Source: Chitinophaga pinensis (GTDB lineage Bacteria; Bacteroidota; Ignavibacteria; Kapaibacteriales; Kapaibacteriaceae). Taken from it: DNA of 64,000 nucleotides. The notes under the pieces were generated by a model. That model saw nothing but the letters and a program-made list of their open reading frames with translations. It was not told the origin of the DNA and did no database searches. Where the stretch lies: assembly GCA_943372295.1 (NCBI GenBank), contig CALRYC010000005.1:64310-128309 (forward strand), read 5' to 3'. The translations under genes were made by a program, and so were the position numbers. Below, piece after piece: positions 1-64,000 of the stretch (the first letter of the stretch is position 1; every line of letters starts with the position of its first letter).

Positions 1-350
1 TTGGTCAGAAACCTCACAAGGATCATGAACACCCCGGCCAGGGCGGCATAGGATACGATCGTGATGATGAGGGTTCCTCCAAGCGCTCCCGTAAACTGCC
101 GCTGTGGCAGGCTTAGGTCGACCCCCTCAGCCGCACCTGTCGCTGCAGGGGCTTGCTGTGAGAGTATGGCCGAATCCAGCACAAGCGATGGAATGCTCTG
201 CTCCCAGAGCGTACAGAGCGTTCCCGTGACCGAAACAGCAAGAACGGCCACGGCGAAAACCGCCGCGGCCGCTTCTGTAGGTGTCTGACAGATCCGTCGA
301 GGATCAACAAGGCCGAACCAAATCGACCGCATGGCAGCGGTGATACGCAT
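1..350 (-). CDS. Hypothetical membrane protein, 5' part only (runs off the window start)
   Basis: Frame not in the ORF track because no stop lies in the window. ATG at 350..348 (alt ATG 332..330) is open to position 1 by manual translation: MRITAAMRSIWFGLVDPRRI...AAAAVFAVAVLAVSVTGTL...LGGTLIITIVSYAALAGVFMILVRFLT. Two hydrophobic helices; starts 13 nt downstream of the M16 gene stop (363) on the same strand. No family recognised. Confidence 0.35.
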   Translation of the reverse strand, partial: MRITAAMRSIWFGLVDPRRICQTPTEAAAAVFAVAVLAVSVTGTLCTLWEQSIPSLVLDSAILSQQAPAATGAAEGVDLSLPQRQFTGALGGTLIITIVSYAALAGVFMILVRFLT

Positions 351-362
351 CGGTGAGGGCCT

Positions 363-2531
363 TTAGAATCCTACCGGACGAAATGTGGAATCTTCGACGC
401 TGGCGTTGACCTCGTGTTTGAGATCGAACTCCATCGAGAAGAGTGTGTTCTGGATCTGGAGCTTCGACGGGAGCATGACGCCGGCAACCGGCGAGTAATC
501 GCTGAATCGTTCGACAGTGGTGACGCTTCCTCCGGGCGTGACGTCATCCTTTTCATGCCGTGAGATCATCATTGTTGCGGCATCAAGATAGTAGCGCTCA
601 TTCACTCCAAGGGGGCTGGTGGTCTCAAGCTCGATCTGTCCGTCGCGTTTTCCCTTGATCGTGGCCTTATAACCATCGGCAAGCACGGTCACCAACGGAA
701 ACATGCGGGCTTCCTGCTTAAGCTGAGCAGCCTCATCGGAAGGCGTCGCACTCGCAGGTCCGCCCATGAGCGACGTCCATGCACTCGATTCATCCACCCA
801 CTGTTGCTGCTTCATCACTCCCAGGTCGAGCTCGGAAAACTCCTTGTTGTCGCGCTTCTGAATGCGTGTCATGGTCCCGGAGTATTCCTTTCCTTGAAAC
901 ACCATTTTCGCGGTCGCCGAGGTGCGAATCGTCTGCACGGCGTCCACCGTCCCGAGAGACTGCTTGTGCTTCTGAACAAGCTCATCAATGCTCATCGCAA
1001 CAGTCTCGTAGGGGGCTTCCTTGGCCGGCTCTAGATCGAGCGTGTACTCGATGATCTTCCCAAACGGTTCAAGCTTGGAACGAACATCCGGACTGCCCAC
1101 AACCACAATGCGCAGGTTGAACATGTTCAGATACTGCTGCGCCGATCGTTGGATCTCGGCCGAGCTGAGCGACTCGATGCGGCGTGTGTAGTTGATCACG
1201 TCGTCCACCGGGACTTCGTTGAGCCATGAGTTCTGTAGAACGGCCGCAACCGTGGAAGGACGTTCAAAGGCGATCCGGTACTGACCAACCTCAAGCGCTA
1301 TGCGCCTCTTGATCGCCTCCTCATCAGGTCCCTCATCAGCAAGCTTCCTGAGCTCACTCAGAATGACCTTCAAGGCAGAATCCGTCACGGATGTGCGGAC
1401 CTCTGAGCCACAGGCAAAACGGTTGTAGCGGCGGCCCCTCGTCAAAAGTGAAAATGGCGAATACGTGTAGGAGTAAGTTTCGCGAAGTGTGTTAAAAAGG
1501 AGACTACCAAAGCCCGACCCGATGTAACTAGCCATGATGGAGGTAGCGTCGAAATCGCTCGCGCGCACCGGCGGACCCGCCGCACACACAATGACGGTGC
1601 TTTGAACCGAGCCCTTGCGTGGAACGAAGTATACCCCGGGCGCTTCTGTCTTCATGTCAGGAATCTCGACCTCCGGACGAACACCCTTTTTCCAGCCGCC
1701 AAGGTACTTGCCCAGCATCGTCCTGGCCTCATCGGCGGTGATGTCACCCACAATGGCCATTGACGCAGAATTCGGGCGCATGTAGCTGGCGTGGAAGGCC
1801 GAGACGTCCTCACGGGTCACAGCTTTGATGGTCGACTCCAGCGTGCGCCGTGCAAGTGGGTTCTCCATTCCATATATGACCTTGCGGGAAAGCGCCTGTG
1901 CGATCTCAACCGGACGGGACCGGCGCGAAGCAATACTTGCTACATACTGCTGCTTAAGCTTGTCGAGCTCTGACTGATCAAAGAGCGGATCTCTGAGCTG
2001 CTCGGCGAAAATGTCCATGACAATGCCAGAGTGCTTCTTGATGAACGAGGCAGACATCGTCATCGACTCGCCGGTTGTGCTTACGCCGATCGATGCTCCG
2101 ACGCCGTCCAATGCCTCGGCGATCTGCAGGGCATTGCGCGTCTTGGTGCCTTTACCCAGCAAGTCTCCGGCAATCGCCGCTGTGCCTTCTTTGCCTTTAG
2201 GGTCATACGCTTCGCCTCCTCTCATCGTCAGAGATAACGTTACAAGGGGCTGTTCGTGATTCTCGATCACAAAGACGTGCAGCCCGTTGTCAAGCGTGAA
2301 CTCCTCATACTTCGGAAACTGAAAATCCGTTGCTGCGAGGGGGGCAGGCTTGACGTTCAGGTCTGGCTTGACGTCGACCGGCCCCGCTACGGCCGGCGCT
2401 TTAGGTGCAGCCGGTGTTGTAGCCGCAGGTTTCTTGGCCTTTGCCGACTTCTTCTTGGTTGCCTGAGCTGCAAGGGGCTCTGCGGACCAGAGCGTCGTTA
2501 GTGCGATTACGGCGATAATGATTGTGCGCAT
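363..2531 (-). CDS. M16 (pitrilysin/insulinase) family protein, non-catalytic subunit type, with extra C-terminal domain
   Basis: 722 aa. Signal peptide MRTIIIAVIALTTLWSAEPLAAQ, then a Lys/Ala/Pro-rich linker, then M16 N and C domains, but no HxxEH zinc motif. About 230 extra C-terminal residues resemble a LolA-like beta-rich domain. Sits 5 nt downstream of an HxxEH-bearing M16 paralog. Confidence 0.8.
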   Translation of the reverse strand: MRTIIIAVIALTTLWSAEPLAAQATKKKSAKAKKPAATTPAAPKAPAVAGPVDVKPDLNVKPAPLAATDFQFPKYEEFTLDNGLHVFVIENHEQPLVTLSLTMRGGEAYDPKGKEGTAAIAGDLLGKGTKTRNALQIAEALDGVGASIGVSTTGESMTMSASFIKKHSGIVMDIFAEQLRDPLFDQSELDKLKQQYVASIASRRSRPVEIAQALSRKVIYGMENPLARRTLESTIKAVTREDVSAFHASYMRPNSASMAIVGDITADEARTMLGKYLGGWKKGVRPEVEIPDMKTEAPGVYFVPRKGSVQSTVIVCAAGPPVRASDFDATSIMASYIGSGFGSLLFNTLRETYSYTYSPFSLLTRGRRYNRFACGSEVRTSVTDSALKVILSELRKLADEGPDEEAIKRRIALEVGQYRIAFERPSTVAAVLQNSWLNEVPVDDVINYTRRIESLSSAEIQRSAQQYLNMFNLRIVVVGSPDVRSKLEPFGKIIEYTLDLEPAKEAPYETVAMSIDELVQKHKQSLGTVDAVQTIRTSATAKMVFQGKEYSGTMTRIQKRDNKEFSELDLGVMKQQQWVDESSAWTSLMGGPASATPSDEAAQLKQEARMFPLVTVLADGYKATIKGKRDGQIELETTSPLGVNERYYLDAATMMISRHEKDDVTPGGSVTTVERFSDYSPVAGVMLPSKLQIQNTLFSMEFDLKHEVNASVEDSTFRPVGF

Positions 2532-2536
2532 GTTCC

Positions 2537-3871
2537 TTATCCTTTCGAGGGCAGATAGGTGAGAACAACACGCTGCTTACCGCCAAACATCCGCTTGGCC
2601 ACGCGCTTGATGTCTTCCTTGTTAACCTTCATGTACTTCTGCATCTCATCGTTGATAGCCCCAGTGCCACCGTCAAACCGGTAGGCGTTCGAAAGGGCCA
2701 GAGCTTTCTGGTAGACGCCCGTACGACCCTGGACAAAGTTCATTTCGGTAATGTTCTTTGCCTTTGTCAGCTCTTCCTCGCTCACACCGCCGCTGATCAA
2801 CCGTTCGATCTCCGCGTCGATCCCCTTCTCCACGTCGGCCGGATTCTTACCCGGTGCTACTATGCCGATGCAGAACGTCATGCCGATGTACTCTCTTGGG
2901 AAAAGCGACACACTGGCCTGAACGGCCACCTGTGCGCTGTCAACCAGTGCACGGTACATCCGTGATGACTCTCCATTGGATAGAATGGTCGTCAAGAGGT
3001 CCGCCGCATAGACATCGGCATCGGTCTGTGGCATCGAACGATAGGCCATGAAAACTGCAGGAAGCTGCGCCTTCGGGTCATTGACCGTCTCACGGATTTC
3101 GCTGGCAAGGGGCTCAAGGGTACCAACGACCGGACGCTTGGGCTCCGGAGCACGCGCATATCCGCCGAAGTACGCGTCAATGGTCTCCCGAACGAGCTTC
3201 TCATCGAAGTCTCCGCTGACAACTAGGATCGCGTTGTTTGGCTGATAGAACTGGTCATAAAACGCCTTGAACTCGGCGATCGTGGCACTGTCGATGTGTT
3301 GTGCCGCTCCGATAGGCGACCACTCGTAAGGCGTGCCTGCATACAGCGCCTTTTGCGCCTTTTCCAGCCAGCCACCGTAGGGCGCATTGTCGTATCGGTT
3401 CTTGCGTTCTTCCTTTACTACGCCTCGCTGCGTTTCGACGCCGATGCTGTTCACGTTGAGCTTGCGAAGGCGTTGAGCTTCGATCCAGAGGCCGAGTCTC
3501 ACTTGATTGGACGGCAGAACGAAGTGATAAACGGTCTGATCATTGCTGGTAAATGCGTTCAGCTCGCCCCCTGCCCCACTGATCAGTTTGTCGATCGATG
3601 CTCGCTCGATCTTGTCTGTCGACTCGAACATGAGATGCTCAAAGAAGTGAGCAAAACCTGTGCGCGCAGGATCCTCGTCGCGCGAACCGACCTTGTAATG
3701 AAGCACCGTGGCTACCACCGGCGCTGAGTGGTCCTCATGCAGGATCACATGCAGTCCATTCGGTAGATCATACTCGGTATAGATAAGGGGCTTGTACTGC
3801 GCCCATGTGCCGGCAGTCTGCAGGCAGAGAAGCGTCAGCACAGCGATTCCGTGCATTATGCGTCGTTTCAT
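2537..3871 (-). CDS. M16 family zinc metallopeptidase (catalytic subunit type)
   Basis: HFFEHLMFE matches the inverted zincin motif HxxEH. Start re-picked to MKRRIMHGIAVLTLLCLQTAGTWAQ (ATG at 3871, signal peptide), because the ORF-track start at 3979 overlaps lnt. Confidence 0.9.
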   Translation of the reverse strand: MKRRIMHGIAVLTLLCLQTAGTWAQYKPLIYTEYDLPNGLHVILHEDHSAPVVATVLHYKVGSRDEDPARTGFAHFFEHLMFESTDKIERASIDKLISGAGGELNAFTSNDQTVYHFVLPSNQVRLGLWIEAQRLRKLNVNSIGVETQRGVVKEERKNRYDNAPYGGWLEKAQKALYAGTPYEWSPIGAAQHIDSATIAEFKAFYDQFYQPNNAILVVSGDFDEKLVRETIDAYFGGYARAPEPKRPVVGTLEPLASEIRETVNDPKAQLPAVFMAYRSMPQTDADVYAADLLTTILSNGESSRMYRALVDSAQVAVQASVSLFPREYIGMTFCIGIVAPGKNPADVEKGIDAEIERLISGGVSEEELTKAKNITEMNFVQGRTGVYQKALALSNAYRFDGGTGAINDEMQKYMKVNKEDIKRVAKRMFGGKQRVVLTYLPSKG

Positions 3872-3879
3872 GCGTCCAC

Positions 3880-5532
3880 TTAGTTGTTGGAGGATTGGCT
3901 TCGAAGAACGGCCGGAAGAATACGAAGCAGTGGGGTAAATCGTGCAATCACCACGGCAAAAAGTGACGTGATCGCGCACGCCACAGCAAGCCAGTCACCG
4001 TGTCGAGCATAGAAAGTATACACTCTGTTTGGCCGGACCTGGCCAATGGCGGCCATACGTCGCATCACGGGGAGTTCCATTTCAGAAGCGCCATCAGCGC
4101 TGATGATTCCGCTAACTCCCGAGTTGGCGCAGCGCACGATTGGACGGCGAAACTCGATCGCACGCATGCGGGCGATGTCGTAGTGCTGACGCGGGCCCCA
4201 GGTGCCATTGTACCAGGCGTCGTTAGTGATTACAGCCAGAACAGAAGCTCCATTATTGACCATATCGCGGGCAACATCAGGATAGATGGACTCGATACAG
4301 ATAATCGTACCAATTCGGGCGATGGTATCTCCTTGTCTGATCACCGGCAGCGGAAGCCGCTCTCTCCCCTTGCCCCATGCAGAGATGCCAACCCCCCATT
4401 CAAACCAATTCATGGCAAATGATAAATGATCGGCAAATGGGATGCGCTCGGCGAAAGGCGTCAACATGGTCTTCCGGTGCACCGGCACATCAACGTGCCC
4501 TGGATTGATGACCATCGCCGCATTGAAATGATCATACTTCACCCGTGAAGCCATTGCCGAAGAGCGCGCTGACGCGGGCGCCGCCCCATCAGGATACACC
4601 AGCATGTCGGCAAATCCCGTCACAAGACTTGTTTCAGACGTGTCGACCCATCTGCGCACATCCAGCCAATCGGCGATGTAGCGGTAGCTCCTGATTACAT
4701 AGGGGATCGCCGTTTCGCACCATAAGGACACATCCGCCCGTACTCCCTGCCTCCGCAATGAGTCACTCACTGCTTTATGAATACGAAGCTGATCGGAGGG
4801 GGCTGACCATTTGTCCCACGGATTGATGTTTGGCTGAACGATCTCAACTCTTACGCCACCCCCTTTGTTGAGCCACTCGGAGGAACTACGCCTGACTGAC
4901 CCAGCCACCGACAGACCGACCCATAGCACAACGGCAAAGGACAACAAGCCAGCAGACCGTGCCGCGGAATCACGATGCAGCAGGGCTGCATAGACGAGGG
5001 TATTGACCGCCATGATGGCGAACGAGATCCCATACACGCCTACAACTTCTGCCACCTGGGCCGATGGCACATCGACCATCGCGTACCCAACCGTGAGCCA
5101 TGGATAAGATAAATCAGTCTGTCCATGGATCCATTCACCGGCTGTGTAGACGACAGGAATCAGGACAGCAATCGCAGTTCGGGATAGACGCTTCGAAAGC
5201 CAGACAAGGATTAGCCATGGAAGCAGTAGCAACAACGGGTGGGCCAGCCACACGGCTATTCCACTTGCCAGGAGGTATGGGTCCGTCTGCTCCTGCCAGC
5301 TGCTTATCCACCAATTGCAAATTCCATGAAAGACAAAGAAGCAGACATAGAGAGGCCCAACAACACCCTTGTTTGACGATCCTTCAACTTGCGAAAACAA
5401 CGTCCACATCAAAGGGACAAACGCAACGAGCATGATCTCTGCCGGAACGGGCAAAGATGCATGAGAGTATGCAAGTCCAGCCAGTAGACCGCTGATTGCG
5501 GCGCTGAGGTAACGCGATCTCATAGGGTTCAC
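3880..5532 (-). CDS. lnt: Apolipoprotein N-acyltransferase
   Basis: 550 aa. N-terminal polytopic membrane region plus a C-terminal CN-hydrolase domain (VEIVQPNINPWDKW, catalytic Cys context ICIESIY). Track start is GTG at 5532; alternative ATG at 5523. Confidence 0.9.
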   Translation of the reverse strand: MNPMRSRYLSAAISGLLAGLAYSHASLPVPAEIMLVAFVPLMWTLFSQVEGSSNKGVVGPLYVCFFVFHGICNWWISSWQEQTDPYLLASGIAVWLAHPLLLLLPWLILVWLSKRLSRTAIAVLIPVVYTAGEWIHGQTDLSYPWLTVGYAMVDVPSAQVAEVVGVYGISFAIMAVNTLVYAALLHRDSAARSAGLLSFAVVLWVGLSVAGSVRRSSSEWLNKGGGVRVEIVQPNINPWDKWSAPSDQLRIHKAVSDSLRRQGVRADVSLWCETAIPYVIRSYRYIADWLDVRRWVDTSETSLVTGFADMLVYPDGAAPASARSSAMASRVKYDHFNAAMVINPGHVDVPVHRKTMLTPFAERIPFADHLSFAMNWFEWGVGISAWGKGRERLPLPVIRQGDTIARIGTIICIESIYPDVARDMVNNGASVLAVITNDAWYNGTWGPRQHYDIARMRAIEFRRPIVRCANSGVSGIISADGASEMELPVMRRMAAIGQVRPNRVYTFYARHGDWLAVACAITSLFAVVIARFTPLLRILPAVLRSQSSNN

Positions 5533-5550
5533 TGTGGAACTAAACTACAA

Positions 5551-5579
5551 ACGGCTCCCGTGCAGTGCACGAGAGCCGT
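5551..5579 (-). terminator. Putative intrinsic terminator after the giant T9SS gene
   Basis: Long imperfect hairpin ACGGCTC-C-CGTGC AGT GCACG-A-GAGCCGT. On the minus strand it is followed by TTTGTAGTTT; lies 38 nt past the stop at 5617. Confidence 0.5.
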
Positions 5580-5616
5580 CTGATAAATCTTGACAGTATC
5601 GTTGTGTGCCGGAAGC

Positions 5617-8600
5617 TTACTTCGACACTGTTACTGCTGCTGAAACGGCCAGCCCATTGCTGCGTACAACCAACGTGTAAGCACCTGATGGTATGGAGGC
5701 AGCTGAGAACTTGACGCTGTGTGTACCTGCGCTACGTGCTTCATTAACAAGCGTCGCAACTTCCTGACCAGCCATGTTAACGATGACCACTTCTACACGA
5801 CCAGCTTCTGCAAGGCCGAATGTGACGGTAGATGCGTCAGCAACTGGATTCGGAGAGATCGTCGAGATCCACAGTCCACTGCCTTCGCCGTCAATCGTCA
5901 CATTTACGTCGCTTGTCGTTGCACGTGAGCCATCCTTGTCGACAGATGTCAGGCGATAAGAATACATGCCAGCAGCAAGGTTCTGATCGGTGATCGAGTA
6001 GTCCTTGTGGCTTGCAGATGCATTCGTTGCATTGACGGTTCGTACAACACGGTACGATGCGTCGCTTGTGATGTCACCAGCCTTAACACTGGTGAGATCA
6101 GCACGCTCAACTTCAAAGCGATCTAGCGCTGTTTCGCTTGCAGTCGACCAGAATACATCAACATTCTTTCCGCGAGCCTTTGCGTCAAATGATGCGACCT
6201 GTACAGGAACAAGTCCACCGCCATTAGTCTCAAAGAAGTCGAGAATGCCTCGTACAACACGCTCAACGCCAGTGCGCAGGACCGTCGGTGAAGATGAGCG
6301 CGCGAAGTGGCGCCAGTCAACTCCGAGGTATACCGTGTTTGCTGTGATTGCTGCGGTAGCCGTACCCATGATAGAGTCTGCTGTTGAACGATCACTGCGA
6401 CGATACGAGTAGGCCGCACTAACGACACCCGACGTGCTTCCACTCGAGAACATTGATACCAGCGCCGGCGTCGGCTCCGGATCACCAGCGAAGCCGGTAC
6501 GAGTGACAAGCTCACTGTTTCCGCGAGCGATCGCGCGACCATCGATGCTACGGCCGCTGTAATTAGGACTAAACGGAGTTCCTGGATTCTGCAGCTGACA
6601 GCGAAGCGCGTTCTGAACGAAGTTCAAGTCGCTGACGATCGAAGCTCCGTTGTGCAACGATGGCACACGAGCAGCTGAGATCGCGAGGTTCTTCTTCATG
6701 CCAGGCGCACCTGAGCCGAGGTAGTTACGGATGTCATCGCGTTCGCTGCGTGTCAGTGGGTTCAGGTCGTGCGACCAGAACATCGTTTGATAGATCGTGT
6801 AGTCCACCGAACGCGGAGCCCAATTGGCACGGTCGAGAACATCAAAGTCGAAACGTCCACTCGCCGGATCGTTGATATAACCAAGATCGCCCAGTGACTT
6901 CTGCAAGCTGTCTGAGTTGAGGCGAGCAGCAATGTCGTTTGTAGCCGGTGTGCCCGTCAGGATATCTACGGCCGAACCGCGCACACTGAGCAGTAAGCGG
7001 AGCTTCGACTGACGGACGTAGAACCTAACGTCCTTGCTGAAAACATTGTTCGAATTAAACTCGTCGGCATTCACAGAAACTTCAACCCGATACCGTGGAG
7101 TTACATTCATGCTCATCGTTGAAAACTGAGCAGGAACATTGTAGCCTGGCATACCGAAGTATGTCTGCGGTGACCACGACGGGATGTTGAATTGGATGTC
7201 CTTCGACTGACCTGAAGAAAGATTAGTCGTAACAACGCGATCAACGATCGGGAAGCTGTTGTACTGTGCTGGATTCATCAGAGCGTTGTTCGACATCGGT
7301 GTTTCAAGGTAAACCCGAACTCGAACCTGCGACCGCGTAGTTGCTAGCGCACCATTGTTGCGGACACGTGTAGTCACGTCAACCGGTGTCGTAGTCATGA
7401 TGTACTCGGCATCACTGTTAGGACCAGTGGCGTCACGATATGAGGCTGGCTTGAGAATGTCAATCACTTCAAGATCGCTCACATAAAGTCGTCCACTGAA
7501 CTCATCGGCGCCGATATCATAGCCAAGACCGGCCTCGCCGCGGAGTGCATTCTCTACATCACGCTTCGTTCCGCTGATACGCTCACCATTGTTGTTCAGA
7601 ATTGAACCGATCGGAGCCTGTGGAGTAATGCGCACGCGAAGTTGCTGGTTTGGAGCGGTGCCGCGGAACTCATGTTCGGCCACGAAGTTTCCGCTCGGCG
7701 AGTTGATGTCCTGCCCTGTCCAGTTTCTCCACTGAGCGAGCGTATTGAACTCGGTTTGTGATCCAGCGCTAACCAATTCGCTTGTGTGCGATATCTCTAC
7801 AACACGACCGATGCCAGCATTAGGTGTCCAGAAAGCATTCTTATTCGAGACAAGTGACTTAGGCGCGGTGTTTGGTAGGTACCAGGTGTTGACTCGTCCA
7901 TTACGGAAGATCGTGCCCTGATAGAAGATGGCTGAGTTTGTGATTGCATCGACGTTCACCGCGGTGTTCAGTGCAATTGCATTGTTCATGATCACCGGGC
8001 CATCAGAGTTTTGAACTCCGATACCAACGAGGGCTCCATTTCCAAGAAACGCATCAGCATTGATCACGATTGTATTATTCACAATCGAGTCACCCTGCAT
8101 GAAGTATCCTGCGTTGTTTGGCGTGAGCAATGCCGTAACAACTGATGCAGATGTTGCACGCGTCGTGTAAACGTGCACACCGGCAAGATTGGCGGTTGTT
8201 GACGCACGCGTCAATCCCCAAACTGCGTTGCTGGTGATGTACGTACGCTCGGCCTTGTTCGGAAACACTACGAGACCTTGTGAACGCGGACCAAAGCCCT
8301 TGTTCGTGCCCGTCACAGTCTGGTACTCGTTGCGAGCTTGCTCGACCGTGATACCACGAGTCCATGTTGTACCCGCAACACCACTGATCTCGTTTTGAGC
8401 AATAAACAGATTCATGTTGTTATACCGGGCTTCTCCACCAGCCATGATTCCGGCCACGTTGCGCGGCGTACCGCCTGTGGCAAGACCCACATTGTAGATG
8501 CGATTGCCAACGATCTGAACACCGTCTTCGTATGCCGCAAAAATGCCGGCACGACGCACGTTGTAGATCAGGTTGTTACGGATCTCTGTTCCCGAGTTGT

Positions 8601-11121
8601 AGTAAGGACGGAACTCATTGATGCCACCCTTGATGAGTGACCCAATACCAATCGACACGATGCCATAACCGAATCCGTTGATCTCGTTTCCAACGAACTT
8701 GTTGTTGGTATTGATCAGCGTGTCGAGGTTTCCAAGGTTGTCTGGATTGATCGTGTCACGCTGTGTGATACCGGCAGTGTAGGAAATCGTTGTGTTCCGC
8801 GTGTTACCTTCAAAACGGAACTGATTCGATCCACTATTGAACTGTACCTGTGGCAATGAGTCGGCGTATGATGGTGTCACGCCTGCGGCGTTCTCAATCA
8901 AGATGTTCTGAATCGAGATGTTGGACGATCCTGACGAGAGGTAGAATACCGACACGAATGGCGACGGGAAGCTCGGCTGGATGTTCTTGCGCATTGTGAA
9001 TCTGATCGCCTTCTGCAAACCACCATCAAAGGTGATGTAGCCCGCAGAGTTAGCGTTCTGTGCATTCGAGAAGAATGTCGCGCGTTGAATTGCGTAGCTA
9101 TTGGAAGGTGCCGCGTTCTGACCGAACAGCACTCCAATGCCAGACTCAGTCACCATGTTGACGGTCACCGCCCCCTTGGCGATCGAACGTTCGATCGAAG
9201 GACGGAAGGTGATGGAGTTCGTAGCGCTGGTTCCAATAATGCGAGACGAAAGGTCGATAGCTGCCGTCGTGACGCCAGCTTTGGTCACGGTATAAGAAGC
9301 ATCCGTGAATTCAAAAACGACCGGTCCGCTTACGCCACGGAAGTAGAGCACATTCAGGGCTGAATCGATTGTCGGGAAGTTTCTTGGTCCGGGCACTGTA
9401 GTGCCGATTGTGTACAGACCATTGAGGTTCGGCTCTACCGTTCGCGTTACACACAGCTCATTGTTTCCTGGAACTGGATCTCCAGGGAACTCAACGCGGA
9501 AGCAGAAACGGTAGTCCCCGCCTTCTGTCGGAGTGAACGATGGGAAGGTATAGATCGCCTTGTTGAACTGACCAGCAGCGATGTCCGGTACGATGCCTGT
9601 CTGGTTGTAAACTTGCGTATTCGGAAGGCGCGTAATGATCAGTCGAACCGGAACGTTTGAAAGGTCTTGAATACCGTTGTTTTCGAACACGGCCTCCGGG
9701 CGGAATGAACGGCCTTGAATCAACGTCTGCAGATAGCTCGCTGCCGTGAGCGCCGGAACTGTAACCGCGTTGACAGCTGGTTCTTCGTTATAACCGACTT
9801 CGAAAACGATAGGAGCGGCGCCCGGACGTGGTAGACAGTCATTGAATGCGTTTTCGTCTGGAAACGGATCGACAAGTTCCGCACAAGCCGTTCCGCGGTG
9901 TAGACCGACAGGGTGGCCACCTGCGAACGGATTGAAGTTATCGAACGTCTGTGTCAGGCGCACGGCAGAAGCGATAGGTTCTGTTATATCGACCGTGTCA
10001 ACATATTCCTGAACACCGCTCGGAGCAAACAGGCGCACGATTCCGCGGAAAGCCTTCACGGTATCGAGACCTGAGTTCTGCAGAACGGCCTCAACTGGGA
10101 TAGGCGTTGTGTTTGGATACTTAAACCTGCGAGGGGGTTCATTGGTGGTCGGTGAACGGAGTTGACGTGTCGACACGTCGCGGTTCACAGCGATTGTAAA
10201 TGCACGTGCCCATTCATCAGCACAGGACTGTCCGGTTGGGACCGACCGCACAAGGACGATGTACTCACCACCAACACCGTTGGTTGTGTTCAAAGCAGCA
10301 CCAGCACCAGCCAGACGCCCGGTGGCAACTGTTGGCGATGATGTGAAGAGTTGTGGGAAAACTCCTGTTGTTGGAGCAACTGCTGTCCAGTCTGCTGAGT
10401 AGACCGTGTCCGTCAGAGGAGCTGGGCCGAAGATGCGATAGCGAAGAACGGTTTGCGCGCCGGCTGCTCCAGCACGGATGCTTACGCTTGGCATTGGACG
10501 GTTAGCAGTAGACCCGTCATAGATATTTCCGCGTGGGAGAATCGCCGAGCTGTCTGGGGTATCATTCGGAAACGTGCTGACGAATCCACCGATGATATCG
10601 AGGTTGTAATCTTCGCATTCACCGCCCACGGCACCCGGGAAGACGCATGGGTCATTAGGGCACGTGGCCGTATTTGTCTGGAGCATCACGCGAAGACGCG
10701 TGCGACCTGAGCGGGCGCTACAGTTCAGCGTGATATTCAGATTCGCCGCTCCCTGACCGAAGTCAGTGTACACTGTACAGAACTGGCGTTCTTCGGGTTG
10801 GAAGATTCCATCCTGGTCCAAATCGATCCACATGGCAAACACCTGTGTGCCAAAAGTGTTCGAGTTGACCGTTACTGCATTAGCAACACCACGAAACGCC
10901 GTAATTGCCGTTGTGGTGAAATACTCGTAACCGGACTGATTGTTAAAGTCCGACGTAGCCGAGGCACGGCTGAAGTTGCCGAACCGGAAGAAGGTAATAC
11001 CATTACCCCACCAGCCCGGTCCAAGCGTTGGACGGCAGTACTGCGCCGAGAGCTCAGAACCGGCGCCAAACATGGCGACGAGAACTAAGACTCTTAAAAG
11101 AACCGTGTAGAACCTGTTCAT
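5617..11121 (-). CDS. Giant secreted surface protein: GEVED-like N-terminal domain, parallel beta-helix repeats, Ig/CARDB-like repeats, T9SS type-A C-terminal sorting domain
   Basis: 1834 aa from ATG 11121 (MNRFYTVLLRVLVLVAMFGAGSELSAQ signal peptide; the track start at 11247 adds 42 aa). GGECEDYNLDI (GEVED-like). PbH1-like repeats (NNLIYNVRRAGIFAAYEDGVQIVGNRIYNV). C-terminus ISPNPVADASTVTFGL...GAYTLVVRSNGLAVSAAVTVSK fits the T9SS CTD pattern. Confidence 0.85.
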   Translation of the reverse strand: MNRFYTVLLRVLVLVAMFGAGSELSAQYCRPTLGPGWWGNGITFFRFGNFSRASATSDFNNQSGYEYFTTTAITAFRGVANAVTVNSNTFGTQVFAMWIDLDQDGIFQPEERQFCTVYTDFGQGAANLNITLNCSARSGRTRLRVMLQTNTATCPNDPCVFPGAVGGECEDYNLDIIGGFVSTFPNDTPDSSAILPRGNIYDGSTANRPMPSVSIRAGAAGAQTVLRYRIFGPAPLTDTVYSADWTAVAPTTGVFPQLFTSSPTVATGRLAGAGAALNTTNGVGGEYIVLVRSVPTGQSCADEWARAFTIAVNRDVSTRQLRSPTTNEPPRRFKYPNTTPIPVEAVLQNSGLDTVKAFRGIVRLFAPSGVQEYVDTVDITEPIASAVRLTQTFDNFNPFAGGHPVGLHRGTACAELVDPFPDENAFNDCLPRPGAAPIVFEVGYNEEPAVNAVTVPALTAASYLQTLIQGRSFRPEAVFENNGIQDLSNVPVRLIITRLPNTQVYNQTGIVPDIAAGQFNKAIYTFPSFTPTEGGDYRFCFRVEFPGDPVPGNNELCVTRTVEPNLNGLYTIGTTVPGPRNFPTIDSALNVLYFRGVSGPVVFEFTDASYTVTKAGVTTAAIDLSSRIIGTSATNSITFRPSIERSIAKGAVTVNMVTESGIGVLFGQNAAPSNSYAIQRATFFSNAQNANSAGYITFDGGLQKAIRFTMRKNIQPSFPSPFVSVFYLSSGSSNISIQNILIENAAGVTPSYADSLPQVQFNSGSNQFRFEGNTRNTTISYTAGITQRDTINPDNLGNLDTLINTNNKFVGNEINGFGYGIVSIGIGSLIKGGINEFRPYYNSGTEIRNNLIYNVRRAGIFAAYEDGVQIVGNRIYNVGLATGGTPRNVAGIMAGGEARYNNMNLFIAQNEISGVAGTTWTRGITVEQARNEYQTVTGTNKGFGPRSQGLVVFPNKAERTYITSNAVWGLTRASTTANLAGVHVYTTRATSASVVTALLTPNNAGYFMQGDSIVNNTIVINADAFLGNGALVGIGVQNSDGPVIMNNAIALNTAVNVDAITNSAIFYQGTIFRNGRVNTWYLPNTAPKSLVSNKNAFWTPNAGIGRVVEISHTSELVSAGSQTEFNTLAQWRNWTGQDINSPSGNFVAEHEFRGTAPNQQLRVRITPQAPIGSILNNNGERISGTKRDVENALRGEAGLGYDIGADEFSGRLYVSDLEVIDILKPASYRDATGPNSDAEYIMTTTPVDVTTRVRNNGALATTRSQVRVRVYLETPMSNNALMNPAQYNSFPIVDRVVTTNLSSGQSKDIQFNIPSWSPQTYFGMPGYNVPAQFSTMSMNVTPRYRVEVSVNADEFNSNNVFSKDVRFYVRQSKLRLLLSVRGSAVDILTGTPATNDIAARLNSDSLQKSLGDLGYINDPASGRFDFDVLDRANWAPRSVDYTIYQTMFWSHDLNPLTRSERDDIRNYLGSGAPGMKKNLAISAARVPSLHNGASIVSDLNFVQNALRCQLQNPGTPFSPNYSGRSIDGRAIARGNSELVTRTGFAGDPEPTPALVSMFSSGSTSGVVSAAYSYRRSDRSTADSIMGTATAAITANTVYLGVDWRHFARSSSPTVLRTGVERVVRGILDFFETNGGGLVPVQVASFDAKARGKNVDVFWSTASETALDRFEVERADLTSVKAGDITSDASYRVVRTVNATNASASHKDYSITDQNLAAGMYSYRLTSVDKDGSRATTSDVNVTIDGEGSGLWISTISPNPVADASTVTFGLAEAGRVEVVIVNMAGQEVATLVNEARSAGTHSVKFSAASIPSGAYTLVVRSNGLAVSAAVTVSK

Positions 11122-11272
11122 GGGATTCCCACAAGAAAATTGAACGTAACGTGTTTTGTTTGCTGTCAACTTCAGCTGGTATGGGGGTACCAGTGCCGCG
11201 GACCCGGTGTTGCGAGAAAGCCAAACCGACTCCACTGCGTCCAACAAAATATGCAGTCACCAAGTGAAAAGC

Positions 11273-11292
11273 AAAGGGGGGATACCCCCTTT
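11273..11292 (-). terminator. Intrinsic terminator after the FG-GAP/ASPIC gene
   Basis: AAAGGGGG-gata-CCCCCTTT hairpin starting 5 nt past the stop (11297). T-rich on both sides (minus strand continues TTTGCTTTTCAC). Confidence 0.55.
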
Positions 11293-11296
11293 TTAT

Positions 11297-14200
11297 TCAC
11301 CGCCTGGACGGCGACTTCAATTCGCCCTGTGCAGGGGGGCGTCCAACGACCGTGGCTTGCGAGGGAATCAGAGCATTGCAGCTCGTCTGACTCCGATACG
11401 CACTTCCGCAGTAAACTTCCACGCTTCGTGTGAAAGTTCCGATACGCAGGGATATTTTTTGCACGCGGCCTGGATCGATTGAGAGAACCCTGAGAGACTC
11501 CGCGAGCCGACCGCTCGGCGCATAAGCCAATGTAGGGCCTTGGTTTACGGCAGATAACAGCACAAACGGCACCTTGCTATCACCGGGGTTACGAACCGAA
11601 ACCAGTCCTCGGGCATCGAACTGACTTACAAATCCGGATTCAAAAAGACTCAGAGGACGGAATTGGCCTGCCGCGCTACCGTATAAGACCAGCCCCTTCC
11701 CGGCATCATACCGTACGACATCGTCCTCAGCCCCATACATGTTCCCGGCAAGAATGAGGTCAACCCATTCATCGTTGTTGAGATCAATGGCCTCAATACC
11801 CATGACGGGTGCGAACTGTGCCTCAAGAGGCAGGGGGCGAACATCAAACGAGCCATTCCCGTTGTTCACCAGCACGATCGACTGCATACTTGCTACCGAT
11901 CGATGATAGCAGGTATCGAGCATGGACGAATCGACCACCTCAGAAACGGACGCGAAAGCGAAGTCGACAAAATCATTGAACTTGCGATTCAGCGTCGGCA
12001 TCTGTGAGAAGACCTTTGGCCTCTCACGAATAAGCTGCTTTTTGCCGTCCACGATGTACGTTATCAGGGGATCGACACTTCCGTTGTCATCAAAATCACC
12101 GGCATAGATCTCAATCGGCGCTGCCGGTGTTGCGATGTACCGGGAGTTTTCGCCGTGATTGCCACAGATGTAGTCGATGTCTCCATCATTGTCGATGTCT
12201 GCACCCGTGATGCTGTACCACCAGCTCGTTGTTGAGTCGAGCCCCCACGCCCTTGTCATGTCCGTCAGTCGGCCCCCTTCATTGCGGAACATGGTGATCG
12301 GCATCCATTCCCCGACGACGATAAGATCGAAGCGGTTATCGTTATCGACATCGCTCCAAAGCGCCGACCGCACGATCCCGATCGTTCGAAGTCCGGGAGC
12401 AAGGATATCCGTCACGTCTCGGAATGCCCCTTTCCCATCATTCAGCAGCAGATAGCTCCGGTCGCAATACGGGTACGTGTCAGTTGCAACACCACCCCCA
12501 ACAAAGAGATCCATATCGCCATCAGCATCAAAGTCGCAGGCGTTGAGTGTCGTTGCATTGGTCACCACGTCTGAAAGTACCAGTCCAGCCTTGGAGAACC
12601 GCCCTTTACCATCGTTGCGATAAATGCGCAGGCCGCGTTCGCGCTCGGTAACTTCAAACTCTGCCCCACCACCTCCGCAGACGAGGTCACGATCGCCATC
12701 CTTGTCGATGTCGATCAGCAGCATCGCCTGCGTCTCAAACGTTGTGTCTACTCCGTCCAATCCGGTTGCATAAGCCGAGAAGGTACCGGGTGACTTCTGA
12801 ATGAACGTCGCCGAGTTGAAGCCTTTGGAGTGGCCGAACATTACGTCATCTAATCCATCACCGTTGATGTCTGCCACTGCTACGGCAGGTCCGCCCCATG
12901 ACACCCGCGTTGGCATGAGCCGGTAGCGCTTGAAATCATCAAAGTAGTTCTCCTTGTGCCAGAAGTTCAGCCCAGAGGATTCCGTGATATCGACGAAGAC
13001 CGTCGTGTCCGGCTGTGATGGTCGGAACAGGGAGATCGGAGAAGGGGCTGCCTGCGACTGATCAAGGTCAACGTGGGAGTTCGCCGGTATCTGCGTGCGC
13101 ACCTCGGCGGTTCGATCTGGCCACTGGACGATCAAGGAATCCACCAGGCCTGACGTTCCGAGACCGATGACCATCTTGTCGTCCATTCGAGACTGATACC
13201 CGCGCACCGGGTAGTTTTCTCGATACTGGGAAGCGCCACCAGCAACAACGCGGACTTTAGCGCCTAGGCCACCGGTGTTGCCTCCGACACCTTTGAATTT
13301 CAGGGACAGGAAGTTGCCGGTCGACTGTTCCCGGGCATGATTGCGGTAGACAAAGGCCACGGTGTCGAAGTTCGGCACGACAAGGTCAAGGTCGCCATCA
13401 TCGTCAAGGTCCGCATAGGCCGTCCCGAAGGTAGTGCTCGTATCGTTCAACCCCCACGACCTGGTTGCATCCTCAAACCGCAGATACGACGTCTGCCGAA
13501 ACATGAAGTTCGGCTCACGCAGTGCTTCAATAAGCGGGATGTCGTCGATTTCACGACGGTTCATGTTGTAGACATAGTCCTGGTTCGACAGGTCAGACGT
13601 GTACCCATTGGCTATGTACACATCCATAAGACCGTCGAGGTCGAAATCTTGCATTAAACATGCCCAGCTCCAGTCAGTGGCCGCCATCCCAGTCATGTAT
13701 CCGATCTCAGAAAACTGGTTATAGCCACGGTTGAGCTGGACCATATTCCGCGATACCTGATTGGAGTCGTACGTGGGATTGTAGATGGACATGTCGCCGC
13801 TGACACCAACGTTCAGGATGCGCCGTACGTGGGTCTTCGGCAGCATGTCCGTTGTTATGATATCCGGCAAACCATCGCGATTCAGGTCGGCCACGTCACT
13901 GCCCATGCTGAACACGGATGCCCGACGCGTTACCTTCTTCATGCTCTCGGCGAAGCTGCCATCACCATTGTTCAGGTATATCAGATCGGTCGAATTGAAG
14001 TCATTGGCTACATAGATATCCGGCCAGCCATCGAGATTGATATCAGCTACCGTTGCGCTTAGCCCCATTCCGCGATCGCCTATCCATGCAGAATAGGATG
14101 CGTCCTCGAACGTACCATTGCCGCGATTACGGTAAAGCTTGTCGGTGTGACCCTGGTGGCGGACCTCGCTTGCCGGAAGGTCGCGAAGCCGCTGCGCCTG

Positions 14201-14887
14201 ATCATCGAGCAAGCGGCCGGAGGATGATTCAAATCTGGGGATGGCCGTTCCTTCTCGCTGACGCCGCACGGACTCGGCCTGTTCAACCGAGTCGGGGGGC
14301 CTGGGGGCCGTCCGCATAGCATACCAATTGGAGTACGTCACCAGATAGCAATCCAGCAGACCATCACCATTGTAGTCGAAAAAAACGCTGTTGACGGTCT
14401 CGTCTTTGAAGTCGAGTCCGTACGCCGCTGCCTGCTCCGTGAATCGCCCCTTGCCGTCGTTGACAAGAAGCCTACAGGCATTCTGCCAGCGAGCGACAAA
14501 GAGATCAAGATCACCGTCGGCGTCTATATCAACGAGATTGACCCCCGTGGCAAAGAATGTTGAGTCCACCGGGATACCCGTCTGAGCCGTCACGTCCGTA
14601 AAGCGAAACTCGCCGTCGTTGCGGTAGAACCCACAGCCGGAGAATGCCGAGAACACGATATCCGGACGTCCATCGCCGGTGAAGTCGCCAATGGCAACTC
14701 CGGCACCTGGAACCATGGAGTTGATCTTCGACAGCGAGTCTTTTGACAGGATGATCCTCGAATGGCGCTGCCGAAAGTCAATGCCGGTGCTCTCGGGCAT
14801 CAGACGTTCGAACAGCGGGCGCTGCTGAGACGCAGCATTGATGGTGAGGAGCAGAACTACCCCACAGACGGACAACAGGGTGCGCAT
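11297..14887 (-). CDS. FG-GAP/VCBS repeat protein with ASPIC/UnbV C-terminal domain (CRTAC1-like)
   Basis: 1196 aa. Signal peptide MRTLLSVCGVVLLLTINAASQQ. Many repeats of the type DFTGDGRPDIVF, DIDADGDLDLFV, DLDDDGDLDLVV, DFDADGDMDLFV. C-terminal CGSAYRSQTS resembles the UnbV_ASPIC signature. Confidence 0.85.
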   Translation of the reverse strand: MRTLLSVCGVVLLLTINAASQQRPLFERLMPESTGIDFRQRHSRIILSKDSLSKINSMVPGAGVAIGDFTGDGRPDIVFSAFSGCGFYRNDGEFRFTDVTAQTGIPVDSTFFATGVNLVDIDADGDLDLFVARWQNACRLLVNDGKGRFTEQAAAYGLDFKDETVNSVFFDYNGDGLLDCYLVTYSNWYAMRTAPRPPDSVEQAESVRRQREGTAIPRFESSSGRLLDDQAQRLRDLPASEVRHQGHTDKLYRNRGNGTFEDASYSAWIGDRGMGLSATVADINLDGWPDIYVANDFNSTDLIYLNNGDGSFAESMKKVTRRASVFSMGSDVADLNRDGLPDIITTDMLPKTHVRRILNVGVSGDMSIYNPTYDSNQVSRNMVQLNRGYNQFSEIGYMTGMAATDWSWACLMQDFDLDGLMDVYIANGYTSDLSNQDYVYNMNRREIDDIPLIEALREPNFMFRQTSYLRFEDATRSWGLNDTSTTFGTAYADLDDDGDLDLVVPNFDTVAFVYRNHAREQSTGNFLSLKFKGVGGNTGGLGAKVRVVAGGASQYRENYPVRGYQSRMDDKMVIGLGTSGLVDSLIVQWPDRTAEVRTQIPANSHVDLDQSQAAPSPISLFRPSQPDTTVFVDITESSGLNFWHKENYFDDFKRYRLMPTRVSWGGPAVAVADINGDGLDDVMFGHSKGFNSATFIQKSPGTFSAYATGLDGVDTTFETQAMLLIDIDKDGDRDLVCGGGGAEFEVTERERGLRIYRNDGKGRFSKAGLVLSDVVTNATTLNACDFDADGDMDLFVGGGVATDTYPYCDRSYLLLNDGKGAFRDVTDILAPGLRTIGIVRSALWSDVDNDNRFDLIVVGEWMPITMFRNEGGRLTDMTRAWGLDSTTSWWYSITGADIDNDGDIDYICGNHGENSRYIATPAAPIEIYAGDFDDNGSVDPLITYIVDGKKQLIRERPKVFSQMPTLNRKFNDFVDFAFASVSEVVDSSMLDTCYHRSVASMQSIVLVNNGNGSFDVRPLPLEAQFAPVMGIEAIDLNNDEWVDLILAGNMYGAEDDVVRYDAGKGLVLYGSAAGQFRPLSLFESGFVSQFDARGLVSVRNPGDSKVPFVLLSAVNQGPTLAYAPSGRLAESLRVLSIDPGRVQKISLRIGTFTRSVEVYCGSAYRSQTSCNALIPSQATVVGRPPAQGELKSPSRR

Positions 14888-14922
14888 CAGGCAAGCCTCT
14901 CCGGATCAGCAGTTTCTAAATG

Positions 14923-15008
14923 TGCTTGGAGCGGGGCTTGAACCCGCACGTCCCTTACGGGACACGAGATTTTAAGTCTCGTGCGTCTGCCAGTTTCGCC
15001 ATCCAAGC
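14923..15008 (-). tRNA. tRNA-Leu (anticodon TAA)
   Basis: Manual cloverleaf: acceptor GCTTGGA/TCCAAGC, anticodon stem CGAGA/TCTCG with loop CTTAAAA, long variable arm, T-arm GCGGG TTCAAGC CCCGC, discriminator A. 86 nt. Confidence 0.9.
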
Positions 15009-15019
15009 GCTTGTTCAAG

Positions 15020-15661
15020 TTACAATTCCTTTCGTGCTCGCATCATCTCCACAACGGCCGGGATAACACTGATAACAATGATCGCAGCGATGACCATTGT
15101 GAAATTCCTTTTCACGACTGGCTGGTTCCCAAAGAAGTAACCCAGGGCCAAAAACGACACCACCCAAACGACCGCACCGACAACATTGTACACGAGAAAC
15201 TGACGGTAAGTCATCTTTCCGATTCCCGCGACAAACGGAGCAAATGTTCGTACGATCGGCATGAACCGGGCCAGAACTATGGTCTTGCCACCGTGCTTTT
15301 CGTAAAACGCATTTGCGCGCCGCAGATGCTCAACATTCAGCAGCTTGGACGATGGTCGATTGAACACCTTCGGGCCAACACGCGCTCCTATGGCGTAGTT
15401 GACCCCGTCGCCAAGGATCGCCGAGACGATCAGCAAAAGTCCCAGCAGGTTCACGTCCATGGTACCGAGCGAGCATATTGCACCAGCGGCGAACAAAAGA
15501 GAATCGCCCGGTAGAAATGGCGTGACCACCAGCCCCGTCTCGGCAAACACGATCAAAAACAGGATCACGTAGGCCCAAACACCGTAGCTCGAGGTGATGG
15601 TGACCAAGTGTGCATCGATATGCAGAATAAAGTCGATGAGACCTGTCAGAAGCTCCATCAT
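15020..15661 (-). CDS. DedA family inner-membrane protein
   Basis: 213 aa. YGVWAYVILFLIVFAETGLVVTPFLPGDSLLF and RFMPIVRTFAPFVAG are typical DedA/SNARE-associated motifs. The start overlaps the upstream stop by 1 nt. Confidence 0.9.
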   Translation of the reverse strand: MMELLTGLIDFILHIDAHLVTITSSYGVWAYVILFLIVFAETGLVVTPFLPGDSLLFAAGAICSLGTMDVNLLGLLLIVSAILGDGVNYAIGARVGPKVFNRPSSKLLNVEHLRRANAFYEKHGGKTIVLARFMPIVRTFAPFVAGIGKMTYRQFLVYNVVGAVVWVVSFLALGYFFGNQPVVKRNFTMVIAAIIVISVIPAVVEMMRARKEL

Positions 15662-16266
15662 TACCTCTGCACGAGCGCATTGATCCGCCCCAAAATGTCA
15701 GATTCAAGATGCTGGTGGGCGTTCTGGGCATACCACGTGTGCAGAAGCGGATACCAGTCGGTGTTGGTTTCGTGCTCGTTTTTCCATGCCGTGACAAGGG
15801 GCTTGGCAGCATCCGGACGAGGCCCCCATACCCACAACTCCTCGCTCACGCCGTTATCTCCTTCCTGCGTTGCGACAACGATGGGTATCGAGCGCGCCCC
15901 ATTGGTCAGGTACATTTCCATGGCCTCGGGATAGGTGTCCCGGTCGATGATGCGCAGCGAAACATTGGGGCTCAATTCCGCGATCTCAGCCAGTACCGGC
16001 AGTGTTTGTGCAGAGTCGCCACACCAGTCTTCCGTAATGGTTACCCACACCTGCGGCTGCTGAATGTCGGACATGACATTACGAATGACATCGCTGGGCT
16101 CGTAGGTCTTCATATGCCGCGTCATGCGCGAGTAATTCAGAGGACGTCCGGCGGCAAAATTGTCATCGGGATTATTGGCGTTCATCCTCTGCTCTGCACG
16201 CTCCAGAAACTGCTGAAAGGAAAGACCCTTCTCGGTCGCAAGGGCTACAAGGTCATTGAGTGTCAT
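15661..16266 (-). CDS. Thioredoxin-fold family protein
   Basis: 201 aa with TEDWCGDSAQTLP in place of the classical WCGPC. 1-nt overlaps with murQ upstream and dedA downstream. Confidence 0.65.
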   Translation of the reverse strand: MTLNDLVALATEKGLSFQQFLERAEQRMNANNPDDNFAAGRPLNYSRMTRHMKTYEPSDVIRNVMSDIQQPQVWVTITEDWCGDSAQTLPVLAEIAELSPNVSLRIIDRDTYPEAMEMYLTNGARSIPIVVATQEGDNGVSEELWVWGPRPDAAKPLVTAWKNEHETNTDWYPLLHTWYAQNAHQHLESDILGRINALVQR

Positions 16267-17183
16267 CAGATGTTCTCCATAGCATTTCGTACAATTCCGT
16301 TGGCCGCGTGCAGACGTTCAACGGCTTCTTCTCGTGAACAGGAATGCGCATGCATCACAAGCGCTGTCTTGACATGTCCGCCGGCGGATTCGATGAGCTT
16401 AACCGCCTGCTCTTGGCCCAGACCACATATCGACATGATGATGCGGCTTGCCCGAACGCGCAGCTTCTCATTGGTTAGCTGCAGGTCGACCATCACGTTC
16501 CCAAAGGTCTTTCCCAGGCGAACCATTGCTGCGGTGGTGATCATGTTCAAGACCATCTTCTGAGCTGTGCCCGATTTCATGCGGGTCGACCCCGCGATGG
16601 GCTCGGGGCCGACGACCGGACAGATGAGCACGTGAACATTCGGGACATACGGCCGCACTACATGACGTGGATTTGTGGTCAGAAAGATGGTCTTCGCTCC
16701 CTTACCAAGAGCGTGCTCAAGCGCTCCCGTCACAAACGGCGTACGCCCGCTTGCCGAGATCCCACAGACCACATCGAGTTCTCCAACCTCAACCTCATCA
16801 AGTGCTCGCGCTCCTGCGTCCGACGAATCCTCCGCTCCCTCAACGGAACGAAAAACCGCCGCCTGGCCTCCGGCAATGATTCCCTGGACTAAGCTCGGGT
16901 CGGTTCCATAGGTAGGGGGCATTTCCGATGCATCAAGGATACCCAATCGACCGCTGGTACCGGCCCCGACGTAGATCAGCCGACCCCCGCTGCGCAGCGC
17001 ATCGGCGACCATCTCAACGGCTTCGGCGATGTGATCCAGCTCTGCCGCGATCGCGGCAGAAACGCCCAAATCCTCCTCATACAGCATACCCACAATGCCC
17101 CGAGCGTCCGCACGGTCTATGTCCAAGGTTTTGGGGTTGACCTCTTCCGTTGTGAGGCTGGCCAATTGTTCTATCAGGGTCAT
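16266..17183 (-). CDS. murQ: N-acetylmuramic acid 6-phosphate etherase
   Basis: 305 aa from ATG 17183 (MTLIEQLASLTTEEVNPKTLDID...). SIS domain motifs GAGTSGRLG, GISASGRTPFV, STRMKSGTAQK. The track start at 17258 adds an Arg-rich 25-aa extension. Confidence 0.9.
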   Translation of the reverse strand: MTLIEQLASLTTEEVNPKTLDIDRADARGIVGMLYEEDLGVSAAIAAELDHIAEAVEMVADALRSGGRLIYVGAGTSGRLGILDASEMPPTYGTDPSLVQGIIAGGQAAVFRSVEGAEDSSDAGARALDEVEVGELDVVCGISASGRTPFVTGALEHALGKGAKTIFLTTNPRHVVRPYVPNVHVLICPVVGPEPIAGSTRMKSGTAQKMVLNMITTAAMVRLGKTFGNVMVDLQLTNEKLRVRASRIIMSICGLGQEQAVKLIESAGGHVKTALVMHAHSCSREEAVERLHAANGIVRNAMENI

Positions 17184-17219
17184 CACAGCAAAACTAGCTA
17201 TTACATACCTACGGTTACG

Positions 17220-17250
17220 TTTGCGGATTCTGAATTCTTGCCTATCTTTG
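17220..17250 (+). promoter_or_regulatory. Bacteroidetes-type promoter for rpsT (TTTG-N19-TAtcTTTG)
   Basis: TTTG at 17220..17223, a 19-nt spacer, TATCTTTG at 17243..17250; 38 nt upstream of the rpsT ATG. Matches the -33/-7 consensus described for Bacteroides sigma-A. Confidence 0.5.
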
Positions 17251-17287
17251 CGGCCCAAAAGTTTTCACGAATCCTCAGGCGCCACTC

Positions 17288-17545
17288 ATGGCACATCATA
17301 AGTCAGCGATCAAGCGCATTCGCCAGTCTCGGAAGCGCAAGGTCTATAACCGCGGAAATAAGAAGGTCATGCGTGAGGCCATCAAGGCCGTGCGCACAGC
17401 CACAACGGTCGATGCAGCACAGGAAGCACTCCGGGCAGCATTTAGCATTCTCGATCGCGTTGCCGCCCGCGGTATCATCAAGAAGAACAACGCGGCGAAC
17501 AAGAAGAGCCGTTTGACAAAGGCAGTGAAGAAGATGATGGCGTAA
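17288..17545 (+). CDS. rpsT: 30S ribosomal protein S20
   Basis: 85 aa. MAHHKSAIKRIRQSRKRKVYNRGNKK is the canonical S20 N-terminus. Confidence 0.95.
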   Translation: MAHHKSAIKRIRQSRKRKVYNRGNKKVMREAIKAVRTATTVDAAQEALRAAFSILDRVAARGIIKKNNAANKKSRLTKAVKKMMA

Positions 17546-17563
17546 AGCCGTCAATGATTCTAC

Positions 17564-17637
17564 GGACCCGTAGCTCAACTGGATAGAGCATCTGACTACG
17601 GATCAGAAGGTTTGGGGTTCGAATCCCTACGGGTCCG
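17564..17637 (+). tRNA. tRNA-Arg (anticodon ACG)
   Basis: Acceptor GGACCCG/CGGGTCC, D-arm GCTC..GAGC, anticodon stem TCTGA/TCAGA with loop CTACGGA, T-loop TTCGAAT. 74 nt. Confidence 0.9.
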
Positions 17638-17652
17638 CAAACAAGAAACGCT

Positions 17653-17680
17653 AAGACCGCACTTCGTGCGGTCTTTTTTT
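17653..17680. terminator. Bidirectional intrinsic terminator (rpsT/tRNA-Arg versus the convergent acyltransferase gene)
   Basis: AAGACCGCAC-TTCG-GTGCGGTCTT perfect 10-bp stem with a TTCG tetraloop, followed by a T-run to 17680. Overlaps the stop codon of the convergent gene (17679). Confidence 0.7.
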
Positions 17681-18833
17681 ATGCCCCTCTTCTGAGCCAC
17701 TTCCGCCGCATGACCAGGCCGAGCGGACGCTCGTAGAGTCTATGAAGGAGCAATGCGGCAAGATTCATTACGAGATAACTTATGAGAGCCGCCAGCAGGA
17801 AGTGCAATCCTGAGGCCTCCAATCCGCCCTGAAGGGCCATGCTGATCTTTGGGAAGGGGCCCACCGGCATGAACTGGATCAGGTAGAGTGCAAAGGAACA
17901 CTCCCCAAGCACCACGGCCACGCGCGTTGAGAACAGACGAGAACACCAGCCCCCTGCATGCAGTCCGGCGATGACAACTGCTGCTGAGCCGGCCAGTCCG
18001 TTAATGGCGATCGATCCGAGCTTAAAATTGCCAACACCGGTTGGGCCGCCATGAGATTGAATGAACGCGGCACAGCAAAAGAAGAGCATTACCCCTGTAG
18101 CAACAAGCACGTCTCCACGACCCTTTACGCGATGTCCATAGACGTTCATCACCGCTGCGGCAAGCATCCCTGCAACGAAGTCAGAGAGACGTCCAAAGAT
18201 TGTACCCGAGAGCACATCTCTGTCCCACACATCAAACAGCAGGTGCACAAAGTCCTGATGATACGTTGCCAGCCCCCTACCAAGGGCACAGGACACCACC
18301 CAAAGCAGCAGTGCAACGAGCAGCACTTTCCCAATGAGCCGAGCAGATGACCCAGCACCTAGACGCCGCACGAGATCATCCATGAAACGCTTCAGGTAAT
18401 AGATCAACACCGGAGCGATGATGTAATAACTTTCTTCAAGCGTCAGTGTCCACATCGGGGCGTTGAGCGATAGTCGATACCGCGGATGCCATCCATGCAG
18501 CAGTGTAAGATGCAACCCGAAATCAAGCATCGTCACCCTGTCCCAGATCGAGATCGCCGAAACAATCACGACCAGTGAGGTGATCGGGTAGATTCGGATG
18601 AGACGTCGTTTGACGTATTCCCACCACGAAAACGTTCCTGAGATCAGCGACTCAGCATAGAGGTGCTGGAACAGATAACCAGATAGGGCGAAGAAGATAT
18701 TGACGCCGGCCCATCCATACTGCAGAAGGCCGGGGACAACATCATGGTGCGCAGTGATGGCATGTCCGATGAACACGATCGCTGCGGCAAACGCTCGCAG
18801 GCCGGTCAGCGCAGGAATGGTAACGGACGACAC
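17679..18833 (-). CDS. Acyltransferase family 3 (OafA/YrhL-like) integral membrane O-acyltransferase
   Basis: 384 aa, polytopic. N-terminal PALTGLRAFAAAIVFIGH...GVNIFFALSGYLF is typical of Acyl_transf_3. 9 nt downstream of the photolyase gene. Confidence 0.85.
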   Translation of the reverse strand: MSSVTIPALTGLRAFAAAIVFIGHAITAHHDVVPGLLQYGWAGVNIFFALSGYLFQHLYAESLISGTFSWWEYVKRRLIRIYPITSLVVIVSAISIWDRVTMLDFGLHLTLLHGWHPRYRLSLNAPMWTLTLEESYYIIAPVLIYYLKRFMDDLVRRLGAGSSARLIGKVLLVALLLWVVSCALGRGLATYHQDFVHLLFDVWDRDVLSGTIFGRLSDFVAGMLAAAVMNVYGHRVKGRGDVLVATGVMLFFCCAAFIQSHGGPTGVGNFKLGSIAINGLAGSAAVVIAGLHAGGWCSRLFSTRVAVVLGECSFALYLIQFMPVGPFPKISMALQGGLEASGLHFLLAALISYLVMNLAALLLHRLYERPLGLVMRRKWLRRGA

Positions 18834-18842
18834 GCAGGCAAG

Positions 18843-20309
18843 TTACGCCGTGCGATCCAACTGTCGGTACACGAGGCCAAGTCTTGGATTGCTGCGCAGC
18901 ACGTCCTGGTTGCGCCTGAAGAACTCCCAGTACATCGCGTTGAAGGGACATGCCCCCTGACCAGACTTCTTCTTGGCATCAAAGGCGCAGCCCTTGCACG
19001 AATCGCTCATGCGGTTGATATACGCTGCACTGGAGACATACGGCTTCGTAGCCAGGAACCCACCATCAGCATATTGACTCATGCCGAGCGTGTTTGGCAG
19101 TTCCACCCACTCGAACGCGTCGATGTAAACGCCCAGATACCACTCGTGCACAGCCTTGGGATCAAGTCCAGCCAGAAGTGCATAGTTCCCGATGATCATC
19201 AGCCGCTGGATGTGATGCGCATACGCCATGTCCAGCGATTGCCCCACCGCCAGCGAGAGACAGCGCATGTCGGTCTTCCCGGTCCAGAACCACTCAGGAA
19301 GGGGCTTGGCGTGGCCAAAGAAGTTCTGCTCTATGTATTCGGGCATTCGCGCCCAGTACACGCCACGCACGTATTCGCGCCAACCGAGGATCTGACGGAT
19401 GAAGCCCTCGACGTGGTTGATGTCAATCCCACCGCGGTGATACGCCCCTTCGGCACGACGGATCACCTCCATCGGAGAGAGCATCTTGACGTTGAGCGCA
19501 AAGGACAGCAGTGAGTGAAAGAGTCGGCGTGCATCATGATGCATCGCATCCTGAAATGTGCCGAAATGCCGAAGCCCGCAAGCAAGGAAATCATCGAGTT
19601 GCTGCAAAGCATCCTTTCGATCAATGGGCCAGCGGAAGTCATCAGCATGGGGCTCGCCCATGGTCTGCACTCCAGCGGCGAGGATCTCCTCCCAGAGGCT
19701 GGTGTGATCACGGTGCGGCCGTCGGTCCTCAGGTTCGGCAGGAGCCCCCTTCCATGCGCCACGATTTTCATCGTCGTAGTTCCACTCTCCACCAAGGGGC
19801 TCACCGTCCGGTGTCAGAAGAATACCATGCTTACGCCGCATCATGCGGTAAAAGCGCTCCATCAGCCAGCGTTTATTCGATGCAAAGAAGACGCTGACCT
19901 CATCTCGTGCGGTAAGGAAGTGCTCACCGGACACACATCGGCATTCGACGCCAAGCACCTCGGAGGCCGAGCTCAGGATCTGGTCAACACGATATTCATC
20001 CGGCTCTTGACAGGCAAAAGATGTTGCCGCGTACTGTGCCAACACGCGCTGGACGTTACCGAGCAGATCCTGCCTGTTCATTGGATCAGAGATCGAAACG
20101 TATTCAACCGTGTGCCCACTGCTGCGCAGCCGATCGGCAAACCGCCGCATCGCTGCAAAGATCGCAATGACCTTCTGCGCGTGATGGCGGACGTAGTCTG
20201 TCTCCGACCTTACTTCCATCATCACGTACACGACCGTAGGGTCGACCCGCGCGAACCACGAGTGATTTTCGTTGAGCTGATCTCCGAGAATCAGACGCAC
20301 TTCTTTCAT
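18843..20309 (-). CDS. phrB: FeS-cluster bacterial cryptochrome/photolyase (FeS-BCP, PhrB/CryB-type (6-4) photolyase)
   Basis: 488 aa. Four Cys (RC...SCKGC...ACPF) spaced 88/3/13 residues apart by manual count, the same spacing as the [4Fe-4S] ligands recalled for A. tumefaciens PhrB (C350/C438/C441/C454). COG3046-like N-terminus [13 protein letters not shown]. Confidence 0.85.
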   Translation of the reverse strand: MKEVRLILGDQLNENHSWFARVDPTVVYVMMEVRSETDYVRHHAQKVIAIFAAMRRFADRLRSSGHTVEYVSISDPMNRQDLLGNVQRVLAQYAATSFACQEPDEYRVDQILSSASEVLGVECRCVSGEHFLTARDEVSVFFASNKRWLMERFYRMMRRKHGILLTPDGEPLGGEWNYDDENRGAWKGAPAEPEDRRPHRDHTSLWEEILAAGVQTMGEPHADDFRWPIDRKDALQQLDDFLACGLRHFGTFQDAMHHDARRLFHSLLSFALNVKMLSPMEVIRRAEGAYHRGGIDINHVEGFIRQILGWREYVRGVYWARMPEYIEQNFFGHAKPLPEWFWTGKTDMRCLSLAVGQSLDMAYAHHIQRLMIIGNYALLAGLDPKAVHEWYLGVYIDAFEWVELPNTLGMSQYADGGFLATKPYVSSAAYINRMSDSCKGCAFDAKKKSGQGACPFNAMYWEFFRRNQDVLRSNPRLGLVYRQLDRTA

Positions 20310-21454
20310 CGCCCATCACCTAGCCAATAAGCTGCGTATCTACCGTGCGGGTCGTAGCTCTGTTGCTGGTGTTCGATGCTGAATCGACGTCCGCCGCGAG
20401 GGTCAGCCCCCTGTCCGGCAATGTAGCGCCAGTTGCCTTCATTGGAAGCCGGATCGTAATCAACAAGATGTGTTGCAAACCACCACTCACCCCATTGCCA
20501 AGGGCATCGCAGCTCATGGATGAGGTAACTGGCCGCGATCTGCCGCATTCGATTGCTCATCCATCCAGTATGGGCAAGCTCCGTCATGGCAGCATCAACG
20601 AAGCGCGATCCGGTGGCCCCCTGACACCAGACACGGAACGGCGCGTTCACATTACGGGGCTCGTGATCCAGAGATTCAGGTCGCTGCGTCATCGATCGGA
20701 ACGCAAAGAAGTCCCGCCAGACAAGTTCGAACCATAACCAGTAGGTGCCGTCGTTGGCACCGTGCCGGCGTTCATACTCGTGGACAGTCTGGGCGATCGT
20801 TCTGGCAGAGATCATCCCGAGTGCAAGCCAAGGTGAGAACTTACTTGAGAAGTCCGTGCCAATGAGTCCGTTGCGCGTGGCCTTGTACGAGTCAATACGT
20901 CGAGTTTCCAAATACCGTTCAAGGTGTGCACGTGCCGCCTGCTCACTCGGTGCAAACTCCGTTCGGTGGAATGGAAACGCACTTCGGTCATCATGCACGG
21001 CCTCTGCGATCCCAAGATCGGATGCCAAGGGCACGTCGGGACACGCCACGCCGGGTGGCAGAGGCGGAAGTCTGTTAGGTTCCGGCACTGAGGCGTTCCA
21101 GGCCGTTGCATGACGTTCAAGATCACGAAGGAATGAGGTGAATACGTCCGGCAGACGCTCGAGTGGCATCGGCAGGTCATCAACGTCGTAAAGCATCTCG
21201 GACCGACCATAGAGTTGCGCCACTTCCGGATCAGGGGGCTGAACACGGAACAACAGATCCGACCCACGTGCACGAAGATCGCGCTGCAGGGAGGTGAGTG
21301 ATCCGAGCAGAAAGGCTGCCCGGTGTGATCCCATCACCACCGAAGGGTCCCAGTCAAAGACCGGCAACAGAAACTCGGAGTGCTCGCAGGCAGACAGCAG
21401 CCGCGGGTTGTCGGATAGACGTTGGGTACGTCCAACGTGAAACTCATGCGCCAT
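20306..21454 (-). CDS. Cry-DASH-type cryptochrome/photolyase with a shortened N-terminal alpha/beta domain
   Basis: 382 aa from ATG 21454 (MAHEF...). FAD-domain motifs [63 protein letters not shown]. Only about 5 residues separate PEVAQL from MLYDVDDLP, where canonical Cry-DASH has about 55. ATGA overlap with phrB. Confidence 0.75.
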
Positions 21455-21602
21455 GCGCCGCCCCCTTCTTGCTACGACGGCATGCATCGGAACAGTACTT
21501 GACCTCGTCCCAGACGCGCTCCCACTTCTTGCGCCATGTAAAGGGACGCTGACATTGAACGCAGATCTTGGTCGCGAGCTGATGTTTCTTGATCATTGAC
21601 AT
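21444..21602 (-). CDS. Small zinc-ribbon protein, DUF2256-like (not in the ORF track, 52 aa)
   Basis: Manual translation: [52 protein letters not shown]. CxxC...CxxxC plus the FTWRKKW...V.YCS..CR pattern recalled for DUF2256. Its 3' end overlaps the Cry-DASH start by 11 nt. Confidence 0.7.
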
Positions 21603-21668
21603 GGGTCAATCGCAGGGAAACATCCGTGCCCTAGATTGCGTTCCTCTTGCTTACCCAAACGGTGACAT

Positions 21669-23738
21669 ATGATCTTACGACTGTCCACTTTCGTACTCAT
21701 TCTGACAGCATCTCTGGCGGTCAATGCCCAGGACATGCGCAATGACATGTTCGGTGTGCGCCGCGCCGGCCACGAGCCCCGCCTGAGCAAACGTGCCGAT
21801 GTGACCCAGGTGGAGGATCGGCTGCGTCCTTTCTTTCATGGTGTTGCCAGTGGCGACCCGCTCAGCAACCGCGTGATCATCTGGACGCGAGTCACACCCG
21901 AGAACGGCCAGGAAAGTGTCGATGTTCAGTGGCGCGTGGCCACGGACCCATCCCTGACAAACATCGTCAGGCAGGGGGCTTTCGTTACCCGCGCGGATCG
22001 TGACTATACCGTCAAGGTGGATGTCGATGGCCTTGCGCCTGCCACTGTTTACTACTACGGATTCATCGCCTATGACCGTGCCTCTCTAACAGGGCGCACC
22101 CGCACCCTACCCATCGGTTCCGTGGACCATACCAAGCTTGCCGTGGTCTCGTGCTCCAACTACCCGGCAGGATACTTCACGGCCTATGGTTTCATTGCCG
22201 ATCGCAACGACCTGGATGCAGTTCTGCACCTTGGAGATTACATCTACGAGTATGACGCTGATACCGCATCCTTCGGCGGAACCACAGGTGCCAGGCTCGG
22301 ACGCTTGCATCTGCCAGACGCCGAACTCGTAAAGCTGACGGATTATCGCACACGCTACAGTCAGTATCGGCTTGATCCTGATCTGCGGCGTCTGCACCAG
22401 CAGCATCCTATGATCCACGTCTGGGATGATCATGAATCGGCCAACGACTCGTACACGGATGGTGCTCAAAATCACCAGGTAGACGAAGGTGACTGGAACG
22501 TCCGCAAGGCCGTGTCACGTCAGGCCTGCAACGAATGGATGCCTACGCGCGAATCTTCTGACGGTGCCATCTATCGCCGGTTTGTCATCGGCGATCTTGT
22601 CGATGTATCGATGATCGACACACGTCTTGAGGGTCGTAACAAGCAGATTGAAGAGGTAGGGCCTTCTGCCTCGCAAGCCGCCAAGGATGCCATCAACGAT
22701 CCGAACCGGAAGATCATGTCGGCGACGCAGTTTGGCTGGCTCACGGGAAATCTCACTTCGAGTCAGGCCCGCTGGAAACTCGTTGGCAACCAGGTGATCT
22801 ATTCGCCGGTAAACGTCACGCCGATTGACACCAACTACCTGTTCGCCTCCATCGGCCCCCTGTTCACCGCGATCCTGCGGCCACAGCTTCCGTCGCTGCA
22901 GACCGTTTTTGAACAGGCGTTCTATGGTGATGTCTGGAGCAACTATCCCGCCCAGCGCCGTGAGCTCAGCACGCTGATGCGCAGCAGTTCTGTCGAGAAT
23001 GTTGTGATCGTCACGGGCGACTTCCACTCAACCTTCGCTATGGAAGTCCCGATCGAAAATGGCGAGAAGATCAAGCCCGTTGCCGTCGAGTTCATTACGC
23101 CGAGCGTTACCTCGTCGAACTTTGATGAAAACTTCTCTGCCGTTGCAGGACTGAGCGTTATTCAACCGCAGCTTCTGAAGACCGTCGATACCACGCTGAC
23201 GCAGCGAAACGGACACATGAAGTGGAACAACATCACTGATCATGGCTACATGATCGTATCGTTCTTTCCTGACTCCGTCCAATCCGACTGGTACTTTATC
23301 AAGAGTCTCACAGAGCGCCCCACGGCACAGCGTCGGGAAAGGGGTTACCGTAGCCTCTCCGGTACACACCAGCTTCAACGGTCAGGGTCGGCAGCGCCCG
23401 GCAAGAGCGTGCAGGATGTGCCGGCACCGAATGATCCGCCGATCATAACATCTGTTGGTGAGACTGCCCACAGTCCTTCTTCCGTTACGATCCTCAGCTG
23501 TGGCCCTAATCCCACACGCGATGCATATGCCCTGTCATATGTGGTCTCACAGCCAGCCCTTGTCACCATTCGCATCCGTGATCTGCGCGGCTCGGTGGTA
23601 TGGAGCAGCAGTTCGGCCACCGAGCATGGTCTGCACAGCATCGTCATCGGACTCGCAGACCTACCATCGGGAAGCTATCGTCTGGAGGTTTCCGACGGGA
23701 ACAGCACTGCCGGCGCGGGCTTTATCCGCCAGAAGTAA
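21669..23738 (+). CDS. phoD: PhoD-family alkaline phosphatase/phosphodiesterase with T9SS C-terminal sorting domain
   Basis: 689 aa. Signal peptide MILRLSTFVLILTASLAVNAQ. FHGVASGDPLSNRVIIWTRV and LHLGDYIYEY (PhoD/metallophosphatase motifs). C-terminus CGPNPTRDAYALSYVV...GSYRLEVSDGNSTAGAGFIRQK is CTD-like. Confidence 0.85.
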   Translation: MILRLSTFVLILTASLAVNAQDMRNDMFGVRRAGHEPRLSKRADVTQVEDRLRPFFHGVASGDPLSNRVIIWTRVTPENGQESVDVQWRVATDPSLTNIVRQGAFVTRADRDYTVKVDVDGLAPATVYYYGFIAYDRASLTGRTRTLPIGSVDHTKLAVVSCSNYPAGYFTAYGFIADRNDLDAVLHLGDYIYEYDADTASFGGTTGARLGRLHLPDAELVKLTDYRTRYSQYRLDPDLRRLHQQHPMIHVWDDHESANDSYTDGAQNHQVDEGDWNVRKAVSRQACNEWMPTRESSDGAIYRRFVIGDLVDVSMIDTRLEGRNKQIEEVGPSASQAAKDAINDPNRKIMSATQFGWLTGNLTSSQARWKLVGNQVIYSPVNVTPIDTNYLFASIGPLFTAILRPQLPSLQTVFEQAFYGDVWSNYPAQRRELSTLMRSSSVENVVIVTGDFHSTFAMEVPIENGEKIKPVAVEFITPSVTSSNFDENFSAVAGLSVIQPQLLKTVDTTLTQRNGHMKWNNITDHGYMIVSFFPDSVQSDWYFIKSLTERPTAQRRERGYRSLSGTHQLQRSGSAAPGKSVQDVPAPNDPPIITSVGETAHSPSSVTILSCGPNPTRDAYALSYVVSQPALVTIRIRDLRGSVVWSSSSATEHGLHSIVIGLADLPSGSYRLEVSDGNSTAGAGFIRQK

Positions 23739-23784
23739 AGGGGCTTTCCATCGCTCGGACGTAACGAGTCCGTAACTTCTTTTC

Positions 23785-25041
23785 ATGAAGTTTACGCTGA
23801 CAAAACAGATCCTCGTTGGCGTAGCACTTGGCATTGCCATCGGCTACGTCGCTCCTGACTTTGGCACCGGCATCGGCTGGCTGCGTGATGTCTTCCTCCA
23901 TCTGATCAAGGTCATCATCGCCCCTTTGGTGTTTGCTACCGTTGTGATCGGGATTGCGGGCGGCGGCCACAGCGGTGGAGTCGGACGTCTCGGAGCCAAG
24001 TCGCTCTTCTATTTCGAGGTCGTTACGACGCTTGCCCTCTTTATTGGGCTGGCGGTGGTCAATCTCACGCAGCCCGGAGCTGGCATAACACTGGTTGGCG
24101 ACCCCGGTACGTTGGGGAGCGTGGCAACCAACCACCCTAAGACGCTCATCGAGACGATCGTCCACATCTTCCCGACCAGCATCATCGAGTCCATGGCAAA
24201 GGGCGACGTCCTACAGATCGTGACTTTCTCCGTGATCTTTGCTCTGGCACTGCGTCGCATCGGAGATCATGCGCAGCCGATCATTGCCTGGTGCGAATCC
24301 TTAGCGCAGACGATGTTCGCATTCACCAACATCATCATGCGATTTGCTCCAATTGGCATCGGTGCAGCCATGGCAGCAACGATCGGACACCAGGGGCTGG
24401 GTATTCTGGGGTCACTGGGTATGCTGATCGGCTCTCTCTATGCGGCGCTGATCATCTTCGTCGTTTTGGTCCTGGGTAGCGTCATCATGATCGCCCGTGT
24501 GCCCCTTATCCCCTTCCTGAAGGCTGTTCGCGAACCGTTTACGCTGGCGTTTGTCACTACATCCAGCGAGAGCGCATTGCCGATGGCCATGGAGCGCATG
24601 GAGCAGTTTGGAGTGCCGAAGCACATCGTCGGGTTTGTGATGCCGGCCGGATACACATTCAATCTTGACGGAACGACGCTGTACCTATCGATGGCCAGCG
24701 TCTTTGTCATGCAGGCCGTTGCCTCGACAGTACCGGGATTTACCTTCGGTCTCAGCCAGCAGATTACGATGATGTTGGCATTGATGATCACCTCGAAAGG
24801 CGTTGCAGCTGTGCCACGGGCATCACTGGTCATTCTACTGGCAACACTGTCGACGTTTCTTCCGGACAACCTCAAGCACTACGGCCCGATCGCCGTTGCG
24901 ATGATCTTCGGCGTGGATGAGTTCATGGACATGGCCCGGACGAGCGTCAATCTTCTCGGCAACTGCCTGGCAACCGTCGTCATTGCACGCTGGGAAGGGG
25001 CTTTTGATGACGCAAAAGCTCGTGTGTACGGTGCCGAGTAA
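23785..25041 (+). CDS. Dicarboxylate/amino acid:cation symporter (DAACS family, GltP/DctA-like)
   Basis: 418 aa, polytopic. TTSSESALPMAMERM and GYTFNLDGTTLY motifs are typical of the sodium:dicarboxylate symporter family. Confidence 0.9.
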   Translation: MKFTLTKQILVGVALGIAIGYVAPDFGTGIGWLRDVFLHLIKVIIAPLVFATVVIGIAGGGHSGGVGRLGAKSLFYFEVVTTLALFIGLAVVNLTQPGAGITLVGDPGTLGSVATNHPKTLIETIVHIFPTSIIESMAKGDVLQIVTFSVIFALALRRIGDHAQPIIAWCESLAQTMFAFTNIIMRFAPIGIGAAMAATIGHQGLGILGSLGMLIGSLYAALIIFVVLVLGSVIMIARVPLIPFLKAVREPFTLAFVTTSSESALPMAMERMEQFGVPKHIVGFVMPAGYTFNLDGTTLYLSMASVFVMQAVASTVPGFTFGLSQQITMMLALMITSKGVAAVPRASLVILLATLSTFLPDNLKHYGPIAVAMIFGVDEFMDMARTSVNLLGNCLATVVIARWEGAFDDAKARVYGAE

Positions 25042-25068
25042 CGCTGATCGCCGAAGAGCACCGTTTGA

Positions 25069-27087
25069 TCAGTGCAGGACGCTGAAGCTGGCGGTCAGCG
25101 AGCCCCCTATCACGAAGTAGGTTCCCGGCGGCCACGAGGAGACATCAATCGACGTCGAGAGCGTTGAGTCGACGTCAGCCGAGGCTACAATCGCACCAAG
25201 GAGATTGACGACCACAAGCCGAGCCGGCCGTGGCGATGTTAGCCGCACGACATCGCGTGCCGGAACTGGACGAACAGTGACCTTACCTTCGGCCGACAAT
25301 TCCGGTTGAACATCGGTGATCTCGTCAGGGAATCGCACGTGATAACGCGTCCATGTCTCGGAGCACCACTGCGCAAGGACCTCGTTCTCTGCTCCACCGA
25401 GTGGACGGATGATCAGAGCATCACCCTCCATGTATTCCGCGGTGGTGATGATCTCCCCACCACCGTTCGGGTTGAATATCGACTGACATACCGCATCGTG
25501 TGTAGAGATGAATCGGTTACCACTGCTGACCGGCGAACAAAGGTCTCGCGTCCTGGCCTGCGCGGACGCACCTGATGCTCCTCCACTGGCCCAGTGATCC
25601 TTCTTTTCGTACCGACCGAGCATGATCTGGAAGGTCTCCCAGCATCGGCAGACGGGTGATGAGAATGCTTCGCCCTGTGGCACTCCCAGCATCCGCTGGG
25701 CCTTGCCGATCTCGTCACACTGCTCACGTCCTTCAGCAATGAGATTGCGTCCAGGGAAGCATTCCGGCGCCGGCCCCTTGTCCTTCTGATCCCAGTCCGT
25801 CTTACCATGTCGGTACATGAAGACCAGTCCGCCCTTGCGCATCTCGGCCATTGCTTCGCGAAAGCCCAAACGCCCTTCCTCACGTTGCGCTTCATAGGCA
25901 CCGACGTCAAGTTTCCGACCCACAAGTCGAGGATTGCCCAAGATGTCGTGCTGACGGTGATTGACGTACGTATCAAGGTAGCCTCCATCTCGTCCGATGG
26001 ATCCGGGCAGGAGAACCAGTCCATCATCATCTGTGCCATGGATGTCATCGGCACCATCGACATCGTCTACGCTCGCAAAGTCCGGAGCAAACTGCCAGAA
26101 GCCATAGACAAAGTCGCGCTCAATCACGTTTGCACGTCCCACCAGCTTCGAGGTGTCTCCCTGCGGCACAAGCTGGAGTACGTGCGATGTGGTGTCCTCA
26201 TCCTCATTCCACATCAGACAGTTCTGGATGACACCGGCACTTATCGCGACAGACTTTCCACCGAGGACCGACGAGCCCGACAGGGTATTGCCAGAGAAGG
26301 TACTGTTGTTGAGATACACATCCGACGACTCCGAACCGATCGCTCCTGCGGCGTCCTCTGCGCTGTTACCGGCGAACACCGATGAGGTGATCTGGGTGGT
26401 GCCGGGACAATCAGCTATGTAGAGTCCGCCACCCCGTTGTGCGATGCAGCTCACGAAGAAGCACTGCCCGATGAAAGGCCCCCACTGGCGGTTCCATGCC
26501 GCACTTGTGATGTCAGAATTCAGAAACACCGCACCACCGAATCGGTCAGCCTTGCAATCCTCAAACACACAATACTCGATCTGAATGCGCCCGCCCCCTG
26601 TCATGCGAATGGCCGCGCCGTCGGTAGTCGTTGAACAGGATCGAAAGTGGTTGTTGAAGATGCGAGGAGCTCCACCGTTAACAAGCACGGCCGTTGATCG
26701 AGTACCCTGCAGAACAAATCCATCGATCCTCGTGATCGAATCGCATGCCGTGAGCATGAAGATGCTCGCCCCCATAGATGAGTTCAGCACGGTGCGCTGG
26801 CGGTACCAGTCGCGCTGTTCACGTTGGGTCTCGTTGCCCTTAAAGCCTCCGTAAATGCGCATACCATTGGATACTGGGTATCCGGCCTGCGGGATTTGAT
26901 ACTGTCCGGCAGCGCACCAGATCTCATCGCCCAGCTGCCACTTGGCAAGAGCATCCCCGATTGATGAGAATGCCGTGGACCACGACTGACCATTGCCACC
27001 CACGGAGGCACTCGGTGCCACATAGAGTGTGTCGGCCACACAGGTTGCAGAAACGATGAACAAGGCAGCAATCAGGGGGCGAAGCAT
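25069..27087 (-). CDS. Secreted fusion protein: parallel beta-helix domain + histidine phosphatase (PGAM/SixA-like) domain + T9SS C-terminal sorting domain
   Basis: 672 aa from ATG 27087 (MLRPLIAALFIVSATCVADT). The beta-helix part ends with DVGAYE. Then LVFMYRHGKTDW...SSPVCRCWETF...ISTHD (RHG and downstream His motifs of the histidine phosphatase superfamily). C-terminus VRPVPARDVVRL...GTYFVIGGSLTASFSVLH is CTD-like. Confidence 0.7.
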   Translation of the reverse strand: MLRPLIAALFIVSATCVADTLYVAPSASVGGNGQSWSTAFSSIGDALAKWQLGDEIWCAAGQYQIPQAGYPVSNGMRIYGGFKGNETQREQRDWYRQRTVLNSSMGASIFMLTACDSITRIDGFVLQGTRSTAVLVNGGAPRIFNNHFRSCSTTTDGAAIRMTGGGRIQIEYCVFEDCKADRFGGAVFLNSDITSAAWNRQWGPFIGQCFFVSCIAQRGGGLYIADCPGTTQITSSVFAGNSAEDAAGAIGSESSDVYLNNSTFSGNTLSGSSVLGGKSVAISAGVIQNCLMWNEDEDTTSHVLQLVPQGDTSKLVGRANVIERDFVYGFWQFAPDFASVDDVDGADDIHGTDDDGLVLLPGSIGRDGGYLDTYVNHRQHDILGNPRLVGRKLDVGAYEAQREEGRLGFREAMAEMRKGGLVFMYRHGKTDWDQKDKGPAPECFPGRNLIAEGREQCDEIGKAQRMLGVPQGEAFSSPVCRCWETFQIMLGRYEKKDHWASGGASGASAQARTRDLCSPVSSGNRFISTHDAVCQSIFNPNGGGEIITTAEYMEGDALIIRPLGGAENEVLAQWCSETWTRYHVRFPDEITDVQPELSAEGKVTVRPVPARDVVRLTSPRPARLVVVNLLGAIVASADVDSTLSTSIDVSSWPPGTYFVIGGSLTASFSVLH

Positions 27088-27098
27088 CACAGGAACCC

Positions 27099-29171
27099 TC
27101 AAGGAAGAGAGATAATCGATCGGACGCGCCACTGCGGTCCGTAACGTACAGCATGAAAATAGGCACCTGCTGGTGCCGATTCACGGGAAAACACGCGGCC
27201 CAGAACATCGACCAGCATCTCCTGATCCGGTGTTGTTTCAAAGAACTCCGATTCGTCTCGGTAGTTACCCACGGGAACGCTGCTGATCAGCTGCGGCAGC
27301 GACCACACGCCATCGGTCGTGCTGAACACGAACCAGCCCGGCATGTGAGCGCAGGCGATCACGGGGCTCGCGGTGGGCAGTTCAGCGGGCTGCATGACCC
27401 AGCGTTCGGGACGTACCATCACGGCCGGACCCGTGCGTCCGTCCATGCCTCGGGCCCACGCAGCGGCCTCGACTCCGGCATCGTCGATAGGCGTGAGGAG
27501 CTCGATATCGGTATCGACCTCATTCCATGTGATGCCGGCGTCGCGGCTCACCATAAGCCACCGTCCAAGGTTGATGATGAGCGTGTTGTCGATATAATTC
27601 ACCGATCGCAACGTGACAAATCGTGCCGGTGCGGACTCAACAACTGTAAGGTCGAGAAAGAATGGATTTCCCTCCCTGTCGTACGCGTCTACCGAAACTC
27701 TCGCGTCCTGCTCACTTCCCGGTACACTCTGGATGTTGACCACGAAGATCGTATCGCTCACAACCGTCATTCCGGCACCGATCGCACCGGAGATGAGAAC
27801 ACGCGACAACGAGTCTGCCGGGCCTCGCACTTCGATCCCACGAGTGGTCTGCATGTAAACAAAATCACCGGATTTTACGGCACCATATCCTGGCCGCTGC
27901 TGCACGCGCCGCATATCCGGATAAGAGAAGATTCCCTGCGAGGTTGTCAGCCAGACCTCATTGCCAACTCTGCGCAGGGCTTCATGACCCGGGCTGGCAG
28001 ATCGTACATCGACGGTGTCACAGGTGGATGCTCCCGGCACAATAGTGCTCATTGCATCCGACACCCCGAGGCCTTGAACTCGAAAGTGTCCAGCCAACGT
28101 GACATTCGATCCCGAAAGCATCAGGCGAGACCCACGACTTACGCTCCCCGCTGTTGATTGATTGATGCCATAGGAGAAGTCGGGAGCATCAATCAACTTG
28201 AAGGTGTACCAGAGTGTTCCGTCCTGCCGCGACAGCAGGCAATCCGCATTGCGAGTCCAAAGGATTCTATGCGTAGAGGAGAAAAGCAGACCGTTCACCA
28301 GATACCGTTCGACGTTCTCCAGAGTTACATCGGGAGCAAACTCGATCCCACCGTTCGCTATTCGGGCTGCAGACCTTCCGTTGACACTGACATCCTGCAG
28401 TCTTTCGCTGAGAACACGCATTGGGCGAACCGTGCCTGCATGATCTATGAACGTACCCTTTGATGTCTGGTAGGCAAAGGCATCACTCTCGCCAACCTTG
28501 CCATAAATGACTTCGGGAAGCTCGGCCGTCACCCAGTCGATCGGAGTCTTTCCTGCTCCGGAGCGGATCACCTCGCAGATCGCCATACCGCTACCGAGAT
28601 CAACAGCAATGATCGAGTCGCCACACTGACGCACCCTTGTGGCCGGCCAGTTGCGTACACGGGCCATTTCAATTGATCGAATGAGCTGTCCTGACGAATC
28701 GTATGCGTCGACGACCATGGGGCGATCGGGCTCGCTGGCGCTAAAGAGCAGTATACCCCCGGCGCTGCACAGAAACTGACCCGATGCGGGTATAGCCGAA
28801 CTGTCTGACCAGATCATCGCTGATGGCTTGGATCGAAAGAGCCACCATGACGTATCCCTTTGCCCTTGCCGCTTGGCAACCACGGCAATCTGGTCGTTTG
28901 TTGCCGATACAGTATAGGCAGTTCCGCAGCGGTACAGCTCTGGTAGTGCCTGCCACTGCTGGTAGCGGTTCTGATCCGTGCCGCGATAGACCGTATTCTG
29001 GTCGATCAGCCAACGGGCTATTCCCGAGACAGCAACGGAAGTGATGCCCTGAGAGAATCCGGTGGTTACCGGAAGCCTCAAAGGCCTTTGGGCGCGCACG
29101 TCATGCGTCGGAACGAGCAACATTACTGTTGCCGCAAGGGTCCACTGGAGCATTGACACCATCGAGATCAT
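27099..29171 (-). CDS. Hypothetical secreted protein, probable beta-propeller, one Asp-box, possibly a degenerate T9SS CTD
   Basis: About 690 aa. Hydrophobic N-terminus ...MLQWTLAATVMLLVPTHDVRAQ. SRDAGITW matches the BNR/Asp-box SxDxGxTW. C-terminus MLVDVLGRVFSRESAPAGAYFHAVRYGPQWRVRSII resembles the distal half of a T9SS CTD. The TTG track start (29186) lies inside the rpoC terminator stem, so ATG 29171 is preferred. Confidence 0.55.
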   Translation of the reverse strand: MISMVSMLQWTLAATVMLLVPTHDVRAQRPLRLPVTTGFSQGITSVAVSGIARWLIDQNTVYRGTDQNRYQQWQALPELYRCGTAYTVSATNDQIAVVAKRQGQRDTSWWLFRSKPSAMIWSDSSAIPASGQFLCSAGGILLFSASEPDRPMVVDAYDSSGQLIRSIEMARVRNWPATRVRQCGDSIIAVDLGSGMAICEVIRSGAGKTPIDWVTAELPEVIYGKVGESDAFAYQTSKGTFIDHAGTVRPMRVLSERLQDVSVNGRSAARIANGGIEFAPDVTLENVERYLVNGLLFSSTHRILWTRNADCLLSRQDGTLWYTFKLIDAPDFSYGINQSTAGSVSRGSRLMLSGSNVTLAGHFRVQGLGVSDAMSTIVPGASTCDTVDVRSASPGHEALRRVGNEVWLTTSQGIFSYPDMRRVQQRPGYGAVKSGDFVYMQTTRGIEVRGPADSLSRVLISGAIGAGMTVVSDTIFVVNIQSVPGSEQDARVSVDAYDREGNPFFLDLTVVESAPARFVTLRSVNYIDNTLIINLGRWLMVSRDAGITWNEVDTDIELLTPIDDAGVEAAAWARGMDGRTGPAVMVRPERWVMQPAELPTASPVIACAHMPGWFVFSTTDGVWSLPQLISSVPVGNYRDESEFFETTPDQEMLVDVLGRVFSRESAPAGAYFHAVRYGPQWRVRSIISLP

Positions 29172-29185
29172 TGCGCAAAATGACA

Positions 29186-29215
29186 AAGGGGCGACTCGTT
29201 TCCGAATCGCCCCTT
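29186..29215 (-). terminator. Putative intrinsic terminator after rpoC
   Basis: Minus strand AAGGGGCGATTCG-GAAA-CGAGTCGCCCCTT (13-bp stem with one G.U), followed by TGTCATTTTG. Lies 24 nt past the rpoC stop. Confidence 0.5.
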
Positions 29216-29238
29216 GGGGAACTTCATGGCAGAACAGA

Positions 29239-32200
29239 TCAGTCTTGACCCAGACGAGCTGAACGGCGCACCGGCTTGCGTGGCATTACTTCTTCGGTTT
29301 CCACCTGCGGGATGATCGCATCAGGTCCAAAGATGTTGCCGACATCCGATGCAACGAGCATCGACTGGTACGCACGAAGACCCGTACCGGCAGGGATCAA
29401 CTGACCCAGGATGATGTTCTCCTTCAGACCAAGGAGCTTATCCGTCTTCGCAGCTGCCGAGGCGTCGGCTAGCACACGCGTGGTCTCTTGGAACGACGCC
29501 GCCGAAAGCCACGATTCGGTTGTGAGCGACGCCTGCGTGATACCAAGCAGAAGTGGTTCGCCAATTGCTGGCTCAGCAGTGCGGCTCTTCGCACCCTGCT
29601 TATCGCCCTTCTTCAGGTCAGCATTGATCTCGCGTACGATACGCTTATCAACGATCTGTCCGAACTTGAGCTTCGAATCGCCCGGATCGGTAACGACCAC
29701 ACACCCTTTCAGGCGGTCGTTCTCGTCGTTGAAGCGCATACGATCCACCTGGTCACCCTCTAGGAACGGAGAGTCACCTGAGTCCGTTACACGAACCTTC
29801 TGAAGCATCTGGCGGACGATAACCTCAATGTGCTTGTCATTGATCTTCACACCCTGCATACGATACACTTCCTGGATCTCATTCACCAGGTAGGCCTGCA
29901 CTTCATTGATACCCTTGATGTGCAGAATGTCGTGCGGATTGATTGCGCCTTCCGTCAAACGGTCACCGGCGCGCACAAGGTCGCCTTCCTGCACCAGAAC
30001 GTGACGTCCAATTGGCACCGAGTATTCGCGCTTGAGCTGACCGTCGAGGGATGTCGTAGCGATAACGCGCGAGCCGCGCTTAGGCTTTTCGATCGAGATG
30101 ATACCGTCGATCTCCGTAACAGCGGCAGGGGCCTGAGGCGCGCGGGCTTCAAAGAGCTCCGTAACACGTGGCAGACCGCCCGTGATGTCGCGAAGACGGC
30201 CGAGGTCACGTGGCATCTTTACGAGCTTCGAACCAACGGCCACAACTTCACCGTCATCGACCACGATCTGGGCGCGTGACGGGATGATGTACGACTGAAT
30301 CAGTGTTCCTTCGTCATCGACAATCTCAATGGCCGGGCTCTTGGTCCGGTCACGTGAATCGATCACGATCTTCGTTGTGTGGCCGGTCTGCTCGTCAATG
30401 GCCTCCTTGAACGTCAGATTCGGAACGAGGTCACGATAGCGCACAAGGCCGGCCTTTTCCGTGATGATAACGGAATTGTATGGATCCCAGTCGTAAAGTG
30501 TCTCACCCTTCTTGACCTTCTGTCCGTCTTTGACCTTCAACTCGGCACCATACACCACATCGTATTTAGTTACGACGCGGTTGGAGCCTGGCTCAACGAT
30601 GTTAATGACACCGGCACGGGAGACCACCATTTCTATATCTTCCGTTTCGCCCGGACAGCTCACTGTGCGAACAGCATCAAACTGAATGAGACCGTCGAAC
30701 TTTGCCAGCACTAGGCTCTGGCTCATCGACAGCGAGGCCGTTCCACCGGTGTGGAACGTACGGAGCGTCAGCTGCGTACCTGGCTCGCCGATCGACTGTG
30801 AAGCGATCGTACCGACGGCTTCGCCCGTATCGACAAGCTGTCCTGTTGCCATGTTGCGTCCATAGCATCGCGCGCAGACACCACGACGTGATTCACAGGT
30901 AAGGACGCTGCGGATCATCACGGATTCGATCGCGCTGAGCTCGATCGCCTCGGCAATTTCCTCATCGACCGTTTCACCCTTTTTGCAGTATACCGTCCCG
31001 TTGATCGGATCGATTACATCAACAAGAGACGTCCGGCCAAGGATGCGTTCCTTCAGCGGCTCCTTAACGTCCTCGCCGTCTTTCAGGGCTCGCATTTCGA
31101 CGCCACGGATCGTGCCGCAGTCATCTTCCGATATCACAACATCCTGCGCAACGTCATGCAGACGACGCGTCAGATAACCGGCGTCGGCTGTCTTCAATGC
31201 GGTATCGGCCAGACCCTTACGTGCACCGTGTGTCGAGATGAAATACTCAAGGATCGTAAGGCCTTCCTTGAAGTTGGAAATGATCGGGTTCTCGATCAGC
31301 TCGGCTGAAGATGCTGCCGCGGTCTTCTGTGGCTTGGCCATCAGACCGCGCATACCTGCAAGCTGACGGATCTGCTCCTTGGAGCCCCGTGCCTGCGAAT
31401 CGAGCATCATGAAGAACGTGTTAAAACCATCCCTATTCGAGGCAAGCTCATTGTAGAGCTTATCCGCCACACGGTTCGTCGCCGTCGACCAGGTGTCGAT
31501 GATCTTGTTGTAGCGTTCGCCTTCGGTGATGACACCGGAGTGATAATAGTCTTCGATCTTGTCGACTTCCTTTTGGGCACGATCGATGATGTTGACCTTC
31601 TCAGCCGGTACAACCACGTCGGCGATCGATACCGACAGACCGCCGCGCGTTGCCGTCATAAAGCCGGTTTCCTTGAGCTTATCAAGAAACTCTACGGTCT
31701 TTGCAAGACCAGCCTTGCGGAAACAGTCAGCGATAACCTGGCGCAGACGCTTCTTACCAAGCATCTCATTCATGTAGCCAAGCTCAAACGGAACGATCTT
31801 ATTGAACAGAACACGTCCGGCTGTGGTCTCCACCAGTTTACCGCCGATACGGACCTTGATCTTGGCATGCTGAGCAATGCGACCGGAGTTGTACCCGATC
31901 ACCACTTCGTCCTCACTCGAGAAGATCTTGCCCTCGCCCTTTACGCCATTACGAGCCTTCGTGAGGTAATACACGCCAAGAACCATGTCTTGGGACGGAA
32001 CGGCAATCGGTTCGCCGTTCTGTGTGTGCATGATGTTGTGCGCCGAAAGGATCAGAAGAAGAGCCTCGAGTTGTGCTTCATGACTCAGCGGCACGTGCAC
32101 GGCCATCTGATCACCGTCGAAGTCAGCGTTGAATGCGGTCGTCACCAGTGGGTGCAGCTGGATGGCCTTGCCTTCAATGAGCTTCGGTTGGAAGGCCTGG

Positions 32201-33522
32201 ATACCCAGACGGTGGAGTGTCGGGGCGCGGTTCAGAAGCACCGGATGACCGTCGATCACCGTATCGAGAATGTCCCACACCTCGGTTGTTTTCTTTTCAA
32301 CCTGCTTCTTGGCACTCTTAACGGTCTTACAGTGTCCGCGCTCTATCAGTTTACGGATGATAAGGGGCTTAAACAGCTCAACGGCCATGTCCTTTGGAAG
32401 ACCGCACTCATAGAGCTTCAATTCCGGGCCCACCACGATAACCGAACGGCCGGAGTAATCAACGCGCTTGCCAAGCAGGTTCTGACGGAAGCGTCCTGTT
32501 TTGCCCTTGAGAGTATCGGCCAGTGACTTCAGCGCCCGCTGCGACTCACTTCGGACGGCACGACGCGAGTTATCGAACAGCGCGTCGACCGATTCCTGGA
32601 GCATGCGCTTCTCATTCCGCAGGATCACCTCAGGAGCCTTGATATCGATCAGGCGCTTGAGGCGGTTGTTGCGGATGATGACTCGACGATACAGATCGTT
32701 CAGATCAGACGTAGCAAAACGGCCACCTTCGAGAGGCACAAGCGGACGCAGATCCGGCGGGATGACAGGAATGATGTCGAGGACCATCCACTCGGGACGG
32801 TTTGGCTCCTTGTGCTCGGCAGTGCGGAATGCGTCAAGAATACGCAGCCGCTTGAGCACATCGGCCTTCTTTGCCTGCGACATATCCTCGCGAGCCGTTT
32901 CACGCAACTTGAAATAGTCCTCGTCTGCGTCAACGCGGCGCAGAAGCTCCTTGACAGCCTCACCACCGATGAGGGCGATGAACTTGCGTGGATCTTCGTC
33001 GTCCATGTTGCGCTCTTCGGGACGCAGACTTGCCAGAACCTCGAGGTACTGCTCCTCTGTCAGAAGGTCTTTCTTTTGAAGACCCGTCGATCCGGGCTGC
33101 ACCACGACATACGATTCGTAGTACACGATGCGCTCGACGTCTTTTGTCGGCATACCGATCACACCGGAGATCTTGCTCGGAAGCGAACGAAGAAACCAGA
33201 TGTGAACGACCGGTACGGCGAGCATGATATGCCCCATGCGCTCGCGGCGCACGCTCTTCTGCGTTACCTCCACGCCACAACGGTCACAGACGATACCCTT
33301 GTATCGAATGCGCTTATACTTTCCGCATGCGCATTCCCAATCACGGATCGGACCGAATATCTTCTCGCAGAACAGACCGTCCTTTTCCGGACGGAACGAG
33401 CGATAATTGATCGTCTCAGGCTTGGTAACCTCGCCGTGTGAGCGATTTAGAATGTCATCCGGTGATGAAATGCGGATCGTGATCGAACCGTAACCGCGTT
33501 TCGGGATGTTTTGGAACTGCAT
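29239..33522 (-). CDS. rpoC: DNA-directed RNA polymerase subunit beta'
   Basis: 1427 aa. Zn-finger [23 protein letters not shown], catalytic [12 protein letters not shown]. Confidence 0.98.
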
Positions 33523-33579
33523 CGTGACTCCGAGCGAAAATTCCTTGGTTGACGAAAAAGTAAACAGTGAACGTCAGGC

Positions 33580-36500
33580 TCAGTCCAGCTTGACATCCAG
33601 ACAGAGACCCTGCAATTCACGGACGAGAACGTTGAACGACTCGGGGATTCCCGGTGTCGGCAGATTCTCACCCTTAACGAGTGTCTCATACATCTTGGCC
33701 CGACCCTGCACGTCGTCTGACTTGAGCGTCAGCATTTCCTGCAGAGTGTGGGCGGCGCCGTAGGCCTCAAGCGCCCAGACTTCCATCTCCCCGAGACGCT
33801 GACCACCGAATTGGGCCTTACCGCCAAGGGGCTGCTGCGTTATCAGCGAGTATGGTCCGATCGAGCGCGCGTGGATCTTGTCCTCAACAAGGTGAGAAAG
33901 CTTCATCATGTAGATGATGCCAACCGTGACCTCGTTCTCGAAGGCTTCACCTGAGCGGCCGTCATAGAGAACCGTCTTGCCTGTACGCGGTAGACCGGCC
34001 TTTTCAAGGTAATCTCCAACCTGGTCCCATGAAGCCCCGTCGAAGATCGGTGTTGCGAAGTGGATACCGAGTTCACGTCCGGCCCAACCGAGGGCGGTTT
34101 CGTAAAGCTGACCCAGATTCATACGGGAAGGAACGCCCAGCGGGTTGAGAACGAGGTCAACCGGACGGCCGTTCGGCAGGAATGGCATGTCTTCCAGAGG
34201 TACGATCTTCGACACGATACCCTTATTACCGTGACGTCCGGCCATCTTGTCACCAACCTGAAGCTTGCGCTTCTTGGCAACGTAGACCTTGGCCATCTGC
34301 TGGATACCCGGTTGCAGTTCGTCTCCGGCGGCAATCTTATTACGCTCGATGCGCGCATCAAGAATGATGGTGTTACGGCGCGTTTCGAAATTCTCCATGA
34401 GCGTGCTTACAAGCTTCATGGTCTTCTTGTCTGCCACCCAGTCCTGTTCCATGCTAGTGTTTGACGGGAGGAAAGATCCCGACTCAAACTTCGCAAGCAT
34501 GTCCTTGGCTGAGAACTTAGCTCCGCTGCGGAAGATCATCGTATCGTTGGTAGACCGCACGCCGATGGATGTTTCACCCTCAAGAAGCTGACCAAGTCGC
34601 TCGATACAATCGATGTCCAGAGCACGCAGTGCCTGGTTTTCTCGACGTGTGATAAGATCCTGACGCTTCTTTTCTTCGAGACGGAACTCGCTGTCGCTCG
34701 TCAGAACGCGGCGTGCAAAAAGCTTGGTATTGATCACCGTCCCCTTGAGTCCTGGAGGTGCCTTTAGCGACACATCCTTGACGTCACCGGCCTTGTCTCC
34801 GAAGATCGCGCGCAGAAGCTTTTCTTCCGGCGTTGGGTCGGTCTCTCCCTTTGGCGTGATCTTGCCGATAAGGATATCTCCCTCGCGGATCTTGGCACCA
34901 ATGCGAACAATGCCACGCTCGTCAAGATCTTTCGTTGCTTCCTCGCTAACGTTCGGGATTTCGCGCGTAAACTCTTCTTCACCGCGCTTTGTGTCACGAA
35001 CCTGAAGCGTGTATTCCTCGATGTGGATCGACGTGAAAACGTCTTCGGCAACCATGCGCTCACTCAGCACAATGGCATCTTCGAAGTTGTACCCACGCCA
35101 TGGCATGAATGCGACCATTACGTTACGACCGAGGGCCAGTTCACCCATCTCTGTCGAAGCGCCGTCAATGATGGGCTGGCCCTTCTTGACTCGCTGACCA
35201 ACCGCCACAATCGGCATATGGTTGATACTGGTATCCTGGTTCGTGCGGTAGAATTTCTGAAGATGGTACGTAACGGTGCGGTCGCCGTCGAACGAAATGA
35301 GCTTCTCGTCGGCGTTTCTCTTATCGTCATAGACGATGCGTACAAAGTCGGCGCACACATAATCCACCACACCGTCATCTTCGGCCAGCACCAGTGCACG
35401 CGAGTCGCGCGCTACACGTGCTTCCATGCCCGTGCCCACAATAGGGGCCTCAGGGCGCAGGAGCGGCACGCCCTGGCGTTGCATGTTTGAACCCATGAGT
35501 GCACGGTTAGCATCATCATGCTCAAGGAACGGGATCAGAGATGCTGCCGGAGAGGTGATCTGATCGGTGCTGACCTCCATGTAGTTGACCTCTGTCGGTG
35601 CAACCACTTTGTAGTCACCACTAACGCGCGCCTTGACGGTGTCACCGAGAATACGACCCTCTGCATCCGTTGCCGTCGATGCAGGGATGATGATCAACCC
35701 TTCCTCCTTATCAGCCGGAAGGAACTCGACTTGATCTGTCGCAACGCCGTTGACGACCTTGTGATATGGCGTTTCGATAAATCCGAACTTGTTTACGCGC
35801 GCATGAATGGCCAACGAAGAGATCAGACCGATGTTCGGACCTTCAGGTGTTTCGATCGGACACAGCCGACCATAGTGCGTGTAGTGAACGTCACGAACTT
35901 CGAATCCGGCGCGTTCACGCGTAAGACCACCAGGTCCGAGTGCCGAGGTACGACGCTTGTGCGTGATCTCGGACAGCGGATTGGTCTGGTCCATGAACTG
36001 CGACAGCTGGTTGGTGCCGAAGAACTGGTTGATAACGCTGGTGATCGTACGGGCATTGACGAGTTCGCTCGGCGTCACGTTCTCACTGTCACGCACCGAG
36101 AGGCGCTCCTTGATCGTGCGAGCCATGCGTGTCAGACCTAGGTTGAAGGTCGACTCGAGCTGCTCACCGACGGTACGGACGCGCCGATTCGAAAGGTGGT
36201 CGATATCATCAACGGGCACCTTGGCATCACGCACATCGATCAGGTACTTCACGATGGCAACTATGTCATCTACCGTGAGCGTCGTCACATCAAGTGGCAC
36301 CGTCATGGCTAGCTTTTCGTTGATCCGATAGCGTCCGACGATACCGAGATCATAGCGCTTCGGATTGAAGAACAGCTTCTCGAGAAGACCCCACGCCGTA
36401 TCTAGATCCGGTGGGTCGGACGAGCGCAGCTGACGATAGATCGTCTCCAGTGCGTCTTCACGCGTACGAGCTGTGTCCTTGGCAAGAGTCTTTGCAATGA

Positions 36501-37407
36501 TCGGCTCGTCGTTCGGGCTCTCATACTTGAAGATTCGGATCGATTCCACATCGGAGTCACGCAGAGCCGCGAGCAATGTCTCATCCAGCACAAGATCACG
36601 CTGCGCAATGATCTCACCAGTGCTCATGTCTACGGCGTCAGCGGCGATTCGACGTCCCAGGTGCTCGTCGTTTAGCTTCTTCACCGAAACTTCGGCAGAG
36701 AGGTCAAAGAGGTTCAGAAGATCTTCATCGCTGGAGTATCCCAGTGCGCGCAGAAGTGTTGTCACCGGGAACTTCTTCTTACGATCGATGTAAGCATACA
36801 TCACATCGTGAATATCCGTCGTGAACTCAACCCACGATCCCTTGAACGGGATGATGCGTGCCGAGAAGATCTTGGTACCGTTCGGGTGGATTGCTTCATC
36901 AAAGAAACATCCAGGTGAACGGTGAAGCTGCGCAACGATCACCCGCTCTGCACCATTAATGATGAATGTGCCACGTGGTGTCATCGCAGGAATCTGACCG
37001 AGGTACACTTCCTGGTCAATGGCTTCAATGTAGTCTTCTGAAGACCGATCGGCCTTCGACGACAGTCGAAGCTTGGCTTTCAGCGTCTTGGCAAACGTCA
37101 GTTCACGTTCACGACACTCCTCCTCGGAGTACTTCGGCTTCTCGATGATGTACTCGAGAAAACTCAGCTCGTAGACTCCCGAATTATCTTCGATGGGGAA
37201 GTTGCTTTCGAAAGCTCGTTGCAGTCCTGTGAAGCGTCTGTCGGCTATACCGACATCTTCCTGCAGAAAATCATGGAAGGAATCGATCTGGATTCCCAAA
37301 AGATCTGGGTACGTAGACTCAGATTCGATTTTTCCGAACGACACTCGTTCACGTACCCGTTGCAGCGGTAGCTGATACAAGGCTGTTTCTGTGCTCAGAC
37401 CATTCAT
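33580..37407 (-). CDS. rpoB: DNA-directed RNA polymerase subunit beta
   Basis: 1275 aa from ATG 37407 (the track start at 37428 is TTG). Conserved blocks GRHGNKGIVSKI, NPLGVPSRMNLGQ, GGQRLGEMEVWALEAYGAA. Confidence 0.98.
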   Translation of the reverse strand: MNGLSTETALYQLPLQRVRERVSFGKIESESTYPDLLGIQIDSFHDFLQEDVGIADRRFTGLQRAFESNFPIEDNSGVYELSFLEYIIEKPKYSEEECRERELTFAKTLKAKLRLSSKADRSSEDYIEAIDQEVYLGQIPAMTPRGTFIINGAERVIVAQLHRSPGCFFDEAIHPNGTKIFSARIIPFKGSWVEFTTDIHDVMYAYIDRKKKFPVTTLLRALGYSSDEDLLNLFDLSAEVSVKKLNDEHLGRRIAADAVDMSTGEIIAQRDLVLDETLLAALRDSDVESIRIFKYESPNDEPIIAKTLAKDTARTREDALETIYRQLRSSDPPDLDTAWGLLEKLFFNPKRYDLGIVGRYRINEKLAMTVPLDVTTLTVDDIVAIVKYLIDVRDAKVPVDDIDHLSNRRVRTVGEQLESTFNLGLTRMARTIKERLSVRDSENVTPSELVNARTITSVINQFFGTNQLSQFMDQTNPLSEITHKRRTSALGPGGLTRERAGFEVRDVHYTHYGRLCPIETPEGPNIGLISSLAIHARVNKFGFIETPYHKVVNGVATDQVEFLPADKEEGLIIIPASTATDAEGRILGDTVKARVSGDYKVVAPTEVNYMEVSTDQITSPAASLIPFLEHDDANRALMGSNMQRQGVPLLRPEAPIVGTGMEARVARDSRALVLAEDDGVVDYVCADFVRIVYDDKRNADEKLISFDGDRTVTYHLQKFYRTNQDTSINHMPIVAVGQRVKKGQPIIDGASTEMGELALGRNVMVAFMPWRGYNFEDAIVLSERMVAEDVFTSIHIEEYTLQVRDTKRGEEEFTREIPNVSEEATKDLDERGIVRIGAKIREGDILIGKITPKGETDPTPEEKLLRAIFGDKAGDVKDVSLKAPPGLKGTVINTKLFARRVLTSDSEFRLEEKKRQDLITRRENQALRALDIDCIERLGQLLEGETSIGVRSTNDTMIFRSGAKFSAKDMLAKFESGSFLPSNTSMEQDWVADKKTMKLVSTLMENFETRRNTIILDARIERNKIAAGDELQPGIQQMAKVYVAKKRKLQVGDKMAGRHGNKGIVSKIVPLEDMPFLPNGRPVDLVLNPLGVPSRMNLGQLYETALGWAGRELGIHFATPIFDGASWDQVGDYLEKAGLPRTGKTVLYDGRSGEAFENEVTVGIIYMMKLSHLVEDKIHARSIGPYSLITQQPLGGKAQFGGQRLGEMEVWALEAYGAAHTLQEMLTLKSDDVQGRAKMYETLVKGENLPTPGIPESFNVLVRELQGLCLDVKLD

Positions 37408-37533
37408 GGAGATAGCTCCTGACGGCAAGTAAAAAGTTCAGTTTCGTTCTGATGATCGAAATGATGCCACTGTAGTATCTGTTTCAACCGTCAGAACGCC
37501 CCCTCTGTAAGGGGCTTTCTATTTACGACAACA

Positions 37534-37561
37534 CCCGAGACGGCATTCCTGCCATCTCGGG
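37534..37561 (-). terminator. rplL-rpoB intergenic hairpin (candidate partial terminator/attenuator)
   Basis: Minus strand CCCGAGATGGCA-GGAA-TGCCGTCTCGGG (12-bp stem with one G.U), 23 nt past the rplL stop, followed by TGTTGTCG (weak U-tract). Its position matches the classical attenuator between rplL and rpoB. Confidence 0.4.
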
Positions 37562-37583
37562 GCTGTGTTACTGCGCGATATGA

Positions 37584-37964
37584 TTACTTGAGCGTGACCT
37601 TCGCACCGGCTTCTTCAAGCTTCTTCTTGAGAGCGTCGGCGTCGGCCTTGGGAATACCTTCCTTGACAAGCTTCGGTGCGCCTTCGACCAGATCCTTGGC
37701 TTCCTTGAGGCCAAGACCCGTTACTTCGCGAACAACCTTGATGACGTTGAGCTTCTGAGCTCCGCCTTCGGTGAGTTCGACGTCGAATTCTGTCTTCTCT
37801 TCGGCGGCGGCAGCTGGGGCAGCACCCGCAGCTAAACCGGCGACCATCACCGGAGCAGCGGCCGATACACCAAACTTTTCTTCAAGGGCCTTCTTAAGAT
37901 CAGATGCCTCAACGAGGGTGAGGTTCCCGATCTTCTCAACGAGTTCTTCAACGATTGCTGACAT
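37584..37964 (-). CDS. rplL: 50S ribosomal protein L7/L12
   Basis: 126 aa. Ala-rich hinge [16 protein letters not shown], then [19 protein letters not shown]. Confidence 0.97.
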
Positions 37965-38051
37965 TGGATTTCTCCACGAATGAATGATGAATGTTCCTTG
38001 TTTGACAGATGGTGACGGGCGCTAAACACCACGTCACACTTCGGCATGCCC

Positions 38052-38576
38052 TTAAGCAGCCTTCTTCTTGGCGACTTCTTCAATGATCGATGCGACGTCC
38101 CGCATGACGGCATTCAGGCTGCCAACGATGCCCGTGATCGGGGCGTTGATGCTGCCAAGTATGCCTGCAATAAGCTCCTCGCGCGTCGGAAGTTCCGATA
38201 CCTGCTTGAGCTGTGAAGGACCGAAGTACATGCCTTCGACGACCGCCACCTTGAGACGAGGCTTTTCAAGCTTCTCAAAGTGCTGGCGGATCACCTTCGC
38301 AGGAGCAACTGGATCGCTCGCTCCGAGAATCATCGCCGTCTGACCGGCCAGCTGCTTGTCTTCGATCTCGTAGCCACCGACCTCAGCAAGAGCACGCAGA
38401 AGAAGGGTGTTCTTGGCAACCCTCATCGTAACGCCCTTTGCGCGCAGGTCTCGGCGAAACGCCTGGTCCTGTGCTACTGTCAAGCCGGTGAAATCCACGA
38501 AATACAGACTCGAAGCACCGCGGATCAACTCCGCAAGCTCAGCGACGACTGCCTGCTTTTGTTCTTTCGTGATCAT
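38052..38576 (-). CDS. rplJ: 50S ribosomal protein L10
   Basis: 174 aa. MITKEQKQAVVAELAELIRGASSLYFVDFTGLTV... Position between rplA and rplL. Confidence 0.97.
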   Translation of the reverse strand: MITKEQKQAVVAELAELIRGASSLYFVDFTGLTVAQDQAFRRDLRAKGVTMRVAKNTLLLRALAEVGGYEIEDKQLAGQTAMILGASDPVAPAKVIRQHFEKLEKPRLKVAVVEGMYFGPSQLKQVSELPTREELIAGILGSINAPITGIVGSLNAVMRDVASIIEEVAKKKAA

Positions 38577-38669
38577 AACCTTGTTTATTGTTAGAGTCGC
38601 CGATCCGTCAACCTGTCGAAGACAGCGTTAGAAGCGTGACGGACCGACTGTTGCGTAATAGTTTCAGAG
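38577..38669 (-). promoter_or_regulatory. Structured rplJ 5' leader (candidate L10 autoregulatory leader)
   Basis: 93-nt spacer containing nested helices on the minus strand: TCCGTCA...TGACGGA enclosing CTGTC-TTCG-GACAG. The position is equivalent to known L10-leader elements. Structure was only eyeballed. Confidence 0.3.
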
Positions 38670-39368
38670 TTATTGGTCTGCGCCGACGGATTTCGCATCG
38701 ACACGTACCGCAGGGCCCATCGTCGAGCTGAACGTGATGCTCTTGACGTACTTACCCTTCGATGACGATGGCTTGGCACGGACAACCGTTCCGACGAACA
38801 TCTGCAGATTCTCAAGCAGCTTGTCAGTGGCAAAGGAGCACTTGCCAACCGCCGCGTGAATGTTCCCCGCCTTGTCGACGCGGAACTCGATCTTTCCAGC
38901 CTTGACTTCGGCAACGGCCTTGGCGACGTCGAACGTCACCGTTCCGCTCTTTGGATTCGGCATCAGACCGCGAGGACCAAGAACACGGCCCAGCTTACCG
39001 ACTTCACCCATCACGTCAGGCGTGGCGATGATGATGTCGATGTCTGCCCAGCCCCCTTGCAGCTTCTCGATGTAATCCGAGAATCCCGCATGGTCCGCAC
39101 CCGCGTCGAGTGCTTCCTTATCCTTTGGAGCCTTGGCGATCACCAGCACACGAACCGTCTTGCCGGTACCGTGAGGCAATGCTACTGTACCGCGGACCAG
39201 CTGATCGGCCTTGCGTGGATCGACGCCGAGATTCATCGCGACATCGAAAGACTCGTCGAACTTCGCCGTTGCATTCTGTTTGACGAGTTCAACAGCCTTG
39301 TTGATGTCGAACGCCTGCGTGCCGTCGAATGACTTAACGGCCTTTTTGTAACGCTTCCCTTGTGCCAT
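38670..39368 (-). CDS. rplA: 50S ribosomal protein L1
   Basis: 232 aa from ATG 39368 ([16 protein letters not shown]...). The track start at 39539 adds 57 aa of implausible His/Arg-rich sequence overlapping rplK. Confidence 0.97.
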
Positions 39369-39463
39369 GGAAGGATATCCTTTCGTGTTGTGCAAACGGC
39401 GCCTGCAACAGGCACCTCCAACAGTGGTTATTGTTCTGAAATAATGTTCGAGTAGGGGGCTAC

Positions 39464-39889
39464 TTAGTCTTGGACCGTGATGCCCATCGAGCGCGCTGTG
39501 CCTGCGATCATGCTGATGGCACTCTCTTCGGTGTGACAATTCAGGTCCTGCATCTTGATCTTCGCGATCTCAGCAAGCTGAGTTCTGTTGACCTTGCCAA
39601 CCTTGTCGCGGTGGGGCGCAGCAGAGCCCTTGTCCAGCCCGGCAGCCTTCATCAGAAGAATCGCCGCTGGTGGAGACTTTATCTCGAACGTGAAGCTCTT
39701 GTCACTGAAAAACGTGACGAGCACCGGCAGAATCATGCCCGGCTGCTTGGCCGACTTGGCATTGAACTGCTTTACAAACTCCATACCCGCAAGGCCGCGC
39801 TGGCCGAACGCTGGTCCAACCGGCGGTGCCATCGTAGCCTCTCCAGCCTTGAGCTGGAGCTTGAAGGTACCCATGACTTTTTTTGCCAT
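39464..39889 (-). CDS. rplK: 50S ribosomal protein L11
   Basis: 141 aa. [32 protein letters not shown] is canonical L11. Confidence 0.97.
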
Positions 39890-39944
39890 GTCAAATATCC
39901 TTTCGTGGTCTGCGGCAGGTGTTGCCTGCCTCCCACATCATGAG

Positions 39945-40508
39945 TTAATGGTTTTCGATCTCGACCTGATGGAAGTCCAGCTCTATCGGCGTCTTGCGGC
40001 CGAGGATCCCGACTTCCACCTTCAACTTTTGCTTTTCTACGTTGACCTCTTTGACAGTTCCGTTGAAATTGGCAAACGGCCCATCAATGACCTTCACCGG
40101 ATCACCCTCACGGAATGATGTCTCAGCAGTTGTGATGTCCTTGCGCTCTTCCACACGGCCAAGAATCCGATCGACCTCTTCCTTCTGCAATGGCTGCGGC
40201 CCGGAAGTCGTGCCAGCAAACGAAACGATCGACGGTAGCGACAAAACGACATCGCGCAGACGCGTGTCGAGTGACAACTCGATCAGGATGTACCCCGGAA
40301 GAAAGTTCTTTACACGTGTGCGGCGCTTCCCCCCTCTTACCTCAAAGACCGTCTCGGTGGGAATGATGATGTTTAGAACGCGGTTTTCAAGCCCTAGCCG
40401 CGTCATCTCGTTCTCGATGGCAGTCTTCACCCTCGCCTCATGACCGGTAAAGGTCCGTAAGGCAAACCAGCGAGGTTCAGGCAATTGTTGTGCGGCGGCG
40501 TCGGACAT
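39945..40508 (-). CDS. nusG: Transcription termination/antitermination factor NusG
   Basis: 187 aa from ATG 40508 (the track TTG start at 40526 abuts the secE stop). WFALRTFTGHE (NGN domain) and C-terminal KOW FREGDPVKVIDGPFANFNGTV. Confidence 0.95.
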   Translation of the reverse strand: MSDAAAQQLPEPRWFALRTFTGHEARVKTAIENEMTRLGLENRVLNIIIPTETVFEVRGGKRRTRVKNFLPGYILIELSLDTRLRDVVLSLPSIVSFAGTTSGPQPLQKEEVDRILGRVEERKDITTAETSFREGDPVKVIDGPFANFNGTVKEVNVEKQKLKVEVGILGRKTPIELDFHQVEIENH

Positions 40509-40522
40509 CGAGAGGATCCCAA

Positions 40523-40705
40523 TCAATAAATGAACTCGAGCAGGAAGACCACACCACGGTCAATGACAAACACCAGGGCCGCAAAGACCAGACATGTAGC
40601 CACAACCACCACGGTACTTTCGCGAAGCTGTTCCTGAGTTGGCCAGGAGACCTTCTTCATCTCCTTGCTCACATCCGTGAAAAATCCCCGAATTGCATCA
40701 ATCAT
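40523..40705 (-). CDS. secE: Preprotein translocase subunit SecE
   Basis: 60 aa from ATG 40705: MIDAIRGFFTDVSKEMKKVSWPTQEQLRESTVVVVATCLVFAALVFVIDRGVVFLLEFIY. GGAGG lies 8 nt upstream. The track ORF extends over tRNA genes and is rejected. Confidence 0.9.
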   Translation of the reverse strand: MIDAIRGFFTDVSKEMKKVSWPTQEQLRESTVVVVATCLVFAALVFVIDRGVVFLLEFIY

Positions 40706-40745
40706 CTCATGTCCTCCGATCTGCGGTAAGCATTCGTAAACGTTG

Positions 40746-40818
40746 CACGGGCGGCAGGATTCGAACCCGCGGCCTGCGGTTTTGGAGACCGCTGCTCTAC
40801 CAGCTGAGCTACACCCGT
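40746..40818 (-). tRNA. tRNA-Trp (anticodon CCA)
   Basis: Acceptor ACGGGTG/CGCCCGT, anticodon stem GCGGT/ACCGC with loop CTCCAAA, T-loop TTCGAAT. 73 nt. Canonical position just upstream of secE. Confidence 0.9.
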
Positions 40819-40837
40819 ACGTGATTGTCAAATCAAG

Positions 40838-40910
40838 AGCTGATGACCGGGATTGAACCGGTGACCTCCACCTTACCAAGGTGGTGCTCTACCAACTGAG
40901 CTACATCAGC
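40838..40910 (-). tRNA. tRNA-Thr (anticodon GGT)
   Basis: Acceptor GCTGATG/CATCAGC, anticodon stem CCACC/GGTGG with loop TTGGTAA, T-loop TTCAATC. 73 nt. Confidence 0.9.
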
Positions 40911-40988
40911 GACATGGTCTGTCGCAGACACCAAAGCCCTTCAGCGCACAGACCAATGGCCCGACGCCTCAGGGGACTTTCGCATCAG

Positions 40989-41061
40989 AGCGGGAGACGA
41001 GACTCGAACTCGCGACCAACAGCTTGGAAGGCTGTGACTCTACCAACTGAGTTACTCCCGC
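40989..41061 (-). tRNA. tRNA-Gly (anticodon TCC)
   Basis: Acceptor GCGGGAG/CTCCCGC, anticodon stem ACAGC/GCTGT with loop CTTCCAA, T-loop TTCGAGT. 73 nt. Confidence 0.9.
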
Positions 41062-41094
41062 ATGTACAGCCATTGCTCGCGCAGATGGCGGCTG

Positions 41095-41177
<83 letters not shown>

Positions 41178-41192
41178 CAACAACAGAGCCGG

Positions 41193-41224
41193 CAAAGTTA
41201 GGGGTCGGGGGAAAACTATGCAAA
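41193..41224 (-). promoter_or_regulatory. Bacteroidetes-type promoter for the tRNA-secE-nusG-rpl operon (TTTG-N20-TAacTTTG)
   Basis: Minus strand cgaTTTGcatagttttcccccgaccccTAACTTTGccggctctgttgttg, then tRNA-Tyr. The -33 TTTG is at 41224..41221 and the -7 box at 41200..41193, ending 15 nt upstream of the tRNA 5' end. Confidence 0.55.
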
Positions 41225-41244
41225 TCGGAAGTCAAAAAGACGGC

Positions 41245-42372
41245 TCAGGACATGTAAGCCACGAACTGCTCGAACAGATAGTCCGAATCGTGTGGGCCGG
41301 GGCTGGCCTCGGGGTGATACTGGACGGCAAAAGCCGGCACATCCCGCAACGCAATGCCGGCACACGTTTCGTCATTGAGGTTCATGTGCGTCATTTCCGC
41401 CCTGTCCGGCAGGGATAGCGGATCGACCGCAAAGCCGTGATTCTGGGAAGTGATCTCGATTGATCCTGTGCGGAGATTCTTCACCGGGTGATTAGCACCA
41501 CGGTGGCCAAACTTGAGCTTATACGTAGAAGCACCTACGGCTAGCGATAGGATCTGGTGGCCAAGGCAGATTCCGAAGATCGGAGTACGCCCCAGAAGCC
41601 CCCTGACCGTCTCGATGGCAGCTGTAACGGCGGCTGGGTCCCCGGGACCGTTACTGAGGAAGACGCCGTCCGGTTGCATGTCCAGAACCTGCTCTGCCGA
41701 TGTGGTTGCAGGCACAACGGTAACGTCGCAGCCGAAATGGTGCAGCCGTCGCAGGATATTGCGCTTGACGCCGAAATCGATCGCTACGACTCTCTTGCGA
41801 TCCACGCCGGCAGCAACTTCGGGTCGGTAATCCCACTCACCTGGCTGGCCACCGGACCACAGGTAGGGGGCCTGCGTGGTGACCAGCGGCGTGAGGTCAA
41901 GGCCGTTCATGGACGGCACCTGACGCGCACGCTCAACAAGCTCGCGTCCATCGAGATTCTCGCCATGGGCGATCACGCAGCGCATCGCCCCCTCCGAGCG
42001 TAGGATGCGCACGATCATTCGCGTATCGACGCCTTCGATCCCGGCAATCCCCTGGTCCTCTAAGTAGGTTTGCAGAGACCCTGTTGCGCGGTAGTTCGAG
42101 ACGACGGGAGACAACTCATGCACTACCAGGCCGGTGGCCTGAATGTGGTCTGACTCGACGTCATCACTGTTAACACCGTAATTGCCGATATGTGGGTAGG
42201 TGAACGTAACGATCTGCCCCTTGTAAGAGGGGTCCGTGAGGATCTCCTGATACCCAGTCATCGCGGTATTGAACACCAGCTCGCCGCTGCATTCCGCTCC
42301 TATGGCCCCAATTGCCAGACCCTCGACGGTGACGCCGTTTTCAAGGGCAAGGATGGCCGTGGGGCGGGGCAT
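41245..42372 (-). CDS. carA: Carbamoyl-phosphate synthase small (glutaminase) subunit
   Basis: 375 aa. [38 protein letters not shown], class-I amidotransferase GICLGHQ and HRGANHPV. Confidence 0.95.
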
Positions 42373-42397
42373 GCGATTCTCCGTTTACCTGTGCGAA

Positions 42398-43024
42398 ATG
42401 TGCGTGCGAAAATACCCCTCCGAGTCCTATTTTCACCACAGGAGAATCGCCTTCAGCTTACGTAGTGCCCACATCGCAGAACATCATTCCGGTCCGACAA
42501 CGACCGTTGAGGCTTCGTCGCTCTTTGGCAAGGTTCTGATCCTGAACCAATCCTATGAGCCGATCAGCATCTGTAGCGCAAAGAAAGCGCTGATGCTACT
42601 GTTTCTGACAAAGGCCGAACTCGTCGAGCAACATGCCAATCGGTCAGTTCGCACAGTACGCACGGCCTACCCGTTTCCTTCAGTCATCCGACTGTGCGCC
42701 TATCTGCGTGTACCGTTCAAGAAGATCGAACTGTCCCGCAAGAATGTTATGCGACGCGATGGCATGCGATGTAACTACTGTGGCTCTGGTGCTGCGCCCC
42801 TGACGATGGATCACATTATACCACGGTCACGCGGCGGGATGGATTCCTGGGAGAATCTTACGACGGCATGCATCCGGTGTAACAACAGAAAGGGGAACCG
42901 CACTCCGGAGGAAGCCGGAATGCGGTTGTTGACATCACCAAAGCGCCCCCACCACGTGCTCTTTCTCAAGCATGCAATGGGTACGGTGGACGACACTTGG
43001 CGTCCTTATCTGTTTATGGATTGA
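42398..43024 (+). CDS. HNH endonuclease family protein (COG1403-like)
   Basis: VLILNQSYEPISICSAKKALMLL..., CNYCG...LTMDHIIPRSRGG...WENLTTACIRCNNRKGNRTP (HNH with a Cys4 zinc site). The start is uncertain: the track start at 42269 overlaps carA, so the first non-overlapping ATG (42398) was chosen. Confidence 0.7.
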   Translation: MCVRKYPSESYFHHRRIAFSLRSAHIAEHHSGPTTTVEASSLFGKVLILNQSYEPISICSAKKALMLLFLTKAELVEQHANRSVRTVRTAYPFPSVIRLCAYLRVPFKKIELSRKNVMRRDGMRCNYCGSGAAPLTMDHIIPRSRGGMDSWENLTTACIRCNNRKGNRTPEEAGMRLLTSPKRPHHVLFLKHAMGTVDDTWRPYLFMD

Positions 43025-43029
43025 TGTGC

Positions 43030-45975
43030 TTACTGGACCACGAGCGGCTCTGACGTCACAGAACCCGTCATGCTCCTTGCCACAACTCGATAGTAGCCTG
43101 CGGACAGATGTGAAATGTCGAGAGCCAAGCTGCCTTCAACGCCGTTCTCTGATGCCAGAACACGACCGTTGACATCAACGATGTGCACACCTTCGCATCG
43201 CTCGCGCAGCCAGATCTCTACACGCCCATCCGTGACCGGATTATTCAAAAGCGTCAGCATCTGGCGGCTACCCTCTTCGTCAACCGACGTCGTGGAGCCG
43301 AACTCCAACCGGTACCATGGCGTTCGATGTTCGGCTGTTGACAGAAGCGCTGTGAACTTTCCGCCTGTACGTTTCGCGACGCCGATCCGTGTGCCAGTGG
43401 GCCGACCGTCAAATCCAAGCGGTATGATCGTCAGCGAGTCAAAGGTTGGCGCCGTCAGCGTGATCCGCATCGAGACGCCCTCCATCTGCACCGGCCCCTT
43501 GCCCCAAACACGGAGATTCTGATTCATATCATCGAAGATCGCTCCTGCATTCAGCGCCCGTGTGCTGATGGTCAGCAGTGCCCGTTCTGATTGTCCAAGG
43601 GGCTTTACTGTCTGCGAAGCAATGGCTACCATGGCATGAGGAGCTGTGGTTGTCTGTTCAACAGACATGCCCGACATGGTAATGATCTGACCTGTTAGCG
43701 GCCCCATCACGGCGCAGTGTGTGGGCGTCTCGACTCGCAGGATACTCTTGGTGGCGTCGCGGAATATCTGCCCATTCTCTGCATCAAGAGCCGCAAGATC
43801 CACATCGCCCGAGAGTGCCGATACTTCAAGATGCGGCAGGAACGATGACTGAGGCATTAGCGTCTGATTGATCGACACACGGCGGAATAGCGGGATGCGC
43901 TGATCGGTGTTGACAGTCAGTCCGAACGGTGACTGCACATGAAACTGTGGCAGTGTGACGGATTCAGCAGAGTGATCGATGACGAGTTCCTTGGCCGACG
44001 GCACAACGGCACCGCTGCGCATCAGTGACGACGTCCATGGGAACATCGAGAGAACATTCGGCTTGTTGCGAAGCATCCAGTAGTCGAGGGAGTCGACCGT
44101 CGTTCCTCCGATACGCCCGTTGTCCGACAACACACTGAAGAACACTCCGTCCCAGTCCTGCAGGCCGGCATAAGACGGCAGGTAGGCCATCAGCTCCGAC
44201 ATATGCGGACGTGGATACTGCACAGATGCGTGAGATACGACAAAGGCCTTGCCCTTGGGACGCACCTGAGCGTGAGCATAAAGGCCTCCGCCGTATGGAT
44301 CTGCAGCGATACTGCCAGCCTCTGAGCGCCATTCGACATTGGAAAAGACGTCGTACTCACGGGCGGCATCCAGCTCATAGAAGCTCACAAGTCGAGAAGA
44401 CGGACACAGCAGCACCTGACTCTTGAGTGTATCACGGACCATTCGACGAATGCCCGTCAGCATCGACCGGAAGTTCTCGTAAACAAAGCGTGCATTGTCC
44501 TTTGCACGGCCAACCGTGATCTCACCGTCGAGCAACGTCGACATGCGAATGTTGTTCATTCCAAGATTCTCTCCGCTGCGAACACCGCTGCGAGTGACCT
44601 CGCGCAGCTGAACGTCATCAACAAACACATCTCCTGAATCTGCACCAAGGAAGAATCCCAGCCCGGCTGTCGTTGAGTCCGATACCGTGGCCGTGAAGGT
44701 GTAGGTGTACTTCTTCCATGCCGAGGAGATCGCCATGGTCTGCGCAAGCCCGTAGGAGTTGTAGGGTGGGGTGCCGTTGAACACATACAGGAAGATCTCG
44801 CGGCTGCCACGCTGCGGGGTCGTCTTTGCCCAATAGCTGAGCTCGTAGGTCTGAAGATGCCGCATGACTGGCAGGCGCTGCACGAGCTGGATGGAATAGG
44901 ATGCGCGGCCAGGATCAAGCCTGTTGATGCGAACACGGCCCGAAGATGTGCCTTGCTGCTTGTCGGCATCACTGAACTGGAGCAGCGCTTGCGCCCCCCT
45001 CGTATTGTCGATGCTCAAGATCCAGGCACTGTTGAACGGATCTTCGAAGTCGCCGTTAAGAACCACATTCTGGGTCGATCTGGCCGTTGACTGCCAGGCG
45101 CTGGCTAGGGCTGCATCTGTCTTGTATGTCGACTCAAGCCAGGCATTCCACAGAGAGTCAATATGGGCAACGTGCAGCTGTCCCGTCGATGTTGTCGAGC
45201 CATTCGGGTTCGGGCGAACAATGTCGTTTGTATACAGCCAGAACGCAGCCGGCGAGGCATCCTCAGCAGCGATGACATACGCAAGTGCAGGATCATCCTT
45301 ATAGGCGATGTCCGTAAACGTGTTTACGTGCGAAAGCAGTGCACGCACGACGTCTCGTTGAATCTGCTGAATGCGGCGATTGAACAAGACCGGAACGCGC
45401 GCGCCCCATCCGGTGGAATCCGGCTGCAGCACGCCATCGCCCTGACGTGGCGTCCACGTGGACTGGAAGGTGAAGACGTAGTAGATACCGTGCTGGCGAA
45501 GCTGGTGCATGAACCAGTCGAATTTTTGCATCTGTACGGGGTCAAGACCATCCTGCAACGTCGATGGCGTGCTGGCACGGAAGATGCTCACCGCAGACCA
45601 GACGTTCACGTCAAAGCTGTTAAGCCGAACACAGTTGATTCCGAGTGCTCGAAGCCGACGTGCAATTACAACTGCATTCGCACTGTCGGGCATTGCCGTG
45701 AGCCACTGCAGTGTTGTGCCAACCAATCGCAGGCGTGACCCATCGGCAAATCCCAGATGTCCATCGGAGGTGAGAACCACACGCCCCCTGGCACCGGCAA
45801 CCTCAGCCGGCATCGCTACAAGCGACGTATCGAGGTCCGCCTCGTGGTCGATCGCAAATGGATACGGATTGGCAAGGGGCTGAGCATTCATCGTGATGCC
45901 GGCACCGAACAGTGCACACAGCGCGATCATCGATGGCAGAAGTCGGCGAGACTTACAGGACATTGAAAACCTCAT
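43030..45975 (-). CDS. Secreted TIM-barrel (clan GH-A-like) protein with CBM4_9-like module and T9SS C-terminal sorting domain
   Basis: 981 aa. Sec signal MRFSMSCKSRRLLPSMIALCALFGAGITMNAQ. GINCVRLNSFD...HGIYYVFTF...AYVIAAEDASP is GH5-like, but AE replaces the expected NE. NVVLNGDFEDPFNSAW...YELSYWAKT (CBM4_9-like). C-terminus LLNNPVTDGRVEIWL...AGYYRVVARSMTGSVTSEPLVVQ. ATGA overlap with the DUF1501 stop. Confidence 0.7.
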   Translation of the reverse strand: MRFSMSCKSRRLLPSMIALCALFGAGITMNAQPLANPYPFAIDHEADLDTSLVAMPAEVAGARGRVVLTSDGHLGFADGSRLRLVGTTLQWLTAMPDSANAVVIARRLRALGINCVRLNSFDVNVWSAVSIFRASTPSTLQDGLDPVQMQKFDWFMHQLRQHGIYYVFTFQSTWTPRQGDGVLQPDSTGWGARVPVLFNRRIQQIQRDVVRALLSHVNTFTDIAYKDDPALAYVIAAEDASPAAFWLYTNDIVRPNPNGSTTSTGQLHVAHIDSLWNAWLESTYKTDAALASAWQSTARSTQNVVLNGDFEDPFNSAWILSIDNTRGAQALLQFSDADKQQGTSSGRVRINRLDPGRASYSIQLVQRLPVMRHLQTYELSYWAKTTPQRGSREIFLYVFNGTPPYNSYGLAQTMAISSAWKKYTYTFTATVSDSTTAGLGFFLGADSGDVFVDDVQLREVTRSGVRSGENLGMNNIRMSTLLDGEITVGRAKDNARFVYENFRSMLTGIRRMVRDTLKSQVLLCPSSRLVSFYELDAAREYDVFSNVEWRSEAGSIAADPYGGGLYAHAQVRPKGKAFVVSHASVQYPRPHMSELMAYLPSYAGLQDWDGVFFSVLSDNGRIGGTTVDSLDYWMLRNKPNVLSMFPWTSSLMRSGAVVPSAKELVIDHSAESVTLPQFHVQSPFGLTVNTDQRIPLFRRVSINQTLMPQSSFLPHLEVSALSGDVDLAALDAENGQIFRDATKSILRVETPTHCAVMGPLTGQIITMSGMSVEQTTTAPHAMVAIASQTVKPLGQSERALLTISTRALNAGAIFDDMNQNLRVWGKGPVQMEGVSMRITLTAPTFDSLTIIPLGFDGRPTGTRIGVAKRTGGKFTALLSTAEHRTPWYRLEFGSTTSVDEEGSRQMLTLLNNPVTDGRVEIWLRERCEGVHIVDVNGRVLASENGVEGSLALDISHLSAGYYRVVARSMTGSVTSEPLVVQ

Positions 45976-47591
45976 CGAGCGATCTGAATTGTGGTATGGG
46001 TGACGGTTCTGCCTGCGTGCAGCGAGATGACATAGGTCCCACTGGAAAGGCCCTGCAACTCGAGCCGCGCAACGCCTGTCCAGGCGTCTACCGGCGCAGA
46101 GGCCTGCCGGCCCCCTCGCAGATCGGTCAGGACAAGATGGGCATCCGCATTCTGATCGATGTTTACGCGTACGACCACGAAGTCGGAAGCCGGGTTGGGT
46201 CCGACGCTAATGAACGTTGCACGCGGATCGGCATCATTGACGCTAACGGGCTTCGACTTGAAGAGCTCGGGAGCTCGTGATCCAAAATCCCTGAAAAGTA
46301 GCTGCTGCTGGGTGCTGGCGGGCACGCCGAACCACTGCAGAAGCACACTCGCATACACATCGCGATAGTCATACTGCATCAACATGTCCCCGATCGGATC
46401 GAGGTTGACAAGGTCCGGGTTGCTGCCGTAGATCTTTCCACCATTGACCTGCGCGCCGAAGGCAAACAGAGGAGCGGCCGTACCGTGGTCGGTGCCAACG
46501 CTGCCGTTTTCGTACACCCGGCGTCCGAACTCGGAGAACGTCATCCCCGATACGCGCTGATCGTGACCGCGATTCTTCATCTCCTGCATGAATACCTGAA
46601 CGGCATCCCCGAGCTCACGCAGCAGGTTTGAATGCGTTCCCAGGGTCGCGTCGTCGGTTGACGTCTGGCTAGCGTGCGTGTCAAAGTTGTTGTTGGCCCA
46701 CGAGATCAGGAAGATCCGCGAGCGCAGTCCGCCACTGATCAGCTGCGAGACCACCTTGAGCTTGGCACCGATGTCGGTGGTTGGGAAGGTGACAGTCGGC
46801 GTGCCGGATTTGTCATTGGCGTCTTTGACGACCGAGGCATAGACATCGGCGCTACGCGCGATGTTCCGCATAAAGGTCACCTCACGTCCGGCCGGTGAAT
46901 CGGACTGTTCACTGCTCGGCACCTCACCGGCACCGCCGCCGCCATTGACCAGTCGATAGAACTCATCAGGATCACGGAAGCTGATGCCCATCGGGCCGGC
47001 AGCTCCAAGTAGTCCGAGGGACGTGGCATTACCGATCTGCACCGCCAGCGGATGTGCCGGCAGTTCCGTCGGATAGGAGGGGGCCAGCGTCTGCAGGTAA
47101 CGTCCAACCCACCCTGTCGAACCCATGACATCGGCATCGGTAGCCGTCAGCCAGATATCCGTTCCGCGGAAATGCGACCGATCAGGGTTGGGATACGTCA
47201 CACCCTGCACAATGGCGAGCTTACCCTCATCGTACAAAGCACGGAAACCTGTAAGCGCCGGATGCCAGCCAAGAGTATCGTTGATACGAAGCGTCTTGTT
47301 CTTCGGGATGGCGATCGTCGGACGCCTGTCATAGTAGAGCGGATCCGAGTGCGGCACAACGGTGTTGAGGCCATCATTGCCCCCTGCCATCTGGATCAGA
47401 ACAAGCACACGGTCCTGCTCTTCCAGAAGCTGGTGCAGGCGTGGATCGCCCCCTGCCATAGCCTGAATGCTTAACGAGTCGATGAGCGTCGGCAGCGTAG
47501 CCACGGCCATACTGCCGCCAGCCGCACTACGCAAGAATGAGCGCCGATGCATTCGACGTTCGGACGACTGATCGTTTGATGGAGTTTTCAT
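45972..47591 (-). CDS. DUF1501 (sulfatase/phosphatase-superfamily-like) protein with twin-arginine signal and T9SS C-terminal sorting domain
   Basis: 539 aa from ATG 47591 (MKTPSNDQSSERRMHRRSFLRSAAGGSMAVATL...). HRRSFLR fits the S/T-RRxFLK Tat motif. VLIQMAGGNDGLNTVVP and GTDHGTAAPLFAFG are DUF1501 hallmarks. C-terminus VGPNPASDFVVVRVNID...GTYVISLHAGRTVTHTTIQIAR is CTD-like. Confidence 0.85.
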   Translation of the reverse strand: MKTPSNDQSSERRMHRRSFLRSAAGGSMAVATLPTLIDSLSIQAMAGGDPRLHQLLEEQDRVLVLIQMAGGNDGLNTVVPHSDPLYYDRRPTIAIPKNKTLRINDTLGWHPALTGFRALYDEGKLAIVQGVTYPNPDRSHFRGTDIWLTATDADVMGSTGWVGRYLQTLAPSYPTELPAHPLAVQIGNATSLGLLGAAGPMGISFRDPDEFYRLVNGGGGAGEVPSSEQSDSPAGREVTFMRNIARSADVYASVVKDANDKSGTPTVTFPTTDIGAKLKVVSQLISGGLRSRIFLISWANNNFDTHASQTSTDDATLGTHSNLLRELGDAVQVFMQEMKNRGHDQRVSGMTFSEFGRRVYENGSVGTDHGTAAPLFAFGAQVNGGKIYGSNPDLVNLDPIGDMLMQYDYRDVYASVLLQWFGVPASTQQQLLFRDFGSRAPELFKSKPVSVNDADPRATFISVGPNPASDFVVVRVNIDQNADAHLVLTDLRGGRQASAPVDAWTGVARLELQGLSSGTYVISLHAGRTVTHTTIQIAR

Positions 47592-47608
47592 GGTACTCGT
47601 CTCCCTGG

Positions 47609-49000
47609 TCACATCAATTGAAATTCCGGCATCCGCACGATGGCCTGGATCAGGAACCGCGCACGCTGAACGGCTGAAGGGGCGTTGACGTCCCATTCAT
47701 ATTTCTGCGCGCCGGCAAGCATGATCTCCAGTAGTACATCGTGTTGCTGCTTGGTGATCGGCATCGGAAGCAGCACAGTCGCAACGTTCGTGACGACCTT
47801 CTCGGCATCGTTGGCATCCGGTAGCTGCTTCAAGAAGGCGATCACATCCGGTACGAGTACCGTGCCGGCCTCATCGACAAGCTTGGTAGAGCTACCAATC
47901 TGACGTCCGTCAACAAAGCTTTCGCCAAAACGCTGCCGCTGCGGGAAGGTGGAACTGGTGATCCATGCGTGATGCCCCTTCCATCCCTCAACCGTCGGCG
48001 GATAGAAGGGCTCCTGCGTAAGGCGTGTCATAACCTGTGATACATACTGGCGACTGACCGACGTCGCATTGAGGGCCGAGGCCAGACCAACGACGAGCTC
48101 GAGCGGACTCTTGATCAATGCACCACGCAGATTCGGTGTGAAGAAGTACTCGCTGGATAGAAGAGTCTGCAGCACCGGCCGGATCTTGTATTCACTGCCG
48201 CGCAGGAGCGTCGCCACCGCCTCGATAGCCTCGGTCGAAGGCTCATGTTCAACGTACGTGCGCAGCAGCTTGCGTGCTATGAAACGCGCGCAGGCCGGCT
48301 GCCTGAGCGTGATGTCGATCACGTCTTTCCATTCCCATGTGCCGGTCTGACCCAGAATGGTCTTCTCCCCGAGGTCTGCCAGCTGACGGTTATAGCTGCC
48401 TACTAGCCCTGTAATACGCCAGCCCGTAAATGCCCGGGCTGCCTCAAGGACGTCGGACTCAGTGTAGTTGCCAATGCCAAGAGAAAAAAGTTCGAACCAC
48501 TCACGGGCGAAGTTCTCGTTGGCACGCCCCTTGATGCTCTGATCGCCATTGAGGTAGCGAAGCATGGCTGCGTCTCCGACGATCCGTCGCGATATCTCAG
48601 AATAATCGTAAGCATTCGTGCGCAGCATCTGATGCTGGGCCACCATCCAGTGTGACACGTACACATTCAAATAGTCACTCGTGAACGTACTGTGCCAGAG
48701 CATGACCAGTCGCTCGCGAGGTGAGGTGACCGTCAGCACACGATCAAGCCACCAGTTCTGCATCTCGATAAACAGGCGATACGCTTCGTTAAAGTCGGTA
48801 ATGTTTGGGGTCTGCAACGCCCACATTGGCGATGGGAAAGGGGCTTCCGGAGCATCCAGCAGAGCCGCGACGGCCTCCGATGGACGCTTCCCAATAACGC
48901 TTGCAGCAAGCGCATACGTCGGCTGAAGCGTCATGCGGCGCATGAGGTGAAAGGCCTCGTCGAGCGTTAGCGGACTGGTTCGTTCGCGCAGATCGGCCAT
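47609..49000 (-). CDS. DUF1800 family protein
   Basis: 463 aa. LVMLWHSTFTS, DAAMLRYLNGDQSIKGRANENFAREWFELFSLGIGNYTESDVLEAARAFTGW match the DUF1800 signature as recalled. No obvious N-terminal signal peptide. Confidence 0.8.
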   Translation of the reverse strand: MADLRERTSPLTLDEAFHLMRRMTLQPTYALAASVIGKRPSEAVAALLDAPEAPFPSPMWALQTPNITDFNEAYRLFIEMQNWWLDRVLTVTSPRERLVMLWHSTFTSDYLNVYVSHWMVAQHQMLRTNAYDYSEISRRIVGDAAMLRYLNGDQSIKGRANENFAREWFELFSLGIGNYTESDVLEAARAFTGWRITGLVGSYNRQLADLGEKTILGQTGTWEWKDVIDITLRQPACARFIARKLLRTYVEHEPSTEAIEAVATLLRGSEYKIRPVLQTLLSSEYFFTPNLRGALIKSPLELVVGLASALNATSVSRQYVSQVMTRLTQEPFYPPTVEGWKGHHAWITSSTFPQRQRFGESFVDGRQIGSSTKLVDEAGTVLVPDVIAFLKQLPDANDAEKVVTNVATVLLPMPITKQQHDVLLEIMLAGAQKYEWDVNAPSAVQRARFLIQAIVRMPEFQLM

Positions 49001-49082
49001 AAAAATCTCCCGTCAATGATGACGACAAAGCAGTTGCAATCCATAATACGGAATCAGCAATGTATCCAGAATCCAACCTATG

Positions 49083-49090
49083 TACTTTTG
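49083..49090 (+). promoter_or_regulatory. Candidate -7 box (TActTTTG) upstream of the yfhO-like gene
   Basis: TACTTTTG lies 30 nt upstream of ATG 49121. No clean TTTG at the -33 position, so confidence is low. Confidence 0.3.
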
Positions 49091-49120
49091 TTACTGCCAA
49101 ACTTTTCCTCTGGAGCTTCC

Positions 49121-51652
49121 ATGGCTGAATCTCGCGCACCGAAGCGCACACAATCACAGGCGCAGACGGCTGTCCAGAAGTATGCCCCCTACCTGGCATA
49201 CGGTTCTATCCTGGTCGTGGTCGTTGCCTTTTTTGCCGACGCGTTGTTTGGCGGCAAGAACTTCATGAGTGGAGGCGACAACGTTGCCTTCTATTCGTTT
49301 GTGCCGTACCTCGAGGCAGCGAAGCAGACGGGCGAGTTTCCGCTCTGGATGCCCTACATTTTCAGTGGCATGCCTTCGCTGGCATCCTTCCTGGCCGCCG
49401 GAGATCGCACGTGGGATGTCGTCGGACAGGTTTTGTTTGCCTTGCCGCGAGCAATGGGAGATGCAACGGACAACGACACCACGCGACTGGTGCTGTGGTA
49501 TGTGATATATGCATGGGGCGTGTATACTCTTTGCCGTGTGAAGGGGCTTGACAGGGCCATTGGTGTGTTCTCAGCCATCGGCGCCGTGCTCAGTACGTTC
49601 GTTATTGTGTGGATCATGATCGGTCACAGTACCAAGCCGGTGTCTATGGCCACATTACCATGGATCCTGCTGGCACTCGAGCGTCTTCGCGAACGATTCA
49701 CGCTGGCCAATCTCTTTCTCCTGATCCTTCCGCTGATCGTATTGGTATCGGCCACCCACCCGCAGATGATGTTCTACATCGGCTGCGCCACTGCCTTGTA
49801 TATGCTCGTAGAACTGATCACCCGACTGATAACGCGTACCGGCTGGGTTGACGTGCTCAAGGCAGGGGGCGGACTTGCCATCGCCGGCGTGATCGCTCTT
49901 GGGACACATGCCGATATGTTTCTGGCAACGCGCCAATACACGACAGAGTCGACGCGAGGCTCAGCGCCCTTGGTTCAGTCAGCAAAGAACAACCAGGACC
50001 AGTCGGGTGGAAACGACTACGAGTATGCCACTAACTGGTCGTTCTCGCCGGGCGAGATGTACACATTCATTGTTCCGAACTACTATGGGTTCGGAAACAC
50101 GTCGGTCAAGACCAGTCGTAGCGCCCCGCCTCAGCGTGCCATGCTTTACTGGGGTCAGATGCCCTTCACCGATGCAGCTAACTATATGGGCATCGCCGTG
50201 CTCGTGCTCGGACTCGTGGGAATCTGGCGGTATAGACGCGATCCGTTCGTGATCTTCTTAACAGTGCTGTCGCTCTTCGCACTGCTGCTGTCGATGGGCA
50301 ATAACTTCCCGGTGCTCTACGACATCTTCTTCAACTACGCACCGGCCTTCAACAAGTTCAGAGCTCCATCCATGGCACTCTGCCTTCTGCAGTTTGCCCT
50401 TCCTGTGCTGGCCGGCTACGGACTGACGGGTGTCATCGGCTGGGCGAAAGACCAGAGCGCTGAAAACCGGCGATCAGGCATGTGGGTCTTCATCGCCACG
50501 GTGGTCGTTGCGGGTGTGGTCTTCCTTGTGGCCATTGATGAACGTGACTACAAGACGGCCGTGGACACTGCATTCATGGCGAAGAATGGCGAGAGTGCCC
50601 CTGCCGAGTATCTCAACATCGTCTACAACGAAATGCATGCCGACTCACTGGCAGCAATGCTCTATCTGCTCGTGATCGGTGGACTTGTTGTACTAACGGC
50701 AAGGGGCGTAGTGAAGCCGACGCTGGCCGTGTTTCTATTCATCGGTATTCTGACGATCGATCTCTGGAGAGTTGACCGACGTCCGTATGACCCCAAAAAG
50801 GGTTCGCCCGAACAGAATGTGTTTGCGTCGACGGATGTTGTGCAGTATCTCAAGACCGACAGATCAATCTATCGAGTATGTGACCTATCGCAATCCGTTC
50901 CTGCCAACTGGTGGGCATATCACTTCATTGAAAGCGTTGGCGGATACTCGTCGGCCAAGATGCGTGTCTATCAGGATATGCTCGACGTGGCTGCTCCTGG
51001 TCCGGGCCGCGAGCCGATTCCCGGTAACAGCATCATCATGAACCCCTTTCTGTGGAATCTTCTTAACGTCAAGTATATCGTCTCCGATCGCCCCCTCTAC
51101 CCAGGCGTCCAGCCAAGCTTCCGATCACAGGAAACCGGAGCTCTGGTGTATGAGAATACCGACGTACTTCCGCGTGCCTGGTTCGTTGATACGGTGCGTA
51201 CCGAGTCTAATCGCAGGAAGCTCTTGGAACTCCTGCGCGACGGCACATTTGATGCACGTCGCACAGCATACGTTGAACAAGCATTTGACGGCATGACGTC
51301 GCTTGGACTGGACAGCAATGCACAGGCAACAGTCAAAGAGCGCACCAATCACCGCTTGACGATAAGCACAACGTCGGCGGCCGCCCAGCTCTTGGTCGTC
51401 AGTGAAGTGTTCTACAGCGAGTGGAAGGCCTACCTTGACGGTCAGCCGATTGAGACCGTCAAGACCAACTTCCTTCTGCGCGGTGTTCGTATCCCCGCCG
51501 GCACGCATACTCTTGAGTTTCGATTTGAAAGTTCGACCTTTGAGCAGGGCCGCACCATCAGCATGGCCGCCAATGGTCTGACGATCCTAATCGGACTTGG
51601 CGGACTGCTCATGTGGAGACGTTCGCGCAGCCAACCGAAGGAATCTGCATGA
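49121..51652 (+). CDS. YfhO-family polytopic membrane protein (putative glycosyltransferase-C-like)
   Basis: 843 aa from ATG 49121. Many TM helices in the first ~520 aa, then a large C-terminal extracytoplasmic domain and a final TM (LTILIGLGGLLMW). The architecture and N-terminal GGDNVAFYSF...PYIFSGMPS resemble YfhO proteins. Confidence 0.75.
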   Translation: MAESRAPKRTQSQAQTAVQKYAPYLAYGSILVVVVAFFADALFGGKNFMSGGDNVAFYSFVPYLEAAKQTGEFPLWMPYIFSGMPSLASFLAAGDRTWDVVGQVLFALPRAMGDATDNDTTRLVLWYVIYAWGVYTLCRVKGLDRAIGVFSAIGAVLSTFVIVWIMIGHSTKPVSMATLPWILLALERLRERFTLANLFLLILPLIVLVSATHPQMMFYIGCATALYMLVELITRLITRTGWVDVLKAGGGLAIAGVIALGTHADMFLATRQYTTESTRGSAPLVQSAKNNQDQSGGNDYEYATNWSFSPGEMYTFIVPNYYGFGNTSVKTSRSAPPQRAMLYWGQMPFTDAANYMGIAVLVLGLVGIWRYRRDPFVIFLTVLSLFALLLSMGNNFPVLYDIFFNYAPAFNKFRAPSMALCLLQFALPVLAGYGLTGVIGWAKDQSAENRRSGMWVFIATVVVAGVVFLVAIDERDYKTAVDTAFMAKNGESAPAEYLNIVYNEMHADSLAAMLYLLVIGGLVVLTARGVVKPTLAVFLFIGILTIDLWRVDRRPYDPKKGSPEQNVFASTDVVQYLKTDRSIYRVCDLSQSVPANWWAYHFIESVGGYSSAKMRVYQDMLDVAAPGPGREPIPGNSIIMNPFLWNLLNVKYIVSDRPLYPGVQPSFRSQETGALVYENTDVLPRAWFVDTVRTESNRRKLLELLRDGTFDARRTAYVEQAFDGMTSLGLDSNAQATVKERTNHRLTISTTSAAAQLLVVSEVFYSEWKAYLDGQPIETVKTNFLLRGVRIPAGTHTLEFRFESSTFEQGRTISMAANGLTILIGLGGLLMWRRSRSQPKESA

Positions 51653-52248
51653 CCGAAGCATTGCGACAGATCTGTTCCAGCTCGATCAACGCCAACGGTG
51701 CTCTGATTCTCTCTAGCGATCAGCTGGCTTCGATGTCCGAGGAGGATGCTGAAGATGTTCGGGAGGAGTTCGGCATGCATACGCTGCTTCGCCTGCCTGA
51801 GCATGAGATCGCCTTCTACGAATGGCTCCGTACAAGTGATCCCTCGGTGTGGACCGATCTGTGGGGCGACGCAGCAGAAGCCCCCTATCAGGTCTCGCTG
51901 GCCTACCTCAAAGACTTTGTCGGAGCTCCCGGTAAGGGGGCTTTTCTGATCTGTGATCTGCAGACGCAGGACAATTACTTCTTCACACCGGACATGCTTC
52001 TGGAGAAGGAATCGACGGAGTTCGTAAACGCCGTCCGCGATCGCTTCATCGGTGGTGGCACGCTCACAGTGGAGCAAGCTCTGACGGTGGAGATCTCCGC
52101 CGGTCCGGTTGATGTATGGCACTTCGCTTACATGCGTGGTGTCGACCTGCTTCGGGCAAAGCGGGCGATAACGTCGCTGGTCGACGATCGCATCATCGTT
52201 CATGTTCGCTCTGCCGAGCATTTGTCGACCTACTTTGACGTGAGCTAA
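51649..52248 (+). CDS. Hypothetical cytoplasmic acidic protein, no family recognised
   Basis: 199 aa (MTEALRQICSSS...HLSTYFDVS). The ATG overlaps the yfhO stop (ATGA). Ends 5 nt before lysC. Realistic composition, unlike the Arg-rich 362-aa antisense ORF. Confidence 0.6.
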   Translation: MTEALRQICSSSINANGALILSSDQLASMSEEDAEDVREEFGMHTLLRLPEHEIAFYEWLRTSDPSVWTDLWGDAAEAPYQVSLAYLKDFVGAPGKGAFLICDLQTQDNYFFTPDMLLEKESTEFVNAVRDRFIGGGTLTVEQALTVEISAGPVDVWHFAYMRGVDLLRAKRAITSLVDDRIIVHVRSAEHLSTYFDVS

Positions 52249-52253
52249 GCCGG

Positions 52254-53573
52254 ATGATCGTTGCAAAGTTCGGTGGCACATCGGTAGTTGATGCGGCAGC
52301 GCTGCGTCAGGTAGACAACGTCGTGAGTTCAATGGTGGATGAACCCGGCGGCGTAATTGTGGTGCTTTCGGCAACTGCCGGTACAACATCAAAACTGCTC
52401 GACATTGCGCGTAGAGCTGGCACGGGTGAGCCGTTCGAGACGGACCTGTCTGAGCTGCTTCAACGTCACGAAGCGATCGCCTCCGAGTTAACAGGCAATG
52501 CCGCATGTGTGGCCGACCTCGCTTCGGCATGCCGCGAGTTTGCCCACGCCGTAGCTGAGCTCGGAGAGTGGAATGATGCTACACTCGATGCGTTCTGTGC
52601 CTTCGGAGAGCTCCTGAGTACGACGATCTACCATTCTTATAGGCGCTCATGCGGACTGCAAAGCAGATTCATCGATGCCCGAAGACTCATCGCCACTGAT
52701 GACCGGTATCAGAATGCGATTGTCAATGATGAAGCTACACTGTCTCGGTGTCAGGCCGAACTTGTCAGTACTTGTTCAACCGGCTGCGTCATCGTGACCC
52801 AGGGCTTTATTGCGTCCAGCGAAGCAGGCATGACCACGACACTTGGGCGCGGCGGCTCAGATTATTCGGCCGCGATCATCGGTGCCTGCATGGCCGCACG
52901 TCAGATTAGAATCTACACGGATGTCAGCGGTGTTTTTACTTGCGATCCGCGCCTGGTGCCCGACGCCATACCGTTGCGGTCGATCGGATTTGATGAGATG
53001 CGTGACATGGCCTCGTATGGGGCTAAGGTACTCCATCCCGATACACTTCTTCCTGCCGTACGCGCCTCGATCCCGGTGTTCGTTCTCAACACCGTCCGTC
53101 CAGATGACCACGGAACCTGCATCTCCGATCAGGCCATCATGCACACAGAGGCGCGCGGGGTATCCCTGCTACATAACGTGCTGAGTCTGACCGTCCGACG
53201 CGGCGTCGGCATGATGATCGCGCAGAATGAAGTGATCGCATCCAGCGTAGTTCTGACGATCGCAACACAGGACACGATGACCCTCTGGGTGCGCATGAAC
53301 ACAGCCAAGGCAGGGACTGTGTTTGACGCGATCGCGCACTCACACGACGTTCTTTTTGATCCATGCAGCATCGTGGCAGTTACCGGCCAGCACATGACTC
53401 ATCCGAAAACGGTTGAAGTTGTCAGCCGCCACATCGCCGCTATCACCGATACGGCGCGAATCTGCGTTGTCTCGGACACCTGCGTGATCGGGATCGTACA
53501 GCAAGATGACGCACATGCATGTGTGCGCAGCCTTCACGAAATGGTTATTCGTCGACCAGGCCGAGACGGATAG
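52254..53573 (+). CDS. lysC: Aspartate kinase
   Basis: 439 aa. MIVAKFGGTSV, TTLGRGGSDYSAA, YGAKVLHP motifs, C-terminal ACT-like region. Confidence 0.9.
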   Translation: MIVAKFGGTSVVDAAALRQVDNVVSSMVDEPGGVIVVLSATAGTTSKLLDIARRAGTGEPFETDLSELLQRHEAIASELTGNAACVADLASACREFAHAVAELGEWNDATLDAFCAFGELLSTTIYHSYRRSCGLQSRFIDARRLIATDDRYQNAIVNDEATLSRCQAELVSTCSTGCVIVTQGFIASSEAGMTTTLGRGGSDYSAAIIGACMAARQIRIYTDVSGVFTCDPRLVPDAIPLRSIGFDEMRDMASYGAKVLHPDTLLPAVRASIPVFVLNTVRPDDHGTCISDQAIMHTEARGVSLLHNVLSLTVRRGVGMMIAQNEVIASSVVLTIATQDTMTLWVRMNTAKAGTVFDAIAHSHDVLFDPCSIVAVTGQHMTHPKTVEVVSRHIAAITDTARICVVSDTCVIGIVQQDDAHACVRSLHEMVIRRPGRDG

Positions 53574-54177
53574 CCTCGCGAACAGCTCCGATGTGACGAA
53601 GGAAGAGAACGAACGATACGCCTGTGACCGCAATGCGGAACTCCGTCACGTCGGGACAATCCACAAACATCGTCGCCCGCAGAGTGCTATTGGGCAAACT
53701 CCAAGCCAGAACCGCCGTAGCGATGATGCCGGACATAGAAGCTATATGTACCTGACGACGGATCACGTAGTTGCCGGTCAGGTAGCCGAGTATCCAGAAT
53801 ACGAGTGGCAGCGGATTCATCGCCGTAAGGCATCCCGTTGCCGTCGCAAGCCCCCTGCCTCCATCGAAACCCAGGAAAATGGAGTAATTGTGTCCAAGAA
53901 CTACACCAACCGCAGCCCAGGCCGTGGCTGCGAAGTACGGGCCATGAAACTGCTGTGCAAGAAGAACGACGATCGCTCCCTTGGCCATATCTGCGAGCAT
54001 TACGCCGATACCGGCGGCCTTACTCTGACTCACGTCATACAGATTACGGGCACCAACGTTACCCGTTCCCTCCGTTCGAATGTCCGTACCGGCAGTCAGG
54101 CGACGTACTATCCACGCGGTTGGAATAGAGCCGATGACGTATGCCACGGCGGCAATTGCGATTAACCCCAGATTCAT
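53545..54177 (-). CDS. plsY: Glycerol-3-phosphate acyltransferase PlsY
   Basis: 210 aa. YVIGSIPTAWIV, GTGNVGARN, GHNYSIFLGFDGGRGLAT. Its 3' end overlaps the lysC 3' end by 29 nt (convergent). Confidence 0.9.
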   Translation of the reverse strand: MNLGLIAIAAVAYVIGSIPTAWIVRRLTAGTDIRTEGTGNVGARNLYDVSQSKAAGIGVMLADMAKGAIVVLLAQQFHGPYFAATAWAAVGVVLGHNYSIFLGFDGGRGLATATGCLTAMNPLPLVFWILGYLTGNYVIRRQVHIASMSGIIATAVLAWSLPNSTLRATMFVDCPDVTEFRIAVTGVSFVLFLRHIGAVREAIRLGLVDE

Positions 54178-55052
54178 GCTCTCCCCTTGAGAATGCGAAG
54201 TTGAATGAGTGAAATGGCCATCAGGATCAAGAAGATAAGGTACGCGACGGCACTGGCATACCCCATCGAGTCGGATTGTTCAAATGCCTGGTGATACACC
54301 TCGTAGACAAGAGTCGAGGTCGCTCCGAGAGGTCCACCCTTGGTCATGATGTACACCTCCACGAAGATCTGAAAGCTTTTGATGCTGTTGACAACAATAA
54401 CGAACAGTAATGTTGGACGCAGCATCGGTAACGTTATCCGACGAAACTGCTGCCACCGTGATGCGCCAACCAGTTCGGCTGATTCGTAAATGTCGGCCGG
54501 AATAGACTCCATCCCTGCTAGAAACAGAACCATGTAGTAACCGGCAGAGATCCACACGTCCATTGCCATGATCGCCGGCAGAGCCGTACCCGGATGAAGA
54601 AGCCAGCCATCGACAGGATATCCGACGCCCATCATGGAACAGATGACGTTGACGTATCCATCGCGGGCGTAGAGGTTCGTGAAGACCAGCGCGATCACCA
54701 CCAATGAGGTGACCGACGGAAGGAAGAATGCTGCCCGAAAGAATGAGGCAAGCCGAGGAGTGCTCTGTCGCACCGCCACAGCCAGCGCAATGGCAAGCGC
54801 TGTTGTGACTGGAACTGTCCCGAAGGTGAAGGTCGCGGTATTCAGCAGAGCATTCCAGAAATCCTTGTCCTCGAATGCCTGTCGGTAGTTCTCCAATCCG
54901 ATGAAGGTCATCCTGTTGGTCAGCGTTTCGTAGTCACTCAGGCTTAGTAGCAGCGCGTACGCCAGCGGATAAAGCCAGAAGATGGCAAACGTCGCCAGCC
55001 ACGGGGCGAGAAGCGTCCACGTGTAGACCGTCTGCTTACGCACCGTGCGCAT
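54174..55052 (-). CDS. Carbohydrate (CUT1-type) ABC transporter permease, no partner genes nearby
   Basis: 292 aa from ATG 55052 (MRTVRKQTVYTWTLLAPWLATFAIFWLYPL...). EAA-loop ESAELVGASRWQQFRRITLPMLRP. The track start at 55226 overlaps maf extensively. Confidence 0.85.
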   Translation of the reverse strand: MRTVRKQTVYTWTLLAPWLATFAIFWLYPLAYALLLSLSDYETLTNRMTFIGLENYRQAFEDKDFWNALLNTATFTFGTVPVTTALAIALAVAVRQSTPRLASFFRAAFFLPSVTSLVVIALVFTNLYARDGYVNVICSMMGVGYPVDGWLLHPGTALPAIMAMDVWISAGYYMVLFLAGMESIPADIYESAELVGASRWQQFRRITLPMLRPTLLFVIVVNSIKSFQIFVEVYIMTKGGPLGATSTLVYEVYHQAFEQSDSMGYASAVAYLIFLILMAISLIQLRILKGRA

Positions 55053-55659
55053 CCTCGACAAGCGCGCGCAGCTCGGTGTACAAGAGCTCAAGCGGAAGAC
55101 CGACGATCGTGTAGTAACATCCTTCAACACGCGATACGAAAACGGCACCAAAATCATCCTGGATACCATACGCCCCTGCTTTATCAAGGGGCGACCCTGA
55201 GGCCACATAGGCATTGATCTCCGCATCGGAGAGCTCGCGGAACGTTACATCTGTTGCCCTGGATGCCCCGCGCCGACCTAGCCCTCTTCCTCTTCCGACG
55301 AGGGCAATTCCGGTATGAACGGTATGTGTGCGACCACTGAGACGCCTGAGCATTTCGGCTGCCTCGGCCGCGTCGGCAGGTTTGTTCAGCACCGCATCGT
55401 CAAGAACCACTGTTGTATCGGAACCGATGACGATCACATCCCCATCAACCATTTCGCTGCCACGAACGGCCTTACGCAAGGCAAGCTCTCTGACGTACTC
55501 GTCAGGCGGCAAGGTCGTTGAGACAGCATCCTCGTCGATACTCGGGACGACGCTGCTGAAGCTGAATCCGACATGCCGCATCAGAGACTGGCGCCGAGGA
55601 GACTGGGAAGCGAGGACCAGCGCCACCGGCAGGTGCAGAAGGTCATTCAGGATGATCAT
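55036..55659 (-). CDS. maf: Maf-like nucleoside triphosphate pyrophosphatase
   Basis: 207 aa. LVLASQSPRRQSLM, VIGSDTTVVLD, DKAGAYGIQD. Confidence 0.9.
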   Translation of the reverse strand: MIILNDLLHLPVALVLASQSPRRQSLMRHVGFSFSSVVPSIDEDAVSTTLPPDEYVRELALRKAVRGSEMVDGDVIVIGSDTTVVLDDAVLNKPADAAEAAEMLRRLSGRTHTVHTGIALVGRGRGLGRRGASRATDVTFRELSDAEINAYVASGSPLDKAGAYGIQDDFGAVFVSRVEGCYYTIVGLPLELLYTELRALVEDAHGA

Positions 55660-55707
55660 TGTGCCGCGAACTTACCGACCCACGGTCGATATCCCGAAGG
55701 TTAAATC

Positions 55708-56241
55708 TTACTTATCCAGCGCAGATTCGATCGCCGAGATCACTTCGTTTGAAGACGGATCGACCCGACTGCCAAAGCGAGCTACAAGCGAGCCGTCCTT
55801 GCCGAGGAGAAACTTCTCAAAGTTCCAGTCGATCTCTCCGGCCAACGAAGGGTTTCCACCACCGGACGTAAGGTATTCAAACAGTGGAGCTTTTGCCGAT
55901 CCCTTGACAACGACCTTACTGAACATCGGGAACGTCACGTCGTACTTCGATGTGCAGAAGGTCTTGATCTCCTCGTCGGTGCCAGGCTCTTGTGCACCAA
56001 AGTCATTCGCCGGAAATCCGAGTATGACCAGCCCCTTATCCTTGTACGTCCGGTAGAGCTTTTCCAGAGGGGCATACTGCTTGGCATGACCACAGAATGA
56101 TGCGACATTGACGACGAGGACAACCTTGCCTTTGTAGCCAGAAAGGTCAACCGTCGTCCCGTCGATCGACCGGACCGAGAAGTCGTGCAGAGATGTGGTC
56201 ATGATGGTAAGCAGTGTCAGTGTGAGAATGAATGTGTTCAT
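55708..56241 (-). CDS. gpx: Glutathione peroxidase (Cys-type)
   Basis: 177 aa. VVLVVNVASFCGHAKQY, LGFPANDFGAQEPG, WNFEKFLLGKDG. Hydrophobic N-terminus. Confidence 0.9.
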   Translation of the reverse strand: MNTFILTLTLLTIMTTSLHDFSVRSIDGTTVDLSGYKGKVVLVVNVASFCGHAKQYAPLEKLYRTYKDKGLVILGFPANDFGAQEPGTDEEIKTFCTSKYDVTFPMFSKVVVKGSAKAPLFEYLTSGGGNPSLAGEIDWNFEKFLLGKDGSLVARFGSRVDPSSNEVISAIESALDK

Positions 56242-56828
56242 GAGATGATCCCGTTGTCAGACCCTTTGAAAACAGCAAACACCACCGGAGGATTCCCGCT
56301 TTGATTCACAAACTGCAGCCGTAGGCAGTTGAATCTATCCTGGGCGAGCTCGACTAAGTAGCTTTCCACCGACTCACGTTCGGCCCGTCCCTCGGGATGT
56401 GAGTAGCAGACCACCGTCAGCAGCCCACCGGGCATGAGAAGTTCAAGAGCCTGTTGTATAGCGGCCATCGTTGTGGAGACCTTCGTTGTGAGCTCTTTCT
56501 CTCCACCCGGCAGATAGCCCAGATTAAACGTCACCGCCCTTATCGCCCCTTGATGAGGGGGCTCAATGTGGTCGCGCATTGTCTCGTGTCCGGCCAGCAG
56601 CAGTCGGACATTTCCAACGCCGTTACCAAGCCGCACGCGTGCCACATCAAGTGCAACCTGCTGAATGTCAAATCCATAGACGAGTCCTTCTTCACCGACA
56701 CAGTTAGCAAGGATCTGTGTGTCCCACCCATTGCCGACCGTGGCATCGATCACCACATCTCCAGCGCTCACCTGACTGCGAAGCAGACGGTGCACTGCGG
56801 TAACGGCATTCTCTGAGTATGGCTTCAT
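56238..56828 (-). CDS. mnmM: YtqB/MnmM-family SAM-dependent methyltransferase (putative tRNA nm5s2U34 methyltransferase)
   Basis: 196 aa from ATG 56828. VIDATVGNGWDT, VYGFDIQ, FNLGYLPGG align by eye with B. subtilis YtqB (VVDATCGNGNDT, VYGFDIQ, FNLGYLPKG). Confidence 0.75.
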   Translation of the reverse strand: MKPYSENAVTAVHRLLRSQVSAGDVVIDATVGNGWDTQILANCVGEEGLVYGFDIQQVALDVARVRLGNGVGNVRLLLAGHETMRDHIEPPHQGAIRAVTFNLGYLPGGEKELTTKVSTTMAAIQQALELLMPGGLLTVVCYSHPEGRAERESVESYLVELAQDRFNCLRLQFVNQSGNPPVVFAVFKGSDNGIIS

Positions 56829-57805
56829 CGGAACCACCTTTCGATGTTGATCTCTGGATCGGGGGTAGCCCCGTCCAAAACACAGGCAACTAGCTGCGAA
56901 GCAGCAAATGGACCCTGCAGCGCCCCCTTGGTGCCAAGACCATTGAGCGTGTATCGTCCCTGCAGCATAGGATGCCGTCCTACTAAAGGTCTTTTGAACT
57001 GTGTCGATGGTCTTATCGCGGCACGGTGACCTTCAACAACGATTTCGTGATCGATCATGTGTCGAACTGCTCCAAGAAGCTGCATACGCGCTTCAGGCGT
57101 AGGAGCGGGGTCGTGATCATCCCAGTCGTGTGTCGCGCCGATACGATACCGGTCATTGCCCATTGGTAGGATCCATGTTCCATTTGTCAGGATGTGATCG
57201 ATGTCCAGGCCTTTGATACATACATCAAGGATCTCCCCTTTGGACGGCTCAATGGGAAGCCACGACCAGTTCGGATCGGTCACGGCTCGATAGCCCGTGC
57301 AGTCGATAACGGCCGACGCACTGTCGCTGTTGGCAGTCCAGTCAACAACGGATCGCATCAACTTAATCAGTTGCGGGATGTCGATCGTGACAACATTCCC
57401 GTGCTGCATCCCTCCATGAGGGTAGCGCACGCCATCGACTTGTCCGGGTGAGATCGCGGTAACAGCGTAGGGGGTAAGTTCACCTGAGTGTATACGCCGA
57501 TGGAACCACTCCTGCATGGAGGTATCACGAAACACCCGACGAAGCGTCCAATCGTGCTGCAGCTGCGTGCTGAAATGCCGTTCGATCTCCGAATACGTTG
57601 CCCGTGCCTGTTCCAAAAGCTGCTCGCCACGCCAGGTGGGTTTTAGGCGCTGACCAGTAATGGGCGTGATCATGCCGGCTGCAACCAGCGACGATGTATC
57701 GGCCGATGTGTCATCCCAGGCACTAACGCGTACGCCACGCCGGATGAACTCCCACGCTGCGAGCGAACCTGCAAGCCCCATTCCGACAATATGAACAGAG
57801 CTCAT
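56825..57805 (-). CDS. FAD-dependent oxidoreductase (DAO family), candidate MnmC(o)-like enzyme
   Basis: 326 aa. N-terminal dinucleotide fold VHIVGMGLAGSLAAWEF. C-terminal LNGLGTKGALQGPFAA. ATGA overlaps on both sides. Confidence 0.7.
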   Translation of the reverse strand: MSSVHIVGMGLAGSLAAWEFIRRGVRVSAWDDTSADTSSLVAAGMITPITGQRLKPTWRGEQLLEQARATYSEIERHFSTQLQHDWTLRRVFRDTSMQEWFHRRIHSGELTPYAVTAISPGQVDGVRYPHGGMQHGNVVTIDIPQLIKLMRSVVDWTANSDSASAVIDCTGYRAVTDPNWSWLPIEPSKGEILDVCIKGLDIDHILTNGTWILPMGNDRYRIGATHDWDDHDPAPTPEARMQLLGAVRHMIDHEIVVEGHRAAIRPSTQFKRPLVGRHPMLQGRYTLNGLGTKGALQGPFAASQLVACVLDGATPDPEINIERWFR

Positions 57806-58530
57806 AGCTCGCGTCCGGTCAGCCCACGAATGACAACGCTCGCACAGGCCGCACCGAAAGCCGCGGGCAGGTAGGGGGCTGTCCCGAATGCCGACCTCTT
57901 GAAGTTTGTCCCGTCGGTGTACATCAGGGACTCATCATCTGTCTCTTCGAGCGAGTACACGGCAGTGATACCCGTTCGTATGCCGACGCGGTGCAGACGC
58001 TTTCTCACGAACCGCGCGAGAGGACATTTCTGGGAGTCTGCTATGTCAGCAATGCGGATCATTGAGGGGTCGACCTTCCCACCTGCTCCCATGGAGCTGA
58101 CTATGCGGAAGCCACGTCGATGGGCCTCCTGGAGCAGGGCGACCTTTGGTGCGAGGGAGTCGATGGCATCTACGATGAAGTCATACGACGCTGAAAGCAG
58201 TCGATCGACTCGGGCAGGGGTAACGAACTCCTGCATTGGGACGACGGCCAGCTCCGGGTTGATGTCACGCAGCCGTGAGCGCATGACCTCGATCTTGAGT
58301 TGTCCTTCGGTGGACGTCAGCGCCGGTAGCTGCCGATTGCGATTCGACGGGTCTACGACATCGCCATCGACGATCGTCATACGCCCCACACCGGCACGGG
58401 CGATAAACTCCGCAGCGTACGAGCCGACGCCACCGAGTCCGACAACCAGTACGTGTGAACGCGTGAATCGGTCAACGGCCTCGTCGCCCAGAAGAAGTCG
58501 AGTGCGGGATGTCCATCCCGCACCGGTCAT
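57802..58530 (-). CDS. tcdA: tRNA threonylcarbamoyladenosine dehydratase (ThiF/E1-like, TcdA/CsdL)
   Basis: 242 aa from ATG 58530. RTRLLLGDEAVDRFTRSHVLVVGLGGVGSYAAEFIARAGVGRMTIVDGDVVDPSNRNRQ. The track start at 58572 overlaps tatD by 46 nt. Confidence 0.85.
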   Translation of the reverse strand: MTGAGWTSRTRLLLGDEAVDRFTRSHVLVVGLGGVGSYAAEFIARAGVGRMTIVDGDVVDPSNRNRQLPALTSTEGQLKIEVMRSRLRDINPELAVVPMQEFVTPARVDRLLSASYDFIVDAIDSLAPKVALLQEAHRRGFRIVSSMGAGGKVDPSMIRIADIADSQKCPLARFVRKRLHRVGIRTGITAVYSLEETDDESLMYTDGTNFKRSAFGTAPYLPAAFGAACASVVIRGLTGREL

Positions 58531-59183
58531 CGCTTGAAGACGGTTTCGAAAGTCTGCTGCTGGATCGCGCATAGCTCCTCGATGCTTACGCCCCGGATGG
58601 TGGCAGCGGCAGCATAGACATCGGAAATAGGTGTCTGGTCTGTGTCGGTCTCAATTAGGAATCTCTCGGGCGGACACAGACGCAGGGCCTCATGCAGGGC
58701 CGAGGAATCTCGGCATACGGAGGGACCGAACGAAAGGACCATGCCGGCATCCAGACATTGCCGGGCAAGTTCAGCCCCCTTGACAAAACCATGCAGTATC
58801 CATGGTTGCGAGGGATTGATAAATTTGTTTACACGCAACAGCTCATCGTGCGCTTTCACACAGTGTACCACAAGGGGTAGTGAAACGCGCTCTGCCATGT
58901 CGGCGATGAATTCGAATGCATCGATCTGATGACCCCAGGGGGCTGAGCACGACCGGTCGAGTCCACACTCCCCGATGCCCACAACGAGCGGCTCCTGCGT
59001 TAGTTCTTCCAAGATCTCTGCGACATCTCTCCAATTAGCGGTCACGTCCCACGGATGCAGGCCGACAGTACAGATTCCATCCGTTTCGAAGACCTCGGTG
59101 TCGGCATTGATACGTATGCTGACGACGGACATGACATCCGGGTCTGACGCTCGATGGTGCGCGTGGGCGTCAATGTATTTCAT
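58527..59183 (-). CDS. tatD: TatD-family metal-dependent hydrolase (short form)
   Basis: 218 aa from ATG 59183. MKYIDAHAHH, GIGECGLD, LPLVVHCVKA, ETD. Confidence 0.8.
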   Translation of the reverse strand: MKYIDAHAHHRASDPDVMSVVSIRINADTEVFETDGICTVGLHPWDVTANWRDVAEILEELTQEPLVVGIGECGLDRSCSAPWGHQIDAFEFIADMAERVSLPLVVHCVKAHDELLRVNKFINPSQPWILHGFVKGAELARQCLDAGMVLSFGPSVCRDSSALHEALRLCPPERFLIETDTDQTPISDVYAAAATIRGVSIEELCAIQQQTFETVFKR

Positions 59184-59275
59184 CACTGAAGAGCAGGGCG
59201 ACCGCTGAAGCGGAATCAAAAATCACAATGGTGGGAGAAGTCGGCCGGTAAATCTAGAAAACAGAAATCACTTCC

Positions 59276-59686
59276 TCAAAGGTCCGGTGCATCGGTGTCG
59301 GAAACACCGCGCTTTGATGCGTCTCTGGCTGCCATAGCAAGGGCTTCGTAACGAACTCGTAATCCGTCGAGGGTTTTTTCTTCCATCTGTTCAATGTCCA
59401 GCATGACGTTGTGTGCTCCCTTCGTTACCCGTATGAGTTCGTCGAGCTTCAGATGTATGGCCTCGGTATCGCGGTTCTGCGTGTTCTGGATCAGGAACAC
59501 CATGAGAAAGGTGACAATCGTCGTGGCGGTGTTGATCACAAGTTGCCATGTGTCACTGAAGCCGAAGATCGGTCCGGATACAAGCCAGACGGTGATCGTC
59601 AGCAAGGCAATTGTGAACGTTATCGGCCTGCCGGCAACTCGAGCGACGGACTTGGCAACGGCACTGTAAACACTGCTTTGACTCAT
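59276..59686 (-). CDS. Low-affinity iron permease family (PF04120-like) membrane protein
   Basis: 136 aa. FGFSDTWQLVINTATTIVTFLMVFLIQNTQNRDTEAIHLKLDELI matches the family signature as recalled. Confidence 0.75.
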   Translation of the reverse strand: MSQSSVYSAVAKSVARVAGRPITFTIALLTITVWLVSGPIFGFSDTWQLVINTATTIVTFLMVFLIQNTQNRDTEAIHLKLDELIRVTKGAHNVMLDIEQMEEKTLDGLRVRYEALAMAARDASKRGVSDTDAPDL

Positions 59687-60099
59687 TTGGTGGACCTATG
59701 TTTTCGGGGAATAGCCAGCCAGGAAGCGACCGGTATCAACACGATCGCACCGACCATCAGCCATATCGGATGGGGAAACTGGAAGAAGTTCATGACCGTA
59801 GCTGCAAGAATAAAGCCCCCTACCAATAGAGTCGTCACGCGCTCTGCTCCCTTGGCAATGCGGATAGCAACCATTGAGCCGATATATGCCCCCGCGCACC
59901 AAGCCACGAGCAGACTCGCAAGAGCTCCGAAGTTGAGACCTTCCGCATAGGCCTGCACGGCCAAAGGGTCATTGGAACTCGGCATCGCCGCGCTGCCCAT
60001 GAACAACGAATGGCCAAGCATCTCGATGGCGGCAACCACAAGTCCGCTGGCGATCATGCCAGCTAGAACCGCAAGCGTTCTGCGCAGAATGTGATTCAT
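59683..60099 (-). CDS. Hypothetical small integral membrane protein (about 4 TM)
   Basis: 138 aa from ATG 60099 (MNHILRRTLAVLAGMIASGLVVAAIEML...). AGGAGA lies 9 nt upstream. ATGA overlap with the iron permease gene. The track ORF start (60330) runs through the groEL terminator and into groEL. Confidence 0.55.
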   Translation of the reverse strand: MNHILRRTLAVLAGMIASGLVVAAIEMLGHSLFMGSAAMPSSNDPLAVQAYAEGLNFGALASLLVAWCAGAYIGSMVAIRIAKGAERVTTLLVGGFILAATVMNFFQFPHPIWLMVGAIVLIPVASWLAIPRKHRSTK

Positions 60100-60147
60100 T
60101 ATCGAGTTCTCCTGTGAATAGTAGCGCATGATAACACCCGAAATGCA

Positions 60148-60179
60148 AACGCCCGACCCCAAGAATGGGGTCGGGCGTT
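60148..60179 (-). terminator. Intrinsic terminator after groEL
   Basis: AACGCCCGACCCC-loop(6)-GGGGTCGGGCGTT, a 13-bp perfect stem 33 nt past the groEL stop, followed on the minus strand by TGCATTTCGGG. Confidence 0.55.
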
Positions 60180-60211
60180 GCTGATACTTTGGGAGACAAC
60201 CGATCGCAAGA

Positions 60212-61870
<1,659 letters not shown>

Positions 61871-61896
61871 TCAAAATGGTGGGTTTGGGAGGGGGC

Positions 61897-62184
61897 TTAC
61901 TTGATGATGCCGAAGATGTCTGCTTCGCGCATGATCAGATAATCGTCGCCATCAATGCTGATCTCTGTGCCGGCATACTTGCCGTAGAGAACAGTATCGC
62001 CTACCGTTACCGCCATTGGCGTAACCTTGCCGTCTTCCGACTGCTTACCGGCGCCCACGGCAATGATGGTTCCCTGCATTGGCTTTTCCTTGGCCGTGTC
62101 AGGAATGATGATGCCACCCTTGGTGACTTCTTCGGCTTGCGCCGGCTTGACCAGCACCCGGTCATGAAGAGGGGTTAGACCCAT
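61897..62184 (-). CDS. groES: Co-chaperonin GroES (Cpn10)
   Basis: 95 aa from ATG 62184 ([44 protein letters not shown]). GGAGGA lies 7 nt upstream. The track GTG start at 62259 lies inside the CIRCE element. Confidence 0.97.
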
Positions 62185-62252
62185 GACTGATCCTCCAAAT
62201 AATGTTGTAAAAAACGCGCCTGTGCATTTCAATAATCGCCGATGACGAATGT

Positions 62253-62279
62253 TTGGCACTCATCGTGTATGAGTGCTAA
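62253..62279 (-). promoter_or_regulatory. CIRCE operator (HrcA binding site) upstream of groES
   Basis: TTGGCACTC-atcgtgtat-GAGTGCTAA versus consensus TTAGCACTC-N9-GAGTGCTAA (one mismatch). Lies 69 nt upstream of the groES ATG. Confidence 0.8.
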
Positions 62280-62297
62280 CAGCTACGGCGTTGGGGG

Positions 62298-62329
62298 CGA
62301 AATTAGATGGTTAGGAGGCTGACAACAAG
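62298..62329 (-). promoter_or_regulatory. Candidate groES promoter
   Basis: Minus strand CTTG-N20-TAATTTCG, a near match to TTTG-N19-21-TAnnTTTG. It can also be read as TTGTTG-N17-TAATTT. Ends 18 nt upstream of CIRCE. Confidence 0.3.
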
Positions 62330-62409
62330 TGAAAAGATGGCAGTATGCCAATAGCCGCCTGCCAGTATGACGCAGTATCTGTCATTATGTCTACAGACGG
62401 GCCGCGATT

Positions 62410-63198
62410 CTAGAACACGACACCGAAAATTGCATCGATTACAAGGATGCTGGCCGCAGAAATGGTGAAGGCCCGCACGGTGGAGTTGCCGACGCCCTCA
62501 GCTCCACCAGTGGTGCGAAAACCGACGTGACAGCCGATCAGGGCGGTGAAACCACCGAAAAAGAATGACTTAACAATGCCTCTGCTGATCTCTTCGATGC
62601 TGAAGAACTGCTGGATCGACGTGAAGAACGTTGCCGCACTGAAATCGAACTTGATGCTCGTGAGAATGTACGCACCGACTAAGGCGACGACGTTTGAAAA
62701 CACCGCCAGCACAGGCATCATCGTTACGGCGGCTAGAGCACGCGGCATGCCGAGATAACGGTTTTTGTCGATGGCCATCAAATCCAGCGCATCAATCTGT
62801 TCCGACACCTGCATGGTTCCGATCTGCGCGGCAATTGCACCCCCTACTCGACCGGCGATCACAAGTGCCGTAAGCACAGGAGTAAGCTCGGTAAACACCA
62901 CTGTAGCAATGGACCCCCCGATAAAGGGGCGGGCAATACCTATAAGGTTGAACTTGGCAAAGAGATTCGTTGCCTGCAAGGCAGCGATAGCGCCGGTGAA
63001 TGAGCCAACCAGCACCACCAGCGGCAGTGAGTCAGATCCAACGATCTTCATCTGTTCGAGCACCAGACGACGGTCTTTGAACGCCCGCGGAAAATACCGG
63101 ATGATTCCGGTCAGCAGCAGAGCTACCTGACCGACCTCGGCAAAGATCGACAGCATGATGCGTCCAAATCCGGCTATGAATTGCGTCATGACCTGCAA
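62410..63198 (-). CDS. mlaE: MlaE-family ABC transporter permease (lipid asymmetry maintenance type)
   Basis: 262 aa (TTG track start; alt ATG at 63189). Typical MlaE pattern: QMKIVGSDSLPLVVLVGSFTGAI, GRVGGAIAAQIGTMQVSEQIDAL, VGNSTVRAF. Confidence 0.85.
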   Translation of the reverse strand: MQVMTQFIAGFGRIMLSIFAEVGQVALLLTGIIRYFPRAFKDRRLVLEQMKIVGSDSLPLVVLVGSFTGAIAALQATNLFAKFNLIGIARPFIGGSIATVVFTELTPVLTALVIAGRVGGAIAAQIGTMQVSEQIDALDLMAIDKNRYLGMPRALAAVTMMPVLAVFSNVVALVGAYILTSIKFDFSAATFFTSIQQFFSIEEISRGIVKSFFFGGFTALIGCHVGFRTTGGAEGVGNSTVRAFTISAASILVIDAIFGVVF

Positions 63199-63263
63199 TC
63201 TACGACGATGCCCATCGCCACGGAGTGACGATGGGCATCTGATCTTGAATTCAAACGATCGAC

Positions 63264-64000
63264 TTAGCCGCGTCCGCCGGTACCCGTGCTGTCGCCGGTA
63301 CCACGTCCGCCAGGGCCACGTCCACCTGTACTGTCCTTACCACCGCGGTCTCCGCCCTTGTCGCCGCCGCGTGGTCCACCGCCGTTGCGGGCATCGCGGT
63401 TCTTGACGAACGTGTCAAGAATGCCCTTTTGCTTTTCGTCGAGGATCGAGCTCAGGCGCGCCAGGAATGCATCGTCGCAAGCTTTCAGGGCAGCACGAGC
63501 TGCTTCACGCTCGGGCAGGTTCTTGATGGCTTCGCGAGTAGCCTTGTTCAGATCGCGAACCTTCTGACGTGCTTCGTCGCGGGTGATCGTACCGGCCTCT
63601 ACAGAAGCCTTGATCTCTTCGCGTGCCGCCTTGGCGCGGTCGAGGATGGCACGCTCTGCCGTCTTGAGAGCCTCAAGAGCGGCCGTTGCACAGTCCTTGT
63701 GCGCTGCGAGCAAACGCTCGACTTGCACCTTCTGGTCTGGCGTGAGATTCAACGAGGCGAGAAGACGGTCGAACGGGCTACGTGGCCCCTTCTTTGCGGT
63801 GTCTGGGCGCTCACGTACCTCCATTGGAATCTCAAGCGAGGCATCCGTGAACTCAACCGGCTGACCGTTGAGATCGAACGTCGTCTGGACGTTGTTGAAC
63901 ATGGCCATCGGCTCTGCTGGGTTCGAACCCAGTTCGCTGCAGGCAACAAGACCGAGCGAGATGGCGGAAAAGGCAACCATGGCGAGCGTCTTGAAGACAT
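63264..64000 (-). CDS. Spy/CpxP-like (LTxxQ motif) periplasmic lipoprotein with Gly/Arg-rich tail; the 5' end probably lies beyond the window
   Basis: The frame stays open upstream of the track ATG (63980) to the window edge: ..VFKTLAMVAFSAISLGLVAC|S (lipobox LVAC). LNLTPDQKVQVERLL (LTxxQ) and helical, Ala/Lys/Glu-rich repeats. Tail: GGGPRGGDKGGDRGGKDSTGGRGPGGRGTGDSTGTGGRG. Confidence 0.6.
   Translation of the reverse strand, partial: VFKTLAMVAFSAISLGLVACSELGSNPAEPMAMFNNVQTTFDLNGQPVEFTDASLEIPMEVRERPDTAKKGPRSPFDRLLASLNLTPDQKVQVERLLAAHKDCATAALEALKTAERAILDRAKAAREEIKASVEAGTITRDEARQKVRDLNKATREAIKNLPEREAARAALKACDDAFLARLSSILDEKQKGILDTFVKNRDARNGGGPRGGDKGGDRGGKDSTGGRGPGGRGTGDSTGTGGRG

Follow-up and report, generated by a model that had tools for sequence, protein, structure and literature searches.

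The DUF1501 protein described here carries two export signals that, judged by sequence, are both real and conserved together: a twin-arginine signal at its N-terminus and a T9SS type-A sorting domain (CTD) at its C-terminus. It is encoded in a 64,000-nt stretch of a Kapabacteria genome (hereafter, the window), and the same combination is co-conserved across Kapabacteria, Ignavibacteria, Chlorobiota, Rhodothermia, and Bacteroidota. Reviews describe T9SS cargo as using Sec (PMC9251779, PMC5837995), and T9GPred, based on 102 experimentally identified cargos, demands "no Tat signal"; pipelines of this type would discard the DUF1501 family because of its twin-arginine signal. The literature we searched held no description of a Tat-dependent T9SS cargo, in keeping with the undescribed export route proposed in a preliminary description of this DNA, and no experimental data on the DUF1800 or DUF1501 families. 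We regard DUF1501 as a genuine candidate for Tat-then-T9SS export that is conserved and has not yet been reported, the route itself being predicted.

The window sequence places three co-directional genes on the minus strand, encoding DUF1800, DUF1501, and a 981-aa protein (the third protein), with the following features.

47609-49000, minus strand: DUF1800 gene, 463 aa (PF08811, E 1.7e-87)
47592-47608, minus strand: DUF1800-DUF1501 spacer, exactly 17 nt (direct sequence reading)
47600-47605, minus strand: Shine-Dalgarno-like GGGAGA, ending 9 nt before the DUF1501 ATG (direct sequence reading)
45972-47591, minus strand: DUF1501 gene, 539 aa, start MKTPSNDQSSERRMHRRSFLRS (PF07394, E 2.6e-22)
47454-47591, minus strand: predicted Tat signal peptide of DUF1501, residues 1-46 (PF10518, 20.7 bits, E 3.8e-4)
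47541-47546, minus strand: twin arginines R16-R17 within HRRSFLR (invariant in a 35-sequence alignment)
46251-47420, minus strand: alkaline-phosphatase-superfamily catalytic core of DUF1501, ~residues 58-447 (alignment, Foldseek)
45975-46217, minus strand: T9SS type-A CTD of DUF1501, residues 459-539 (PF18962, E 3e-4; TIGR04183, E 5e-4)
43030-45975, minus strand: third gene, 981 aa (CBM_4_9, E 1.5e-7; PF18962, E 6e-5)
within 43030-45975, minus strand: Sec signal of the third protein, residues 1-32
44635-45069, minus strand: CBM4_9 insert of the third protein, residues 303-447 (CBM_4_9, E 1.5e-7)
43033-43242, minus strand: T9SS CTD of the third protein, residues 912-981 (PF18962, E 6e-5)

The DUF1501 stop overlaps the ATG of the third gene as ATGA. 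The preliminary description had read the trio as spaced by 17 nt and then ATGA-overlapped, which the window sequence bears out, and every sequence feature it named was found in its place. The JGI call starts the third gene at the next ATG (45963), which shortens the protein to 977 aa and leaves 8 nt between the gene and DUF1501; the identical 539-aa DUF1501 protein is called in 11 metagenome contigs.

The twin-arginine motif noted earlier at the DUF1501 N-terminus, HRRSFLR, is present and fits the Tat consensus S/T-RRxFLK. Of 120 homologues, 117 retain RRxF, and R16, R17, and F19 are invariant in the alignment of 35 sequences (46–80% identity), while neighboring signal positions vary. The signals have a median length of 33 aa; that of the window protein has a weakly hydrophobic h-region, AAGGSMAVATLPTLI, and a predicted A44-M45-A46 cleavage motif. 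Median h-region hydrophobicity is 1.88 for DUF1501 versus 2.95 for the Sec signals of T9SS cargo encoded nearby in the same genomes, and a Lys or Arg, a known Sec-avoidance feature, adjoins AxA in 73 of 116 DUF1501 signals (63%). The conserved RRxF, the low hydrophobicity, and the basic residue all argue against DUF1501 being ordinary Sec-then-T9SS cargo, its RR signal recognized in practice by Sec, or by Sec and Tat alike, and its twin arginines passed down within the family without affecting the route taken in T9SS-bearing lineages. We consider that reading quite unlikely, but several observations fit it. By E-value (3e-4 to 2e-3), matches of the window protein to both Tat and CTD models reach significance, yet they lie below curated cut-offs, with PF10518 at 18.6–20.7 bits against 22.7 and TIGR01409 at 10.6 bits against 16.7. 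At E ≤ 0.01, TIGR01409 matches 5 of 35 relatives, with a Stygiobacter homologue above cut-off at 24.9 bits. Although a twin-arginine signal occurs on DUF1501 in every lineage examined, RR is replaced by RH, RK, RA, or RQ in a Cytophagales subclade and by RK in a few further loci, all of which keep the CTD; the RR pair is thus not indispensable everywhere. Experimentally studied T9SS cargos are all Sec substrates, and the window encodes a PhoD-like phosphatase, from a classic Tat-substrate family, with a Sec signal and a CTD. On the side of Tat, DUF1501 stands in contrast to the four other CTD-bearing ORFs in the window and, in related loci, to every other CTD ORF whose N-terminus lies inside the locus, all of which have classical Sec signals. 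Against Tat-then-T9SS export, the 64-kb window contains no tatA/tatC or T9SS machinery genes.

At the C-terminus, the ~80-aa extension previously read as a type-A T9SS CTD is corroborated by family HMM matches and by its modeled fold. The window protein scores below cut-off with PF18962 (21.5 bits against 27) and with TIGR04183 (20 bits against 23), the latter match being significant at E 5e-4. Across the family, PF18962 matches 33 of 35 members (best E 4.8e-11) and TIGR04183 all 35 sampled (best E 3.1e-10), some above cut-off, as in one homologue (L077) at 34.5 bits. Together with the conserved RRxF, these family-wide matches remove the doubt raised by the sub-cut-off Tat and CTD scores of the window protein. 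AF2 models the domain as a seven-strand β-sandwich (block pLDDT ~80–90) that matches the mirolase CTD (8qb1, TM 0.74) and the NucA CTD in a T9SS complex (8glk_D, TM 0.71). It is very unlikely that this sandwich is an accessory Ig-like domain on an enzyme that stays periplasmic, as in other phyla. Such a role would accord with the low HMM scores in the window protein, with FlgD_ig matches in three DUF1501 relatives, and with unrelated Ig-like domains among the Foldseek matches; it is at odds with the position of the sandwich at the extreme C-terminus, the TIGR04183 matches and structural likenesses above, and the PNP and GxY motifs and basic last residue in the alignment. Outside T9SS phyla, the domain is also absent from DUF1501 of Thermus, Actinomycetota, and Proteobacteria (394–457 aa) and from a homologue in a Latescibacterota genome (480 aa), and the lone "proteobacterial" complete genome with a DUF1501 CTD encodes other T9SS CTD proteins and has an adjoining PorT/SprT-like gene. 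The type-A CTD was gained by DUF1501 in T9SS-bearing phyla, including the Kapabacteria genome of the window. Canonical type-A cargo (RgpB, mirolase, and F. johnsoniae NucA) shares the ~80-aa TIGR04183/PF18962-like C-terminal β-sandwich but uses Sec signals, whereas the DUF1501 family has a conserved twin-arginine signal.

Between the two signals, DUF1501 looks like a metal-dependent enzyme of the alkaline phosphatase superfamily, probably phospho- or sulfo-esterase-like, which supports the earlier suggestion that it may be a metalloenzyme. The 35-sequence alignment shows the invariant core motifs GGNDGLN, RSHFRGTDIW, FDTH, and GTDHG. Foldseek relates the core to LtaS/LtaP, S1 sulfatases, and NPP (E ~1e-4, probability 0.96–1.0), with low TM-scores to the enzyme core (0.28–0.39) and a moderate AF2 model (pLDDT 71).

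Of 80 species loci, ~77 have DUF1800 directly upstream of an RR-DUF1501-CTD gene, and the intergenic distance, measured across 72 related loci, has a median of 17 nt. No signal peptide was seen on the window DUF1800, as had been stated, and a stop four codons upstream of its ATG makes an N-terminal extension impossible. Its AF2 model (pLDDT 92.7) is mostly α-helical and found no fold match in the PDB (best E 0.47); the protein has many invariant polar residues (NENxxRE, D183, D209, and K213). Seven of 14 outgroup DUF1800 records carry an export signal of their own, either Sec (Paraburkholderia, Phyllobacterium, Photobacterium, V. campbellii, and Novosphingobium) or a lipobox (Cupriavidus CH34 and Sphingomonas). 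Where its location can be judged, DUF1800 thus acts outside the cytoplasm, which in turn favors hitchhiking with DUF1501 in the window clade and makes that earlier suggestion more plausible. Tat hitchhiker pairs include the small and large subunits of [NiFe] hydrogenases and DmsA/DmsB. The putative DUF1800:DUF1501 complex resembles them in having an RR signal on one subunit and a tightly co-encoded partner that lacks one; it differs in that many signal-less DUF1800 relatives begin with an RRxFL motif without an h-region. That motif could be a remnant signal, as carried by the non-exported NarG, and together with the missing signal in the window clade, the mostly helical fold, and the tight gene coupling it fits a cytoplasmic maturation or proofreading factor with a role like that of the TorD/DmsD Tat chaperones, DUF1501 alone being exported. 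We consider this somewhat unlikely: the signals on half of the outgroup proteins speak against it, and its length (463 aa) and numerous invariant polar residues suggest a functional subunit more than a small chaperone. In Proteobacteria, DUF1800/DUF1501 pairs have the same families, gene order, and RR signal on DUF1501 (PMC5122149), but DUF1501 lacks a CTD and a separate Sec or lipoprotein signal is frequent on DUF1800.

The core finding is a two-gene module, DUF1800 then DUF1501, that is widespread in bacteria. Only in a close Kapabacteria/Ignavibacteria subclade does the third gene follow the pair, as seen in 3 of the 80 species loci and on shared contigs, so that neighbor conservation holds for the pair and not for the trio, and a glycan-binding partner as a general part of the system is not upheld. 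The third-gene position, directly downstream of the pair, is taken by a TonB-dependent receptor gene in 19 Chitinophagales-type loci. The third protein does have the Sec signal, GH-like barrel, CBM4_9 module, and CTD ascribed to it (PF18962, 23.7 bits against a cut-off of 27). Its GH5-like TIM barrel is split and lacks the catalytic nucleophile; PDB matches are GH5 mannanases (E 2e-3) and the CBM4 structure 1gui (E 1.2e-5). The resemblance to GH5 (clan GH-A) endo-mannanases and cellulases is weak at the sequence level and lies in the N-terminal half of the barrel, with PF00150 matched by distant relatives. Unlike GH5 enzymes, the third protein lacks both the Asn preceding the acid/base Glu and the nucleophile Glu: the former site reads IAAEDAS versus EINNEN in distant GH5-like relatives, confirming the reported AE in place of the expected NE pair, and the latter VSHASV versus SEYNHP in distant PF00150-positive relatives. 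From these residues, we read the third protein as a probable binding module, not a retaining glycosidase.

Taken as a whole, we lean modestly towards DUF1501 being exported by Tat and then T9SS as a surface enzyme that probably scavenges an esterified nutrient, with DUF1800 likely riding along into the periplasm. DUF1501 would fold in the cytoplasm, probably with metal bound there, and pass the inner membrane via Tat, with signal peptidase I cutting after the AxA motif. T9SS would recognize the CTD and carry the protein across the outer membrane, leaving it anchored on the cell surface or released. DUF1800, made from the same tightly coupled transcript, would most likely bind DUF1501 before export and enter the periplasm on its signal. 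Scavenging is the probable surface function because of the TonB receptor downstream in 19 loci and the CBM-bearing T9SS protein downstream here. The Pseudomonas aeruginosa phospholipases PlcH and PlcN are secreted by Tat and then T2SS. As in Tat-then-T2SS secretion, for which PMC4899797 gives a general statement, a folded protein would leave via Tat for an outer-membrane system that accepts folded cargo; for DUF1501, however, that step would be T9SS, addressed by a C-terminal domain. If true, a Tat signal combined with a T9SS tail would constitute an undescribed and testable route to the cell surface.

The three genes form a minus-strand run flanked on one side by a divergent gene for a YfhO-like membrane protein and on the other by an HNH-endonuclease gene followed by carA, and the best matches, at 79-89% identity, carry the name Candidatus Kapabacteria:

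47609-49000, minus strand: DUF1800 gene, 463 aa, terminating in TGA
45972-47591, minus strand: DUF1501 gene, 539 aa
43030-45975, minus strand: third gene, 981 aa (977 aa from the next ATG)

The co-directional arrangement and tight spacing claimed in the preliminary description can be read directly in the sequence. The TGA of DUF1800 is separated from the DUF1501 ATG by 17 nt that include GGGAGA, and the third-gene ATG overlaps the DUF1501 stop as ATGA, although the JGI gene call places the third start at the next ATG. A longer, 574-aa DUF1501 product (ATG at 47696) was dismissed, as it would overlap DUF1800 by 88 nt and is unsupported in homologues, which begin MK... or MxRR; the SD-like site sits before the ATG at 47591. 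Every plausible DUF1501 start retains the twin arginines (RR). A scan of the operon for promoters and terminators was uninformative.

Family identity was confirmed for both conserved partners, with PF07394 scoring 80 bits on DUF1501 (curated cut-off, 27) and PF08811 scoring 294.7 bits on DUF1800 (cut-off, 26.1) over its full length. DUF1501 keeps the motifs GGNDGLN, RSHFRGTDIW, FDTH, and GTDHG in an alignment of 35 diverse family members, in which D73, S139, D304/H306, and D368/H369 are invariant; judged from sequence, these residues would be compatible with a metal site. Foldseek comparison of a DUF1501 model (pLDDT 71) returned LtaS/LtaP, S1 sulfatases, and NPP at E ~1e-4 and probability 0.96-1.0, with TM-scores of only 0.28-0.39. 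The predicted structure would fit a metal-dependent member of the alkaline phosphatase superfamily. The AF2 model of DUF1800 is mostly helical (pLDDT 92.7, pTM 0.91), and a Foldseek search with this high-confidence model found no structural relatives among PDB chains (best E 0.47). Sequence searches of the PDB with DUF1501 and DUF1800 likewise gave no meaningful match.

The N-terminus of DUF1501 reads MKTPSNDQSSERRMHRRSFLRSAAGGSMAVATLPTLIDSLSIQAMA, where residues 15-21 (H-R-R-S-F-L-R) match the S/T-R-R-x-F-L-K consensus of a Tat signal. R16, R17, and F19 are invariant among the 35 aligned members while the remaining signal positions vary, and of the 120 best homologues, which span 46-100% identity, 117 have RRxF near the start, the other three being entries truncated at the N-terminus. 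The h-region is much less hydrophobic than the Sec signals of T9SS cargo encoded nearby (best 10-residue Kyte-Doolittle value, 1.88 vs 2.95). The cleavage motif is A-M-A with no Lys or Arg beside it; 73 of 116 relatives (63%) have Lys or Arg adjacent to AxA, and signal length in the family is ~33 residues. With the Tat profiles, the window protein scores 18.6-20.7 bits with PF10518 (cut-off, 22.7) and 10.6 bits with TIGR01409 (cut-off, 16.7), both below threshold. A full-length NCBIfam scan of DUF1501 gave no TIGR01409 match at E <= 1, weak matches arising from N-terminal fragments only. A Stygiobacter homologue reaches 24.9 bits with TIGR01409, exceeding the cut-off.

The C-terminal sorting domain (CTD) presents a similar picture. 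The window DUF1501 falls below the curated cut-offs of PF18962 (21.5 vs 27 bits) and TIGR04183 (20 vs 23 bits), at E 3e-4 to 5e-4; with the Tat and CTD models alike, its matches are significant yet under threshold. Across the family, PF18962 matches 33 of the 35 aligned members (best 4.8e-11) and TIGR04183 matches all 35 at E <= 0.01 (best 3.1e-10). In the AF2 model (overall pLDDT 71), residues 459-537 fold as a seven-strand sandwich with a block pLDDT of ~80-90. By Foldseek, it resembles the CTD of mirolase (8qb1_A, TM 0.74) and that of NucA bound in a T9SS complex (8glk_D, TM 0.71). We retain the type-A CTD assignment of the preliminary description for the fold and the family, with the window protein itself under both cut-offs, and take family-wide conservation to decide both predicted signals despite the sub-cut-off scores.

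To place the gene pair across genomes, a species-level scan (one genome per species) yielded 599 relatives, and the top 80 loci were retained. Within these 80, a CTD terminates DUF1501 in 77, RR is found on DUF1501 in ~70, and DUF1800 is the immediate upstream neighbor in ~77, at a median distance of 17 nt. Among the carriers are Ignavibacteria, Chlorobiota, Rhodothermia, and numerous Bacteroidota; Pedobacter lithocola, Daejeonella, Longitalea, Spirosoma, and Cesiribacteraceae YIM B00369 are cultured examples, and the family is also present in MAGs classified as Chitinophaga pinensis or as other Chitinophaga. DUF1501 homologues beyond the T9SS phyla measure 394-480 aa and lack the CTD.

RH, RK, RA, or RQ replaces RR at the species loci L010, L018, L027, and L051 (Spirosoma, Runella, Cytophagaceae), and at L029, L053, L070, and L072. 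These proteins retain FL, the h-region, and the CTD. The variants represent a Cytophagales subclade, with RK also at a few other loci.

An apparent CTD in a true gammaproteobacterium was dismissed. The complete genome CP034120.1, labelled Glaciecola amylolytica (locus L077), encodes a DUF1501-CTD protein that exceeds the TIGR04183 cut-off (34.5 bits). Two further proteins there also pass the TIGR04183 cut-off, and the locus has a PorT/SprT-like gene and signal peptides whose cleavage site precedes Gln. Since this locus looks Bacteroidota-like, the label of the record may be wrong.

Five ORFs of the 64-kb window end in a CTD, namely DUF1501, the third gene of the operon, and the following:

5617-11247, minus strand: GEVED/Ig-like protein, 1876 aa, no twin-arginine motif
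21669-23738, plus strand: PhoD-like phosphatase (PF09423 E 1e-96), Sec-type signal MILRLSTFVLILTASLAVNA-Q
25069-27132, minus strand: beta-helix/His_Phos (histidine phosphatase) protein, Sec-type signal, no twin-arginine motif

Unlike DUF1501, the other four were assigned Sec signals. The PhoD-like family includes a textbook Tat substrate of Bacillus, whereas the window PhoD-like protein carries a Sec-type signal and was accordingly dismissed as a second case of Tat plus CTD. The beta-helix protein adjoins a 695-aa ORF (27099-29186, minus strand) without a Pfam match. Elsewhere, a tRNA-Tyr, Gly, Thr, Trp cluster (40745-41177, minus strand) lies upstream of secE-nusG-rplK, with tuf absent between tRNA-Thr and tRNA-Trp. 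No tat genes were found within the 64-kb window, and annotating 20 further ORFs with Pfam revealed neither Tat nor T9SS machinery; the four CTD ORFs besides DUF1501 would be indirect evidence of a T9SS in the genome.

The absence of a signal peptide on DUF1800, as previously described, holds for the window protein and its clade (at least 47% identity, ~90 sequences), in which the conserved domain begins at the very start. We compared an outgroup sample of 14 records beyond the clade, from plasmids and chromids (13 from other phyla and one Bacteroidota, Chondrinema). The neighboring DUF1501 carries an RR signal in all 14. DUF1800 has its own Sec signal in five (Paraburkholderia, Phyllobacterium, Photobacterium, V. 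campbellii, and Novosphingobium), a lipobox in two (Cupriavidus CH34 and Sphingomonas), and no signal in seven (Paracoccus, Azospirillum, B. cenocepacia, R. tropici, Chondrinema, Miltoncostaea, and Thermus). The Sec and lipoprotein signals in 7 of 14 argue that DUF1800 acts outside the cytoplasm; by these predicted signals, it is extracytoplasmic wherever its location can be judged. Given that placement, the simplest reading of the signal-less versions is co-export on the DUF1501 signal, resembling Tat hitchhiker pairs in that a signal-less partner (DUF1800) is encoded beside an RR-bearing subunit (DUF1501).

A start of the form M-x-RR-x-F-L occurs on 34 of 77 species-locus DUF1800 proteins (L006, L007, L008, L011, L012, and ~30 other loci; proteins P0320-P0343). 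In these Chlorobiota and Bacteroidota relatives, RRxFL is a perfect twin-arginine consensus followed by a linker of 30-45 aa without an h-region; the stretch is charged and non-hydrophobic, with a median of -0.03 vs 1.59 for DUF1501 signals. The window DUF1800 lacks this extension entirely. One possible reading is that a pre-assembled DUF1800:DUF1501 heterodimer, exported by Tat, enters the T9SS, so that the signal-less partner would cross both membranes on the two signals of DUF1501. On this view, the h-region-less RRxFL that opens DUF1800 in many Bacteroidota would give the Tat receptor a second docking element, instead of being the remnant of a signal. We regard this reading as unlikely.

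The third protein has a Sec signal, a CTD, and a CBM4_9 insert (E 1.5e-7; 1gui, E 1.2e-5) that splits a GH5-like barrel with weak similarity to GH5 mannanases. PF00150 is matched by distant relatives at ~23% identity, and the names of some of these are Planctomycetes (Thermogutta), Verrucomicrobia, or Fibrobacteria. Retaining glycosidases of GH5 and clan GH-A use an Asn-Glu acid/base on strand 4 and a nucleophile Glu on strand 7. The third protein has neither the Asn preceding the acid/base Glu nor the nucleophile Glu (residues ~236-242 and ~565-572), and the catalytic motifs of this protein and its Kapabacteria family are IAAEDAS and VSHASV, vs EINNEN and SEYNHP in the distant PF00150-positive relatives, bearing out the AE-for-NE substitution noted earlier. 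Because the nucleophile position is also unconserved across the third-gene family (H/F/N/T/S/Y/L), the protein is, as far as its motifs indicate, probably a binding protein and not a retaining glycosidase.

The proposed three-gene neighborhood survives in part: the DUF1800-DUF1501 pair is widely kept, but linkage to the third gene is confined to close relatives: L004, L005, L036, and contigs of matching length. Its place is taken in 19 loci of Chitinophagales type by a TonB-dependent receptor. With CarboxypepD_reg, Plug, and barrel domains, this receptor is encoded immediately 3' of the DUF1501-CTD gene in L012, L016, L024, L035, L038, L039, and 13 further loci. As neighbors, the CBM/CTD protein and the TonB receptor point to surface nutrient capture.

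Two-step secretion by Tat plus T2SS is already known, and the present case would follow the same scheme, except that the predicted outer-membrane step is the T9SS. Canonical type-A cargo has an N-terminal Sec signal, while that of DUF1501 is of the twin-arginine type. Reviews give Sec as the route of T9SS substrates (PMC9251779; PMC5837995), and T9GPred uses the absence of a Tat signal as a criterion, on the basis of 102 experimentally identified cargos. The only note on DUF1800/DUF1501 is that the two are a conserved pair and that DUF1501 bears a Tat motif (PMC5122149). In the literature searched, whose coverage is incomplete, we found no report of a Tat-dependent T9SS cargo, genomic mentions only for DUF1501/DUF1800 function, and nothing usable on Chitinophaga secretomes.

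Together, these sequence-level findings indicate that the combination of predicted Tat and T9SS signals on DUF1501 is real and conserved. Export of DUF1501 by Tat and then by T9SS is the best-supported mechanism, and we lean modestly towards it; its dependence on both systems, a DUF1800:DUF1501 complex, a metal, and a substrate are what we infer. If true, the T9SS would also accept cargo folded in the cytoplasm, possibly metal-loaded or partner-bound, and present predictors would systematically overlook a class of surface enzymes. Because the family occurs in cultured carriers, alongside Chitinophaga MAGs, the Tat-then-T9SS route is open to genetic testing. DUF1800 probably works with DUF1501 outside the cytoplasm in nutrient scavenging, which would be an initial clue to what the members of two very large uncharacterised families do.

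Follow-up and report, generated by a model that had tools for sequence, protein, structure and literature searches.

A stand-alone DAO-fold flavoprotein encoded next to MnmM in a Kapabacteria genome, a predicted unfused counterpart of MnmC

A DAO-fold flavoprotein and the tRNA methyltransferase MnmM are encoded by adjoining genes in the window, i.e., the whole 64,000-nt stretch of DNA that was analysed. Judged from sequence, the two proteins are very probably the halves of an unfused MnmC equivalent, predicted to complete the synthesis of mnm5(s2)U. The pairing of the two families is real and widespread, but it had already been predicted from fused versions. Jaroch et al. (bioRxiv 10.1101/2023.12.21.572861, Data S4a) gave 27 MnmC1-YtqB fusions from Planctomycetota, Verrucomicrobiota/Opitutae and Zetaproteobacteria, and predicted that MnmC1 with MnmM converts cmnm5s2U to mnm5s2U, explicitly as an unvalidated prediction. 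Thus the pairing and its route, put forward in a preliminary description of this DNA, have a precedent.

Gene order and overlapping junctions

All genes of the locus are on the minus strand. The first in the chain is a TatD-like gene (58527-59183; 218 aa counted from an ATG, with an alternative TTG start at 59219), followed by a gene for a ThiF-fold, TcdA-like protein (57802-58530; 242 aa, alternative ATG at 58572), the gene for the stand-alone DAO-fold FAD oxidoreductase (56825-57805; 326 aa), mnmM, for a YtqB-type, SAM-dependent tRNA nm5(s2)U34 methyltransferase (56238-56828; 196 aa, alternative GTG at 56837), and gpx, of the glutathione-peroxidase family (55708-56241; 177 aa, alternative start at 56202). 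The gene for a Maf-family nucleotide pyrophosphatase, maf (55036-55659), begins 48 nt past the gpx stop codon, as described previously. The co-directional gene string runs on beyond maf, to a sugar permease gene and plsY.

Direct reading of the sequence bears out the five-gene chain with four ATGA overlaps that had been claimed: the TatD stop and TcdA start share 58527-58530, the TcdA stop and DAO start 57802-57805, the DAO stop and MnmM start 56825-56828, and the MnmM stop and Gpx start 56238-56241, the last provided that Met1 of Gpx is the true start. A second in-frame ATG of gpx is present at 56202 (Met14), and a start there would leave a 36-nt spacer after mnmM. Gpx residues 1-13 form a hydrophobic N-terminal extension seen only in the window's genus, and in more distant relatives (L010-L014) the spacing from MnmM to the Gpx match is 20-140 nt. 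The DAO and MnmM genes are two open reading frames in different frames with the ATGA at 56825-56828 in common, and do not encode one polypeptide.

A scan of the 2.47-Mb genome for ATGA junctions between open reading frames of at least 100 aa gave 326, and overlaps of this type are found at about 15% of same-strand neighbour pairs. Chains of four overlaps occur exactly once, at the TatD-TcdA-DAO-MnmM-Gpx locus; simple arithmetic from the junction rate gives about 0.6 such chains expected by chance. Thus the five-gene chain is the longest in the genome, yet it is no statistical outlier.

The methyltransferase and the flavoprotein

The assignment of the 196-aa protein to the MnmM family of tRNA methyltransferases is firm, because it passes the cut-off of the NCBIfam equivalog model NF053511 (195.1 bits, cut-off 135; profile positions 2-182 of 183) and keeps six of seven essential residues. 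Its translation displays the motifs DATVGNGWDT, VYGFDIQ and FNLGYLP, in agreement with the patterns reported earlier (DATxGNGxDT, VYGFDIQ, FNLGYLP), and it matches the B. subtilis enzyme BsMnmM (PDB 8h0s) with 142 bits. BsMnmM loses activity on mutation of K11, D34, N101, Y104, K110, Y141 or H144. D36, N102, Y105 and K111 of the window protein align with D34, N101, Y104 and K110, and the Tyr and His of its CY-SHPEG stretch align with Y141 and H144. K11 is not covered by the alignment; at this place the window protein has His13/Arg14.

The 326-aa flavoprotein is a member of a large, unannotated stand-alone family. It scores 79.5 bits against Pfam DAO and misses the cut-offs of both related curated models, with 73.8 bits for ThiO (TIGR02352, cut-off 250.8) and 65.5 bits for MnmC1 (TIGR03197, MnmC_Cterm, cut-off 174.2). 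Other family members score 58-92 bits on the MnmC1 model, and among the DAO paralogues of the genome the window protein has the top score on it. In a profile search of the PDB, glycine oxidases come first with 88 bits, vs 54 bits for MnmC. The structure model (pLDDT 93.4) has its top fold matches in glycine oxidase, which leads, iminodiacetate oxidase, CmiS2 and MnmC. The substrates oxidised by this group are glycine or N-carboxymethyl amines, and the fold comparison is equally compatible with ThiO and MnmC1. Arg265, in the sequence AIRPS, is invariant in the family and aligns with the Arg of the ThiO GLRP motif, which we take to be Arg302, the carboxylate-binding residue. The family has motifs of its own, SSxVAAGxIxPxTG and GLGTKG. 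With a pI of 6.4 the window protein is not basic; the median of the family (7.5) falls between the values for ThiO (6.3) and MnmC1 domains (9.1).

In a tree with MnmC1 and ThiO sequences the DAO family is monophyletic (support 100/100) and includes the fused zetaproteobacterial open reading frame L040. In the best tree the family is sister to canonical MnmC1 (98/90) with ThiO apart, although an alternative tree that joins the family to ThiO is not rejected by the AU test (delta lnL 8.7, p 0.19). By the best tree, though not by TIGR03197, the flavoprotein may be a close relative of the MnmC oxidoreductase, to whose fold class it had been assigned earlier. Clustering with ThiO had been named as grounds for refutation. 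The best tree places the family elsewhere, but such clustering is not diagnostic, because MnmC1 is itself a glycine-oxidase-like enzyme, and the family's ThiO score is in fact slightly above its MnmC1 score even though the family is clearly distinct from ThiO.

E. coli MnmC (MnmC2-MnmC1; PDB 3AWI, 3PS9) has a DAO-fold FAD domain that superimposes on the window protein with a TM-score of 0.77, and the two have in common the motif G-x-G-[ST]-[KR]-G and the Arg of an xxRP motif. The chemistry proposed is also the same, with SAM methylation as the second step. The window protein differs in that it is unfused, about 17% identical, and about 70-80 residues shorter than the MnmC1 domain, and its partner MnmM is unrelated to MnmC2. 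ThiO of B. subtilis (PDB 1NG3/1RYI), IdaA (6PXS) and CmiS2 (6J38) are the best profile and fold matches. ThiO has the conserved RP-motif arginine and an xGRHP motif in common with the window protein, and oxidises the C-N bond of glycine, a reaction also proposed for the DAO protein. His244 and Tyr246 of ThiO are replaced by Thr and Trp. Unlike ThiO, the window protein belongs to a separate clade, scores below the ThiO cut-off and has a host without the thiazole pathway.

Genome inventory and recurrence of the pair

The genome used for the inventory is 99% complete. MnmG (762 bits) and MnmE (356 bits) are above cut-off, with the mnmG open reading frame intact, and an MnmA homologue (E 2e-55) and the substrate tRNAs were also found. 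No match to MnmC2 (PF05430) was detected anywhere in the genome, and no match above cut-off to canonical MnmC1 (TIGR03197) or to MnmL/YhcC (TIGR01212). The combination of mnmE and mnmG with no mnmC, which the preliminary description had asked to be checked, was thus found. A tblastn search of the genome with E. coli proteins gave no thiC, thiE, thiG, thiH or thiS at E <= 1e-3, and the sole ThiF match was the TcdA-like gene of the window. With MnmE, MnmG and MnmA present, and MnmC1, MnmC2, MnmL and the thiazole pathway absent by these searches, the DAO protein is the sole candidate in the genome for the cmnm5-to-nm5 step. A haem-copper oxidase subunit I homologue was also found, in keeping with an O2-dependent oxidase and with a genome lacking MnmL. 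The radical-SAM enzyme MnmL tends toward anaerobes.

In 23 of 80 genomes with the DAO family, mnmM directly adjoins the DAO-family gene on the same strand, and in one of the 23 the two form a fused open reading frame. The lineages include Ignavibacteria/Kapabacteria, Planctomycetota, Verrucomicrobiota, Methylococcales, Zetaproteobacteria and Omnitrophota. Three DAO-MnmM fusions are found among the best 150 library matches (P0221, P0266 and P0294, at 365-399 bits). These and L040 belong to the same DAO family as the window protein and have the same sub-threshold ThiO and MnmC1 scores. The published MnmC1-YtqB fusions consist of the same two families, with the oxidase N-terminal and MnmM C-terminal, corresponding to upstream and downstream in the window; unlike them, the window pair is split over two genes that overlap by 4 nt, in Kapabacteria (phylum Bacteroidota).

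The family is also associated with the other methyltransferase. Among 47 DAO-family genomes without an adjoining mnmM, MnmC2 is present in 37 and MnmM elsewhere in 3, and canonical MnmC1 was found in none of the 47. In two Bacteroidota genera, MnmC2 (NF033855, 201 and 206 bits) is encoded directly upstream of a DAO-family gene, with a 2-nt gap in one and an 8-nt overlap in the other. In 251 genomes of the phylum, co-occurrence of the DAO family with MnmC2 has an odds ratio of 22 (p 2e-25), and by genus 13.6 (p 2e-10), both figures ignoring phylogeny. A DAO-family gene is present in 79 of 98 MnmC2-positive Bacteroidota genomes and absent from the other 19. In the phylum sample, in which MnmC2 was the methyltransferase scored, 13 genomes beyond the window's order have a DAO-family gene without MnmC2.

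In many Bacteroidota MnmC2 stands alone, at about 220-240 aa, and no MnmC1 is recognised, similar to the Aquifex aeolicus type, which uses the ammonium route. The two genera above differ from that type by the DAO-family gene directly downstream of MnmC2. MnmC2-containing Bacteroidota with a DAO-family gene may thus be independent of the ammonium route.

Proposed pathway, alternatives and neighbouring genes

From gene presence, MnmE and MnmG would install cmnm5 on U34 of tRNA-Glu(UUC), Gln(UUG), Lys(UUU) and related tRNAs, and MnmA would add the 2-thio group. Context, phyletic pattern and fold point to the DAO protein as most likely the oxidase that demodifies cmnm5(s2)U34 to nm5(s2)U34. By its fold, its conserved arginine and analogy, the FAD-bound enzyme would oxidise the C-N bond of the tRNA-borne N-substituted glycine, and hydrolysis of the imine would release glyoxylate and leave nm5(s2)U. 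As in MnmC1 and glycine oxidase, O2 would re-oxidise the reduced flavin, with H2O2 as the product. MnmM, whose score exceeds the curated cut-off and whose catalytic residues are kept, would then methylate nm5(s2)U to mnm5(s2)U with SAM. The ATGA overlap may couple translation of the two genes, as a stand-in for the covalent fusion of Planctomycetota, Opitutae and Zetaproteobacteria. The route suggested earlier for the DAO-mnmM pair, cmnm5(s2)U to nm5(s2)U to mnm5(s2)U, is supported by the recurrence of the pair across phyla, by its fusions, and by the presence of MnmE, MnmG and MnmA in a genome where canonical MnmC1, MnmC2 and MnmL were not found.

By the literature searched, the statement that the partner oxidoreductase of MnmM is encoded elsewhere in organisms lacking MnmC does not hold for B. 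subtilis, where a radical-SAM enzyme, MnmL (YtqA), acts as the partner and has its gene beside mnmM. That operon resembles the window in that mnmM adjoins the gene of an enzyme supplying nm5s2U; it differs in the demodifying enzyme, which in the window is an FAD oxidase, presumably O2-dependent, in a genome without MnmL. No paper connecting YurR with tRNA was found in the literature searched.

Alternatively, the flavoprotein may be a small-molecule amine oxidase (a glycine oxidase/ThiO, sarcosine or N-carboxymethyl-amine oxidase) without a role in tRNA, placed next to mnmM by tight gene packing. The ThiO model score, the lead of glycine oxidases in the profile and fold searches, the AU result for ThiO sistership, the pI of 6.4 and the frequency of ATGA overlaps in the genome all fit this reading. 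It is nevertheless very improbable, given that the genome is without a thiazole/thiamin pathway, that a true ThiO is present as a separate gene beside the DAO family in three other genomes, and that the family groups with MnmC1 in the best tree. In addition, six or more distant lineages have the family gene beside mnmM, fusions of the two exist, a further lineage pairs the family with MnmC2, a non-homologous isofunctional enzyme, and co-occurrence with MnmC2 is strong. E. coli MnmC itself has no significant activity on free glycine or sarcosine.

A role on U34 of tRNA alongside MnmM or MnmC2, though at another step (a different xm5U side chain, salvage or proofreading), would agree with the distinct clade, the family's own motifs, the failed MnmC1 model and the 13 genomes without MnmC2. 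This too is improbable: MnmM and MnmC2 both take nm5(s2)U as substrate, conversion of the MnmEG product to nm5(s2)U is precisely the step that the genome is missing, and the arginine aligned with that of the ThiO GLRP motif is invariant. The cmnm5-to-nm5 oxidase thus remains the preferred reading of the flavoprotein.

With respect to the other genes of the chain, the TatD-like protein scores 129.7 bits against Pfam TatD_DNase and is below the cut-off of all NCBIfam TatD models; Gpx scores 135.8 bits against Pfam GSHPx, and Maf 205 bits against Pfam Maf and 168 bits against TIGR00172 (cut-off 117). The best NCBIfam match of the 242-aa ThiF-fold protein is TcdA (NF011696, 166.8 bits, missing the cut-off of 304), and its best PDB matches are the TcdA structures 4d7a/4yed (155 bits, vs 71 bits for MoeB). 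It is best called TcdA-like, a putative tRNA t6A37 dehydratase, and may add a loose tRNA-anticodon theme to the gene string.

The proposal of a broader anticodon-loop modification operon has fared poorly. The link of TatD, TcdA, Gpx and Maf to the DAO-MnmM pair is lineage-specific and variable; conservation of the neighbourhood extends to several phyla for DAO and MnmM but is confined to the window's order for TatD, Gpx and Maf. It is somewhat probable that lineage-specific compaction alone joined these four genes to the pair, which is compatible with the MnmC-equivalent reading. The full block is restricted to the window's order (TatD linkage was seen only there), the block lacks TcdA in the close relatives G199 and G319, maf is found some 2 kb further downstream in L010, L012 and L013, neighbours of the DAO family are quite different beyond the order, and the co-directional string extends past maf. 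Against compaction alone, TcdA is likewise a tRNA anticodon-loop enzyme, all examined members of the order have gpx after mnmM, and a peroxidase beside an H2O2-producing oxidase would be chemically sensible, as Gpx could clear the peroxide by-product.

Gene chain and ATGA overlaps

Six co-directional ORFs lie on the minus strand between positions 55036 and 59219 of the window, and their products belong to the Pfam families TatD_DNase, ThiF, DAO, "rRNA_methylase" (the family containing MnmM), GSHPx and Maf. The sequence was read directly at the four junctions that the preliminary description had interpreted as stop/start overlaps, and ATGA is present at each one (58530-58527, 57805-57802, 56828-56825 and 56241-56238). 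The Maf start is likewise found 48 nt past the Gpx stop. Three of the genes could also start further upstream, namely TatD (TTG, 59219), the TcdA-like gene (ATG, 58572) and MnmM (GTG, 56837), and Gpx has a further in-frame ATG at 56202.

When ORFs of at least 100 aa are scanned across the genome, 326 ATGA junctions are found and a single chain with four of them, which is the locus of this block. This type of overlap is found in about 15% of same-strand neighbours in the genome, a rate at which about 0.6 four-junction chains are expected per genome by our arithmetic. Thus the chain is the longest in the genome, but it is no outlier. The co-directional string also runs on beyond maf into a lone sugar-ABC permease gene and plsY (53545-55226), again with overlaps, and dense gene packing is general in that region. 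A sigma-70 scan of positions 53000-60500, with Bacteroidota-type promoters outside its scope, did not reveal a promoter-like site. Only three weak terminator-like sites are found in the same interval, below the count in shuffled sequence.

Identity of the oxidoreductase and its predicted partner enzymes

The 196-aa protein is MnmM, as its motifs had indicated: it scores 195.1 bits with the NCBIfam model (curated cut-off 135), and when aligned with B. subtilis MnmM (PDB 8H0S) it retains six of the seven residues found by mutation to be essential for activity. For the gene initially named tcdA, TcdA is both the best family and the best solved relative, but the score is under the curated cut-off. 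The 326-aa FAD oxidoreductase encoded at 56825-57805 on the minus strand (here the DAO protein) had been likened to the oxidoreductase half of MnmC. Its membership of Pfam DAO holds, but it falls under the cut-off on both specific NCBIfam models, with 65.5 bits for MnmC_Cterm (cut-off 174.2) and 73.8 bits for the glycine oxidase ThiO (cut-off 250.8).

The host assembly is 2.47 Mb in size and 99% complete, and its nearest public homologues carry Kapabacteria or Ignavibacteria names. In keeping with the preliminary description, MnmE and MnmG are both present above cut-off and full-length mnmC is absent from the genome, with zero matches to MnmC2 and none above cut-off to MnmC1. An MnmA homologue, tRNAs with UUC, UUG, UUU, UCU, UAA and UCC anticodons, and a homologue of haem-copper oxidase subunit I are found as well. 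No radical-SAM protein of the MnmL/YhcC type scores above cut-off in it. There are two other DAO paralogues, one a TIGR03364-family protein and the other similar to aminophosphonate oxidoreductases. A tblastn search of the whole genome with the E. coli proteins gave zero matches for thiC, thiE, thiG, thiH and thiS. A ThiO would thus have no thiazole pathway to supply here, and from its gene content the organism appears incapable of de novo thiamin synthesis. With the alternative enzymes and the thiazole pathway both missing, the DAO protein of the window is left as the sole visible candidate for the step that supplies MnmM.

Whether the DAO protein could be a ThiO is a question on which fold similarity is of little help. 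The AlphaFold model (pLDDT 93.4) has as its top structural matches glycine oxidase, iminodiacetate oxidase IdaA, CmiS2 and MnmC, all of which we take to oxidise glycine or an N-carboxymethyl amine, i.e., the chemistry needed to convert cmnm5 to nm5; the TM-scores of the model with ThiO and MnmC1 (0.82 and 0.77) do not separate the two. A tree of 65 sequences was built with IQ-TREE from homologues of the DAO protein (the family) and its paralogues in the same genome, together with MnmC1 domains of E. coli and other Gammaproteobacteria and with both bona fide ThiO and ThiO-like proteins; rows L124 and L127, where the extracted ORF is the neighbouring gene, were omitted. Because the E. coli MnmC homologues among the 120 matches listed are not diverse (all at least 71% identical and mostly full-length bifunctional MnmC), the canonical MnmC1 references were taken from a class-level genome search. 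The family is monophyletic (support 100/100), and in the best tree it groups with canonical MnmC1 (98/90), apart from ThiO, but the AU test retains the alternative tree that joins the family with ThiO (delta lnL 8.7, p 0.19, rejection not reached). A sister relationship of the family to MnmC1 is thus favoured over one to ThiO, but not firmly.

The motif G-x-G-[ST]-[KR]-G is common to the family and MnmC1, where ThiO has GH[YF]RNG, and SSxVAAGxIxPxTG is the family's own. Arg265 is invariant in the family and aligns opposite the Arg of the ThiO GLRP motif, which is presumably Arg302, the residue that binds the substrate carboxylate. In pI, a crude proxy for tRNA binding, the family (median 7.5) lies between ThiO (6.3) and the MnmC1 domains (9.1), with the window's protein at 6.4. 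The identification as ThiO was rejected on the missing thiazole pathway, the separation in the tree, and the coexistence of the family with ThiO elsewhere: a true ThiO is found alongside the family gene in three of 47 genomes that carry the family gene with no MnmM adjacent to it.

Neighbourhoods and distribution of the family

The family alignment and profile (A1) was used to scan one genome per GTDB species; at least 578 relatives were confirmed and 80 loci kept. The adjacency seen in the window is conserved: MnmM is the immediate same-strand neighbour of the DAO gene at 23 of the 80 loci, in the order DAO-MnmM in 22 and reversed in one. These loci are from Ignavibacteria/Kapabacteria, Planctomycetota, Verrucomicrobiota, Methylococcales and other Gammaproteobacteria, Zetaproteobacteria and Omnitrophota. 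The zetaproteobacterial locus L040 is one fused ORF of 551 aa. A profile search of the full library gave 3,185 representatives (50% identity clusters) at E <= 1e-30, and three DAO-MnmM fusions are found among the best 150 of these.

Two genera, both from the same Bacteroidota family, have a stand-alone MnmC2 gene as the immediate upstream neighbour of the DAO gene (L149, 1504-3200, genome G185; L174, 1153-2911, genome G257). The two MnmC2 neighbours score 201 and 206 bits (cut-off 136), and the gap to the DAO gene is 2 nt in one genus, with an 8-nt overlap instead in the other. The order of these unfused pairs matches the domain order of E. coli MnmC. Thus the family adjoins MnmM in some genomes and MnmC2 in others, i.e., it pairs with two unrelated methyltransferases that perform the same reaction, and in our view this is the strongest single argument for its role.

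In the 47 genomes with no adjacent MnmM, MnmC2 is present in 37, MnmM is encoded elsewhere in three, and neither is found in seven, all of them MAGs. Canonical MnmC1 above cut-off was found in none of the 47, and in many the MnmC1 model matches the family gene best. Among the 37, the Bacteroidota have a stand-alone MnmC2, and of five long Opitutae ORFs the one that was translated has MnmC2 fused to TGT. This ORF (L111, 2341-4371) encodes a 676-aa fusion of TGT (queuine tRNA-ribosyltransferase) and MnmC2 and is found alongside a stand-alone DAO-family gene; the fusion type is already in the list of Jaroch et al. (bioRxiv 10.1101/2023.12.21.572861).

An evenly drawn phylum sample of 251 genomes, at least 90% complete, has the family in 103 and MnmC2 in 98. 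The family/MnmC2 table (79/24/19/129) gives an odds ratio of 22 (p 2e-25) with kinship ignored, and when collapsed by genus (38/14/12/60) an odds ratio of 13.6 (p 2e-10), kinship being otherwise ignored. The window's order accounts for 11 of the 24 genomes that have the family and lack MnmC2. Within this order, each of the six genomes from the window's own family has MnmM beside the DAO gene. Outside that family the order has a locus in one genome only, G151, and there MnmM is not adjacent. The remaining 13 are complete-looking Bacteroidota genomes (G108, G111, G116, G121, G126, G141, G165, G169, G205, G245, G265, G346 and G357); in the nine of them with loci, no MnmM is found within 1.5 kb of the DAO gene. 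Of 12 sampled genomes from the window's order, 11 carry the family, and the 19 listed "same class" genomes from other orders all lack it, which suggests a gain by the order or a loss elsewhere in the class.

Predicted pathway and the proposed wider operon

Wobble mnm5s2U tunes the decoding of Glu, Gln and Lys codons, and to our knowledge carboxymethyl removal has been assigned to an enzyme in two cases only, to MnmC1 in Pseudomonadota and to MnmL in Bacillota and anaerobes. The best explanation of the window's gene pair is, with good probability, that the DAO protein and MnmM constitute an unfused equivalent of MnmC that finishes mnm5(s2)U. MnmEG and MnmA would make cmnm5s2U34, and the FAD enzyme would oxidise the glycyl C-N bond; hydrolysis would then release glyoxylate and leave nm5s2U, the reduced flavin would be re-oxidised by O2 with formation of H2O2, and MnmM would methylate nm5s2U with SAM. 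Gene identities, missing alternative enzymes, conserved context and fold are direct observations; the substrate of the DAO protein is a presumed one, its O2 dependence is expected by analogy with MnmC1, which is reported to be strictly O2 dependent, and the ATGA overlap may help to balance expression.

Cho et al. 2023 identified MnmM and expected organisms with an orphan methyltransferase to hold an unknown MnmC(o)-like enzyme. The preliminary description stated that in lineages lacking MnmC the partner oxidoreductase is encoded elsewhere, and pointed to YurR. No supporting paper was found for this; in the literature the Bacillus/Streptococcus partner is a radical-SAM enzyme, MnmL (YtqA), whose gene lies next to mnmM (Jaroch et al., bioRxiv 10.1101/2023.12.21.572861). 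The same authors list 27 "MnmC1-YtqB" fusions from Planctomycetota, Opitutae/Verrucomicrobiota and Zetaproteobacteria, from which they predicted an MnmC1 plus MnmM route that "awaits experimental validation". Thus the window's pair belongs to a kind that had already been predicted, here in unfused and translationally coupled form, and the finding is a sound functional annotation, not a new system. New here, in silico, are that the oxidase of the pairs and fusions appears to be a distinct large family that escapes the curated MnmC1 model, that the same family pairs with MnmC2 too, and that it is common in aerobic Bacteroidota.

According to a 2026 preprint, MnmC1 requires O2 and MnmL stands in anaerobically, and neither is found in 59% of 1,322 genomes, mostly aerobes. 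It is somewhat probable that the family, as a large, unannotated and stand-alone sister group to MnmC1 with about 3,000 clusters at 50% identity, is the main aerobic cmnm5(s2)U demodifier of Bacteroidota, Planctomycetota, Verrucomicrobiota, Methylococcales and Zetaproteobacteria, with MnmM and MnmC2 interchangeable as its partner. If so, many genomes classed as "MnmC2 only" or "neither MnmC nor MnmL" would own a glycine-route pathway, and the family would have been missed by censuses built on K15461, COG4121 or TIGR03197. Such genomes have so far been explained by the ammonium route of MnmEG, for which direct in vivo evidence is lacking according to the 2026 preprint. The family is a concrete and readily testable candidate for part of the 59% gap, and the window holds a compact two-gene version.

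The observation in the preliminary description is thus confirmed, and its interpretation is supported in part. The proposed broader anticodon-loop modification operon is treated as unproven, since the full TatD-TcdA-DAO-MnmM-Gpx(-Maf) block is confined to the window's order, the TcdA-like gene is gone from it in the close relatives L146 (G199) and L156 (G319), where TatD directly precedes the DAO gene, and the family gene has unrelated neighbours outside the order.

Gpx follows MnmM throughout the window's order. A peroxidase beside an H2O2-forming oxidase is a chemically attractive pairing, though a speculative one, and the amounts of peroxide from the DAO protein would be tiny. In the window's genus Gpx has a 13-residue hydrophobic N-terminal extension (MNTFILTLTLLTI, 56202-56241), which is not found in more distant relatives. 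The extension could be a signal or anchor sequence, and the enzyme may thereby be placed outside the cytoplasm. The true start may also be Met14, in which case the fourth ATGA overlap would hold no start.
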